A stretch of 64,000 bases of DNA, taken from assembly GCF_963921235.1 (NCBI RefSeq), contig NC_086097.1, positions 150,910,001-150,974,000 on the forward strand, in the 5' to 3' direction. Shown here one piece after another: positions 1 through 64,000 of this stretch. The first letter of the stretch is position 1. Each line of letters begins with the position of its first letter. Origin of the DNA: Mobula hypostoma. Its lineage: Eukaryota. The notes beneath the pieces are model-generated. The model saw only the letters and a list, made by a program, of their open reading frames with translations. It searched no databases and was not told the origin of the DNA. The translations under genes were made by a program, and so were the position numbers.

Positions 1-104
1 GCAACACAGCACAGATACAAGCCCTTCAGCCCAATAGGTCCATGCACATCCAGCTAGTTCCAATTCCCTGTATTTGACACTTATGCTCTTAGCTTCCTCC
101 CAAG

Positions 105-272
105 CACAGTTTGTTGTCTTTTGCACACTGGTTGAATGCCCAAGATGGTCTGGTCTTTCATTGATTCATTGATTGTGGTTATTATACTGTTATGAACTTC
201 CTGAGCAAGCCCACAAGAAAATTAATCTTTTAAGTACATATAAGTACTTTGATTATAAATTTACTTTGAACT
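105..272 (+). mobile_element. Rex1/Babar-type LINE 3' UTR fragment
   Basis: Ends AATAAA-like ...ATAAATTTACTTTGAACTTT, the same tail as the Rex1 copy ending at ~48685. Confidence 0.55.
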
Positions 273-461
273 TTATGTACCTATCCAAGTCCTTCCTGAA
301 TGATACTGTTGTACCTACCTCAACCACTTCCTGTGGCATCTTGTACCATTTCCTTACTACCCTCTGTGTAAAAATGTTGCCCTCAAGTCCCTTTTAAATC
401 TTTCCCCTCACAACCTAAATTTATACCCCTTTATACCCCAAGATTCCCATACCCTGGGGAC

Positions 462-690
462 TGTTACTTGTTGTGCTTTGTAACTCCAAAAACATTAAAC
501 TAATTAAAAAGAAAAGACAGGAGTCTGAAACGTGAGTCTAACTTCATCTATACTTTAATCGAGACGTGCACATATCATGCGGCACAACGTATGCAATTTG
601 TATATTTTTATATATAACCTGCAATGAATTATTTAAACAAACAAGCATGCTTAATCAAAAAATATTTTCAATATTACTCTAATAATATTA
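462..690 (-). mobile_element. Solo LTR-like fragment related to the LTR pair at 31181-31815
   Basis: Reverse complement shares GATTAAGCAT..TGTTTGTTTAAATAATTCATT.CAGGT and GGAGTTACAAA with 31230-31810. Confidence 0.55.
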
Positions 691-2124
691 TGAGGAATAA
701 AGATGAAGCCTTGCCAATTTCCCCACAGTTCAGGCCCTCTGGTCCTATCAACATCTTCAAATCTTTCTAGTTTAACCATGTCTTTCCAATAACAGTGACC
801 AAATTGTACACAGTATTCCAGTTGCAGCCTCACCACTGACAATACAACTGCAACCTAATTTCTGACCCCTGTACTCAATGCCCTGACTGAAGGCCAGCAT
901 GACAAACGTTTTTATCGCACCCACTCTCCCCCCGTCCATCTGTAATGCTGCTTTCAATGAACTAAGCACCCGCACTCCTTCGACCCATATTCCTTTGCAC
1001 TCTCTAGTGCCCTATCACTCGTGGTACAAATCCTGGTATGATTTACCAAAATGAATTACCTCACATTTCTGTACGAAATACATTTGCTACTCCTTGGCCA
1101 TCTTCCCTAACTGATCAAGCTCTCCCCAATCAGGCCCTGTGCATTTGTTTCCAAATCATTTATGAAAATAGCAAATAATGAGGCCCCCAAACTGACCCCT
1201 GCAGCACACACTAGTTGTTGTTCTCCATTCCGAGAAACCACCTTCAACCATTACCCCCTGCCTCCTACATCTGAGCCAGTTTTGAATCCATCTATGTAAC
1301 TGTCCCTGTAATCCATGGGATATAACTTTCCAGACCAGCCTATCATGCAGAACCTTGTGTTAGGAATCATTATGGATTAGCATAATTATGGATGAACTAA
1401 AATGAGAACCAGTCTTCAGGAAATAAAACCTGCACACAATTTATCTTCCAGCAGATACTTTGTGGCTAGTGAAACCAGTCATTTTTGTGGGACATTCCCC
1501 ATGTGTTTTCAATGGGACAGTATCAGAAAGACAATGGCTGAACGTTCCTGATATTGTTAAAGCCCTATCCCTGCCACTTAAGGCATAGTTGAGGACAGAT
1601 CTATTTTGTCACCTAACCTTCTGGTTAGTTGTGTACTCATGGAACCATCCTTCAACACTGTAACGAAATGTGTATATTACAGGTGTCTGCAGTTTGTACT
1701 GAGGGTTTTGGAAACAACACCAATATTGAATATTCCAAAGTTCTGCTAGTTGGGATGTGCTACCATTGTAAACATGTAAATCTGTAAATTTACCTGACTA
1801 TACGCCAAGTATTAAAGTTAAGTAGGTGATCATTGCTATTGAAACAGTGATTTATCATTTATTGTTATCTTTCTGTTTGAAGAAGTATAAAACATCGTGC
1901 TGGGAGGGTCAGGTTATTTTAGATTCTCCTGGACTTTCTCTGCTGAAGGTTTGCAGTGTGAATTAAGACTTTTAATTCTCCCTATTACAGCTTCCATTTG
2001 GCCCAGTTTTAGTCAGTCACAACACTTGAAGGTCTTATTAAAGATTGATAGAAGATATTCCCTGCCCTGCTTGCATGTACTTTTTTGTTACGTTTAACGT
2101 GCATGAGAAAGAGAAAGAGAATCT

Positions 2125-2285
2125 CTTGCACCTTCCCCCTCACCTGTATTGCTTATCACATGACAGCTTCTACTCCTTCCTCACGCCTCCCCCCCCCCCA
2201 TCCCCATCCCACCTTGTTATTCTGGCTTCTGTTCGCTTCCCTTCTGTTCTTAATGAAGGGTCTTGGCCAGAAATGTCAACTCCAG
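2125..2285 (+). mobile_element. Penelope-like pseudo-LTR fragment with decayed hammerhead motif
   Basis: CTTAATGAAGGGTCTTGGCCAGAAATGTCAAC at ~2249-2280 after a pyrimidine-rich segment, homologous to the PLE termini elsewhere in the window. Confidence 0.55.
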
Positions 2286-2299
2286 AATGATCTCTAACA

Positions 2300-2510
2300 C
2301 AAGGCTCTGCATGATAGGCTGGTCTGGAAAGTTGTGTCCCATAGAATGTAGGGAGTGTTACTTAGATGGATTCAAAATTGGCTCAGAGGTAGGAGGCAGA
2401 GGGTGTGGTTGAAGGTTTCTCGGTATGGAGAACAGTGACGAGTGTGTGTTGCGGTGGTCACTTTTGGGGGCCTCATTATTTGCTGTTTGCATAACTGATT
2501 GAGATAAATG
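2300..2510 (+). mobile_element. CR1 RT fragment
   Basis: AGATGGATTCAAAATTGGCTC...AGGAGGCAGAGGGT (WIQNWL..RRQRV) motif. Confidence 0.6.
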
Positions 2511-2699
2511 TCTCCAGCTGTAACTGTTCTAACTTCTCCCATTTTGCTCTCTGTCTTGACTCCTGTAAAGTGAAACTTTCATCCGAGCTATTAACTCTTT
2601 TTCTCTTGCTACTTAATCAGCTGAATATTTCTATCATTTTATGTCTTTGTTTGATAGTAATATTAATTTAATGTTATTTCTTTATTATTAATATTATCA

Positions 2700-3545
2700 G
2701 TGAGGATTGGTATTAAAATTTCCTCCACACTGACATTCAAAACAGGCACACCTCAAGGATGCATGCTTTGCCCACTTACTCCATTTACACTCATGACTGT
2801 GTGGCTATGAACATCTCAGATACCATTTATCAATTCACTGTCATTGGCAAAATTTCAGGATTAAGATAGATCAGCTGGTTGAGTGGTGTCACAACAACAG
2901 CTTTGTTCTCAACATCAGGAAGACAAAGGAATTGATTGTGAACTTCAGGAAAGGAAAGTCGGGAGAACACACACCAATCCTCCTCGAGGAGCCAGTGGCG
3001 GCCCTCAGCATGTCAGAGGATCTATCCTGAGCCCATTAATGGATCGTTAAGAAGGCGCACTAGGAGCTATACAGGAGTTGAGGAGATTTGATTTGTACTA
3101 AAAACTCTAGCAAATTCCTACAAATGTAAGGAGGAGAGCACTCTGTCGGGTTGCTTCTCCACCTGGAATGAAGGCTCCAATGAACTGAATCAAAAGGGTT
3201 ATAGACTCAGCAAGCTCCACCATGGGTACAACCTGCCCCATTATCAAGTTGGCACCTATCATCAAGGACAGGCGCCATCCAAGACATGCCCTCTTTTCAT
3301 TTCTACCATCGCTGAGGAGGTACAGGAGCCTGAGGAGCCACAGTCAACAGTTCAGGAATATCTTCTCCTCCACTGTTAGATTTCTAAATAGACCACGAAT
3401 CCATGAATACTACCTTACTTTTTCTCCGTCTGATGTATTTATTTATTGTAACTTTTAGTAATTTTTACGTCTTTCACTGTACTGTTGCAACAAAACAAAT
3501 TTCATGACATACATCAGTGAAAATGAACCTGATTCTGATTCTGCT
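2700..3545 (+). mobile_element. Rex1/Babar-type LINE, 5'-truncated, degenerate
   Basis: TGTPQGCML..LYTHDC RT remnant; IIKD..HPRHALFSFLPSLRRYRSL C-terminus; tail AAACCTGATTCTGATTCTG. Confidence 0.8.
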
Positions 3546-3585
3546 TTTACACTGCAGGCCTCAGAGTTTCAAAGTAAATTTATTA

Positions 3586-4487
3586 TACCAGACAACAAAG
3601 ATTTTGCTTCCTGAATATTTTTGGGTGCATCATATGGATTTTGGTTTGCTGATCTAATACAGATTTTGAATCTTTTATATCGAGTGAGAATCATCTGATA
3701 ACTGAATCTGAGTTAAATGACCTGGTCAGAGACTTAGGTTTGTCAAAGGCAAAAGCAGAATTACTGTGTGCAAGGCCACAAGGACGGAATCGGCTGTCAC
3801 CAGGAACAAAAATTTCCATGAAGGATTTTGATACTTGAGACAGATGTTTCCCAGTATGCCAAGATTAGGGAAGACTTTTTTGTTGGTCTACAAATCAAGC
3901 AGGTTATCAGTGACAGGCAATTCAAAGAACTTCTAGTGGGACTGGAGAAAATCGCATGGATGTTACTGAAAATTTTCTTGGCAATGACAGAGCATCAAAC
4001 TACATCCAGCTGACTGACAACATGCTTCAAGCATACAAAGCCATCAAGTGCAAAATGTCACTAATGATTCATTTTCTGTATTCACATTTAGGCATTTCCC
4101 TGCAAATCTTGGAACTGTCAGTGACAGGCACGGTGCAAGGTTTCACCAGGACATTGTAGTCATAGAGAAATGGTATCAGGGCAACTGGAATCCATCAATG
4201 CTGGCTGATTATTGTTGGACACATAAGCGGGAAGCCTCAGACACTGAGTACAAATGAAAATCATCAACAAAATATTTTTAGTTGAACGATTGCAAAGCAT
4301 CAGCACCATTATGCAGTTAAATGCATTATTTTCAATAGATGTTAATGTTTTGTTTCTCCAAATTCCTACATGATACAAATAGTCTGAAATTATATTTCAA
4401 GCCTTCTGAGACAGCTTCAAACCTTCTATCATAACCACAAAACATTTCTGAGGAAGCAACACTTTTGAAAAAACTTGCTGTCCAGTG
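3586..4487 (+). mobile_element. Chapaev3-type (CMC superfamily) DNA transposon, internally deleted transposase pseudogene
   Basis: Remnants ELNDLVRDLGLSKAKAELL, MSLMIHFLYSHL and FPANLGTVSDRHGARFHQDI..IEKWYQGNWNPSMLADYCW. Right TIR CTTGCTGTCCAGTG vs decayed left TIR TACCAGACAACAAAG; 3-bp TTA duplication at 3583-3585 and 4488-4490. Confidence 0.8.
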
Positions 4488-4620
4488 TTATCAAAGTACA
4501 TATATAACCCTGAGGTTAATTTACTTGCAGGCACGCACAGTAAATACAAAGAAACAGAATTGAATCAACGAAAGACCAAACACAAAAAGTCATGTTTGTA
4601 AAAGTAACACACTACTGAAA

Positions 4621-6239
4621 TACCCCGCTTTTTGAACGTTTGCTTTATGAAACCTCACTGTTACAAAAGACCTACATTAGTTCCCTGTTTTCGCTAACAG
4701 AAGGTGTTTTCACAGTTACAAAAAAAGGCAGCGCACAAAAAAAGCAGCGCGTGATAAAAAATCAGCACACGCCCCGAGCAGCCGCTCTCCCCCGGATTCG
4801 GAACGGCATTCTTGCCGGCATTGCTTAAACACGTGCCTGTGAGCAGCCGTTTGTAAGATGAGTTGTAATGTACTGTATCGGAAAAGCCTAAAAGAGCTCG
4901 TAAGGGTGTTCACACTTAGCGTAAAACTAGACATAATTAAGCGTTTCGATCGTGGTGAATGAAGTAAGGACAAAGTGAGTTTGGCTTGTGGAAGTTGACG
5001 AAGCTGATGTTGAAGAGGTTTTGGCAACCCATGACCGAGAACATCAGATGAAGAGCTGATGCAATTGGAAGACGAAAGGATAACAATCAAAACTGAATGC
5101 AGTAGCGAACGGACCAAAAGTGAAGTCGCCCAGGAACTGAATGTGAAGCAACTGTGTGAGATTTTTGCTGCAATGATTGCAGAAAAGTACGACTTTAATT
5201 TTGAAAGGGTACATTGGTTTAGGACATATTTGCAAGCTGGTTAGAATGCTTACAAAGAACTGTATGATAGAAAAATGTGTGAAGCTAAGCAGTCAAGCAT
5301 ACTGTTGTTTTTCAAGCCCTCCACATCAGTCACAGCAGATGACGAACCTCGACCTTCGACATCAGGGCAGGCAGACATAGAAGAAGATGACCTGCCTGCC
5401 CTGATGGAAACAGACGATACCTCAGTGTCCCACCACCCCAACCCCCGGGCCGCGGACAGATACATTGCCGCGGAGAATGCAACGGTAGCCTGGATGCACC
5501 CAACATATCTTTAAGAAAAAAGCTGAAATAAACAATCTAATTAATTAAGTGCTAGGCAGCACCTAATTAATTCGCTTGTTTATTTCGATTTTTTTCTTAA
5601 AGATGTGCTAGGTGCGCCCCAGCCACCACTGGACTGCTGCATTCTTCGCGGGTCGGTATCGATCGGTGGCCTGGAGGGTGGGAGCCACTGCACTACCCCA
5701 CCCTCCGACCACTCAGCCTAACACACCATTATCAATGTGCTCGACGCTGCAGTCATCCTGATTCCCGTAAGTGATACTACACTGTACATACATTATTTCT
5801 ACTTTATATAGGCTGTGTATTTTTATGTGTTATTTGGTATGATTTGGCAGCTTCATGGCTTAAAGCCTACTGGAGAGAGTGTTTTTACTGAGAGCGCTTG
5901 CGTGAGATTTTCTGCCGAGAGCACTTGCGCTTTGTTTTTGCCAAGAGCACTTGCGTGAGATTTTCGTTACGGAGAACAGTGCAGGCAATGATTGTAGAGA
6001 AGTATTTCTACTTTATATTGGCTGTGTACTTCTCATATCATTCCTGCTTTTACTATATGTTACTGTTATTTTAGGTTTTATGTGTTATTTGGCATGATTT
6101 GGTAGGTTAACTTTGGGTCTGTGAACGCTCACAAATTTTTCCCATATAAATAAATGGTAATTGCTTCTTCACTTTACGACTTCCGGCTTACGAACTGTTT
6201 CATAGGAACTCTCTATCTTCGGATGGCGGGGGAAACCTG
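4621..6239 (+). mobile_element. Tigger (pogo-like Tc1/mariner) non-autonomous deletion derivative, copy 1
   Basis: Right TIR GCGGGGGAAACCTG followed by TA; left TIR eroded. Transposase N-terminal HTH remnant (KRARKGVTLSVKLDIIKRFDRGE) is fused to the acidic C-terminal remnant; paralogous to 10789-11821. Confidence 0.85.
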
Positions 6240-7102
6240 TACCAATGAGCAAACATCAACAAACTGGGCAAATACAAAAAAAACCCCACAATAAATATTG
6301 AGAACATGAGATGAAGAGTCCTTGAAATTGAGTCCATAGGTTGTGGGAACAGTTCAGTCTTGGATTGAGTGAAGTTGAGTGAAGTTGAGTGAAGGTATTC
6401 CCTCTGGTCCAAGAGCCTGATGGTTGAGGGGTAATAACTGTTCCTGAACCTAGCGGTATGAATCCTGAGGCTCCTGTACCTTCTTTCTGATGGCAGCAGT
6501 GAGAAGAGAGCATGGCCCATGTGGTGGGGGTCTCTGATGATGGATGCTGCTTTCCACCGACAGCACTCCGTGTAAATGTGCTCAGTGGTGGGGAGTGTTT
6601 TACCCGAATGGACTGGGCGGTATCCACTACTGTTTGTTAGCATTTCCATTCAAGGGCATTGGTGTTTCCATACCAGTCTGTGATGCAGCCAGACAATATA
6701 CTCTCCACAGCACTTCTGTCGGTCTGCCAAAGTTTCAGATGACATGCTGAATCTCCGCCACCTTCTAAGAAAGTAGAGACACTGCTGTGCTTTCTTTGTA
6801 ATGGCATTTATGTACTGGACACAGGACTGATTCTCTGAAATGATAACACCGAGGAATTTAAAGTTGCTGACCTTCTCCACCTCTGATTTCCTGATGGGGA
6901 CATGCTCATGGACCTCCTTATTATCAATAATCTACTCCTTGGTCTTGCTGACATTGAGTAAGAGGTTATTGTTGTGTCACCACTTAGCCAGATTTTCAAT
7001 CTCCCTCCTACATGCTGATTGGTCACAACCTTTGATTTGGCCGATGATGTCATCAGCCATCTTAAATATGGCATTGGAACTGTGTTTAGCCTCACAGTCA
7101 TA

Positions 7103-7385
7103 ATATTTATTTACTTAGCAATACAGCACTGAGTAGGGCCTCTAGCACCTCGAACCATGCTGTTGCAGCAATTCCCAACAAACACTAAACTAATGACATG
7201 TCAATTTACAATGACTAATTAACCTACCTGTATGTCTGTGGATTGTGGGAGGAAAGCAGAGCACCCGGAGAAAACCCATGCATGCCACGGGAGGACATAC
7301 AGATGTCAGCGGAGTTGAACTCTGAACTCTGACTGTAATAGTGTCATGCTAACCACTACCCTACCATGGAGCCCACTTTGATTTA
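7103..7385 (-). mobile_element. tRNA-derived V-SINE (HE1-like)
   Basis: GGATTGTGGGAGGAAAGCAGAGCACCCGGAGAAAACCCATG V-domain (reverse) and tRNA-like head; interrupts the Rex1 copy. Confidence 0.7.
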
Positions 7386-8166
7386 TAAGTGTAAAATGAG
7401 TAGAGCAGGGGGCTAAGCACACAGCTTTGTGGGGCACTTGTGCTAAAGAGATGTTATTGTCAATCCGAACTGACTGGGTTCTGCAAGTGAGGAAATCGAA
7501 GATCCAATTGCACAAAAAGATATTGAGGCCAAGGTCTTAGGGCTCATTGATGAGTTTTGAGGGGATGATGGTATTGAATGCTGAGCTGTAGTCAATGAAG
7601 AGCATCATGACTGTCCAGATGTTTCAGGATTGAGTGAAGAGCCAATGAGGTGGCATCTGCTGTGGACCTGTTGTTGACAGTAGGCAAATTCGAGCAGATC
7701 CAAGTGGCTTCTCAGGCAGGAGCTGATGTGTTTCATCACCAACCTCTCAAAGTACTTCATCACAGTGGATGCAAGTGCTTTTGGATCATAATCATTGAGG
7801 CAGGTACCATGTTCTTCTTAGGCACCAGTATAATTGAAGCCTGCTTGAGCAGATAGGTACCTCAGACTGCTAAAGCAAGAAGATAAAGACATCCGTGAAC
7901 ACTCCAGCCAGTTGATCAGCACAACTCTTTAATATTTGGCCAGATAGTACATCTGGGTTGGATGCTTTCTGTAAGTTCACCCTCCTGAAGGATGCTCTCA
8001 CGCTGGCCTCAGACTGAAATCACAGGGTCGTTGGGGGGCTGTGAGAGTTCGTGAAGGTTCCTCTATGTGGATCATCCTTCAGTGATTCAAGTTTGGTTTG
8101 GAATTGCCACTTCACATGTGAGATGGCTTTCTGAAGATCATACCTGGACCTCCAGACATACATGTG

Positions 8167-9530
8167 CAGAGCATTCCAGTTAATTGGGGCACGTCAGAAC
8201 TGGTATATTTTTGTCACAATCAAGTGGCTACCCAATTAGCCAAAGTTTCACGGAAATAGTTAAAAGGGTATAGAAAAGACAAGCTACCATTTAACTGAGT
8301 AATAAGATATGTATTTAAATGAAACACAGAATAAATTAGGACTCTACCAATGCTACTGCTGTAGCATGAAACTCTGTGTTAATTCCTAATACTTGTCCAT
8401 GGAGTTACTTGTCCGCTGTATGCTGCCGTGTACAAGGTGTTCAGGGAGAGGTAGCACCTCTGGTGAAGGGGCTTGTCTGTCCATTCTGGGGCCATTGGTC
8501 CCCACTGGACAGTCAGCTCTCACCTGTGGCTCCAAGTGGCTGTTTGCATGGGCCACGGTCACATCCCGGTACCCCGCTTCAACGGGCAAGCTTATTCAGT
8601 TGAAGGTAGCCGCAGGCCTCAGGCACTGGTGAATTAGTGACGTGCCTGCCTTAGAACGTGAGGTATGCTCCAGCGGAATGGGCAGATGAGATCAACAGTG
8701 AGATCCAACAGCCGAAAGGTGGTTCTGCAGTGCTTGATGGAGAGGAAAGTACACAATCAGGCACAGAACAAGTCATGGTTATCTACTGCAACCAAGGAAG
8801 AGGGAAACTCATACCACAGGACCTGGACTTCTGAGGTCAAGAGAGCGGAACTGTCCTGGTGCAACGGCTTTTCCACTTTAAAAACTCTTCTGCACAGATT
8901 TCACCGTCACCAGCGGAAATGACGTACAGTCAACACAATACAATGTTGCTTTGATTGACAGTCTATTAACAAAATCAGTGCAGGCTAATTATCTAAACAC
9001 ATATAGTGCAGATAATGGATTGCCATCATACAATGTTTTCAATGATTCCGTCTTCAAAATCTTCATTTTCATTGTAACATTCAAGATGGTTGTCGATACC
9101 TTCAAAATTTTTCATAATTCCTAACTTATTGAAGTAGTGAAATCATTTCATTTTCACTCCCGACCATTTCTAGCATTTCAAAGCCTGAACACTTGAAACT
9201 GTAGTAAGCAAAACAGTTTTAAATTGGCTTTTTACTTAGTTCTCACCAACTATCAGTGACAAAAATCCTTGCTTTTTCGACACAAGCACATGCAAATGAC
9301 TCTATTTAAAAATTGTTCGCTCTAAGCATGGTGCAGTGTCTAATGTTGACATGACATGCATGTAATTGACCCCGTTCAGCAACAGTCTCCTGTCCTAATT
9401 AAGCAGCATATTGTCCCAAGTAAAAGGAGGGAATCTCAGCTATTTTCTTGATTAGTTTTTGTTCTTCAAGAGTTCTCCTAAATAAGCAGCGTCTCAATTA
9501 ATTGATGGACTAATTAACTGGAATCCACTG
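8167..9530. mobile_element. Non-autonomous Tc1/mariner-type (Tigger-like) DNA element
   Basis: Imperfect TIRs CAGAGCATTCCAGTTAATT (8167) and AATTAACTGGAATCCACTG (9530); TA TSDs not preserved. Confidence 0.55.
8385..8925. mobile_element. GC-richer insert, probably an RTE-clade 5' UTR-derived fragment
   Basis: Composition break inside the AT-rich DNA element; general resemblance to RTE 5' regions, judged by eye only. Confidence 0.3.
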
Positions 9531-9584
9531 AATATATATATATAAGCATCTAAGTATATAAAGTATATATAAGTATTTCTATCA

Positions 9585-9676
9585 GTAGGCCAGGCAACAT
9601 GCAGGCCTACTGAGTTCCCTGAGCATTTTGTGTATGTTATTTGGATTTCCAGCATCTGCAGGTTTTCTCTTGTTTG
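9585..9676 (+). mobile_element. Penelope-like terminal remnant
   Basis: CTGAGTTCC..AGCATTTTGTGT..TTGGATTTCCAGCATCTGCAG terminus shared with other PLE copies. Confidence 0.65.
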
Positions 9677-9829
9677 TGATAAGTATTTATACACTTAGTT
9701 TGTAAAAAGAAATGGTTGGAAACCCAATCATGAAGTTACTAGACTTTCAAAATTAAATTTTAATTTGGATAAATTCATCAATAAATAACAGTGGGTTTTA
9801 TTCACTGAGTTGTCTTCAACCTCTGTTGC

Positions 9830-10190
9830 AAATATATTTGTTGCGGAGATGATATATAATCATCCTTCCCCCAAGCCTTGCCCAGGTGGACAGGGTTGAT
9901 GTTTCCCAAATATGGTATTTTGAACCAGGGCCACAGTCTGAAAATAAGGAATTGGCGATTTAGTTCAGAGATGAGAAAAAAAATTACCAGAGGGAGTGAA
10001 TCTTTTGTGTTCATAACCTCTCGATGTGGAGCTTTAGTTGCTGAGTACGTTCAAGACAGATGTTGATAGATTTTCAGATATTAAGGGTATCATGGCTTGT
10101 TGGTTTCGTGCAGGAAATTGGTGCTGAGGTAAAACATCCAGAGATGAATGAATTGTGAGCATCCCTGATGGCCAAATAGTCTACCATAGG
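9830..10190 (+). mobile_element. CR1 3' end fragment
   Basis: ACAGGGTTGATGTTTCC..GGCCACAGTCTGAAAATAAGG..GAGATGAGAAAAAAA..ACCAGAGG CR1 3' pattern. Confidence 0.6.
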
Positions 10191-10399
10191 TCTTATGTTC
10201 ATTGTTCAGTTTGTCCTTCCAGGTGATCACCAAGGTCTTACTGCAGAAGGGAATCAAGGTAAGATAGAAGTCAAGATAAGGTATTTATTAATAATTAACT
10301 TCCACCAATCTTTGATGTTAAAACAATTTTATAGGATGAGAAGCAGACAAAAGGAGGTAAAGGTCTATGAGGTGCAGAGAAAAAGTTCCATTTGCATAT

Positions 10400-10770
10400 T
10401 TTGCAAAGAATTAGTGAGTGGTTTATTATTGTACGCAAGCATGGAGAGATTAATTTTTTTGCATGCAATCCATACAGATCATTCAATCACATCCATCCAT
10501 ACATTGAGGTAGTACAAGGGAAAAGTAATGACAGATTGTAAAATAAGGTTTTGGAGTTACAAAGAAAGTACAATGCGGGTAGACAATAAAGTACAAGGCC
10601 ATAACTGGTAGATTGCGAAGCCAAGAGTCAATCTTATCGTACGAGAGGCTTGTCCAATTGTCTTATGACAGTAAGTTAGAGACCGTCCTTGAGCCTGGTG
10701 GTATGTGCTTTCAGCCTTTTTCATCTTCTAGTTGATGGGAGGGAGGAGAAGAGAGAAGTTCTAGAGTGAA
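10400..10770 (-). mobile_element. Rex1-type LINE 3' fragment
   Basis: GTCCTTGAGCCTGGTGGTATGTGCTTTCAG..GATGGGAGGGAGGAGAAGAG is the reverse of the ..LLPSGRR..LKA.TTRL.DSF C-terminus, plus 3' UTR. Confidence 0.6.
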
Positions 10771-10788
10771 TATTTATTGCAGGATATA

Positions 10789-11821
10789 CAGGTGTCCCCC
10801 GCTTTTCGAACGTTCGCTTTAGGAAAGCTCACTGTTACGAAAGACCTACATTAGTTCCTGTTTTCGCTAACAGAAGGTGTTTTCTCTGTTACGAAAAAAG
10901 GCAGCGTGCGCCCGAGCAGCCAAGCTTCTCCCTCGGAACTGCACTCTAGCTAGCATTGCTTAAACACGTGCCTGTGAGCAGCTGTTAGCAAGAGGAGTTC
11001 TAGGGTATCGGAAAAGCCTAAAAGAGCTCGTAAGGGTGTTACACTTAACGTAAAACTATACATAAATAAGTGTTTCGATCGTGGTGAACGAAGTAAGGAC
11101 AAAGTGACTTTGGCTTGAGGAAGTTGATGAAGATGATGTTGAAGAGGTTTTGGCATCCCATGACCAAGAACCGATAGATGAAGAGCTGATGCAATTGGAA
11201 GACGAAAGGATAACGATCGAAACCGAATGTAGTAGCGAACGGACCGAAAGTGAAGTCGTCCAGGAACTGAATGTGAAGCAACTGTGTGAGATTTTCGCTG
11301 CAATAATAAGGTATGACTTTAATTTTGAAAGGGTACGTAGGTTTAGGGTATATTTGCAAGATGGCTTCAGGGCTTACAAACAACTGTATGATAGAAAAAT
11401 GCGCGAGGCTAAGCAGACAAGCATACTGTCGTTTTTCAAGCCTTACATATCAGCCACAGCAGACGACGAAACTCGACCTTCGACATCGAGGCAGGCAGAC
11501 ATAGAAGAAGATGACCTGCCTGCCCTGATGGAAACAGATGATGATGAGATGACGCCCCAGTGGTCCCAACCCCCGGGCCGCGGACCGATACATTGCCGCG
11601 GAGAATGCAGCGGTAGCCGGAATGCACCCAGCACATCTTTAAGAAAAAAGCTGAAATAAAGAAGCTAATTAATTAGGTGCCATCCGGCAGGTAAATGTCA
11701 GCCCAGATCAGAGGCGACGCAATCGGCAATCGCATTCAGCGATCGGCAATTGGATCTTCATATTCCGCCTTACGAACCGTTTCATGGGAATGCTCTACCT
11801 TCGGACAGCGGGGGAAACCTG
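10789..11821 (+). mobile_element. Tigger non-autonomous deletion derivative, copy 2
   Basis: TA|CAGGTGTCCCCCGCTTTTCGAA ... TTCGGACAGCGGGGGAAACCTG|TA (TIRs plus TA TSD). ORF 11150-11659 (SHDQEPIDEELMQLE...YKQLYDRKMREAKQTSILSFFK) is the Tigger transposase C-terminal remnant. Confidence 0.9.
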
Positions 11822-12677
11822 TAATCAACAAAAAGGACAATTTATATTGAACAGTCAACTTGCATTTAAAGTAAAATGATGAAATTCAGGCCAGGTTGGA
11901 AAATAATAAATCAAAAATCTGAATCGAAGACCAAGAGCATTTTGGGTTTACTCTGCCATGAGTTTTGTTTCCACCAGCACTCTCGTCTGCCATGTCCGTT
12001 TGGAACCCTGATCTCTTGTCAAATAATGCAAGGATGGCAGTCCAAATCTTGTCCCATTATGTCTCATGCATCAAAACAGATTTATCCCATCAAAAATAAT
12101 CTCAGCTTGGGTTTAGTCAGGGCCATGGAGCTACATGCTTCCTTACAGCTTGGTCCAAACACAGCAGAGGAGTTGAATCACAGAGATGAAGTTATCAGGC
12201 TCCTCTTGATTCACATCAAAGTGATTGAAGACATCTTCATTAGTGCAGACAAGTGCTCAACAGCTGTGGATTTTTTTTTTTGTTTTTGTTTTCATCAACA
12301 ATTTAACAGATCTCTTTGCCGCTTCACACGATCAAAGTGACCAAGATGCCAGAGGCAGACACTTTCATTTTCAGCTTTTATTTCACTTTGTTCAGATGAA
12401 AGACGTAACGAAGCCTGGAAACACAGGGTCTATCTGCGCCCAAACCAAGTATTTGAGAGTAGGTCATTGTTGAATAAGCGCTTCTCGATTGCACTGTTGA
12501 GAACTTGTATTATTTTGCTGAGGAATAAGAGTGGAATAATATAGCGGAAGTTAGGTTATCTGGACTTTTCCTGCCTTTTCAACCACATTACCATCAATAT
12601 CTTGGGATTGCTAATGATTAGACAATTTTATTGATTTTCCAATGGATATTTTGTCTGTTACAGAAAATCAGAAACTA

Positions 12678-13645
12678 CAGTCAGTGACCACTTTATTAGG
12701 TACCTCTGGTAGGTTCATGGTCTTCTGCTGCTGTAGCCCATCCACTTCAAGGTTCAATGTGTTGTGTGTTCAGAGATGCTCTTCTACATCCCGCTGTTGT
12801 AATGTGTGGTTATTTGAATTACTGTCACCTCCCAGTCAGCTTGAACCAGTCTGGCCATTCTCCTCTGACCTCTCTCATTATTAACAAGGCATTTTTGCAT
12901 ACAGAACTGTCACTCACTGGATGTTTCTTTTTGTTTATCGCACCATTTCTGCAAAATGCTAGAGACTAATGCGCAACGTTGGAGCTCACGGTTCAGTCCA
13001 CTGGTTTCTCGTCGACCTCCTCCAAGCGTAGCCAGCCCTCGGACCCTTGCTGTAATCCCACTCCATCCGGCAGTCTACCAATTGTCTCCATTTGCGTCTT
13101 CTCTCCTCATCTCTTCCCAGCAAGGGACCATGAAATCCCCTTTCCCAGTCCCACAAGAAAGAACAACATCCCTCTCATTGGATAGCCCCACATTCCAAAG
13201 CCCTGTTATCTCCAGTCATAACCCAAACATTGGTGCTACATAGAAACCATTACATTAGCAGTGAAACCAAACAGCACGTAACACTTGCTTTGTTTTGTTT
13301 TTGTTTGTGCAATTTGTTTATTTTGCATGTGGGGGGATTGATGTTTTTTTTCTTGGAATGGTTTCCATGCATCTTTGTTTCATGGCTGTCTGTGGGGACG
13401 ATGAATCTCAGAGTTATATTCTGCATACATACTTTGTACACTGTGTACATACTTTAATAATAAATGTACTTTGAACTTTGATTACAATTCTCCCCCATTC
13501 TGATGTTTGGTCTGAACAACAACTGAACCTCTTGACCATGTCTGCATGCTTTTATACATTGAGTTGCTGCCTCATGATTGACAAATCAGGTATTTGCATT
13601 AATGCGCAGGTGTACTGGTGTATCTAATGAAGCAACCACTGAGTA
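12678..13645. mobile_element. Non-autonomous Tc1-like element with nested LTR fragment and LINE tail
   Basis: TIRs CAGTCAGTGACCACTTTATTAGGTAC and GTATCTAATGAAGCAACCACTGAGTA; TA on the left side. Confidence 0.7.
12975..13265 (-). mobile_element. LTR fragment related to the solo LTR at 52060-52772
   Basis: GAAAGAACAACATCCCTCTCATTGG...CATAACCCAAACA matches GAAAGAATAACATCTATCCCAATTGG...CATAATCCAAACA near 52590. Confidence 0.5.
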
Positions 13646-15499
13646 CATAGATCCTGTGACAATTGATCAACTTCCTGAATTCATAATACCTATCCACCAG
13701 CTCAAGGCAAGCTGAAGGATGATGGGATACTTTCAATTTCCTTGGCTGGGTGCGGCTTCACCAATACTCAAGAAGCTCAGTATCTTATGGGTCAAAGCAG
13801 CCTGCCACCCCTTTCATTAACCCTTTAACAACAGCATACTGTGTATAACCTACAAAATACACTGCTGTTACTGTCCAAGGTTACTCTACATTTCCTAAAG
13901 CAGAAACATCTACCTATCAATAAGATGCACAGGAGAAACAGATACATTATAACACTACCTTCTGTAGGATCCCCTTTATATTATCCTGACTTGGAAATAT
14001 ATTGTTTTTCCATCATCACTGTGCTTTATCTTCAGAACTTCTTATCCAACAATTGTGTGAGCATTTTAGTTGAAAAGGCTGCAGTGTTTCCAGGAGTCCC
14101 TGTGCCACTAACTTCTCAAGAGCATAAAGGTTGGGGACTAAATGCCAGCATTACAGTTGATGTCCTCACTGCATAGATTAATGGGGGGGAAAAAGCTCCT
14201 TAGTTGTTGCAGTCTGGATTGAGAACTGCGCAGAGCGAAGATCCAGATTAATCATCCTTAGCAACAGGACAAAAACAACCGTGGAGCTGCGAAGTAACTA
14301 AGCCCCTGTAAAGTTAATACTTTGCTGATGAAGGTCGACATCACAGACACTCTACACTGCTGATGAGAAGTACCAGCCAAAGTGAATGACTATTAAAGGT
14401 GACAAGTAATGCTTTGAGAGGCTGGCAATAATGAGGCCCCAGAGGACAACTAATGTACTGACAATGTAATTCAACCCAGTGTCGTAGTGCATTGCATACT
14501 CAATGGAGATTGTGCAGTGGCACCTTTTCCATTAATTCCTTTTGTGCTGTACAATTCAGGAAATACTGAAATAATGGCACACTGAAATCCATATATTTTA
14601 CATATGTAAGCTTCTCAACTTCCGCCAGCTGGGGAAAGAAGATCCAAATGGTGATTTTATTCTGATCAATATCTTGAAGATCATGAAGATTGTTTATCCT
14701 GAAAGAAGCAGGCAGTTTCTGCCAATCAAATCCTTCTCGTCTTCCCTTCCCCATTTACTTTTTAATTTTCTCCCCAACTGAAAATAAGTTATTGGCCAGG
14801 AACTTGCTAAGTAAAAATTAAGACTGGCAGTTCTCACTGTGGCTATGAAGTAAATTGGGAATAGGGAAATCTACATGCGGCTGTGACTTGCCTTGTTCCA
14901 TAGACAATGTTATGAATAGAGGCAGCTGTAAGCAGATGGAGTGAGAATTGCTATGAGGCTCATTATTTTATCTCACAGAACACTCAAAGGATTGCAGGTG
15001 GCAGGACAGGCAATGATTTCTCATCATTGAAAAGCCTAGAGCTCGCGGAGAGACTGTTGGTGAGTGGTGAATAGCCTAAAGGATCAATGAGCAGGAGTGC
15101 GTAGGGCTGTTGAAAAGAGAGGTTTGGAGGAATGAGAAGGCTAACGGTAGCAAAGAGCATCCTTAGGCTGGGCTTAGGTTGGTGCAGGATGGTTGCAGTG
15201 AGATGATTGGCAATGCAGCAAAGGTGAAGACTGTAAGGGGCTTAAACACTGAGGAGATAATAGGAAATGATGGTTGTGGAGGTCGCAAGAGATCTGTGGA
15301 ACGGGAAGGTGAAGATTGTGGGTGGGGTGAGCTGATAACTGTGGATGAGATGATGAACTAGGTACTTTATCTTATGAAAGAATGACATCTTGGATTTCAG
15401 CAGCCCAGGCAGGGATCGTTAACTAATACCAGACTATCTTCACTTCTCTGGTTCTGGACTCCTCTTGTGCTTGAGGGGCCACACTGTCCATTGGGTCAT

Positions 15500-16645
15500 T
15501 GAGTACAAGCTAAAAAGGTCATGTTACAGCCATATAAAACTTTGGTTAAGCGTATGGCTTGTCATTCTGATTGCTTAACTGTAGGAGGGAGAGGGTGCAG
15601 TGGAGGTTTATGAGGATGCTGCCCGGATTAGAGAGTATGAACTATATGGAGAAGTTGAACAAATTTGAGTTGATTTCTCTGAATCATTGGAAGTTGAGGG
15701 GAGACCTAATAAAAGTTTATAAAATTGAGAGAACTGTGGTTAGTGTTGACCATCAGAATCTTTTTTCCCTAGTATAGAAGCGTCGGGAGGAGAAGATGGC
15801 AGCACGACGCAGCTCGCAGCGGCCGCTCCGGTGGTGATGTCTGTTATTTGTCAAGTAGGGTGCTGTGCACAATCTTGATTTGATGGAGACGGACATGAGA
15901 GTGTGGAGGAACATCTGGTGAAGCTTCTGAAATGCCTGCTTCACTGCTGCTGCTACTATGTGGTCCAGAATCTCTGGAAGAGAAGGCCCTGAGTCCTCGA
16001 CTTTGCTTGTTGCTCGGCGGCTGGGGCAGGGTCGAAGCACTCGGCAGAGGATGGTGCTCGGAGAGGCTGTGTCAGAGGCTCGAAGTTTTCGGACGGACTC
16101 AGAGTCTGCTGCGGATGGGTGCTTCCAATGATGCTGCATCGGCAAGTTGGCGGCGCTTGGAGGTTCATGGCAGGGAGAGTTTCTCCTTTCTGCCGCCTGC
16201 ATGAGATGACAAGTCTATCGGGACTTTGAGACCTTTTTTTACCGTGCCCATGGTCTGCCCTTTATCAAATTATGGTATTGCTTTGCACTGTTGTAACTAT
16301 ATGTTATAATTATGTGGTTTTGTCAGTTTTAGTCTTGGTTTGTCCTGTGTTTTCTTGTGATATCATTCTGGAGGAACGTTGTATCATTTTTTAATGCATG
16401 CATTTCTAAATGACAATAAACGAGGACTGAGTGTCCTCATAATCTAATCTAAATACTCGAGGACATGCACTTAAAGCGAGAGAGGGAATGCTGTTTCCAC
16501 AGAGGGCAGTAAGTGCATGGATGGGTTATCAGGTGTACTGTTGGAAGCAGATATGATAATGATATTTAAGAGACAGACATCTGAACCTGCAGGGAACAGA
16601 GGGATATGGATTATTCCAGGCAGAAGAGATTTAGTTTAATTTGGT
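15500..16645 (+). mobile_element. CR1 3' end, interrupted by the 15785-16452 insert
   Basis: ORF 15571-15777 ERVQWRFMRMLPGLESMNYMEKL...LRGDLIKVYKI. Confidence 0.8.
15785..16452 (+). mobile_element. Non-autonomous LINE-derived retroelement (~670 bp), copy 1
   Basis: GC-rich head starting GGAGGAGAAGATGGC, AT-rich 3' UTR, AATAAA, (TAATC)n tail; colinear with 17616-18302. Confidence 0.8.
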
Positions 16646-16654
16646 ATCATGTGT

Positions 16655-17520
16655 AACACGGTTTTGGTCTGACACCCTTCATCAGGAATAAAAAGGAAGG
16701 GGGAAGAAGCCAGACTAAGAGATGGGGGAAAGGAAAGGAGTTCAAGCTGGAAGGTGAAGCCAGGTGGATGGGAAGGGGGTGGGAGGATGAAGTGAGAAGC
16801 TGGAAGGTGATAGGTGAAAAAGGTAAAGGGCTGAAGAAGCAGGAATCTGATAGGAGAAGAAAGAGGACCATAAAAGAAAGTGAAGGAGGAGGGGCACCAC
16901 AGGGAGTTGAAAAGCAGATGAGAAGAAGAGAAGAAATTAGAGAGGAGCCAGAATGGGAAATGGAAAAACAGAGAAGGTAAAGCAGTTAGAAATTACTGGA
17001 TATTAGAGAAATTAGGTTGGAGATTACCCAGACTGAATACGAAGTGTTGCTTCTCCAACCTGATAGTGGCCTTATCAGGGCAGTAGAGGAGACCATGGAC
17101 CTACATGGTGGAATGAGAATGGGGAATGAAAATAAAATGACTGGCCACTGGGAAATCATTCGGTGATTTGTTTTGGATCAAGCGAAGGTGCCGGATAAAC
17201 TGGTCCCCCAATCTACGTTGGGTCTCACTGATGTAGAAGAGTCTGCCCTTGGAACTTCAGGTTCCTAACAGATGACCCTGACAAACTTGCAGGTGAAATG
17301 TAGCCTCACCTGAAAGGACTGTTTGAGGCCCTGAATGGAGTTGAGGGAGGAGGAGAATGGAATGATGTTTCACTTCTTCCACTTGAATAGATAAGCGTTT
17401 AGAGGGAAGTCAGTGGGGAAGGACGAATGGACAAGGGATTCACAGAGAGAGTGATCCCTGTGGAAAGTGGAGAGTGGGGAGGCATGGTGTGTCTGGTGGT
17501 AGAATCCCATTGAAGATAGG
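16655..17520 (-). mobile_element. Older Penelope-like element 3' part (decayed GIY-YIG and pLTR)
   Basis: Colinear with 55610-56480 (e.g. CAGGTGAA..CCTCACCTG.AAGGACTGTTTG.GGCCCTGAATGG); decayed hammerhead at ~16658-16690. Confidence 0.8.
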
Positions 17521-17615
17521 TGTGTTCAGTAGTGCGTGGAATATTGAACTATGACATCGAACATGACCAGTTGTCCCCATGAGAATGAGACTAAATTTTA
17601 CAATCAGTCCTTCTA

Positions 17616-18302
17616 GGAGAAGAAGATGGCGGTGCAACGGCAGCACGCGCGGCTACTTCAGTGGTGATGTCTGTTATCTGTCAAGTATGGGACCGTGCAC
17701 AATTCTGATTTGATGGAGACAGACGTGAGAGTACGGAGGAACATCTGGAAAACTCCTGATATGTCCGCTTCGCTGCCACTGCTACTGTGTGGTAACCAGA
17801 ATCTCTGGAGCAGAAGGCCCTGAATCCTCGGCTTTGCATGTTTCAGCAGCCGGGGCAAGGTCGAAGGTGCTCGGCAGAGGATGGCGCTCAGGCGGCTGTA
17901 TTGGAGAGGCTGGTCGGAAGCTCGAAGTTTTCGGATGGATGGACTCAGTGTCGGCTGGGGTCGGCTGCTTCCAAGGCATCGGCAAGTTGACGGTGCCTGG
18001 AGGTTCATAGCAGGGAGTTTCTCCCTTTTGCCGCCTGCTATCGGGGACTCGGGAGTCGATCGACTCAGGGACTTTCGAGATTTTATTTACCGTGCCCATG
18101 GTTTGTTCTTCATCAAATTATGGTATTGCTTTGCACTGCTGTAACTATATGTTATAATTATATGGTTCTGTCAGTGTTAGTCTTTGGTTTGTCCTGTTTT
18201 CTGTGATATCACTCCGGAGAAACATTGTATCATTTCTAAATGCATGTCTGCATTTCTAAATGACAATAAAAAGTGGACTGAGTGTTCTCATAATCTAATC
18301 TA
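17616..18302 (+). mobile_element. Non-autonomous LINE-derived retroelement, copy 2
   Basis: Starts GAGAAGAAGATGGCGG, ends AATAAA...TAATCTAATCTA; TCTAG on both flanks (17612-17616, 18299-18303). Confidence 0.8.
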
Positions 18303-18530
18303 GCCCTTCAAGCCATGGCACCCAAAAACCCTTGATAGCCCTGATTTCACCCTAATCTAAACATGGGACAATGACCAATGACCAATTAATCTACCCATAT
18401 TGTGGGAGTAAACCGGAGAGCACCCGATGACAACCCATGTATTTTACAGGGAGAACATACAGAGAGAGGAGGCAAGGCTTGAACTCCAAACTCCGAAACC
18501 TCAAGCTGCAATGGTGTCATGCTAATCCAA
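18303..18530 (-). mobile_element. HE1-like V-SINE
   Basis: TGTGGGAGTAAACCGGAGAGCACCCG V-domain (reverse). Confidence 0.65.
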
Positions 18531-18884
18531 ATTTCTAGAAGTACATTATCTGTACTCAAAATACCAATTATGTTTAATGAACAGGCTTTGATAAACTTTG
18601 CTTCACTGGGCAAGAACATTTCCAAGGTTGGATGCACATAGTGTTCCAGTGTTTACCTAACAGTTACTCACTAGAGCCGGCAAACTTATAACCAGTGTAT
18701 TCAGATGTTAGAGAATTTTTTAATCCTGAAAATATCTTAATTGAACAACTATTTTGGCCCTCACAATTTTCTGCCTCATTCATTCATATTTTAATCAATA
18801 TGAACTATTTTTAAAAATTGAAATTGTCAGCTTTTACTTTGGTTTAATTTTTTATGTCTCTTTTCTCTCATTTGGGTGGTGGGG

Positions 18885-19250
18885 TAGAGATACATCGCTA
18901 CCAAAGGAGATGCAAGGTGCTCCTTTCCTCTGCTAGTCTGAAGGTCACCCTTGGAAAAGTGCATGACCTGCTTAGCTCACTGGTCAGGGTCACATGAAGC
19001 CGTGGGGGCAGGTGGTGGATGCTCGTGTGAGCAGCTGGTACACATCACAAGTCCTGGTTATGTCACCAGTGACATCAGGCAGACAATCTCCGAAGTGTAA
19101 TGATAATGGCTGGGGTCACCTGTCTTGTAAAGACACTGCCCAGAAGAAGGCATTGGCAAACCACTCATGTTGAAAAATTTGCCAAGAACAATCATGGTCA
19201 TGGGACCATGATCGCTTACGTAATGCAACATAGCACATAACGACGATGAT
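18885..19250 (+). mobile_element. RTE-related non-autonomous element
   Basis: GAAGGCATTGGCAAACCACTC motif typical of RTE/BovB-related 5' regions; (GAT)n-like tail. Confidence 0.5.
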
Positions 19251-19956
19251 GAATATTTTTCTCATAATTGAATTTTACATCTTTTTTTGTCCCCACTTTC
19301 TATAAGTGATTTTACATGCTGCTAACCATGCCTCGTGTTAGACTCGGAGTATCAATCTGATTCGTCAAATAGCCATGCTGTTGCTATATTCAAATATGCC
19401 ATCAACTGCCTATGCAGTGCATTGCACTAGAAGCAGTATCAGAAGCTGTTGCTGAAAAGATTAATGGAGCCTTTTCTTAACAACAGGCTGGCAAACAGGA
19501 TTTGAACCTCTTCTTGTCAATTCAGCAGAGCCTTCTATTGAGTGATAGAGCGGTCTATAGAGGTAGCGGTACTTGTGCAAGGTCTTGGCCCTTTGTTGCC
19601 AGACATCTCCTGCTACCAGCAGTCCTGGTGGTGCCAAATAATGTTGGTCCCTCAGGGTTGATGAAGCTATTCAGCAGCTTTTAATCCTTCATTTAGATCC
19701 TTTGTGGTTTACATGGCTTCTGAAATCCTGCCCAAGACCATGGTAAGGAGATTTCTGGTTTTCTAAAGTATTTATTCCGAGGTGCTTGGTTTTGTTCAGA
19801 GCTTGTTTGTACTCCATGGTCCATAGAGGGGGTGGGCAGCCATGGCAAGGCCTGGTGCAGTTCTGCTGCCTGCTGCCACACACAAAGATACAGCTGACTG
19901 CAATGTCTTTTTCTTTGTGCTAGGCTGACCTTCCAAACACATCTATGGGATGAGAA

Positions 19957-20142
19957 ACAACACCCACAAAATGCTGAAGGAACTCAGCAGAGCAGGCAGC
20001 ATCAATGGAAAAATGTACAGTTGACATTTCGGGCTGAAACCCTTCGGCAGGACCTGCTGAGTTCTGTCAAAGGGTCTCGGCCTGAAACGTCCACTGTACT
20101 TTTTTTCCATAGAAGCTGCCTGCCCTGTCGAGTTCCTCCAGC

Positions 20143-20202
<60 letters not shown>

Positions 20203-20218
20203 TGTTTGTGTGTTTGTG

Positions 20219-20302
<84 letters not shown>

Positions 20303-20338
20303 GCTTGGATTTCCAGCATCTGCAGGCTTTCTCTTGTT
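19957..20338. mobile_element. Inverted pair of Penelope-like termini with two decayed hammerheads
   Basis: 19957-20053 is the reverse complement of ~20061-20150 plus 20300; possible TSD GGGATGAG / GGGACGAG (19947, 20341). Confidence 0.8.
20145..20300. repeat. (TG)n microsatellite, ~155 bp, imperfect
   Basis: Seen directly; expanded from the short TGTGTG in the PLE terminus. Confidence 0.98.
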
Positions 20339-21204
20339 CAGGGACGAGGAGGTTGGAAATGAATTGCAGGGATTCCACTGAATATAATGGCAGGAACTTC
20401 ACTGTGGCTGGGATGAACCAGAGACTGGGGGCTGGCTCACTGTTATATAGCTGCATGAGTTAGAAAGACATTGCATGATGCCAATCAGTTCTTGGCTGGT
20501 TTCCCTTTGAAAGAAAGAGTACACTAGGGACAACAGATGACAGGTATGCAACAAGTATGGACAGGACAGCAGGTGTGAGAAGGGTCTGGCTGTGTGATGG
20601 CATTTGGCTCACTGTCAGAAAAGCCCTAATTTCAAAAGAAGAATTTAAGCCTTATCCAATATAGCTATCTACAACTATCTTCCCTATAGGGAGGTTATAC
20701 TGTACCCACCTATTCTTCAATGTATAGCGTATTTCCTTGTCTAGTCTCTGCGACCAGGACTACCTTGAGTGGTGCTTCCCCCCTCCCTACCACGGAGGGG
20801 TTACTTCCAGCTAATGAAGTGATTCAAACACAGTTTATTTTATTTTTAATGATACACTCTTAAATGTAGTTAATAACTAGCTCTTAACACACATTAACAC
20901 TTACAGAGAATTTCTGATTTACAGAAGATTTGCAAACTATAAAGTATTTCCAAACACAGGTACAATTTGTAGCACTGTTTGCAAATCTGTCCTTTTAGCT
21001 TCAAACTGAATTTTGCTTGTAATTTACATTAAGAACTGAAGACTGGTTCTTGTTTAGGAAGGAATATTGGTTAGACATTTAACGTGGTCATAATCAACTC
21101 TGACCCCATTGGAAAGGTCATGCTGCTGTGCTAGAAAGCTGAGGTCAGCAATAAGCCTCTTTTGCCCTGGAAAGTGAAAATGATCACAGCAATCACGGTG
21201 AAGA

Positions 21205-21590
21205 AAAATCCCAAGAAATTCTATATGTATACACGGAGAGTAAAAGGATGGCTATGGAGAGAATAGGTCAACCTAAAGATTATCATAGCCTTCCGTGTGT
21301 GAAACCAAAGCCCAAAGGAAGTGGGTGTTACTTTTAATGAATATTCCTCTACAGTTATTATTGTAGAGAAACTGTTGAAAGTCAGAGAAAGGAGGAAAAA
21401 GGTGAGTGTTGTCTTGGACTGCATAGGAATTAGCAGAGAGGGGCTGTTAGAGGCCTTAAAATGCATCAAGTCGATAAATTCCCAAGGTCTGGCTGGGTGC
21501 ATTCCCCCAGGTGGGGGAAGAAATTATGAAGGCCCTTGCAGGGACTTTTGCTTATCCTCTGGCCAAAGGTGAGGCACATTAGCAGCATTT
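21205..21590 (+). mobile_element. CR1 ORF2 fragment (upstream of RT)
   Basis: KKNPKKFYMY..SKR..ERIG.LKD and LEALKCIKSINSQGLAG remnants. Confidence 0.65.
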
Positions 21591-21639
21591 ATAAGTGAAG
21601 TAGACGGATACCACTAGGCTACTGTGCCACTCCTTATTG

Positions 21640-23525
21640 GGCCCACAACAGCTCACAATATCCCATGTGGTCTGACCAATGCTTCTAAAGCACAAGGACT
21701 ACAGTTTTGCTCTTATCTTCTATGCCTCTTGAAATGAATGCTGATATTGTGTTTGCCTTCCTTACCACTTACTCAACCTGCAAGTTAACCTTTAGGGAAA
21801 CCTTCCCAAATCCCTTTGCACATCTGATTTTTGAATTTTCTCAGTATTTACAAAATAGTCTATGTCATTGTTCCTTTGACCATGCACTTCCTTACATTAT
21901 ACTCCATCTGCCCATTCCGCCAATCTTTCTAAGTCCTTCTGCAGACCTACTGTATAATGTGATATATAACGTAAAAAAAGCAGTCCCAATATGCACCCCT
22001 GTAGAACATGCCTAGTCACCAGCAGACAACCAGAGTAGGTCCCCTTTATTCTCACTCTTTACTTCCTGCCTGTCAGCCAAACTTCTAAACACACTAGTAT
22101 CTTTCCTGTAATAGTATGGGCTCTTATCTTGTTAAACAGCCTCATGTGCAACACCTTGTCAAAGGCCTTCTGAAAATCCAAATAAGCAACATCAACTAAC
22201 TATCCTGCCTGGTATTTCCTCAAACAGTACCAACAGATGTGTCAGGCAAGATTTCCCTTAAGAAAACAATGCTGCCTTTGGCTTACTTTATCATGTGCTT
22301 CCAAGTACCCTGAAGCATTGTCCTTAATAATGCACTCTAACATCTTTCCAACCACTGAAGTCAGACTAATGTAGTGTATTAGATTTTGTTAAACATGGTA
22401 TGCATGCCTGTCAGGTCAATGACCACTTAACTATTTCCGATCTTGTAGCATATGAAGTTCATAGGTCTGTAAGTGACTAAATGTCTGTTAGTGAATGAAC
22501 ACCTAGAATGTCTGTCCAGTGGTTCGATAGCTGGATTGATGGATTCTTTTTGGATTCCAGTTTATAGCTTAAATGCGTAAACTTTAATGTACTTTGTAAG
22601 CCCAAGGATTGTAAAGTGTCCAGACATGAAGGAATGGGATTGCAACGAGTAACCATTAAAATGTCTAACTGAATTATGAGGACTGTGCTAATGGACACAG
22701 GATGTGTTTGAAAACAAAAGCAGGCGTGAGAACAAAAGAACAAAGATTTTGTCTGTCTCGTGGTTACTCTGTGCTTGTAAAGCTTGTGGATATCTTGGCC
22801 TATTTTTTGAATTTTCTTTGGATTTCAACTGGGACCGGCATTGTGATCGGTGCCTGAGACTTCAGTGTGGTTTCACGAGTGAGTTGGAAATCAGAGTTCC
22901 CCTGACAGCAACAACGATCAAGTGGTGACTAAGAATTCTGAGCCCAGAAACCTTTATGACTTGCATTAATGTTTGTGACTTGCTAGGTATTATTCTGTGT
23001 GGGTTAGTTGTGCTATCTATTTTATGATAATGAATTAGGCTTGTTACTTTGCTGTCTTTGTACACTTGTCATCACGTCTCCTGGACATTTGAATAGTTGG
23101 ATCTAATCTACCCAGCCCAGTACAGCTAACTGGCCTAAAATTTCCTTTCTTCTGCCTCCCTCCCTTCTTAAAGAGTAAAGTAACCTTTGCAATTTTACAG
23201 TCCTCTGGAAACATTCCAGATTTTAGTGATTTCTGAAAGATCATTAGTAATATTTCCACTATCTAGGTCTATTCCATCTGACCCAGGTGACTTATCTACT
23301 TTCAGACCTTTCAGGTTCCCAAGCACCTTCTCCTTAGTAATGGCACCTACGTTCTCTTCTGTCCCTGACACTCTCAAATTTCTGGCATACTGCTAATGTC
23401 TTCTACAGTGAAGACTGATTGCCTGCCATTTCTTTGTCCCCATTTCTAACTCTCCAGTGTCATTTTTCAGCAGTCCAATATCTGCACTCACCTCTCTTTT
23501 ACTCTGTACATATCTGAAAAAAAAC
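21640..23525 (-). mobile_element. CR1 ORF2 fragments, interrupted by a solo LTR
   Basis: IFQKSLKSGMFPEDCKIAKVTLLFKKGGRQKKGNFRPVS (23044-23259); LKGLKVDKSPGSDGI (23195-23377). Confidence 0.85.
22370..23124. mobile_element. Solo LTR, 755 bp
   Basis: TGTA...TACA termini; 5-bp TSD ACTAA / GCTAA; cleanly splits the CR1 NxRPVSLT codons. Confidence 0.75.
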
Positions 23526-23624
23526 TTGTAGAAGAATGGCAGGGAATCTCATTGAAACCTACCAAACGTTGAAAGTACTAGATAGGGTGGATGTGAAGAG
23601 AATGTTTCCTATGGTGGGGATATT

Positions 23625-25717
23625 CATCCGAATCCCTCCGGACCTTTTGTGATAGAAATGGATGCATCTGACACGTGTGCAGGGGTAATCCTCTCCCATT
23701 CAGGATCAGACGGGAAGACACATCTTTGTGTCTTCTCGCGCAAGTTCAACTCTACACAACACTGTAATGAAGACAAGGAGCTACTCGTCATTAAATGGAC
23801 CTTGGAGGAACTGGCTGATGGGAATCACTGAGCCTTTTCTCACCATGATTGAACAGCAGATCCTCATGTCGACAGACCCACCAACTCAACCCATGTAAGG
23901 CTCACTGGGCCCGCTTCCTCAAGCATCTTCACCATCTCCTGCCGATCCTTCTCCAACAACACTAAGGGAACGCCCCGTAATGAGAGCTCGACTCAGCAGA
24001 AAAGGGAGAGCAACCCTCTGTCGATTATTCCACCCTTGCAGATACTCTCTGTGATCATTTGGGATCTTGAGAAGCACATCCTTCAGGCCCTTCAGCCGGC
24101 GCACCTGACAACCGCATGTATAACCGGTGGCTTTGCGCCCTGAGGCGCTCCAGTGGGCCCACTCCTCATCCCTCTCTGGCCATCGAGCACATGACGGACT
24201 CTGGATTTTCTGCGACATTGGTTCCGGTGGCCCACCATGATCACAGATGTATGTCAGTTCGTCACTGCTTGCTCTTAATGTTTCCAGTCAGATTCTTTGA
24301 ACCAGCAGCTCTCTAGGCTCCTGCGGCTCCTGATGCCTGTGGTCCCACATCATATTGGATTTTATCATGTATTTGCCATCTGCTGATGGGGCCACGGTGA
24401 TGGGCAGATTCTCCAAGGTGGCCCACTTTATTGCCCTCCCCAAGCCTCTTCAGCCACTGAGACGGCAGAGATGGTTCTCCAAGATGTTGTTTGCCTCCAC
24501 AGTTTCCCTCAGAACATCGCATTAGACATGGGCTCACAATTTGTCTCCCTTTGCTGGCGAGCCTTCTGCTCCCTTCTCCACACCTCACTGAGTTCTTTCT
24601 CTGCCTATCACCCGCAGCCCAACTGTTGGTCAGCAAGAGCCAATCGGCAGGTGGAGAAGTTTCTGTGATGTTTCGCTGCCTCTAACCCTTCCACATGCAA
24701 GAGGGATCTGCTCTGGGCTGAACTGTCCCGCAATCTACACACCCCCTCTGCCACAGGGATATCACACTTTGAAGTGCTTCATGGCTACCAATCACGATTG
24801 TTCCCCATGGAGGAGCCAATGGTGGAAGTCCCGTCTGCCAGTGCTCTGGTCTGCCATTGCTGGAATGCTCAGAAGAGGGCACAGAGAGCCTTTCTAGCTG
24901 CCAACAGCACCTACTGCCACTAGGCTAACCACCGTCAGCACCCAGCCAGACTACTCTGGCCTGGGAGCCTTTGGCTATCCACCTGTGCACTGACTCCCAC
25001 AAGCTCTCATCCAAGTTCATTGGTCCCTTTAATATTACCCGTCACATCGACCCAGTTACTTACCATCTTCAGCTGACACCATCCCTCAGGTTCACAGCTA
25101 CCTTCCACGTATCTTGCCACAAGCCCGTCGTCCATGGACCATCAAGCCACTTGAGCCTGCATCTCCAGAGCCAAGGATGGTGGAAGGTTGTCCTGTGTAC
25201 ACAGTTTGCCAGTTGATGAATTCTTGTTATTATACCTGGTCAACTGGGAAGGGTACAGCCCGAGGAGAGGTCTTGAAAATTGTCCAATTTCATCCTTGGA
25301 TCAATCACTCATTGAGGAATTCCACTGGACACATCTAGATTGTCCTGGGCTGTCAGATGTCAAGCATTTGGGGGGTGGGTGGGAAAGGTTCTTGTCAGCT
25401 CCGCACAGGCAGGCACTTCTCAATCTTCATCCAACTAACAGGAATCACCTGCACTCATTTCCAACTCATCACCTGCAGCCTATTTAAACCCAGCTCGCAT
25501 CCACAGTGCTTTATTCATCCATAAAACCAGCCAGCTTCAATCAATTACTCCTAGCCCTCAGTTAATTTGTTGCCTTATCATGTTAACTATATTCTTTATG
25601 TTGTTTCGTGGCCCCTTGTGTCTTGTTATTTTGCAGTTTATTAGTAGAATATAATTTATTATGGAACTGTCTCTGCTGCTCTGCTTTTAGGTAAAGCCTC
25701 CCTTACATTTCCGAACA
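23625..25717 (+). mobile_element. Ty3/Gypsy chromovirus (Sushi-like) remnant: RNase H, integrase, chromodomain, PPT, 3' LTR
   Basis: FVIEMDASDTCAGVILS...FSRKF...DKELLVIKW (RNase H); [18 protein letters not shown]...SAYHPQPN..RANRQVE (integrase); KLSSKFIGPF (GPY/F); YLVNWEGY..SLIEEFH (chromodomain); G-rich PPT ~25369-25388, then LTR from TG at 25393. Confidence 0.85.
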
Positions 25718-26741
25718 GAACATTAAAATTTAGTAGTTGCAGAGAAAATTCAAGATATCCCAATTTCAGAAGGAAGTGTGAAAGCTGGCATGGTGCTTCA
25801 ACCACAGTGTTCTGACATAGCAGAGAAGTTAAAGGGCAGCACAAAATCAGAAAAAGGGAGAGAAAGCAATTAGATTTATCACATATTAGATAAATTATTT
25901 ACATTTATCAGGTCACTGGAACTTGAACTTTTTTTAATCATACAGTAAGAAGCAGGCTTGTGTGCATATTAGGTCTGAGCTGTTAGACACAAATAGCTTG
26001 AAGGATTGTGATCTCCCTGGAAACAGCAGGCAAAAAGTTCAAGGGCATTCTTTAAGTCACAAGCGTGGTGGCAGCCTGAAGTCAAAGGCTAAGCATTTGA
26101 GAAACAGGCACAACATTATGTGACCGTAAGTTGCACAAACTGGTGCTAATCCCCACAGAGATGTTCTTTTTAAGAGACCAAACACTACACCTGAAAGGAC
26201 TTCTTTCTTAATTTAGCCACAACTGAAAAGAGTGTTGTTTCTAACACAACATTGACAAGGAGAGCTGATTCTCTCTTTAGAAGTTGCAAAAGAAGGAATC
26301 TGCAAAATTACAATGGCTATAGATTTCACTAAATTAATTTTGTATAATATCTATGCTACAATTAACCATGGTGTGAGACAAAAAAGACTTCGAGGAGTGA
26401 ATCATAATTCATCACAAGTTATCAGTGATGTAAACTGACGTGGTTGTAAATTATCCCAATATACAGAAGGACTCATATGATAAGCAGTTAAGTCAACAAA
26501 CCTAAGTCAGAAGCATTAGTTTCAGGAGCTATTCAGAAGCAATGAATAAGGCTGTTACAATAGCTAATGTCTGAAGTTACTCCTGATGTAACAAACTGTA
26601 TTAAGCATTTGGCTCTGATAGGCAAAGATTGGTTTGTAAAATTAAACCTGTTGTTTTGTTCTGTAAAAACATGTTTATCAGCACTCTCATTATTGTGAAG
26701 CCCAATCCAAAAATACATTACATTCATGCTGTTACTGTAGT

Positions 26742-27760
26742 ATGATGCAATACGTGTGCTTGCAACACTGTGTGTCCGACAGAGTGATCGACAGCACTGG
26801 GGCTCCACAGGGGACTGTCTTGTCTCCCTTTCTCTTCACCATTTACACCTCAGACTTCAACTACTGCACAGAGTCTTGTCATCTTCAGAAGTTTTCTGAT
26901 GACTCTGCCATAGTTGGATGTATCAGCACGGGAGATGAGGCTGAGTACAGGGCTACGGTAGGAAACTTTGTCACAAGGTGTGAGCAGAATTATCTGCAGC
27001 TTAATGTGAAAAAGTCTAAAGAGCTGGTGGTAGACCTGAGGAGGGCTAAGGCACTGGTGACCCCTGTTTCCATCCAGAGGGTCAGTGTGGACATGGTGGA
27101 GGATTACAAATACCTGGGGATACGTATTGACAATAAACTGGACTGGTCAAAGAAAACTGAGGCTGTCTACAAGAAGGGTCAGAGCCGTCTCTATTTCCTG
27201 AGGAGACTGAGGTCCTTTAACATCTGCCGGACGATGCTGAGGATGTTCTACGAGTCTGTGGTGGCCAGTGCTATCATGTTTGCTGTTGTGTGCTGGGGCA
27301 GCAGGCTGAGGGTAGCAGACACCAACAGAATCAACAAACTCATTTGTAAGGCCAGTGATGTTGTGGGGATGGAACTGGGCTCTCTGATGGTGGTGTCTGA
27401 AAAGAGGATGCTGTCCAAGTTGCATGCCATCTTGGACAATGTCTCTCATCCACTACATAATGTACTGGTTGGGCACAGGAGTACATTCAGCCAGAGACTC
27501 ATTCCACCGAGATGCAACACAGAGCGTCATAGGAAGTCATTCCTGCCTGTGGAACATCAAATTTTACAACTCCTCCCTTTGAGGGTCAGACACCCTGAGC
27601 CAGTAGGCTGGTCCTGGACTTATTTCCTGGCACAATTTACATATTACTATTTAACTATTTATGGTTTTATTACTATTTATTATTTATGGTGCAACTGTAA
27701 TCAAAACCAATTTCCCCCAGGATCAATAAAGTATGACTATGACTATGACTATGACTATGA
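26742..27760 (+). mobile_element. Young 5'-truncated Rex1/Babar LINE with open RT C-terminal half
   Basis: ORF 26742-27821 contains STGAPQGTVLSPFLFTIYT..QKFSDDS..YKYLG..KKGQSRLYFLRRL; frameshift near the C-terminus; AATAAA and (TATGAC)n tail at 27732-27760. Confidence 0.92.
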
Positions 27761-29329
27761 AAACTGCAAAAACCTTGTAATTGGTTTAAAGTGTACTTTT
27801 ATTAATTTATTAACATTTTGAGAATTGTGCAATTAATCATTTACCAGATCATTGGTTTCTAACAATATTAATGTGTTTAAAAACTTAATTAAAGCTTATT
27901 TGTGATGATGATTCATCATTGTGACAGGAAGTTGTTTGATCATTTGTGTAAAAGAAGGAGATTTTGCTTTTGGTAAAGAGAATTTCACCCTTGGATTCTG
28001 ACTGTGAGTGGTTCCAAGGGTCAGAAAACTACTCTTATATTTGTTGTTGCCTAGAGTCTAAAAGAGAAGAAGGAATTTGAAAACATTGTTTTGCTTGAGG
28101 ACTGTTTGTTTTTTGAATTGACTGAGCTGACTTCCCTTTTGAACTGTTGTCACGAGTGGCATAAGGAGCTATTGACAACCCTTACATTTGGTGTTGCCAG
28201 ATGTCCCTACCAGTAGTAGGGCTATGAGAAGTGTTTAATAGGCAATTTTTTTTCCTTGTGACCATCTATGCAATAAGACTATTTATTTGATCATATTCAT
28301 TGGATCAGGCCATTGTAATACACCAGAATTTTGCAGAAGTTATTTAATTTTTGATGCTGTATTGGATCCTGTAGTACACCTGTAGATGCATAAATTACAC
28401 CAAATATAAAGCAAAAAGTTCGAAAATACATTAGCACTGAGTGAAACAACTTTACACACCTTTGGTCACCTTAGCGTCATTTACTAAGATCATAAACTCA
28501 CTTTTGGGTAAGCTTTTTCCTAAGAGTGATAGAGTCATTCAGCACAAACATTGTCCCTTCAGCTCATTGTGTCCATTTTGCCCATCGGCACTAATCTGAT
28601 TGCCGATATTAGGACAACGTCCTTTGGTATTTTGCCTAGTTAGTGTCTGAATGCCTCCTAGACACAGTAATGATATCTGATTCCATCACCTTCCATACAA
28701 CATAGTCCAGACATAAAACTCAGCCTTAAGAGAAACCTTAACCTTCTGAATTCTTTGTTTGCTGTTTCTCGACATCACACTGACTCAACTATCATCAATT
28801 GTCGGGCAATGATTGTTGGATTTTCAACCACATTAGTCTGAAAATTGTCGTTACTCTTTACTTTGGGAAGAACTGGCTTTTACTGATGTTGTTATGTTAG
28901 AAAGAACTCTTTTTATAAAGCCACTCACAAGCAAACGACATTTATTCCCAAACTACTGCCAGCTTGTAGCTTATATTACACACCGAACAGTGATCCTTCA
29001 TTGCATTGTGAACCACTGCTGCAGGTAAATGAACAAGTTACAATGTGGTAGATAACCCACCACAACCTTTGTGAATCATATAGACCAGCAACAATTGGCT
29101 TATATCCTCCCAACAGGGGCACGTTGCAGGAGGCAAGACAGCCACTTTATTAAGGACCTCATCCACCAAACGCTTTCGAAAGCCTATGAAGTCTTGACTT
29201 CATAGAGAGTTTTCATGGAGACCTGTCATCTCAAAACTTAAAAACATATCATGCCTGCTCCCACTGTCAAAGTGGAGGTCACTGCTGTCTTCAGCCCCCT
29301 GACCTCAAGATCAGCAAGGTGGTGCATCT

Positions 29330-29580
29330 AGTGAAGTTGTTAGCTCACAACTCCAGCAACTCTGGTTCAATCCTGACCTCTGGTGCTGTCTGTGTGGTAT
29401 TGACATGTTGTTTCTGTGACTGTGTGGGCTTGCCCCAGGTGTGATTTCCTCCCAAGCTGTGCAGGTTATTGGGTTCATTGAATGCGATAAATTGCCCTTA
29501 CTGTGTAGATGACCAGTGGAATCTGCAATGAGTAGCTGGGTACATGGGGATAATATAAAAGGATGAATGTGAATGGGTGG
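29330..29580 (+). mobile_element. HE1-like V-SINE, decayed
   Basis: GGTTCAATCCTGACCTCTGGTGCTGTCTGTGTGG B-box and V-domain. Confidence 0.6.
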
Positions 29581-29589
29581 TTGGTGGCT

Positions 29590-30180
29590 GTACTTCCCCA
29601 GGAGGCGGAGGAAATTTGGCATGAAATTATCACGTTATAATGCGCTCTAGAAAGCATCCAGTCTGGATGTATCTCGGTATGGTATGGAATGGCAACTGCT
29701 CTGCACATGACCACAAGAAACTGCAGAGAGCCGTGGGCACAGCTCAGTACCTCGCAGAAACCAATCTCCCCTACAAGGGCTCTGTCTACTCTTCTTGCTG
29801 CCTCGGTGAAACAGCCAGTATAATCAAAGACTTCACCCATCCTGGATATTCTCCCTTCTTCCCCTTCCCATCGGGCAGCGGATATGAAAGCCTGAAAACA
29901 CTTGTCACTAGGCTCAAGGACAGCTTCGACCCCACTGTTGTAAGAATATTGGGCAGTCCCCCAGTATGATAAGATAGACTCTTGACCTCACAGCTTTGTT
30001 ATGACATTGTACTTTATTGCTTTCCTGTGCTGCACCTTCTCTCTACGGTAACACTTTATCCTGCATTCTGTTTTCTTTTTTATACATCAGTGGACTGTTG
30101 TAATGAATTGATCTGTACAGATGTAAAGCTAAGTTTTTCACTGTACTTCAGTACATGCAACAACAATAAAGCAGTTTACC
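29590..30180 (+). mobile_element. Rex1-type LINE 3' fragment
   Basis: ORF 29640-29969 WNGNCSAHDHKKLQRAV..SIIKDFTHPGYSPF.PFPSG. Confidence 0.75.
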
Positions 30181-30224
30181 CATTTATCTGCTTCTCCTAC
30201 CCATAGGAGCTGGCAGGTTCGATT

Positions 30225-30333
30225 ACAACACATACAAAACACTGGAGGAACACAGCAGATGATCTCTGCTGAGTTCCTCCAGCATTTTGTGTGTGTTGCT
30301 CGGATTTCCAGCATCTGCAGCTTTCCCCTTGTT
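30225..30333. mobile_element. Miniature fold-back Penelope-like terminus
   Basis: ACACATACAAAACACTGGAGGAACACAGCAGA is the inverse of TCTGCTGAGTTCCTCCAGCATTTTGTGTGTGT; the 3' tail is present on one side only. Confidence 0.75.
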
Positions 30334-31180
30334 TGTGGCTGGTTCTATTGGTGGTTTTCTCAAAGCAAATGCATGCACTTAATAGTGCCATAAATTCAAA
30401 CCCAAAAACATTTTAATTAACAGGAAGTGAATGCATTCTTTCATGTCCAGTTGGTGGTAGGCCAATACAGGGCATTTGTGTGGTCAGCTTCAGGTTGTGG
30501 CAAGTCAACCAGTCTTAGCCAGACACAACTATTTCATAACATTCAACAACATACTGCCCTAAAGGAAGGATTTGGAAGAACAAAGAGTACAGACCTTTCC
30601 TCCGATATAAATCAGGTTGCAGCTAATTCAGCTCTCAGTTTCAGACAGAAATTTCAACAAGGACAGAACTAAACAGTTAATTGGGATGTCCATTTTCATT
30701 AACATCCAACACTACAATAATAAGAATGTTTTCCCTCATTTTACACATTGCTTTTGCTTTCCAAGCATAACAGCTGCTGTATCTTGAATTAATTGATGAC
30801 CTTCATGCTTATAAGCTCTTCCCATTTGCAAACATTGCAGGTTCTCATCAAATGGCCCATTTTAAAAAATAACTTGCAAACAAGTACACCTATGGCTATT
30901 TAAGAGCAGGATACTAGAAGGTACCAGGGTGCTCAACGAGGTTATAGAGCTATTTAATAATCTTTTCTTGACTCAGTGGAATACTAAGGCAGCAACTACA
31001 AGTGATTTTTATGCCATTTGATCAAGATTTACATTCTATAACCTCATGGTCTCATCTAAAATTTGTGAAGATGCAGGCTAGTCGGCATATAAATCTGCTC
31101 AATTACATAAATAAGTCTATAGTTTGATAGCTTTACTCAGGTTGTGGTGCTCTCATAAAGTCTCCGTGAGAGAAACATAA

Positions 31181-31815
31181 TGTTGTGCATTTTGTAATTT
31201 CAGTAATATTTGAGTAATACTGTAAATTATATTGTTTGATTAAGCATTCTTTGTTTGCTTAAATAATTCATTACAGGTGATATGTTAAAGTATGTAAATG
31301 GTATACATCATCACGCCATCATGTCATACATGTGTGTCTCACTAAAAATAAAACTCAGAAAATACATGAGTTTTCCCTCTTCCGTGTTTCCTTCCAATTT
31401 CTTTTAATGTTTTGAACGAGGAAATTTCAAAAGAACCCAAGACTACTACCTACCTGTTGAAGCATAGTGAGTCGTTTGAGTTTTAAAAAAAACACATCGA
31501 GATGTTGGAGTTAAAAATAAAATCACAGCATGTGTTAATTGGAAGGGAAGAGATGTTTGAGTTAAAAAAGGCGGAAAATTGACACATTCATGGGTTCATA
31601 ACAATGAGTGCTGGGTGATAAGCATTCTCTGTTTGTTTAAATAATTCATTACAGGTGAGATGTAAAGGTACGTGAATGGTATATGTCATCACGCCATCAC
31701 GTCATATGTACATGTAGCGTTAAAAGTAAAGCTAAAGATATACACAAGATATCCCAGTTCCGTTTTCCTTTGAATTAAATTTGGTGTTTTTTGAAGTTAC
31801 AAAATATAAACATAA
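31181..31815 (+). mobile_element. Short LTR-retroelement deletion derivative: two LTR-like direct repeats with a ~200 bp spacer
   Basis: TAAGCATTCT..GTTTG.TTAAATAATTCATTACAGGTGA...CATCACGCCATCA.GTCATA repeated at ~31240 and ~31619; starts TGTTGTG. Confidence 0.6.
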
Positions 31816-31819
31816 TATG

Positions 31820-31821
<2 letters not shown>

Positions 31822-31850
<29 letters not shown>
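31822..31850. repeat. (GA)n microsatellite
   Basis: Seen directly. Confidence 0.95.
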
Positions 31851-32169
31851 CTAATGCTAGCATCATGACATGTTTCAGACCTTATGTCACATGGATTGTT
31901 GTGTAACTTGTGGCTTGGTTTTAGATGTGCCAGTGCTGTATAGGGAATATGATTGAGCTTTCCTGAGTGGATGGGAGTCAGACATGGAGAGTGAGAAATG
32001 GGCAGAGTGATAGGTGGGGAGAGAAAGGCACAGAGCAGCAGGGAAAGGAAGGAAAGCAGTGAAACAGTCAGATATATTAGAGAAGGGAAAAGGAGGGGGT
32101 CAGAGCAAGGACCATATGTCAAAGAAATGGTTGGGAAAAAGATGTGAAGAAAATAGGCAGTAATTAAAG

Positions 32170-32473
32170 GCATCCATTAGTCTTGTGAGACAATGGATCT
32201 GTGCCTGGAAAGTCTTCACTCTCCAGGGCGCAGGCCTGGGCAAGGTTGTATGGAAGACCAGCAGTTGCCCATGCTGCAGGTCTCCCCTCTTCATGACACC
32301 AATGTTGTCCAAGGGAAGGGCATTAGGACCCATACAGCTTGGCACCAGTGTCGTCGCAGAGCAATGTGTGATTAAGTGCCTTGCTCAAGGACACAACACG
32401 TTCCCTCGGCTGGGGTTTGAACTCACGACCTTCAGGTGGCTAGTCCAATGCCTTAACCACTTGGCCAAGTGCT
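32170..32473 (-). mobile_element. tRNA-derived SINE with CORE-like central domain
   Basis: Reverse strand: TGGCCAAGTGGTTAAGGC (A box), GAGTTCAAACCC (B box), GTGTCCTTGAGCAAGGCACTTAA. Confidence 0.75.
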
Positions 32474-32734
32474 GAAGAGCTTATGCATATGAATGAAAGA
32501 GTGAGTATGTTGTAAGGAAAGGTGTTAGAGGTATGAATGGATCAATCTTGTGAAGTCATGATAACTTTCTCAAGATCGTACAGCAGTGAGAGGAGTGTTA
32601 TTCCGAGTAGAAACCACCTCTCCCAGAGATGTCCTGCGGGGGGGGGGGGTGCTCTTCATGACTTCCTGGTGTTCAATACAACTCACCTGTTGATAATGTG
32701 ATCCACCAGCTTCTCACGTTCCTTCCACTAAACT

Positions 32735-32855
32735 TGAGAAGAAGGGTCTCAGCCCGAAATGTCAACTGTTTTGTTCCCTTCCATGGACCCTGCCTGACCT
32801 ACTGAGTTCCTCCAGCATTTTGAGCATGTTGCTTTGGCTGCAGAATTTCTTGTGT
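32735..32855 (+). mobile_element. Penelope-like terminus with decayed hammerhead
   Basis: GAAGGGTCTCAGCCCGAAATGTCAACTG...CTGAGTTCCTCCAGCATTTTG. Confidence 0.7.
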
Positions 32856-35074
32856 TTTTGAGATGATATTGGTTGCCCTCTGGAATCACTAGTACAACTA
32901 TAGTGAAGGTGGCAGTAAGTTTCAGTCATTGGAAGAATGTTGATGGAGTGCATATGTGTGCACAAGGACTGGCAGTTAAAGTCACTGATCATGCCAAAAT
33001 GTTGGCAACTAAAATAAAAAGTCAATTTCTATTTTTCAGCAGTGCCTTTTGCCTCTGATACAGCCAGGCATTACACATGGGACCATGATAACAAACGTTA
33101 AGTGAAGCTGTCATTTTCAGACTTTTTAAAACAGCATTAGCTAGACAACAATGCAACAATGCTTTGTCGCCAAAATATAGTGCTTAGAAATTTAGGCTGA
33201 TGAGTCTTACAGCAGTTGTTGAATATACTGTACCTTAAATTTTATAGGACTCAATGGAGACATTTTCAAATCTGTAGCAGCACTCTTGTTAACATCGGAA
33301 TTAAAGAGGCATGATTGTAAATTGCACATATAGTAAATAAGAATTAAGCCAATTAATTCTAGAAATAGCAAGTATCTTTACCCATCCTCCTCCCTTAACA
33401 CAAGCATTATTCTATGTTACGAAACAGACTGCATTAAGTATTCATATTTACAATGGTAGAATGATGAATTACAGGAATCAATGTGTCTAGGGAGGTGTGT
33501 GTTGTTGAAGAGGCAAAAGTGTGTAGGCGGTTCTGTGGGCACACCTGGGAGAAGGTAGTAAATTAGGATGGTTCAAATTAATCTGCAGCAGCCGAGAAAG
33601 TAGAACAGTGCCCTGGACACTTTGAGAACAGGAGGGAGTGAGGGACATCTCGTGTCTGTGCTATATTTGTGAGCAGCATCAAGTAATTTATTCTTCATGG
33701 ACTGAAAGGAAGGCTTATTTTGTGAAGGCAAAACTTTAGCTAATTAAGAAAAAGACGTAGTTGTAGAAACAACAAAATAGGGATGTTCTGCAGAAAGAAC
33801 TGAAGTCACCGATATGTCATTCTTTCTAATGAGCAGAGCTGCGCATTTTAGTCCCTTGCAGCTCAAGGAGTAGCATTCTGTCTGCTTACATTGAACATCA
33901 TCTTCACCTTTTACCAGTATTTTTCTTCTTGTGAGTACTTTCTCCACCTCATTTTTTGTGCTTTATTCTATTGCACTTTACTTAATTTGCATTGCTCTAA
34001 AAGTATTTTTTGGTTGCTTACTTCAAGTTAGCTTCCAGTTTTGCTTTAGCTCCTCTCTTGTACTCAACACTTCACATTGATTCAACATTTGACAACTCAA
34101 TTTAAAGCTCAGTTGCTTTAATTTGGGTTTTCAAAAGGATTTCAAATATGTTGAAGGTGTTTTTATTATACCCTTTGTTTTCCTGAACTTCATTCAAAAA
34201 TAAACTATATTTCAAGAAATGATCCATCTCTTAGGAGTTCAGATTACAATGTCACATTGGAAGATAATATTTTTCACTTTCATGAGAAAAGCAGTTCACT
34301 GAATCTGGTTTTGATTATAATCCTGCCAGTATGAACAACAGATTGGGTTTATTTCACATACACATGACAACTGGTCCCACTGGGGACTTTTCCTAGGCCC
34401 ATTGCTGTCTGTTAGCTAATTGTAATTTATCACCTATACTGAGAAACAGTGAAAAACTTCTGAAAAGCATGCCATGCAAAAAGATCCTTCCATGCACAAG
34501 TACATTGAGGTAATGCACAAGGGAAAATAAATAGTACTGTTTTGGTCTCCTTAAGAATGAATGCTATACTTATCTTAGTGTGGTGTGGTTAGTTTTGCTG
34601 GATTAGGACCAGGTTAAGAGAGCTGTCCAGTGAGCTAAAATTAAGTAGAATTGGCGCAGTCAGCAACTCTTTTATCCATCCATGTACCTTGCCTCTAACA
34701 CTAGGGTCCCTTAGTGCGAAAACGCTCAGACTGTAATACCGTGTGACTTCAATTAGTCCTAATATTAAAGGCAGGTTACAAGAAAGGCTGATGAGTACCA
34801 CGAAATTTGCATGGATTTCATCAAGGCTTTTGAAGAGGGAAAATTAGATAATGTGGTGAAAATATTGCAAATTTTATCCAAAACTGGCTTAGTGTCAGGA
34901 AGCAAAGCGTATTGGTTGACTATGATAGGGAAGCTGTTACCATAAAGTTCAAACCTATACATGTTGAATGATTGAGAATTTAGAGTGGAGGATGCTAAAG
35001 AGGATTGCAGACAGTACAGCATTGACAGGGGTAGGGGAAAATCTTTAGGTTTTAGGAAGATACAGATTAACCAA

Positions 35075-35160
35075 GTTCAGAAAATGCTGGAAGAAGTCAA
35101 CTAGTCAGCATCTATTGATAGAGAAGCCAATTGACATTCTTGGCCAGGGACTCTTCATAG
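35075..35160 (-). mobile_element. Old Penelope-like terminus remnant
   Basis: AAAATGCTGGAAGAAGTCA..AGCATCTAT..TTGACATT..GGCCAGGGACTCTTCAT. Confidence 0.5.
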
Positions 35161-35482
35161 GTGGCCAGGTAGCTGCAGAAACAGCAACTGGAATTTAACC
35201 CAGAGGTTTTTTTTTATCACCTAGAGTTGTAGAGGCCTCTCTACCTCTATTTAACACAGAGAAGTAGGAGTTCTTTTTTTCACCTAGAATGGTAGAGGCT
35301 TTGCGCTCATTAAGTCTAAGGTTGAGGCAGAAACACTGGTCACAGTTAACAGCATAGAAGATAGAATATAGAATATGGAGAAGCATAGCACAGTAACACA
35401 CCATATCTGCACCGACCACGATGCCAGTCTAAACTATACACATCTGCCTGCACGTGATCCTTCTGTTCACTGCCCCTTTATG

Positions 35483-35940
35483 TTCAAAGTTCAAAGCAAA
35501 TTTATTATCAAAGTACATATATGTTACTACATACCACCTGGAGATTCATTTTCTTCCAGGCATTTACAGGGGAAAAATACACAAATATCTCATGAAGAAC
35601 TATACATAAACAAAGACTGACAAACAGCAATGTGCAAAAGAAGACTGTTACGTACCCCATAACTGGGTTGCCAAACCAGCAGAAATGGAACACTCGTTGG
35701 AGTCTGTGATTACTAGGAACTAATAAAGTTTTATTAAAGAAATAAGTAATACAGTACACTAATCGTAAGGATATAAATGTAACAAGTTAGCAATGATAAT
35801 GCACACATATACACAGAACTAGGGTAATAGGAATCAACCAAGCTCTATCGCAGTCTAGGGGTAAAATGATCAGTCTTAAGTGAAGCAGAGTTCAGTTCAG
35901 TTTAGTGCAGTTCGCAGTAATTGCTGTTGTCGTACCGTTG

Positions 35941-35993
<53 letters not shown>

Positions 35994-36655
35994 TTTGGTT
36001 TCAGACAGACCTTTTGATGTCTTCGCAGTTGGTTTTGGGCAGACCTTTTGATGTCTTCTATCCCGCTGTGGTCTCCGACTGTGACCCCCCCGTTCCGGAT
36101 ACGACGTTCTTCCGTGGTGAACCCGGCACCCAGGCAAGGGCAGACACACACCCCAGGTTCCCACTGATTGTACCTTTACACCCTGTGAGCCTCTGGTCGG
36201 TTTCTGCGAACCGGTCCTCCTCACTCCTACCCACTTGTGGGGGCACACTGCTCTTTCCAGGGTCTCGTGCCTTAGCAAACCTGCTCCTTTTATCCCCCTG
36301 CTGGGGTATCACCTGTCTGTCAAACTTCAAACAGTTCAGGTTCAAAGCAACCAGTCTGTCAATATCTGAATTGTGTTTCTTTCCCGTTAATCCCTTTCTC
36401 CTCTCTTATTAGCATTTTGAATGTTTCTCCATTGTCTTTCTTATCTCTCTCATTAGCATCATCCGTCCGGTAGCTCTGCTTGGTGTCACACATGATGAGA
36501 CAAACTGCAAATAAAAAATACTGAAAACATGAGTTGTAAAGAGTCCTTGAAAGTGAGTCTGTAGGACATAGAGTAAGCTCAGAGTTGTGGTGAATGAAGT
36601 TATCCATGCTGGTTCAGGAGCCTGATTGGTGTAGGATATTAACTGTTCCTGAACC
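35483..36655 (-). mobile_element. Rex1-type 3' UTR interrupted by a solo LTR
   Basis: TTCAAAGTTCAAAGCAAATTTATTATCAAAG tail; the UTR resumes at 36498 and is homologous to 6242-6450. Confidence 0.7.
35646..36497 (-). mobile_element. Solo LTR (~850 bp, Gypsy-type) containing a (GA)n tract
   Basis: Begins TGTTACG; 4-bp TSD AGAC at 35642-35645 and 36498-36501; TTTATT (polyA signal on minus strand) at ~35730; other terminus imperfect. Confidence 0.7.
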
Positions 36656-37854
36656 TATTTCTTTCTTTATTTAAGAGAAACACCATGGTAACAGGCCCTT
36701 CCGCCTAACAAGCCTGCACCGGCCTATTACATCCATTTGACCAATTAATCTACTAACTGTTTAAAGTAGTAATCTCTGGCTTACTCCCAGCACCACGGCT
36801 AGTCAGCGCATGAATAGGATGATAGTACAGATGAATGAGAGGCTGAGGAACGGGTGCATAGGGCAGGGTTTCAGACTTCTGGATCATTGGGAACTCTTTT
36901 GGGAAAGATATGACCGCTACAAAAAGGATGGGTTGCACCTGAAATAGAAAAGGCATCTCAAACAAGCAATGTTACAATGGTCATAGGGGAATTACAATAT
37001 GCAGTAGATTGGGAAAATTAGGTTGGTTCTGGATTCCCAAGAAAGGGAATTTGTAGAATGCCAATGAGAGAATTTTTTAGATAAACTTGTGGCTGAGTCC
37101 ACGAGGGGAAAGGCAGTTCTGGAAGGGTGTTGCGTAATGAACCAGATTTGGTTAGGGAGTTTAAGGAAAAGGAATCCTTAGGAGATTGTGATCATAATAT
37201 GATAGAATTCTCCCTGCAGTTTTAGAAGCAGAAGATAAAGTCAGATGTATCAGCACAGTAGAGTAAAGGGAATTATAGAGGTATGAGAGAGGACTGGCCA
37301 ACATTAATTGGAGAGCAACACTACAGGGATGATGGCAAAACAGTAATGATTGGAATTTCTGGGAGAAATTCGGAAGGCACAGGATAAAGATGAAGAAGTA
37401 TTCTAATGGGAGGGTGAGGAAACCATAGCAGAGATGTTATAAAGCATTGGTCAGACTGCACTTGGAGTATTGTGAGCATTTTAGGTCCATTATCTTAGAA
37501 AAGATGTATTGGCATTGGAGAGGGTCCAGACGAGGTTCACGGGAATGATTCCAGGAATGAAAGAATTCAAATAGGAATGGAGGTGTTGATGGTTCTGGGC
37601 CTGTACTCACTGGAGCTTAGCAGAATGAGGGGAGATCTCCTTGAAACCGTTGAATATTGAAAGGCTTAGAGATATTTCCTATTGTGGGGGAGTCTAAGAC
37701 TAGGGGACAGAGCCTTAAAATAGAGGGACGTCCATTTAGGCTAGAGTTGAACAGGAATTTCTTTAGCCAGGGGGTGGTGTATCTGTTAATTTCATTGCCA
37801 CAGACAGCTGTGGAGGCCAAGACATTGAGTATATTTAAAGAGGAGGTTGATGTG

Positions 37855-38590
37855 TTTCAAAGATTTCAAAGGTTTCAGAGGTTTCAAAGGTACATTTAAT
37901 GTCAGAGAAGTGTGTACAATATACATCCTGAAATTATTTTCCTGCATAACCATCCACAAAAACAGAGGAGTGCCCCAAGGAATGAATGACAGTTAAATGT
38001 TAGAACCCCAAAGCATCCCCCCAGCTACCCCCTCCCATGTGTAAGCAGCAGCAAAGCAATGATCCCCCCTCCCCCACCAGCAAAAAAGCATCAGCGACTC
38101 CTCTAAGCATTCAAGCATGCAGCAAAGCTTCACTAAAGACACAGACTTGCATAACCTGAAACACCACTTGTTCACCCAGTAATTCAACATACCTAATAAG
38201 GAAAAAAAAGTGTCTCTGTTTTACAGTGAGAGGGGAGACATAACAAACAACTTGCTGATTTACAATGTTAAAGGTCTGTTGCGTCGCTTTCTCCAAGCTC
38301 TGTGCCCAAAGAACTTGGGTCTCTGTGCACACAACTGAGATCATCTGTCTCCCACAACATACTGATTTCCTGCAGAGGCACTGACCTCGATTCCGCCCGC
38401 CTCCAGAGCCACAAAATCCTGAAACTCTGAAGGCGTGCTAATCTTCTAAACTGTGTCCTTGATATATCAAATAATGGCCAGTCGTGAGACCCCGAGAATG
38501 TGTCCCATTGCTGCAAAGTCAGCATGTAACTCCAGGTCAGGGTCTTCAAAAGAACCCTGAAAGGGAAAAGTAGAGATATTAACGATAGAA
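37855..38590 (-). mobile_element. Non-autonomous LINE-like insert with (TTTGAAACC)-like tail
   Basis: TTTCAAAGATTTCAAAGGTTTCAGAGGTTTCAAAGGTACATTTAATGTC tail with ATTAAA on the minus strand; interrupts the CR1 3' end. Confidence 0.55.
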
Positions 38591-38837
38591 ATTAGATTAG
38601 ATTAGATTAGATTATGAAGACACACAGTCCTCTTTTATTGTCATTTAGTAATGCATGCATTAAGAAATGATACAATGTTCCTCCAGTATGATATCACAGA
38701 AACACAAGACAGACCAAGACTGAAAAACTGACAAAAACCACATAATTATAACATATAGTTACAACAGTGCAAAGCAATACCATAATTTGATAAAGAACAG
38801 ACCATGGGCATGGTAAAAAAAATCTCAAAGTCTCAAA
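38591..38837 (-). mobile_element. 5'-truncated third copy of the (TAATC)n-tailed element
   Basis: (ATTAG)4 tail and near-identity to 16215-16452. Confidence 0.85.
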
Positions 38838-39059
38838 TAGGGCGGTTTCTGAAAATGCAAGCAGAGGAGTCGCCATAAGGTGCCGTTGTCTCCTAAGCTC
38901 CACCCCTTGTCCTTGATTAGTAAAGGTGTCAGAGGTTACGGGGAGAAGGCAGGAGAACTGGGTTGAGAGGGATAATAAATCAGCCATGATAGAATGGCGG
39001 AACAGACTCGATGGGTTGAATGGCCTAATTTTGCTCTCATGTCTTATGATCTTATGGTG

Positions 39060-39235
39060 TTAAGCTATACATCTTTGGAATGTGGGAGGAAACCGGAGCA
39101 CCCAAAGGAAACCTACATGTTCGCAATGTACAATCAAATGTACAATCTCCCTACAGACAGTGATGGGAATTGAACCCCAGTCGTTATCACTGTAAAATGA
39201 TGAGCTAATTGCTATGCTATCGTGCCAGCCCAATC
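39060..39235 (-). mobile_element. HE1-like V-SINE
   Basis: TCTTTGGAATGTGGGAGGAAACCGGAGCACCC; GGGAATTGAACCC (B box, reverse). Confidence 0.7.
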
Positions 39236-40063
39236 TGGTGGTGTGGGACCTAAGGCATCTGTATCTTCTACCCAACAGTAGTAGTGAGAAAAGAGCATGG
39301 CCTGGATGATGGGGCTTTTGCTGACGGATGCTGTTTGTTTGTGACAGCACTCATAACTACACTCAGTGGTGGGGAGGGCTTCATTATTGGGCTGTATCCA
39401 CCAGTCAATGTCCCTGAATCTTTTTTTTATCATATCTCCTTTCACCACTCTCCCTGTCAACATATTACAAGTGTCTACTTATCTTAAAACAACTTGCCTT
39501 TAAATCTTCTTTAAATTTTCCCTGCATTATCTTAAACTTATGACCTATAGTACTTGACATTTCCATCTCAGGATAAAAGATACTCACTATATACCATATC
39601 TATGCACTTCTTTTCAGTCACCCCTCAGCCTTCTTCACCCCACAGAAGACAGGCTGGGTGGATCCAAATTCTCCTAATAGCTAATACAATGTATTTGGAG
39701 AGCTTTGATTTGTATGGCTAGGGATGAAATGTCAGGTGGGGGATTATTCTAATGGACTCCATCACTTGGCAAGTATAGTTAGACTTGGTTCACGCATGTT
39801 TAACTTTTCACATTATTTCCTAATACTCGCTGGATGTTATTGGGTGATAATGGCAATATTAGCAAAAATAGACTGGCGAATGGTGTACTTTCATAAACAA
39901 TAAGATTTAAATGCTGAGAAGTAAACAAAATGAGCACTGAGAAGGAGTATAAGTTAGACTGGGTAAGTACAATATTAAATCAGTTACAGAAAGAAAAATA
40001 AACAGAAGCAAATTTGATTAAGAGAGAGAGGACGTAAGGGCGAGAATGGAAAATTAATTCTAA

Positions 40064-40545
40064 TTGGCTGCATCACCGTCTGTTGTAAGAGGGACTACTG
40101 CACAGGATCAAAGTGAGCTGCAGAGACTTGTGAAATTAATTAGCTCCATCATAGGCTCTGGCCTCTGCAGTATCCAGGACATCTTCAAGGAGCGGTGCCT
40201 CAAAAAGGTGGCATCCATCTTTAAGGACCCCCATCACCCAGAAAATGCCCTCTTCCCATTGCTTCCATCAGGAAGGAGGTACAGGAGCCTGAAGGCACTC
40301 ACTGAGTGATTCAGGAACAGCTTCTTCCCCTCTGAATGAACATTGAACCCACGATCCCCTGAACACTACCTCACTACATTTTTATTTCTTATTTGTTTTG
40401 CACTACCTATTTAATTTTACCTAGTTAATATGTATATTATATAGTATTTTGCACTATTATTATGTATTTTATTGCTGCCATAAAGTTAACAAATTTCAAG
40501 ACATATGCTGGTGATATTAAACTTGATTTTGATTCTGATTCTGAT
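40064..40545 (+). mobile_element. Rex1-type LINE 3' fragment
   Basis: RCLKKVASIFKDPHHPENALFPLLPSGRRYRSLKA; (GATTCT)n tail. Confidence 0.8.
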
Positions 40546-41034
40546 TAAAGTAAAAAAAATAATTTTTTAGTATGAGATATTACTAAATAACTAAAATAAT
40601 TAGCAATCTGAAGGAATGCGATCCCACATTTACAATTATTAGCTTTCCGGGAAGAAGGGGCAACTTAACAATCATTAACATACTGTACAGTGTATCACAT
40701 AATTGAAGGGATAATTTAGTTGTTAATTATTTGTCTTCACTTCACTTATTGTCTATGTTTAATAGACAATAAACATATCACAAAAGTAGGAAACTGTTGA
40801 AAATTACCAAGCAGATCTCAGCTGCTCTTTCCACATTACCAATGACAGAGCAGCTAAGGTTATTTGGCAATTTGTTACCATGATTTGCTGGCAAGTACAC
40901 GCATGCTTTGAATTAGACTTTTGCACAGTACTGTACGTTGTGAAATTTGAGGTTTTGTGGCAGCAGTACAGTGCAAGTGTCAAAATGGTTGTTATGATGT
41001 GTCTAGTGTGGTAATGTAATGTGTAGTGCTTGTT

Positions 41035-41580
41035 GGTCTCACTTTCCGCTGACTAGCAGTCTTATGAAAAGGAGAGCTGAATGTGTAAATTTCTCCCTGG
41101 CAGTACATAGCCTCTCCAACAGCAAGCCTTATGTAGTGCCTCCTCGCTGGTGACACATGGAAACCGAACTCCTTTCAGACTCATGCTGAAATACAGAGGA
41201 TGAGGAGGAGGCCTGGCCCCTGCACACGTAGCACGCAGGCCTTTGTGCTCATGAGCCAGATCCCCAGCTATGGCTAAGAAGCCTCACTGCCTTGTGAGCA
41301 GCCTCACGAGAAAAGACGTCTACTGGAGTAAACCCAGACCGCAAATCCAGAGTGGAGTCCCCTAAGGCAGCTGGACGTCATTGAACATCCTTCTGGCAGC
41401 TCCTGCAACCAAGCTGGTGCCAAACATATTGCTTCATTATCTTTCCTTTAGACTACATTGGTGAGTCCTAGAGGGGGATCTTGACGACAGGGTATCTCAG
41501 GATCTCCATACCTTATGCCCAGGCTTGTGATGATAATCATCATCACCCATTGTCCTTCAAGACAGATGGATGCCAACCAA
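41035..41580 (+). mobile_element. RTE-clade 5' UTR-like fragment
   Basis: GCAGCCTC..GAGAAAAGAC.TCT..GTAAACC motif typical of RTE 5' regions; judged by eye only. Confidence 0.35.
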
Positions 41581-41805
41581 CAGTGCAAGACATAAAAAAA
41601 ACTACAAATTTCAAATAAATAAACAAACAAATAATGGAAGAGGAATAACAAGGTAGTGTTCATGCATTCATGGACTATTCAAAGAGAGAAAGAAGCTGTT
41701 CCTAATATAAAGAACAGGAATTCTGCAGATGCTGGAAATTCAAGCAACACACATAAAAGTTGCTGGTGAACGCAGCAGGCCATGCAGCATCTCTAGGAAG
41801 AGGTA

Positions 41806-41843
41806 CAGTCGACGTTTCAGGCCGAGACCCTTCGTCAGGACTA
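41806..41843 (-). ncRNA. Minimal type-I hammerhead ribozyme motif
   Basis: Reverse strand: UAGUC CUGACGA AGG-GUCUCGG-CCU GAAA C GUC GACUG; intact core, stems I and II, loopless palindromic stem III. Confidence 0.8.
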
Positions 41844-41886
41844 ACTGAAGGCACAGTTAGTAAGAGATTTGATCTCTTCCTTCAGT

Positions 41887-41924
41887 TAGTCCTGACGAAG
41901 GGTCTCGGTCTGAAACGTCGACTG
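41887..41924 (+). ncRNA. Minimal type-I hammerhead ribozyme motif
   Basis: UAGUC CUGACGA AGG-GUCUCGG-UCU GAAA C GUC GACUG (one G-U pair in stem II). Confidence 0.78.
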
Positions 41925-44719
41925 CACCTCTTCCTAGAGGTGCTGCCTGGCCTGCTGCGTTCACCAGCAACTTTTCTGTATGTTGCTGTTCCTAATATGT
42001 TAAGTGTGGGTCTTCAAGCTCCTGTACCTCCTCCTTGACGGTAGTAATGAGAAGATGGCATGTTCCAGACAGCGAGGGTCCTCGATACAATCTTCTTGAG
42101 GCACCACCTTTTGAAGGTGTTCTCGATGGTGGGGAGGCTTGTGCCAATCATGGAGGTGCTGAATCTACAAACATCTGCAGCCTCTTCTGGGGTCCATCCC
42201 AGGCAGTGATGTGACCTGTCAGAATGCTCTCCATTGTACATCTGTCAAAACTTGCTTCAAAAAGAACTACCTTTACAGGGACATGTTGGTAACATATTTC
42301 CACCAGCCTTACTATTCTATTTAGAATACTTGATCTGCAGAAATTGGTTGGCAGGTACAGGGGAGAGTGAATTAGAACATTTTTGGAATTAGGTGTAATA
42401 AAAGATGAACAACCACATTGTCGTATTTTTCATCAGTTTTAATTTTGTTTCTACTGTTCCCATTAGTTCTCTTTTAGCATTTTTAACTTCAGTGGTTACT
42501 ATGGGTTGAATCCTCTCAACTTCATTTTCATTAATTGTAACTTTGACAACGTAAAGTGATTTGAAGCAATAATACTATTTTGTACAATAGTACCCAAAGA
42601 GGTGATTCATACTGAAAATTTTAGATCCTTAACTGTCAATATGAGTAACGTAATTAGAAGAGTAGGAAGTTTTGCATCAGTGGGTAATGAGAGGACCAGA
42701 ACAGTGAAGAGATGTGAAGCAGTTTCTCTTTGCCTTTTGCTGATTTACGCATATGTATTTTCCCCGACCGCTGAGAAGCTGAAGAATAACAACTTGTGAA
42801 GTACAATTTAAGTAAACTTTCGTCAGTTAAGAAAAACATACCTGGTGGGATTGTGACAAAGGCCACTGCTGTAGTGTGATAATAAATGACTGTTTTTGAG
42901 TACTTTTTTAACTGTATTGATACATATATTGGTCCACAAGGTGAATCTGAGAACTGGTGGTTGAAGTTTCTGAGCTTAAATAAAAGGATTCTCGATTTTC
43001 TGGTTACCTAATGACTGTGAAACCAATGCAATGCTTTTTGCATACAGTTCGTTGACTCAAGCCGTATGGAGAGACTCTGTTCCCATAACCAAGTTTGTGC
43101 CAAACTTGCCCTGAAAGTACTCTCTCTTGCTGTAATCAGCTTAGCACATAAAATACGTAGAGGAAGGGATTTCCTCTGACTGCTGGAATACTTGATAATA
43201 TATATTGAACATATACCTCTTCAGAGCCATACATTAATATTTAATGCATTGGCTCTCTCAATATGTTCGAACATGTAATCTTTCATTTCCATCAGCGGCA
43301 TTCAAACAAAGCTCTGAAAGAAAACAGGATGAAAGACTCACTCTTTATTGTTTGCAATTCAGACTCAAATTATCCCAAGTTTTTTCTGTCTAATTCTAAT
43401 GACAATTGACACAAAGCTGCTTTTATACAGTGTGATAAATTCACTTAAGGAATCTACAATTTGCACAATGTATCTCAATTACTGACCTTATTTTGCTGAT
43501 GTATAATTTTTTAGGACAATAGTGCTCATAGTTTTTCCAATACTTGATTTGTGAAGCAAATTCTGTCATTTTCACAACTGATGTAAGTTCATTTTCTATA
43601 TCCTGGGGACAAATGAGGACTCCATTCATCTTTGCTATTCTAGACATTGATGACCAAATCACACATCCAGTTAAAGCACCTTTATTGTCCTTTATTTTAA
43701 AAAAATCTTGTAAAATGTGCTGATACCTAAAAGTCAACAGGGAATAGTTGTCCCTGAAACCAAAATCCAACAATTAAATCTTTCTCCTGAAGTCTGCTGA
43801 CTTTTCTTTGCAAGAACTTCACCAGATACTAGTTAATATAGTCTGGGTTTCCAAGGGACAGGAGGTCACATATCTCAAGGAGAAATTCCAATAATGTGAT
43901 TAACTCCAGGCAGAACGAAATGGCAAGCTGAATATAGCTGCTCATGCCCCGAAGTAAACTACCAAAGCACCTGCTGCCTACTGGGACTGTTGCACGCTGG
44001 ACTGCTTGCTGCCTTGAAGATCGTGTAGCTAAGTCTGTATGGTACTCCACAGGGGAAATATCTTAGATAATGAGAATTGGTTCAGAATATTGAAAAATGA
44101 GCAGTATTACCCAAATGAAATTTGTAAAAAAATGCTTTCATAAATCATGAATGCTCTTTTAAATACACTCAAGCTGTTGGAAACAAACTTAATGACACTT
44201 TCTTACTGAAAGTGGAATATACTATAGCATAGCACTGTGGAATTATAGAACGATACACCTAGAAGGATGCCATTCACCCCTTTGCAGTTGATGGTGGAGC
44301 TACTCAATTAATCCCTCTTTCATTCTTGTCCCACAGCTCTCTAAAATGTTTCCCTTCAAGGGTTCTTTAAATTTCATCATTGAATGTGCTTTTCAGGGAA
44401 TGCAATGTAATAAAATAATACAGTGGGTAAAAAAATGTTTCCCCACTTTCTATTTATTTTGTCAATCACCTCAATTGTGTTCTTTGGTTAATGGTTCTTC
44501 TGTGCTTCCCCTTATTTAATCCACCAAAACATTTCTAAATGTTTTATATTGTGTATTTAGTAGATTTTAGGACCATTGAACTTTTATTTCATTGCGAATG
44601 TTACCTGCCAGTTAAGAAAGATGGAACGGAGTAAATCTAGCAACTATATGCCAGATAATCAGCTTATCTCAGGTGACATTTTACCTTGTGCAAAGCACAT
44701 TCCTTCTTCCTAAGGTGTG

Positions 44720-44960
44720 TCCAGAATTGTGCACAGTCTGCTCATTCCCCTGTGAGCACATGAGCTTTCTGAGTCCTCTCGCTTCCCAAAGACATTCAGG
44801 TTGGTTGGCCAAATTTCCCCTTGAGTTTAGTTAAGATCTGAGGGAACTAATGGGAATGTGAGGACAATAAAAATGGATCAAAGTAGGATGAGTCTAAGTG
44901 GATGGTTAATGGTTGATACAACTTGGTTGGCTAAAGGACTTGTTTCCATACTCATGACTT
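44720..44960 (+). mobile_element. Decayed V-SINE
   Basis: CATTCCCCTGTGAGCACATGAGCTTTCT..TTCCCAAAGAC V-domain; CR1-like 3' end. Confidence 0.5.
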
Positions 44961-45621
44961 GATGACCCCCTAGGGTCATAAAACTCCAGCAAATTCTTAA
45001 CACATGCTTTATAAAGATGTTGTACTTGCTTTTGTACATTATACTTTAATAGACAAGATAAAAATCTCATATGCTGCTGTCTTCTCAAATATATTTTGCA
45101 ACTTTAAAATATCATGTACCTCAGTTCCTGGATGCGATGCATAATTGTAAACTGTAGTTTATACTGTCTCTCCAAAATGTAAAGCAACTGTTTGTCACTA
45201 ATATCTGTTTACATCACTTAGCTAGATTTATCCCTAGTCGTCTGTTGACTTTTTAAACTGATGGACCTGAATTTTACTAATGGTGGAATCTATGTATTTG
45301 AACCTGTCTCATTTTGAGACTCCACGTACACTTCAACTGCAACTCTTTCAATTATACCCTACATTAACTCTACAAATAATCCTATCAATTTGGTGAAATA
45401 AAGTTTTACCACTAACAAATAAAAATTCATGTATCCCAATGTCTCTCAACCATATAAGGGAAGATATATTGAACTAAATTCAAATATTTAGGTATCAAAT
45501 TCACTCAGAATATTGGATTACATGTACCTATAAATATACTAGCATTACTTTTTTAATCTCAAAACATTTTAATTTATTTATGTATGTGTTTGGCCCTGCA
45601 AAGACAATATTATTTGCCTAT

Positions 45622-45830
45622 TCCTGAGTTCAAATCCAGCCGGCTCCCCTGCACGCTTTCCATCCGTGCTGGGTTACGAGCTGGTGATCTCTTTGGAAAC
45701 TCACCCGGTGGAAGGCAATGGCAAACCACTGCTGTAACTTGCCTTGTACGCGGTTCCCCACTACGTCAGAGAGGCATGGAGGGAAATCATCCGCTAACCG
45801 GAGAAACTCCGGATGCGACGTACCTTTCCT
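45622..45830 (+). mobile_element. tRNA-derived SINE with RTE-type 3' part
   Basis: GAGTTCAAATCC B box; head shared with the 49455 family; GAAGGCAATGGCAAACCACT motif; (CCTTT)n tail. Confidence 0.65.
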
Positions 45831-46824
45831 TTTTCCTTATTCCCAATTGCCCTTAAATAACCCATTATTTGTTTGCCATGGACTATACAGTGAACTTGCC
45901 ACTAAATGGGGAATCTAATCCAGTGATGATGAAGACAAACAATCAATTTTTAAATCAGAATGATGCATTTGTGCATAATATTATAAATGATACTATTTGC
46001 ATTCACCTGCTGTCTTTGACCTTCCAGCTTGTGTACTGGGAGATGTGTAAAGTGTAATCCATCATGGGGATAGTCGGCACGATAGCTGGGGTGCATCAGC
46101 GGTGGAAAGAGTGCTTAAAGTGATGGATGGGGTAATCAAAAGAGCTTTTTTTTCCCCAGAATGGTGTAGGATTTCTTTATTACCAGAGTTGTAGTCATTC
46201 ACACAAATGGAATTTTTAAAAAAATCATATTTCTGGCAATGATGGTGGGAAAGATTTGGAGAGTCAAGGGAAAAATTGCTCACTGCAGAATATCCAAACA
46301 TGAACCAGTTTTGATGCAATTTGTCAAGGGAAGTTTCTGCTCAGTGGTGATTTCCGATGAATCCAAGCAATAAAAGCAATTAGAGTATGTTTGGTGTTCT
46401 TTACCTGATAAATGTGTGGTGTTAATACTGCTTGCCAGTAAACATTGTCCAGATTTATCTGTAGGTATGAATTCCTTTAAGATCTGAGGACTTTTAAATG
46501 CAGCACAATCACAAATTCTGGTCTAGCTTGAAGTACAACCGCAGTGATATCCTGGGACTGAGATGACTGGGTCCCCAAAAATCCAACATATCCTCTGGCC
46601 CACTACAATTCCAGATGGTTGAGAGTTTTCTGCTGATTCCCATTTTCGTAAGGCTTTTTGATATTCTTTGACACCACAATTGGACACATATTGCTTTGAG
46701 GTCGAGGGCAGACACTCCCACCTCACTTTTTCTAAGAAATGAGCAGCTTCTCAAAAGGTTCCACTTATAGAATTTAAGTCCAATCTAAACATTCAGACTG
46801 CTGGGGTGATGTTGCTGAACCACT

Positions 46825-47000
46825 GGGCAGTGTTGTAGCATAGCAGCGAGTGCAAAACGTTACAGCACTAGCTGTAAGCCTTGGGTTTGGTTCCTGCTGC
46901 TGATATAAGGAGTATGTGCATTCTCCCTGTGACCACAGGAGTTTCCTCCAGGTGCTCCAGTTTCTCTCACATTCCAAAGATATATGGTTAGGGATAGTGA
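46825..47000 (+). mobile_element. HE1-like V-SINE
   Basis: GTGCATTCTCCCTGTGACC..GTTTCCTCCAGGTGCTCCAGTTTC..ACATTCCAAAGA. Confidence 0.65.
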
Positions 47001-47014
47001 GTGAGTTATAGTAG

Positions 47015-48685
47015 CTTTGGACACCGTCATTAGGAGATTTGTCAGGCTAATTCCTTGGATAAGAGGGACTCTCTTTCAAGAGAGGATAGGCAGTTTGCAT
47101 TTGTGTTTCCATGGGCTGATCAGCTGGCTGGTGAGTTCAAAGATTACATTAACCTCTTGCTTTGGCAGTCTGAGATACCCACCTGTTTCAAGCGGGCTTC
47201 AATTTTACCAGTGCCTAAGAAGAAAGTGATAACCTGTCGCAATGGCTATCATCCAATAGCTCTTACATTGTCTGTGAGGAATTATATCAGCTCCAACCTG
47301 AGAAGCAATTTGGATCCAGTCCAATTTGCCTACCGGAGCAACAGGTTCACAGTAAATGCCATCTCATTGGCTCTTTACCTAACCCTGGAACATCTGGACA
47401 TCAAAGATGCATACATCAGGAAGGTCTTCATCAATTACAGCTCGGCTTTCAATACCATCATGTTCTCAAAACTAGTCAATAAGCTTCAAGACCTGGGCCT
47501 CAACACTTCCTTGTGCAATTAGATCCTCTACTTCCTCACCTGCAGACTGCAGTCAGTTCAAATTGGCAACATTATCTGCTCCACAATCTCCATCAGCTCA
47601 GCTGCACCACAAGGCTGTGTGCTTAGCCCCCTGCTCTACTCACTTTACACTTACGACTGTGTGGCTAAGAACAGCTCCAATGCCGTAGTTATGTTTGCTG
47701 ACAACACCACTGTCCTTGGCCGAATTAAAAGTGGTGATGAATCAGCATATAGGAGGGAGACTGAAAATCTTGCTAAAAGATGCCACAACAACAACCTCTC
47801 ACTCAATGTCAGCAGGACCAAAGAGATGATTATTGACTTCAGGAGGAGGAAACTAAATGTCCGTGAGCCAATTGTCATCAGAGGATCGGAGATGGAGCGG
47901 GTCAATAAGTTTAAATTCCTCCAGGTTACCTTTTCAGAAGACTTATCCTGGGCCGTCATGTAAATGCAATTATGAAGAAAGTACAACAATGCCTCTACTT
48001 CTTTATTAGTTTGTGAAGATTCAGCATGACATCTAAATCTTTGACAAAGTTCTATAGATGTGTGGTGGAAAGTATATGGACTAGTTGCATCATGGCCTGG
48101 TATGGAAACACCAATGTCCTTGAATGGAAAATCCTACAAAATGTAATGGATACAGCCCACTCCATCACGGGTAATGCCTTCCCCACCACTGGGCACATCT
48201 TCATGGACAGCTGTCATAAAGGACTCTCACTACATGCTTTCTTCTCACTGTTGCCATCAGCAAGAAGGTAGAGCCTCAGGACTCACACTACCAGGTTCAG
48301 AAACAGTTGTTATCCCTCAACTATCAGGCTTTTGAAGCAGTGGGGATAACTACTCAACTTCAGTCACTCCATCACTGAACTGTTCCCACAACCTATGGAC
48401 TCACTTTCAAGGGGACTCTTCACCTCATTTTCTCAATATTTATTGCTTATTTCTTTGTTTGTTTGTTTGCTTACTTATTTATTTTTCATTTTCTTTTTAA
48501 TTTCCATGGTTTGTAGTCTTTTGCACATTGGTTGTTTGTTCATCCTGTTGGGTGTGGTCTTTCATTGATTCTATTATGTTTCTTGGATTTACTGAGTATG
48601 CCCACAAGAAAATGAATCTCAGGGCAGTATATGGTAACATATATTCACTTTGATATTAAATTTACTTTTGAATTTTTGAACTTTG
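47015..48685 (+). mobile_element. Rex1/Babar LINE, 5'-truncated, degenerate RT
   Basis: IPTCFKRASILPVPKK..YHPIALT..LDPVQFAYR..FINYSSAFNTI; LSPLLYSLYTYDC..FADNTTVLG; 3' tail TTTGAACTTTGA. Confidence 0.9.
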
Positions 48686-48729
48686 AGGGAGTTTAAAAGA
48701 ATGAGATGTGTCCTTATGATCAGCGAGCT

Positions 48730-49040
48730 TGTCAGGTTAGATGCTGAAATGTTTTCACAAGTGCGGCTGGGGCCATGAACAAAGAGATACAGCTACAAAA
48801 CACGTGGCCAGTCATTAAATACTGAAGTGCTTGGAAATTCCTTCCCCTAGTGAATCTCTGGAATTCTCTGCCCCAAGATGATGGCGGAGGCCAGATCCGC
48901 AGAAGTATTTTTGGTGGAGATAGATAAATACTTGATAAATTGAGGAATTGATGGTTATGGGGAACTGGCACAGAAGTGGAGTTGAGGCCAGCATAGATCA
49001 ACCATGATCATATTAAATGGCAAGCTCGAGGAGCCTAGTG
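48730..49040 (+). mobile_element. CR1 3' end
   Basis: GTGAATCTCTGGAATTCTCTGCCC...GATCAACCATGATCATATTAAATGGC. Confidence 0.65.
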
Positions 49041-49454
49041 GCTGATGTTTACATGAAGTTCAATATACTCACATTGTGGAATATAGATCAAAATATGATC
49101 ATGATGTTCTAGCAGTGTATGGAAATAATTTTTTTTTCTGTACAACTTGTTCTTGCATACAAGATTCATCAGTTTCAGAGATTATTCCAGTGGGATGTCC
49201 TCTTTCTAATAACAGTCTGTCTTCTTTACAGTGTTCATTATCATTAACTAAACCTATTGCTTTTTCCTTCTTTAATTTTACCAGAATTCTAGTTCATTAC
49301 TTTTAACTCAAAGGGATATACTTCACACATGTTTTGTGTGTTATTTTGTTGGTGTGTATCAAGTTAGCTCAAGCGTGCCCTTGCACAGTGCAGCTTTCAG
49401 CCTTTGTCAAACATTTCAGCGTGTTAATTGTGGTGCTCTTATTCCATGTTATCC

Positions 49455-49660
49455 AGCCGGTGGTGTAGTGGCATCTGCACCAGACTTCGAGGCGAGTGGT
49501 TCCAGGTTAGACTCCGGCTGCCTCCTCCTACGCTTTCCATCCATGCTGGGCTGAATGTCAAGTTAGCAACTCGGCCTTGTAGAAAAACAGACAAATGCTA
49601 AAGAATTGGCAATTGCCACCCGATGTGCCACAAAGGCACAGAGAGGAACAACAAAACAAC
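49455..49660 (+). mobile_element. tRNA-derived SINE with (CAA)n tail
   Basis: GGTGGTGTAGTGG A box and GGTTAGACTCC B box; same family as 57612-57800. Confidence 0.7.
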
Positions 49661-50062
49661 ATTATTCCGTACCGAAGGAATGTTTGAAAGGCCAGGCTTT
49701 ACTTACATCTTAAAGTAAGATTCTGTATAATCTTTGAGTTGATGTTAACAACCCTTAGGGATTATTTAAGTGCTTTAAGAGTTCTCTTGCTATTCTTGCC
49801 AGTTTTCATATTTCAGACATGACTATAGAAAGCATAAAAACTTCTCATCGCAAAGAAAATTCATAAGGCCTATAGGCACAGCTATGCTGCTGCATCTTTT
49901 GTGTAATGTGGTTTTAAAGATCTTGATGCAATAAGGCATTAATGTTAATGCAAACAATAAAGCTGGGCAACACTTCATGCCCACAATGTAAATTCAAATC
50001 CAATCTGATCAAATCAAATGGAAGCCTCTTCAGTTTGCTACATCAAATGTGAAACTGACTTG

Positions 50063-50258
50063 TGTTAATGCTCAAACCAAAAAGACAAGTTTTTCTTTCA
50101 TTTAAACAACTTTACTTTCAACGTCTCTGTTCAATACATAAGGGCTGGCACCTTAATGCCCACAATCCTCCCATTCTCCTCTGGCATGCATGGCCATGAC
50201 AAGGAAAGTGTGCATGCCTACTAAATATTTACATAGTCCAAATGAACGGAACTTAACA
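50063..50258 (-). repeat. Copia 3' LTR (196 bp), preceded on the minus strand by PPT AAAAAAAGATGGGAGAT
   Basis: Direct repeat of 54157-54358; purine tract at 50259-50275 (minus). Confidence 0.9.
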
Positions 50259-50445
50259 ATCTCCCATCTTTTTTTATGTATATATTAAAGTATAAAGTAT
50301 AAAGTATATTTAAAAAAATAAATTGAAAAGAAAATTTAAAGACAATTAAAATGTCCGTTAGAATATGAGAATTAGTTCTAACCCTTAATCTTAATACAGT
50401 TCTTAATGTAGCAAATGCCTTTAACAGCATAAGAGCTGGCACCCC

Positions 50446-51815
50446 CTACTTTGTGAGGCAGTCAGCTAGATGTTCCTTTTTAGTTGACCATAGCACATGA
50501 TGAATTTTCTGCGCTTGGACAAGTTCTTTGATGTTGCTTATCTCTAGACAAAGCCTCTTCTCTGTAACTGACTTGGTGGATTTGATGGCATCAACCAAAG
50601 AGTAGTTGTCAGTGACGCAAGTTATTGGTAGAGTGTTCGTCTTTGGGTCACCATGGAAAAGCTCAGAACAGAGTGAGGCCAGATAAACAGCATTGTCAAT
50701 ACCTTCAGATATTGCATGGGTTTCTCTTGCCAGTGTACTACATACAATTCTTTGGATCCTTTTTGATTGCCAACAGTACTCCATCTGGAAGATTTCCAAG
50801 TGAGGTATCACTGAAGACAATGTGCTGTTGAAACATCAGGACTACTTTTTCAGATTGAATCTACACACTATCTAGTTTGCCTCATGTAAAGATTGCACTG
50901 CATTATTTTTTTGTACTGGATGCCAAGTTGCAGGCATCAAACATGATGTCAAGTCTGTTCTGCCTTGCCACCCAGAGAATTTGACCTATCTTTGACCTAC
51001 ATTCCCCCACTTCGGCTTCACTGAGGGATGCATCCTGTGGTGTAGTATGTGAGGATTCCATGTGAATTGTCTGAAGGTTCCTGATGTAGTTGTACTTGGA
51101 GCAGTTGTACTGTTCGCTCATCAACAAGGATGTCTATCCCTACATAGCAGAATCTGTCATGTTCCTCACATCCAACCTAACAGGTTGACTTTGCTGAGAG
51201 GTAACTGTTATGGCAAAGTTTTGTGAACCTCCCAATAGGAAGTCATCTACATGACAGGCAAGTACTCCAATCACGTGACATCCTGAATCCTGCCAGTAAA
51301 AACCAGCTAGACCCACTTGTGACATCTTTACACCTGTTTTCAACATTACTTTCTTGACCTTTTTACACCAGCAGAGTGATGCATCTGCTAGACCATACAC
51401 ATAGTTTCTGAGTTTCCAGAGATTTCCTTCACTTCTGGCTTCAGAGGTGGTTTAATGTGAATGTCACGGGACAGCTCCATTCTCTGTAAGATTGCGAATC
51501 TTATGTCCATGCAATGCGGTTGCCGATGCTCTTGATATATCACTAAGAGAAGCAGTCAGGGAGACTCTGATGCATATGTTGGTGAGTCTTTTTGGAGTTC
51601 TTTATGTTCAGTTCCTCAAAACCTCTAGTCACCGGGCATGCTTTTGGTATAATTCCTGTTGGGCTTTCTTTCAGGGTGCACGCCCATCTTGTAGACACTG
51701 TCTTTAGGCCAATGTTTCTGCCTTCCTCATACACTCCATTAGTTCTCCAAATACTGATTTCATTCTGTTTTGCAGATTCAAATGACACCTCCTTAGTTAC
51801 AAGGACAGCTTCCAC
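50446..51815 (-). pseudogene. Copia RT-RNase H remnant with frameshifts
   Basis: ORF pieces 51543-51815 (KQNEISIW...STRWACT.K..PKA..VTRGFEE), 51140-51400, 50903-51127 (KIGQILWVARQNRLDIMF) and 50446-50820. Confidence 0.88.
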
Positions 51816-52059
51816 TTGACATCTCTCGGTGGTCCAGCCTGATCTTTACTTGGTTCAATATGAAGTCTGTCTACACGTGACAGGTTGTCTGACTCTGCAG
51901 TGCCAGTAACTCTGGCTGGTTCTAGGTAATTCAAGTTTCACCAACTTTTGTTTCTCCCAGTGACTTTGCCTGCTCGTCTTAAGACTTCAACTTTGTATGA
52001 GATACCAGTGCCTTGGTCTACAAATTTCACAGTTTGTCCTGTTTTAAACTTAAAACTCA

Positions 52060-52772
52060 TGTAGCCCCCCTGGCAAGCCTCAGGGTTGCTCAGCTCAAGG
52101 TCATCTAGGGAAACAGCCCTCGGCCCCACCAAACTGGGTAATTAGTTTGTGTGGATGCTGTGCGATGTACCCCACCCTGCCCAAATAACAGACAATACAC
52201 CAGATACGATTAAATGAATTACAGTTTATAGATATTATTGGAACTATATAATTAATAGAGATAAAATATAAAAGGAAGATAAAAGGTGCCACACTTATCA
52301 AAGTTCAATCTCTTCGTGCACAAACAGTTGGAGCTCAGGACCTTCCTTCTTCACCCTGTGATCCCCTTGGACCACCTCGACCTGCCGCCTGGGACCAACA
52401 GCGGTGGTCAACCAGACGCTCCACATGAGTCTGTCTCTGTCTCCTCTCCTTGCCGAACACCCTGGACCTCGGACTCCTGCTCGGGGTCCAACCCTGTTAG
52501 CCGACTCACAGCACCTCGTCCATCCTCTCTCTCTCTCTCGAGCCTTCTGCCCAAAAACCCACGCATCACAATAACTTACAGACACACAGAAAGAATAACA
52601 TCTATCCCAATTGGTTCGTACATCCTCTTATCAATAACATAATCCAAACAAACTGCTAGCGGGAGGACTTTCTCAGCAGTTAACATAACAAAGAATCCAA
52701 TTCAATTATAACATAACAAAGAAGCCATTTTAATTAGCCTACGCAGTAACGTAAAAGAAGAAACCCCTTACA
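52060..52772 (-). mobile_element. Solo LTR (713 bp, Gypsy-type) nested in the Copia element
   Basis: TGTAGCCCCCC...CCCCTTACA inverted termini; 4-bp TSD CTCA / CCCA. Confidence 0.8.
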
Positions 52773-52916
52773 CCCATGTTGTCTTTGCTCTTGCGATGAT
52801 TTTTGTTCAGCCAAGTCTGTTGAATCCCCAACTGCACTCTCTTCAGCACTGTCTGTGCTATTTGGCACTGTATCAGGTAAGTTCTTTTCATTTCTTATGC
52901 TATTCTCCATAGAGTT

Positions 52917-53600
52917 CTAGTAGTCTTCATTCTGTGTTTTACGTAGACTGGAATGATGCACTCCAGCATAGGTACCTCCATGTCTCGTGAATACCACAAT
53001 TACATCCTGACCAATGACAACTCCAGAACCTTCCCATTCTGTAATGTCTGCTCTTTTGAAATACACTCTGTCCCCTATGTCATATTTGTCATTTGTAGGA
53101 GGGACCTGTGCCCTCAGTGCTGTTTGAATTCTCTCTGGACACTCTGCTTCAGCGAAAACCTTCCTTGATGCATGTAGTGCTGAAATATGCTTCCCAACCC
53201 ACTCACTCCTTGTAGTGCCCTCTAGAGCAGGTGGTTTGTCAGCCTGTACAGATGGAAGGTTTGGATTCTGGCTAAACACCAACTGATACGGGCTGTAGCC
53301 GTGAGCATTGTGCCTGGTATTGTTTGCCACAAGGGACCAGCCCAGTGCTGTGTTCCAATCACAGCCATTGCTTTTTTCTTTACCTTCAGAATTATTTCAG
53401 TAAGCATTTGATTGTGTCACTCTAGAAGTCCATTACTCCAAGGACTGTATGCTGCTGCTGTCTTTCTCTCAATGTTAAAGTTCTCCGCCTTATCTCTGAA
53501 TTCATCATTATTAAGTTCACCGCCATTATCACCGAATACCTTCCGAGGTAGGCCTTGTAGACTGATTCAGGATTGGATGAAGTTTTTTACTATCTGTACT
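52917..53600 (-). pseudogene. Copia integrase core and C-terminal remnant
   Basis: DNGGELNNDEFR..ENFNI..TAAAYSPWSNGLLE; GYSPYQLVFSQNPNLPS; YDIGDRVYFKR..WEGSGVVIGQD. Confidence 0.85.
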
Positions 53601-53649
53601 TGTTTATTGGATTTGTGCCAGGTAATGATACTCTTGTCTGGTCAATTTA

Positions 53650-54143
53650 GGATCTACGCTTGTGACTCTTGTTTCTGCTCAGTGAAGTATGCCATTTCCT
53701 GACTCAAACTAATTCTGACTGTTGTCTTAGCGGCCTTTTCTCCAAAAATCCTCTTTAGAGCTGATTTCATAGATGCACATGTAAGTTCTGTACTTTGCAG
53801 TTATCGTTAAGTGTCTGTTCTTTATGTCTAGATACCCAGTATCCAACAACTTAAAAGCCAACACTGTGTCAGGAAGTTCCAATTTGTATTTACACTTGTA
53901 ATAGTACTTTTGTTCAAAATCAGTAATATAATCAGTCATATTTCTAGAACTATCCCTGTAAATTTTGTCTAAGTCTGAACATGCATCATAAATCCAATCC
54001 TTTACTTCTTTCAAAAAAAAATCAAATGTATTTATTAGCATAAGTCTTCGACTGAAATTCCCATATTCCGATTTCATTTTTTCCAGCTCTCGTTAAGGTT
54101 TGCTCTCATTAAATGCCGGCAGGATCCTGTAATTGGAAACCAT
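53650..54143 (-). pseudogene. Copia gag remnant
   Basis: ATG at 54143 gives MVSNYRILPAFNESKP, then a frameshift; ORF 53727-54077 MTDYITDFEQKY..KLELPDTVLAFKLLD. Confidence 0.75.
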
Positions 54144-54155
54144 CCGCTGCTACCA
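54136..54155 (-). promoter_or_regulatory. Primer-binding site for initiator tRNA-Met
   Basis: TGGTAGCAGCGGATGGTTTC one base inside the 5' LTR; differs at one position from the complement of the vertebrate tRNA-iMet 3' end (TGGTAGCAGAGGATGGTTTC). Confidence 0.88.
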
Positions 54156-54156
54156 C

Positions 54157-54358
54157 TGTTAATGCCCAAAACAATAAAGACAAGTTTTTCCTTCATTTAA
54201 ACAACTTTACTTTCAACTGCTCCATTTAATATGTAAGTGCTGCCACCTTAATGCCCACAATTCACCCCCCCCATTCTCTTCTGGCATGCAGGTGCATAAC
54301 AGGGAAAGTGAGCATGCCTACTAAATACTTACACCCGCCAGATGACCAGAACTCAGCA
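54157..54358 (-). repeat. Copia 5' LTR (202 bp)
   Basis: Direct repeat of 50063-50258. Confidence 0.9.
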
Positions 54359-54414
54359 ACTTGGACAGTGTCAATTATTCCCTATCAACAAAGACCCTTA
54401 TTCAGTGTTAGCTG

Positions 54415-54650
54415 TTCAAAGTTCCAAGTAAATTTGTTTTCAAAGTACACAAAGGTCACCATATACTACTCTGAGTTTCATTTTTTGGCAGATATTCACA
54501 GTAGATGAAAAGAAATACAATAGAATTGCTGAAAAACTATACACAAAGGAAGACCAACAACCAAGAGAAGACAAACTATGCAAATAAAAAGCAAATAATA
54601 AAAAAACAAACAAATAAACATATAATACGTACTAATAATTTGCAATAATA
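54415..54650 (-). mobile_element. Rex1-type 3' UTR fragment
   Basis: GTTCAAAGTTCCAAGTAAATTTG..TCAAAGTAC tail as at 35483 and 3567. Confidence 0.6.
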
Positions 54651-55606
54651 TTTGCAGAAAGCCATGTTGGTACCATCTGGATCGTTCTGAATTTTTGATG
54701 CATTGCTACAGTATAGAGAGATCTTTGCTCTATGTTTGGCCATTTCATACTTCCTTGAAGATGCTATTAAGTTCATGTAATGGAAAACCTTTTGTCCTCC
54801 AAAATTTACATTTTCTAATTTGGGGAAGGTAAAACTTAAAAACTAATGAAGAATCCTACAATTTTTAAATTTTTATTTCACCTGCACCGTTTGCTAAAGA
54901 GTGAGCAAATGCAAACTGACTATTTCGAAATTCCGGATGTATCACATCTCTATTTAACTCATGCAAGTAAAATAACATGCCTGGGGCAGCATATGAAAAT
55001 CTGTCTATTCCTTTCCTACATAATTATGTTCCAGGAACCTTTTCATTGCTGATCATGACTACAAGCACTTTCACAGATTTAAGTAGCAAGCATATACCCT
55101 TTGTTCTTTGTTTTTTATATAAAAGTTTTTTTTAACATTGATGTTCTTCATATATATCTCCAGTGACTCTATAAAGCAAAAATGTCAATTAAATCTTCTC
55201 CATTTGATTGAATCACTAACTATAATACTTGATTTGTTATCATAGTCTTTTTTTCACATTTCCTTACATCACAGAAGATGGGCATTCAGCTCTTGCGTCT
55301 GTGCCAGAGCCATCCCATCAATCCCATTTCCCTCCTAGTTTCCCAGCAACCCATTCTCTGTATGCTCCTTAAATCCTCCAGGATTCCACAACCACCACCC
55401 ACATTTAGGGCTACATACAGTAGCCAATTAACCTACCAAATGGCGCAACCTTGTGGAAGGATGTGGAAGGAAGTAGAGCATCTGGAGGAAACCAATGCTT
55501 ACAAAAGGAAAACAACAGGAATTCTGCAGATGCTGGAAATTCAAGCAACACACATCAAAGTTGCTGGTGAACGCAGCAGGCCAGGCAGCATCTATAGGAA
55601 GAGGCG

Positions 55607-55644
55607 CAGTCGACGTTTCAGGCCGAGACCCTTCGTCAGGACTA
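55607..55644 (-). ncRNA. Minimal type-I hammerhead ribozyme motif
   Basis: Reverse strand: UAGUC CUGACGA AGG-GUCUCGG-CCU GAAA C GUC GACUG. Confidence 0.8.
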
Positions 55645-55942
55645 ACTGAAGGAAGAGTGAGTAAGGGATTTGAAAGCTGGAGGGGGAGGGGGAGATGCAA
55701 AATGATAGGAGAAGACAGGAGGGGGAGGGATGGAGCCAAGAGCTGGACAGGTGATAAGCAAAAGGGATACGAGAGGATCATGGGACAGGAGGTCCAGGAA
55801 GAAAGACGGGGGGGGGTGGGGGGGTGACCCAGAGGATGGGCAAGAGGTATATTCAGAGGGACAGAGGGAGAAAAAGGAGAGTGAGAGAAAGAATGTGTGC
55901 ATAAAAAAGAGTAACAGATGGGGTACGAGGGGGAGGTGGGGC

Positions 55943-57044
55943 CTAGCGGAAGTTAGAGAAGTCAATGTTCATGCCATCAGGTTGGAGGCTACCCATACGG
56001 AATATAAGGTGTTGTTCCTCCAACCTGAGTGTGGCTTCATCTTTACAGTAGAGGAGGCCGTGGATAGACATGTCAGAATGGGAATGGGATGTGGAATTAA
56101 AATGTGTGGCCACTGGGAGATCCTGCTTTCTCTGGCGGACAGAGCGTAGATGTTCAGCAAAGCGGTCTCCCAGTCTGCGTCGGGTCTCACCAATATATAA
56201 AAGGCCACATCGGGAGCACCGGACGCAGTATATCACCCCAGTCGACTCACAGGTGAAGTGATGCCTCACCTGGAAGGACTGTTTGGGGCCCTGAATGGTG
56301 GTAAGGGAGGAAGTGTAAGGGCATGTGTAGCACTTGTTCCGCTTACACGGATAAGTGCCAGGAGGGAGATCAGTGGGGAGGGATGGGGGGGACGAATGGA
56401 CAAGGGAGTTGTGTAGGGAGCGATCCCTGCAGAATGCAGAGGGGGGGGGAGGGAAAGATATGCTTAGTGGTGGGATCCCGTTGGAGGTGGCGGAAGTTAC
56501 GGAGAATAATATGTTGGACCCGGAGGCTGGTGGGGTGGTAGGTGAGGACCAGGGGAACCCTATTCCTAGTGGGGTGGTGGGAGGATGGAGTGAGAGCAGA
56601 TGTACGTGAAATGGGGGAGATGCGTTTAAGAGCAGAGTTGATAGTGGAGGAAGGGAAGCCCCTTTCTTTAAAAAATGAAGACATCTCCCTCGTCCTAGAA
56701 TGAAAAGCCTCATCCTGAGAGCAGATGCGGCGGAGACGGAGGAATTGCGAGAAGGGGATGGCGTTTTTGCAAGAGACAGGGTGAGAAGAGGAATAGTCCA
56801 GATAGCTGTGAGAGTCAGTAGGCTTATAGTAGACATCAGTGGATAAGCTGTCTCCAGAGACAGAGACAGAAAGATCTAGAAAGGGGAGGGAGGTGTCGGA
56901 AATGGACCAGGTAAACTTGAGGGCAGGGTGAAAGTTGGAGGCAAAGTTAATAAAGTCAACGAGTTCTGCATGTGTGCAGGAAGCAGCGCCAATGCAGTCG
57001 TCGATGTAGCGAAGGAAAAGTGGGGGACAGATACCAGAATAGGT
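55943..57044 (-). pseudogene. PLE polyprotein C-terminal part: RT C-terminus, CxxxxCxxC linker, GIY-YIG endonuclease
   Basis: FLRYIDDCIG (YIDD at 56997-57008), LPFLDL, YYKPTDSHSYL, IPFSQFLRLRRICS; frameshift at the G9 run 56441-56449; then PCKRNKCYTC..FTCESTGVIYCVRCSRCGLLYIGETRRRLGDRFAEH..VATHF..LQPDGMN. Confidence 0.92.
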
Positions 57045-57419
57045 AGGAACAACACCTTATATTCCGTATGGGTAGCCTCCAACCTGATGGCATGAACATT
57101 GACTTCTCTAACTTCCACTAGGCCCCACCTCCCCCTCGTACCCCATCTGTTACTCTTTTTTATGCACACATTCTTTCTCTCACTCTCCTTTTTCTCCCTC
57201 TGTCCCTCTGAATATACCTCTTGCCCATCCTCTGGGTCACCCCCCCACCCCCCCCGTCTTTCTTCCCGGACCTCCTGTCCCATGATCCTCTCGTATCCCC
57301 TTCTGCCTATCACCTGTCCAGCTCTCGGCTCCATCCCTCCCCCTCCTGTCTTCTCCTATCATTTTGCATCTCCCCCTCCCCCTCCAGCTTTCAAATCCCT
57401 TACTCACTCTTCCTTCAGT

Positions 57420-57457
57420 TAGTCCTGACGAAGGGTCTCAGCCTGAAACGTCGACTG
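57420..57457 (+). ncRNA. Minimal type-I hammerhead ribozyme motif
   Basis: UAGUC CUGACGA(57425-57431) AGG-GUCUCAG-CCU GAAA C GUC GACUG; predicted cleavage after C57452. Confidence 0.8.
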
Positions 57458-57611
57458 CGCCTCTTCCTATAGATGCTGCCTGGCCTGCTGCGTTCACCAG
57501 CAACTTTGATGTGTGTTGCTTACAAAAGGAGCTAATACAAACTCCACACAGAAGGCATCAGAGGTCAGGATTGAACCAGGGACACTGGATCTATCAGGCA
57601 GCAACAATAAC

Positions 57612-57800
57612 CAATTATTGTTGTTCCTTTCCACACCTTGTGGCACATTGGGCAGCAAGCTTGCCATTTCTTTGGCATTTTTATCTGTTCATTACGAGGC
57701 CGAGTTGCTAGTTTGATGTTCAACTCAGCACAGATGGAAAGCGTGCAAGGAGCTGGCCGGATTTGAACCATGGATCACTTGCTTCGCAATCCAGTGTGGA
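57612..57800 (-). mobile_element. tRNA-derived SINE (same family as 49455-49660)
   Basis: GAGGCCGAGTTGCTAG..CAGCACAGATGGAAAGCGTGCAAGGAGCTGGCCGGATTTGAACC. Confidence 0.7.
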
Positions 57801-57844
57801 TTAACTTATTATTGCTTTCTTCCTTATTTGCTAAACCAAAATGT

Positions 57845-57890
57845 ATAATAATAATAATAATAACAACAGCAACAACAATAATAATAACAA
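57845..57890. repeat. (TAA/CAA)n microsatellite
   Basis: Seen directly. Confidence 0.9.
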
Positions 57891-58612
57891 ACCTCTTCCC
57901 AGAAACAGAAGGGTTCCTTGTGGCAATACAGGACCAGGTGGTTAACACAAAAAATATCAAAAATGCATCATAAAAGATCAACAGATTCAAGATGATAAAT
58001 GTAGAAAATGCTGAGAAAAAACAGAAACAATCCAACACATTACAGGATCCTGTAACGGTTTAACACAATCTGATTACTTACACAGGCACAATCAAGTGGC
58101 AAACATTATTCATTAAAAGCTTGCTTTAAAATACAAAGTCACAAATGAAATCACACTTTACTATACATGCAGGTCTGATCCAGTCTTAGAATCAGAATAC
58201 CACAAATTATATTATGACCGATCAGTTATTACAGACAAGACAATCCATAAATACCATCCAGATATAATAATACGGGATAAACAAGCAAAAACAACTTGTT
58301 TAATAGATATGGCCATTCCAAGCACACATAACCTACAGAAATCAATCAGTGAAAAACACCAGAAATATGCTGAAATAAAAGAGAAAATTGAAAGTTTTTG
58401 GAACACGAGCAAGTCTACATTGTCCTGATAGTAATATTTACAACTGGTATCCCAATAGCATTAAACAATTAGGGCTGCACAGTAATATTTATGTAAATCT
58501 TCAGAAAGCCTCTAGAATAGTCCAAAAGTTCCTAGCAATTGACAAATAAGTGTGTTTGGCTATGTCCGTACCTCAGGTTTTATCAGCTTGAGTTGAGAAA
58601 AAATAAATAAAA
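57891..58612 (+). mobile_element. R4/Dong-clade non-LTR retrotransposon 3' fragment (CCHC knuckle and RLE endonuclease), degenerate
   Basis: LFPETEGFLVAIQDQVVNTKN; DKCRKC..ETIQHITGSC; YLHRHNQVANIIH; HPDIIIRDKQAKTTCLIDMAIP; EKHQKYAE. Confidence 0.85.
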
Positions 58613-59720
58613 ATAATAACATATTTATGGTGCACTTTTCACACAAACAGTGTATCAAATTGCTTTACAATGGGATAAATGGCAAACATGAAAATAAAAA
58701 ACAAAAAGATGTTCGTTAAAAGCAAGTTTAACTAAATAGATTTTGAACCCACGTTTAAAAGTATCAACTGAGTGTGCGTCCCTTTATTTTTAGGTATTGA
58801 GTTCCACGGTTTAGGAGTGTAGTTCAGAAAAGCTGACCTGCTGATTTTCTTTTGAGGAAGATTGTTTAAATTTAAGAGACAAACGGAAGAAGACCTGAAG
58901 GCCGCAGCGGGGTTATGAAACAAAAGCACTTCTGTGATGTACCCAGGTCCCAGACCTCTGAAAGGTTTAAAATCAAAGAAGGGAAATTTAAAATCAGTTC
59001 TAAAAGATACAGGAAGCCAATGCAAACACGAGGAATTCTGCAGATGCTGGAAATTCAAGCAACACACATCAAAGTTGCTGGTGAATGCAGCAGGACAGGC
59101 AGCATCTCTAGGAAGAGGTACAGTCGACGTTTCAGGCCGAGACCCTTCGTCAAGACTAACTGAAGGAAGAGCTAGTAAGAGATTTGAAAGTGAGAGGGAG
59201 AGGGGGAGATCCAAAACGATAGGAGAAGACAGGAGGGGGAGGGATGGAGCCAAGACCTGGAGAGGTGATTGGCAAAAGGGATATGAGAGGATCATGGGAC
59301 AGGAGGTCTGGGGAGAAGGAAAATGGGAAGGGGGGGAAAAACCCAGAGGATGGGCAAGGGGTATAGTCAGAGGGACAGAGGGAGAAAAAGGAGAGAGAGA
59401 GAGAGAGAGAGAAAGAATGTGTGTATATAAATAAATAACGGATGGGGTATGAGGGGGAGGTGGGGCATTAGAAGAAGTTAGAGAAGTCAATGTTCATGCC
59501 ATCAGGTTGGAGGCTACCCAGACGGAATATAAGGTGTTGTTCCTCCAACCTGAGTGTGGCTCCATCTTTACAGTAGTTAGGTCAGGACTGATATGCTCCC
59601 TCTTCCTGTTTTTCATTAAAAATCTAACTGCAGTATTCTGAATGAGTTGAATTTTGTCAGTAATTGCTTTGGAAGGCCAGTAAAAAGTGCATTGCAGTAA
59701 TCTAGTCTATTCAATATAAA
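58613..59720 (-). mobile_element. L2-clade LINE 3' end, interrupted by a PLE
   Basis: LHWLPVSFRTDFK..FRGLGPGYI..RSAF...PKPWNSIP (end of ORF 58732-59490); 3' UTR TGTAAAGCA.TTTG..GTGTGAAAAGTGC..TAAAT. Confidence 0.8.
59024..59575 (-). mobile_element. Penelope-like 3' end / pLTR, sister subfamily of 55510-57521
   Basis: Colinear with 55512-56050; hammerhead at 59121-59158 carries a core substitution (UUGACGA). Confidence 0.9.
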
Positions 59721-60609
59721 GGCATGAATTAGTTTTTCAGCATCATTTCATTTGATGTGGGAATATGATGAGCTTCATTTTGCCAAAAGTAGTGGTTTGA
59801 CAGCTAGCATTTAAAGATAAATTTATCAGTACAGCAGGGAGTTGTAATGCCTGACACTTCAATGGAGTCTCTTCATGAAGAAGTGGATTGTGAGACAAGC
59901 TGACACAAAAAAATGTATGTACAAAGAGTGACTTGTTCAGAAGAAGTAGCATTTTCTAAATTATTCTAAGACTTCATGTTTCTTCGGCATTTGTTTTACC
60001 TCCTTAGCTGAGAGTAGGTTGTCCTCCTGAAAGCAATTAATGTGTTATCCTTGGTAGATACTTAATATAACTGAGTGACTTGCTGAGTGATTTCGGAGGG
60101 CAGTTAATAACTACCCACTTAAAGTGTTTCTTAAGATGCAATGAAGCCAGAGAGATTAGGGATATAAATTTCCCTTTCCTAATAAACACAATGTGAAAAC
60201 TGTGCTTGGTTTTATTACTTGCCTGTTAGTAATTAACAGCTTTGATCTGAAAATCTCTTGAATCAATGGTAATCAGAATCACAAATACTCTGTGGTGAAA
60301 ATGGTTAAAGAAATATCTAAGACCACTGGAAATCAACATGATGATACTGGATTAAACTTCCTGTCTGCCTGATATCTGTGGGGTGGGTGGGCACGATTAA
60401 ATTAAATGAATAATTCCGCAATTCTTAAATCAATGCTGCAAGTGTCCTGTGCTGACCTTACTATAAACTGTTTGATACATAATTATGCCAGTCCATCCCA
60501 AACCATATATCTACATCTAACGAGATAAACAGTTAGGGATGGACTAACATGATTATGCATCAAATAGTTTATAGTAAGATTATAATAAGATGTACATAAA
60601 TCTTATTAT

Positions 60610-60710
60610 AATTTATAGTTTTTATTATTATGTATTGCAATGTACTACTGCCGCAAAATGACAAATTTCATGACATATGCCAGTGATATTAAACATGATT
60701 CTGATTCTGG
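60610..60710 (+). mobile_element. Rex1-type 3' tail
   Basis: ACAAATTTCATGACATATGCCAGTGATATTAAACATGATTCTGATTCTG as at 3497-3545 and 40489-40545. Confidence 0.65.
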
Positions 60711-61104
60711 ATCTTTCCTGAAGAAGGACTGAAATCTTGTGTAATAGTAACCCAGTAAAGGAGCTATATTACCTAATCATAGCAGAATTTGTATGCCATC
60801 GTTTATCTTCGTATTCACTTCACTACATTATCTAGATATTGACAGTGACAAGTTTTCCTACTACTCCACTAATTCCTTCCTGCGCCAGCCTGTGTTAATT
60901 ATAGTTCCTCAATTTTGCATGTATGTCACCCGTGATTTCATCCTTTGTGCAGCACTCTATGTTATCAGTGTTAAATTTTTGCACCTATCTCTCCATCTAG
61001 CAAATATATTGATTCAAATCCTTCCAGAAATTGTTAATATACTCCTGTTCACACCATCTGCAAATTGCAGGTGGTAACAATCCACAGCTAACGTATCAAT
61101 GAAG

Positions 61105-61213
61105 GAACATACATCAAAGTTGCTGGTGAACGCAGCAGGCCAGGCAGCATCTATAGGAAGAGGTGCAGTCGACGTTTCAGGCCGAGACCCTTCGTCAGGA
61201 CTAACTTCAGTTA
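61105..61213 (-). mobile_element. Short PLE terminus with intact hammerhead motif (61166-61203)
   Basis: Near-identical to 55547-55647. Confidence 0.85.
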
Positions 61214-62154
61214 AAACTTAACTGAAAATACATGTTTGTTTTCCCATAAAAATGTAGGAATAATTCTCACAACAATTTCAAACGATTTTCCCTTTACCAC
61301 TCACACCTGAGACCCTCGACTTCTAAGATTAGAGGAGATATTTCAGAAATGACCGGATTGAGACTATTTTTCCTGAATCGTATTCAAAACACTTAGAACA
61401 AGGAATTGAAGACTTGAGAACACATGTTACCATGACAACTGTGGAATTTTAATTGAACTATTAAATAAACCTTTTTTTTAAAAGCTGGTAATTGCAAACT
61501 AATGTAAGTTATGGTTAATAATGTTAAAAATATTCTCTGGTGAAGGAACTCTGCCCTCTCTAACTTGTCAGGACTACTTGTGAATGAGAATCAGAATCAG
61601 GTTTAATATCAGCAGCATATGTTGTGAAATTTGTTGTGAATTGTTGTGAACAGCAATATCAGTTCAAAGACATTTTTGCACTGGTAATAAAGCTTTTCTT
61701 GCCAGGAATAAGAACAGAATCAAGGAAAAGATGAATGAGTAATTCTTGTTTCCAAACACTGAAAGAGACATCAGAGTTCATTGCTTACTATCTGTTTGTC
61801 GAGGTAATCTGAGGCTGCATTTGATTACCTTCCTTTTAACAGCTCAGATTTAGCACTCACATCTTCATAGAATCATAGAAGTTAACAGTGTGCCCATTCA
61901 ATTCATCAGGTCTTGCCAGCCAAAAAATGTTACTTTAGCTTCATCCTACTTCGCTGTTCATGGATCCATTTCCCTGAAAGTCCTGGCCCTTCAAGGTTTT
62001 TTTTGATTTTAAGCATAATGGTGGATTTAATCTACACCTCACTTTGAACTCCAGAATCTAGTTGAGTTTTAACGAATGTTTTCTATGTGACCTTGCTGCC
62101 CATGTATTCTGTACATTTGGCAATTATCCCACATGCTTTCTTAACAATTTTCAG

Positions 62155-62335
62155 AAGCCTGATGGTTGAGGGGTAATAACTGTTCCTGAACCAGGTGGTG
62201 TGGGACTTGAGGCTTCTCTATCTCTTTCCCGACGGCAGCAGCGAGAAGAGATCATGGCCTGGATGAAGTGGGTCCTTCATGACGGATGGTGCTTTCACGT
62301 GCCAGCGCTCCGTGTAGATGTGCTCAATGGTGGCC
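62155..62335 (-). mobile_element. Rex1-type fragment
   Basis: AGCCTGATGGTTGAGGGGTAATAACTGTTCCTGAACC, matching 6414-6450. Confidence 0.7.
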
Positions 62336-62439
62336 AAGGGATGCCATGAAATGCCCTAAATGAGCAGGTCAAGGAAATCCTAATGCATCTTTGCTTATGA
62401 TAAGAAAACAAGTCAGACAGACAGTTATAAAGCACTGAA

Positions 62440-63005
62440 GTATAGAAACAGGTCCTTTAGCCCATATAGTCTGTGCCAGCACAAGGAAATCTGCAGATGC
62501 TGGAATTTCAAGCAACACACATAAAAATTGCTGGTGAACGCAGCAGGCCAGGCAGCATCTATAGGAAGAGGTACAGTCGACGTTTCGGTCGCCAAGACAT
62601 TTCTGTGCCAGGCAGCTTTTCAGTCAACCCACACCCGGGCCGTAGCCTCCCATACCCCTCTCATTCAGGTACCTATCCAAACTTTTCCTAAATATTGCCA
62701 TTGAACCTGCACTCATCAACTCCGCTGGCAGCCGTTCCACTTCACACCACCCTCTGAGGGAGGAAGGTCCCCATCAGATTCCCCATAAATATTTCACTTT
62801 TCATCCTTAACTCAGTGTAATTCTCACCCAACCTCAGGAGGAAGAGCCTGTGTGTATTTACCCTATCTATACCCCTCAGAAGTTTGTATAGCTTGATCAA
62901 TGCTCCTCTTATTCTCCTCTGCTCCATTGAATAAAGTTACTCAACCTTTCCCTATAACTCAGGTCTTCAAATCCTTGTAAATTTTCTCTGTACTCTTTCA
63001 ATGTT
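62440..63005 (-). mobile_element. CR1 3' end
   Basis: EQRRIRGALIKLYKLLRGIDRV (62742-62927). Confidence 0.75.
62480..62601 (-). mobile_element. Short PLE terminus truncated inside the hammerhead
   Basis: TSD TCTGTGCCAG at 62470-62479 and 62602-62611; homology ends just after GTCGACGTTTC. Confidence 0.85.
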
Positions 63006-63007
63006 AT

Positions 63008-63520
63008 TCAAGTTCAAGTTCAACTGTACACCAGAATATAGCCAAATGAAACAATGTTCCTCTGAGGCCAAAGTGCAATACATAGCACCAACAGTCACAC
63101 ACAGCACATATAATTATGATAGAAGAGCAAACATGCAGTTACAAAAATTATATAAAAGATAATAATATAACCCAAGTCCGCAGGTGTCACGGCCCGTAGA
63201 TTGATGGTGCATGGATGCTGTCCTGGAGCCATGTTTCTTCAAGAACAAGCTGCAGCAGTTCCTCATTTCATGCATGTGCAGCCAAATGCAATCCAGCTTG
63301 TCTTGCACCGAGTAAACACTGGATAGCAACATTGACAGGTGAGGCCAGCATCCAAACCCTTGCACAACCCAGGGGCACACAGCTCGCTCCGGCATCCCCT
63401 TCGCCAGTGACCACAACCAACGACCCTGAGGCCTGAGGGCCTTGTCTCCATAGCAACCGAGGCAACACAGCTCCTCCTCCATCTGCCTTGCCAATGAACC
63501 AGTGAATCATTCTCGCAGAA
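63008..63520 (-). mobile_element. Internally deleted Rex1-type element (5' region and APE start joined to 3' tail)
   Basis: PHLSMLLSSVYSVQDKLDCI...EMRNCCSL resembles the Rex1 APE start (LPSILL.NV.SL.NKLD...E.R.CC.L); (TTGAAC)n tail at 63008-63024. Confidence 0.6.
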
Positions 63521-64000
63521 TTCTACTTTATCAATGTCCAACACAGTATTGGTGATCACAAGAGAAACATCTGAGCCAAACATCCCCTACCATTTGTTGG
63601 CTTGCATTCTGCCTGGTTGGCTGCAGCACAGTGCGCAAAAAGTCCAACTCCATCACTATCCAGCAACTTGCTAGCAGGGTAGACCCGCCATGCTTGATGT
63701 TCTTATTATTTAGCAGTCTTGCGATCATAAAAAAGGCATAATGGATGAACAATTGCACCTTTGTTTGGACCCAGAAAGGCCACTGTGTCCAAGCACGCCG
63801 CCATCTCACTGGACGTAAGGTATCTTTCCTGTTAGTTAGGTGACCATAACTACACACAATACTCCAAATTTTGCGTCTCCAACATCTTGTAGAACATGGT
63901 TGGGGGGTGGGAATCAAATTAAAGAGGCTAGGCATGAGGAGGTTAGTTCACAACAGAGGGATGGGAACCACTGCAGAGAGACAGAGGGGTGTAAAGTGAG

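Follow-up and report, generated by a model that had tools for sequence, protein, structure and literature searches.

A high-copy Penelope-like retroelement of Neptune type carries minimal hammerhead motifs in its pseudo-LTRs: a 64-kb window of Mobula hypostoma

Minimal hammerhead ribozymes (min-HHRs) are known from the Penelope-like elements (PLEs) of metazoans. The sections of Cervera and De la Pena 2014 (PMC4209133) on these motifs describe type I hammerheads in pseudo-LTRs (pLTRs), with a short stem I, a loopless palindromic stem III (15.2-16.2) and an extra nucleotide after A9, found mostly as single dispersed copies with opposite-strand pairs close together. The motifs in the window, the whole 64-kb stretch of DNA analysed here, share each of these properties. 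They differ in stem II, which has 4 bp in the ray motif versus 7-8 in the Schistosoma family, and which is closed by G-U, not G-C, in the young ray subfamily. The same sections report min-HHRs from fish Xena, Poseidon and Neptune elements, and no cartilaginous fish is named in them or in the searchable supplementary text, figures aside. The preliminary description of this DNA had recognised minimal type I hammerheads in Penelope-like pLTRs, in agreement with that paper, and had proposed that the loopless palindromic ACGU stem III needs a partner, which was already published there. The window motifs are real but ordinary self-cutting motifs, and the pairing of ribozyme and PLE is already described in other fishes. 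The known pairing is extended to a ray family, which provides a young, high-copy test set.

The anole Poseidon element PAc, in the parts of Frangieh et al. 2024 (PMC11167929) that cover its structure, likewise has its hammerhead within the pLTR, followed by a tail of 30-40 nt, with two 3' ends and AT-rich flanks as in the ray element. PAc is a Poseidon-clade element whose ORF begins inside the ribozyme, whereas the ray element has a Neptune-type linker and an ORF start outside the window. The Neptune clade, in the passages of Craig et al. 2021 (PMC8557442) on its architecture, shares with the ray element an RT followed by a C-terminal GIY-YIG endonuclease, a CX2-5CxxC linker, 5' truncation, an inverted 5' copy and a tail on one end. 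Unlike the elements described there, the window copies are all truncated and the single ORF remnant is frameshifted. Non-LTR retrozymes, in the portions of Li et al. 2026 (10.64898/2026.07.22.740005) that define them, also have a type I hammerhead of pLTR origin, and the one chondrichthyan genome included in that survey was positive. However, retrozymes are same-sense tandem units, of which the window has none, and 0/11 tandem-repeat rows lie over a ribozyme. The open literature, as distinct from subscription papers and Repbase/Dfam, yielded no description of the ray family.

The window motifs are the 3' pLTR ends of a high-copy, Neptune-type PLE. The insertion at 55496..57530 combines a 5'-truncated copy on the minus strand, with ORF remnant, 3' pLTR and tail, and an inverted terminal copy on the plus strand (57045-57521, 98% identical over 478 nt), and is bounded by a 14-bp duplication (55496 and 57517). 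The RT C-terminal/thumb remnant (56442..57032, minus strand, with RYIDD just upstream in the same frame) is 96% identical to its nearest protein, a Mobula hypostoma protein (P0001). Past the frameshift, a second frame (55943..56422, minus strand) encodes a CX4CxxC linker, located between RT and endonuclease, and a GIY-YIG endonuclease, and its stop opens the pLTR. The GIY-YIG match to PF01541 (E 2.3e-4, 21.9 bits) was just under the curated cutoff of 22.6, and this frame showed 47% identity to a full-length relative bearing PF01541 (P0028). The order of RT and C-terminal GIY-YIG endonuclease is that of Neptune elements. The linker has the CX2-5CxxC form, which the relevant part of PMC8557442 gives as common to Neptune and Nematis and absent from Penelope/Poseidon. 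Placement in the Neptune clade is suggested by this linker motif, not by a tree. The pLTR, inverted 5' copy, 30-40 nt tail and target duplication are also Neptune features, and the anatomy as a whole, from the RT/GIY-YIG remnant to pLTR, inverted terminal copy, tail and duplications, matches published PLE architecture.

An intact minimal hammerhead lies in the 3' pLTR of this insertion (55607..55644, minus strand, predicted cut after 55612), about 300 nt past the ORF stop at 55943, and another, with one loop II change, lies in the inverted copy (57420..57457, plus strand, predicted cut after 57452). Each motif in the window is near the 3' end of a pLTR, upstream of the tail. The tail, about 35 nt (55510..55545, minus strand), is optional, and in public contigs both 3' ends turn up again as loose ends. 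Contigs of 4/24 related runs were compared over 311 bases of the element, and 5,891 to 31,347 contigs per run matched the family, which is not a copy number.

Three insertions, not five, account for the five intact copies. The short insertion at 41695..41998 consists of two head-to-head pLTR ends on opposite strands, one with a tail (41709-41872, minus) and one without (41874-41987, plus), flanked by 14-bp target duplications (41695 and 41985). Its minus-strand hammerhead is intact (41806..41843, C3 at 41838, predicted cut after C17 at 41811), and its plus-strand hammerhead (41887..41924, predicted cut after 41919) has an intact core and a stem II weakened by C11.3U. The short minus-strand insertion at 61102..61206 carries the hammerhead at 61166-61203, the only intact one without an inverted twin inside its own insertion. 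A separate 5'-truncated insertion (59024..59576, minus strand), which comprises the ORF end, pLTR and tail at 88.6% identity with the 55.5-kb copy, carries the C3U hammerhead (59121-59158, minus strand, C3U at 59153). A seventh young copy, absent from the preliminary list, is present at 62.5 kb (62484..62598, minus strand); it is of the C11.1 form, cut off inside stem II, with a tail, and flanked by a 10-bp duplication (62470 and 62602). Target duplications of 14, 14, 10 and 10 bp were found at 4/10 boundaries examined, and none longer than 6 bp at the remaining 6/10. The copies arrived by separate retrotransposition events, 5'-truncated and often 5'-inverted.

A structure descriptor requiring the core, stem I of at least 3 bp, stem II of at least 3 bp and NUH was applied to the 64-kb window. 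It gave 5 matches, compared to a mean of 0.015 and a maximum of 1 in 200 dinucleotide shuffles. The matches have the core CUGANGA / GAAA / NUH, with the first two stems arranged as in type I, and exactly two bases (CG) separate A15.1 from U16.1 in 5/5 descriptor matches, leaving no loop III. The five intact motifs and the C3U copy of the preliminary description were all confirmed in position and strand. Rfam cmscan to E=10 returned 9 matches and no hammerhead family, so that the motifs fall outside the canonical Rfam hammerheads. This miss is consistent with the absent stem III loop. A family pattern gave 4 matches versus 0 in 100 shuffles, and missed the copy at 41892 because of its stem II change.

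The AGG/CCU register that had been proposed for stem II is disfavoured by relatives. A metagenome scan found at least 121 loci with 78 distinct motifs, using a pattern in which the core and pairs 1-2 of stem II were specified, so that the test is confined to stem I and pairs 3-4. Among the matches listed, unconstrained stem I pairs of at least 3 bp were found in 42/78 motifs (at least 121 loci; shuffle mean 6.3, maximum 16 in 5000) and unconstrained stem II pairs 3-4 in 133/156 cells (null mean 69, maximum 88), although kin remain among the 78 deduplicated motifs and the shuffles therefore overstate independence. C is present at 11.1 in 62/78 motifs, which supports a register with an extra A. 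The better reading of stem II is an extra A and GGGU/GCCU. This reading has the extra nucleotide after A9 and the G10.1 pair closing stem II that define min-HHRs. Stem II is closed by G-U in the young copies, and the C11.1 form makes up 21-75% of contig depth in related runs. Folding energy does not discriminate the two registers (-2.5 vs -2.2 kcal/mol). In the 41887 copy, C11.3U gives a weak stem II, at +3.1 kcal/mol as a hairpin, and an altered minimum-energy fold.

The ray motif itself was absent among the at least 121 metagenome loci listed, and a scan of viral contigs for the motif gave 0 matches. A PLE ORF match was present at 10/121 listed loci, in 8 of them same-sense and just upstream. 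In the contigs of related runs, loose ends at 55643 (4/4 runs) and 55607 (3/4) are among the best supported. They mark the two limits of stem I, so the ribozyme block is common to related subfamilies, which diverge next to it. A block common to subfamilies from stem I to stem I points to selection in the mobile (master) lineage. Six older copies retain 172/228 ribozyme bases versus 150/246 downstream bases, a comparison biased because the copies were found through the motif. CpG changes affect 2.5-15% of depth at stem III and the cut site versus 4.9-17.6% at one CpG in the flank, for the positions listed. In inserted copies, CpG decay within the motif is thus much like that in the flanks.

Four of the five intact copies sit in head-to-head inverted pairs. 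On either strand, the antisense twin precedes the ribozyme in transcription and pairs with all 38 ribozyme bases; therefore, it should seal the ribozyme in a duplex. Most window copies would thus be blocked by their own inverted twin. ViennaRNA folding gave -11.0 kcal/mol for the monomer rod, -11.5 for the double hammerhead versus -22.0 for two rods, and -78.0 for the sense/antisense duplex. The tertiary core is not scored, and therefore the energy gap overstates the disfavour of the active dimer. Small PLE-associated hammerhead variants with a short stem III reportedly cleave as dimers, according to Lunse, Weinberg and Breaker. By their coordinates, intact copies of the same sense are separated by 5.6, 13.8 and 15.5 kb. 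In the published min-HHR experiments, as given in sections of PMC4209133, the monomer was inactive and the dimer weak. One reconstituted Penelope-like ribozyme, that of the anole, needed the element's protein for cleavage, and the same portions of PMC11167929 report no RNA-seq ends at the ribozyme cut site of the anole element. From the modelled swapped-strand geometry, we infer that the C3U copy would make an imperfect control in a mixed dimer: its GUC would be cut by the core of the partner. Passages of PMC7151607 give no rate for a C3U variant.

We consider it very probable that the motifs are passengers of a high-copy Neptune-type PLE in a myliobatiform ray, active in element RNA, with the dispersed copies mostly inert. 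In active tandem element RNA, two same-sense motifs may swap strands, their ACGU palindromes forming a shared 4-bp stem III, and each core would then cut its partner after GUC. This dimer cleavage, probably helped by the element's own protein, may trim or circularise the element RNA, and master-lineage selection would preserve the ribozyme block across subfamilies. Most dispersed copies would be inert through the monomer rod, which is predicted to pair the core with the cleavage triplet, through inverted twins annealing over the ribozyme, and through CpG decay. Anole ribozyme mutants showed no drop in insertion in vitro (PMC11167929, in part) and the ribozyme is missing from some PLE clades (PMC8557442, in part), so the processing role is not established, even in the model element.

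A reading with the same identity for the motifs, differing only on what is selected, is that the master lineage keeps them mainly as a signal, either structural or bound by protein, or as a hitch-hiking parasite of the pLTR, with cleavage unneeded for transposition. We hold this to be a tentative second choice. In the insertion experiments in PMC11167929, anole RNA with a dead ribozyme still inserted normally in vitro and the substrate was mainly uncut RNA, and Craig et al. suggest, in a passage of PMC8557442, that ribozymes may simply parasitise PLEs. In addition, 0/16 window pieces begin at the cut site, and the downstream stem-loop/tail block is covered at least as deeply as the ribozyme in related contigs. 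However, three stems covary around the catalytic core across distant animals, which is the look of a selected ribozyme, and the C3G/G8C rescue reported for the anole element in part of PMC11167929 is true ribozyme chemistry. It is very unlikely, and the least likely of the readings considered, that the short copies form an independent non-autonomous family, a retrozyme or miniature inverted element moving as a unit. Several insertions are only 100-280 nt, two of them hairpin-like inverted pairs, some short insertions have their own target duplications, and animal retrozymes have been proposed as pLTR derivatives. Against this, 5' ends vary by copy and 3' ends are confined to two positions in the tail, the pattern that truncated reverse transcripts would leave, the junctions differ between the two inverted pairs, and no tandem-repeat row covers a ribozyme.

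The preliminary description also held that any host transcript across the locus would carry several potential cleavage sites. In that reading, which is very improbable, dispersed copies that dimerise in cis or in trans would cleave host pre-mRNAs or other read-through transcripts and so impose a load or a regulatory layer. Five intact cores do lie in 64 kb, the family is very abundant by contig matches in related runs, the 61.2-kb copy stands alone in its insertion, with a same-sense neighbour at a distance of 2 kb, and ray gene models absorb pieces of the element ORF, a hint of intronic copies. However, 4/5 intact copies have their own antisense transcribed ahead of them, same-sense intact partners are at least 5.6 kb apart, and copies lose CpGs about as fast as the flank. 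Published dimers were poor cleavers (sections of PMC4209133), Xenopus dimer elements were 8/9 uncleaved in vitro, and the missing cut-site ends in anole RNA-seq (PMC11167929, in part) add to this. Host-transcript cleavage at the locus is unsupported, and no host-gene Pfam domain or host exon was found in 273/308 window frames (at least 62 aa). No more probable is a variant in which a young Neptune expansion seeded intact dimer-dependent hammerheads at unusual density, the element protein, where expressed, could license host cleavage at solo copies, and head-to-head inversion acts as an antisense safety catch. If true, introns would be depleted of solo sense copies and inverted pairs tolerated. 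Reported hammerheads per genome are about 4,000 in coelacanth and 9,000 in Xenopus; here there are 5 per 64 kb. A ray genome rich in near-identical copies of the solo, inverted and core-mutant kinds would be suited to testing, through orientation bias, whether the motifs carry a cost for the host.

Three candidate features found no support. A splice acceptor (pyrimidine tract and AG 15-17 nt past stem I, in both subfamilies) was rejected as a general feature, as 6/40 relatives were acceptor-like versus an 11% background, the 38/78 motifs with stems under 3 bp having been left out beforehand; no intron-type joint was found among the best 15 of 37 joints in related contigs. A preference for 5' truncation at the edge of the ribozyme or at its cut site was not supported, as the upstream pLTR is still deeply covered in contigs and no window copy begins at G1.1. 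The Rfam microRNA matches at 41819-41910 and 30226-30298 are inverted junctions with scores far under gathering.

Older copies accompany the young ones. The decayed copies named in the preliminary description (~2250, 16660, 20018, 20061, 32740 and 35130) were all recovered among 17 nhmmer matches in the window, 4/6 at E<=3.3e-5. They include a decayed hammerhead of the older subfamily (2255..2281, plus strand), a copy whose 5' core is gone (32738..32857, plus strand) and a heavily decayed copy at 35.1 kb, weak on the motif alone (35086..35186, minus strand, E 0.012). The 16.7-kb copy is also weak on the motif alone (E 0.17), but its segment 17482-17011 matches the ORF end (E 2e-47). This older-subfamily copy (16660..17482, minus strand) has a decayed endonuclease-coding end and a different pLTR, with the 5' half of the core intact but neither G12 nor stem III retained. 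Two pieces made up of tail alone are found at 9604-9675 and 30266-30334, both on the plus strand. An older head-to-head pair spans 19955..20338 on both strands, with broken cores (A6C; A6U and G8A). Its plus-strand copy contains a 157-nt TG array directly before the tail.

The hammerhead motifs in this window are real, and they belong to a Penelope-like retroelement (PLE), a pairing already known and found here with a further family. The six young motifs of the preliminary description were all present: intact copies at 41806-41843 (-), 41887-41924 (+), 55607-55644 (-), 57420-57457 (+) and 61166-61203 (-), and a C3U copy at 59121-59158 (-). Of the hammerhead-model searches that it had proposed for the window, a structure-based descriptor recovered exactly the same five intact copies (mean 0.015 and maximum 1 in 200 dinucleotide shuffles), whereas Rfam yielded no hammerhead family match, consistent with the absent stem III loop. 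An nhmmer search of the window with the end of the pseudo-LTR (pLTR) gave 17 matches, one at chance level (E 8.6). These included all six decayed copies named previously (~2250, 16660, 20018, 20061, 32740 and 35130), two tail-only pieces, and an overlooked young copy cut off in stem II at 62484-62598 (-).

Three insertions account for the five intact motifs, and the C3U motif belongs to a fourth one. The region 55496-57530 is a single insertion within a 14-bp target duplication. On the minus strand it contains, in order, the RT frame end, a frameshift, a CX4CxxC linker, a GIY-YIG domain, a ribozyme-bearing pLTR and its tail, which bears out the claimed Penelope-like context; the insertion's 5' end carries an inverted terminal copy (478 nt, 98% identity). 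Target duplications also surround the inverted pair at 41709-41987 (14 bp) and the 62.5-kb and 9.6-kb pieces (10 bp), and none over 6 bp was found at six of the ten boundaries tried. Inverted 5' copies, a one-sided 30-40 nt tail and target duplications belong to the usual published anatomy of PLEs, and PMC8557442 gives the linker motif as a marker of Neptune and Nematis that is absent from Penelope/Poseidon. The element is a putative Neptune type, assigned from the linker motif and not from a tree. Its best protein matches were from Mobula hypostoma (96% and 90%) and Hypanus sabinus (88% and 87%), followed by carpet sharks and then by further sequences at ~50-58%; from this ranking the host is most probably one of the myliobatiform rays. 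No description of this ray family was found in a literature search, with subscription papers and repeat libraries outside its reach.

Public contigs from four sequencing runs of related organisms showed loose ends at 55510 (4/4 runs) and 55544-55546 (2/4 runs). These mark the element's two 3' ends, a pattern like that of the anole Poseidon element PAc, which has two initiation sites (PMC11167929). A metagenome contig (L027/L028) repeated the layout of the window: downstream of its PLE ORF came a single hammerhead in the same sense, and the other end bore a single hammerhead in the opposite sense. At 20145-20301, a 157-nt TG microsatellite falls precisely where an older pLTR copy has its short TG run, between ribozyme and tail, which suggests that the microsatellite was born from the element. 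The tail-only pLTR piece at 30226-30334 has its own small, hairpin-forming 5' inversion; this hairpin produced a spurious mir-1756 match.

Stem I of the ribozyme is UAGUC/GACUG, and stem III is A15.1-C-G-U16.1, loopless as had been claimed. The AGG/CCU pairing proposed earlier for stem II was disfavoured. The energies of its two registers (-2.2 vs -2.5 kcal/mol) were not decisive, and 78 distinct relatives out of at least 121 metagenome loci were compared. For pairs 3 and 4, which were free in the search pattern, the shifted register gave pairing in 133 of 156 cells, against a null mean of 69, versus 59 of 156 in the AGG/CCU register, where C at position 11.1 (62/78 relatives) is mismatched to A. 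Within the family, C11.1 made up 21, 29, 61 and 75% of depth in the four runs. Because the relatives' pairing and the C11.1 frequency favour the shifted register, the predicted fold is an extra A followed by GGGU-CUCG-GCCU. This arrangement is that of the minimal hammerheads published for PLEs (PMC4209133). Stem I, also free in the pattern, had at least 3 bp paired in 42/78 relatives versus a null mean of 6.3, a contrast inflated by kinship.

Further loose ends at 55643 (4/4 runs) and 55607 (3/4 runs) fall at the two ends of stem I, and the consensus beyond them is similar to the sequence that flanks the older copies (2.2, 16.7 and 20 kb). The ribozyme block is therefore common to subfamilies, with different adjoining sequence. 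Of the variable places listed inside the block, four were CpG positions, where a change disrupts stem I or stem III or else affects C17; the others were N7, loop II and 11.1. CpG changes reached 2.5-15% in the block versus 4.9-17.6% at one CpG of the flank, somewhat lower in the block in most runs, a rough comparison since the subfamily mix varies by position. We read this sequence pattern as purifying selection on mobile masters, with decay once inserted. Pyrimidine tracts ending in AG flank the ribozyme at 55592-55606 and 55645-55660 (-); they resemble splice acceptors, which was rejected as a general feature, since relatives do not share it widely, and no splice joint at them was among the joints listed. 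Across 55490-55800, T>C on the plus strand (A>G in element sense) occurred at at least 15 places in run X1, at least 11 in X5, which was flagged as probably DNA, and at least 4 each in X21 and X24; the runs are from different organisms.

The monomer was computed to fold as a rod, with core GACG paired to the cleavage-triplet CGUC (-11.0 kcal/mol). A strand-swapped double hammerhead could be drawn at -11.5 kcal/mol, but two rods (-22.0) and an intermolecular rod (-30.3 kcal/mol) were more stable, with tertiary contacts uncounted. Lunse, Weinberg and Breaker reportedly described dimer cleavage of small PLE-linked hammerheads. In published work, one Xenopus dimer element out of nine cleaved. The dimer requirement inferred in the preliminary description has been in print since 2014, PMC4209133 giving no cleavage by monomers and weak cleavage by dimers. 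For the anole ribozyme, PMC11167929 gives cleavage only in the presence of the element's protein, no need of the ribozyme for insertion in vitro, and no RNA-seq ends at its site. The motif would process tandem element RNA, aided by protein, and dispersed copies would be mostly inert.

The claim that a crossing host transcript carries several cleavage sites was unsupported, less firmly so for the solo 61.2-kb copy. In both inverted insertions an antisense twin would be transcribed ahead of the ribozyme, whichever the strand. The insert at 41.7 kb was predicted to fold as a hairpin, with energies of -221 and -223 kcal/mol and z of -29 and -24, and all 38 ribozyme bases of the 2-kb insert were paired with the twin in the predicted fold. 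No host exon was found by Pfam in 273 of the 308 frames of at least 62 aa, which gave mobile-element domains only, although short exons escape such a scan; the window may be intronic. A protein-licensed cleavage load on the host, buffered by inversion, is very improbable. The exception to the Pfam result was ALKBH8_N, matched on two LINE-like RT ends and probably a LINE C-terminal piece rather than a host exon. Three ray/skate gene models (P0002, P0005 and P0111), named as chitinase domain-containing 1, divergent protein kinase domain 1C and nicotinamide riboside kinase 1 isoforms, matched the element ORF at 66-90%; they are either exonised copies or annotation chimeras.

The LINE-like RT fragments, with RVT_1 and ALKBH8_N matches, lie at 26667-27821 (+), 47034-47963 (+) and 6200-7110 (-). 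A decayed element at 50074-54359 holds a copia-type RT piece (RVT_2, 51143-51451, -), bounded by direct repeats (50074-50259 and 54169-54359) that resemble LTRs and are separated by 4.1 kb. Decayed gypsy-type pieces occupy 23586-25213 (+), with an RT RNase H-like domain (23586-23828) and a Tf2-type SH3 (24929-25213). An inverted repeat at 60457-60578 (56 bp, 10-nt spacer, 84% complementary) is unrelated to the element.
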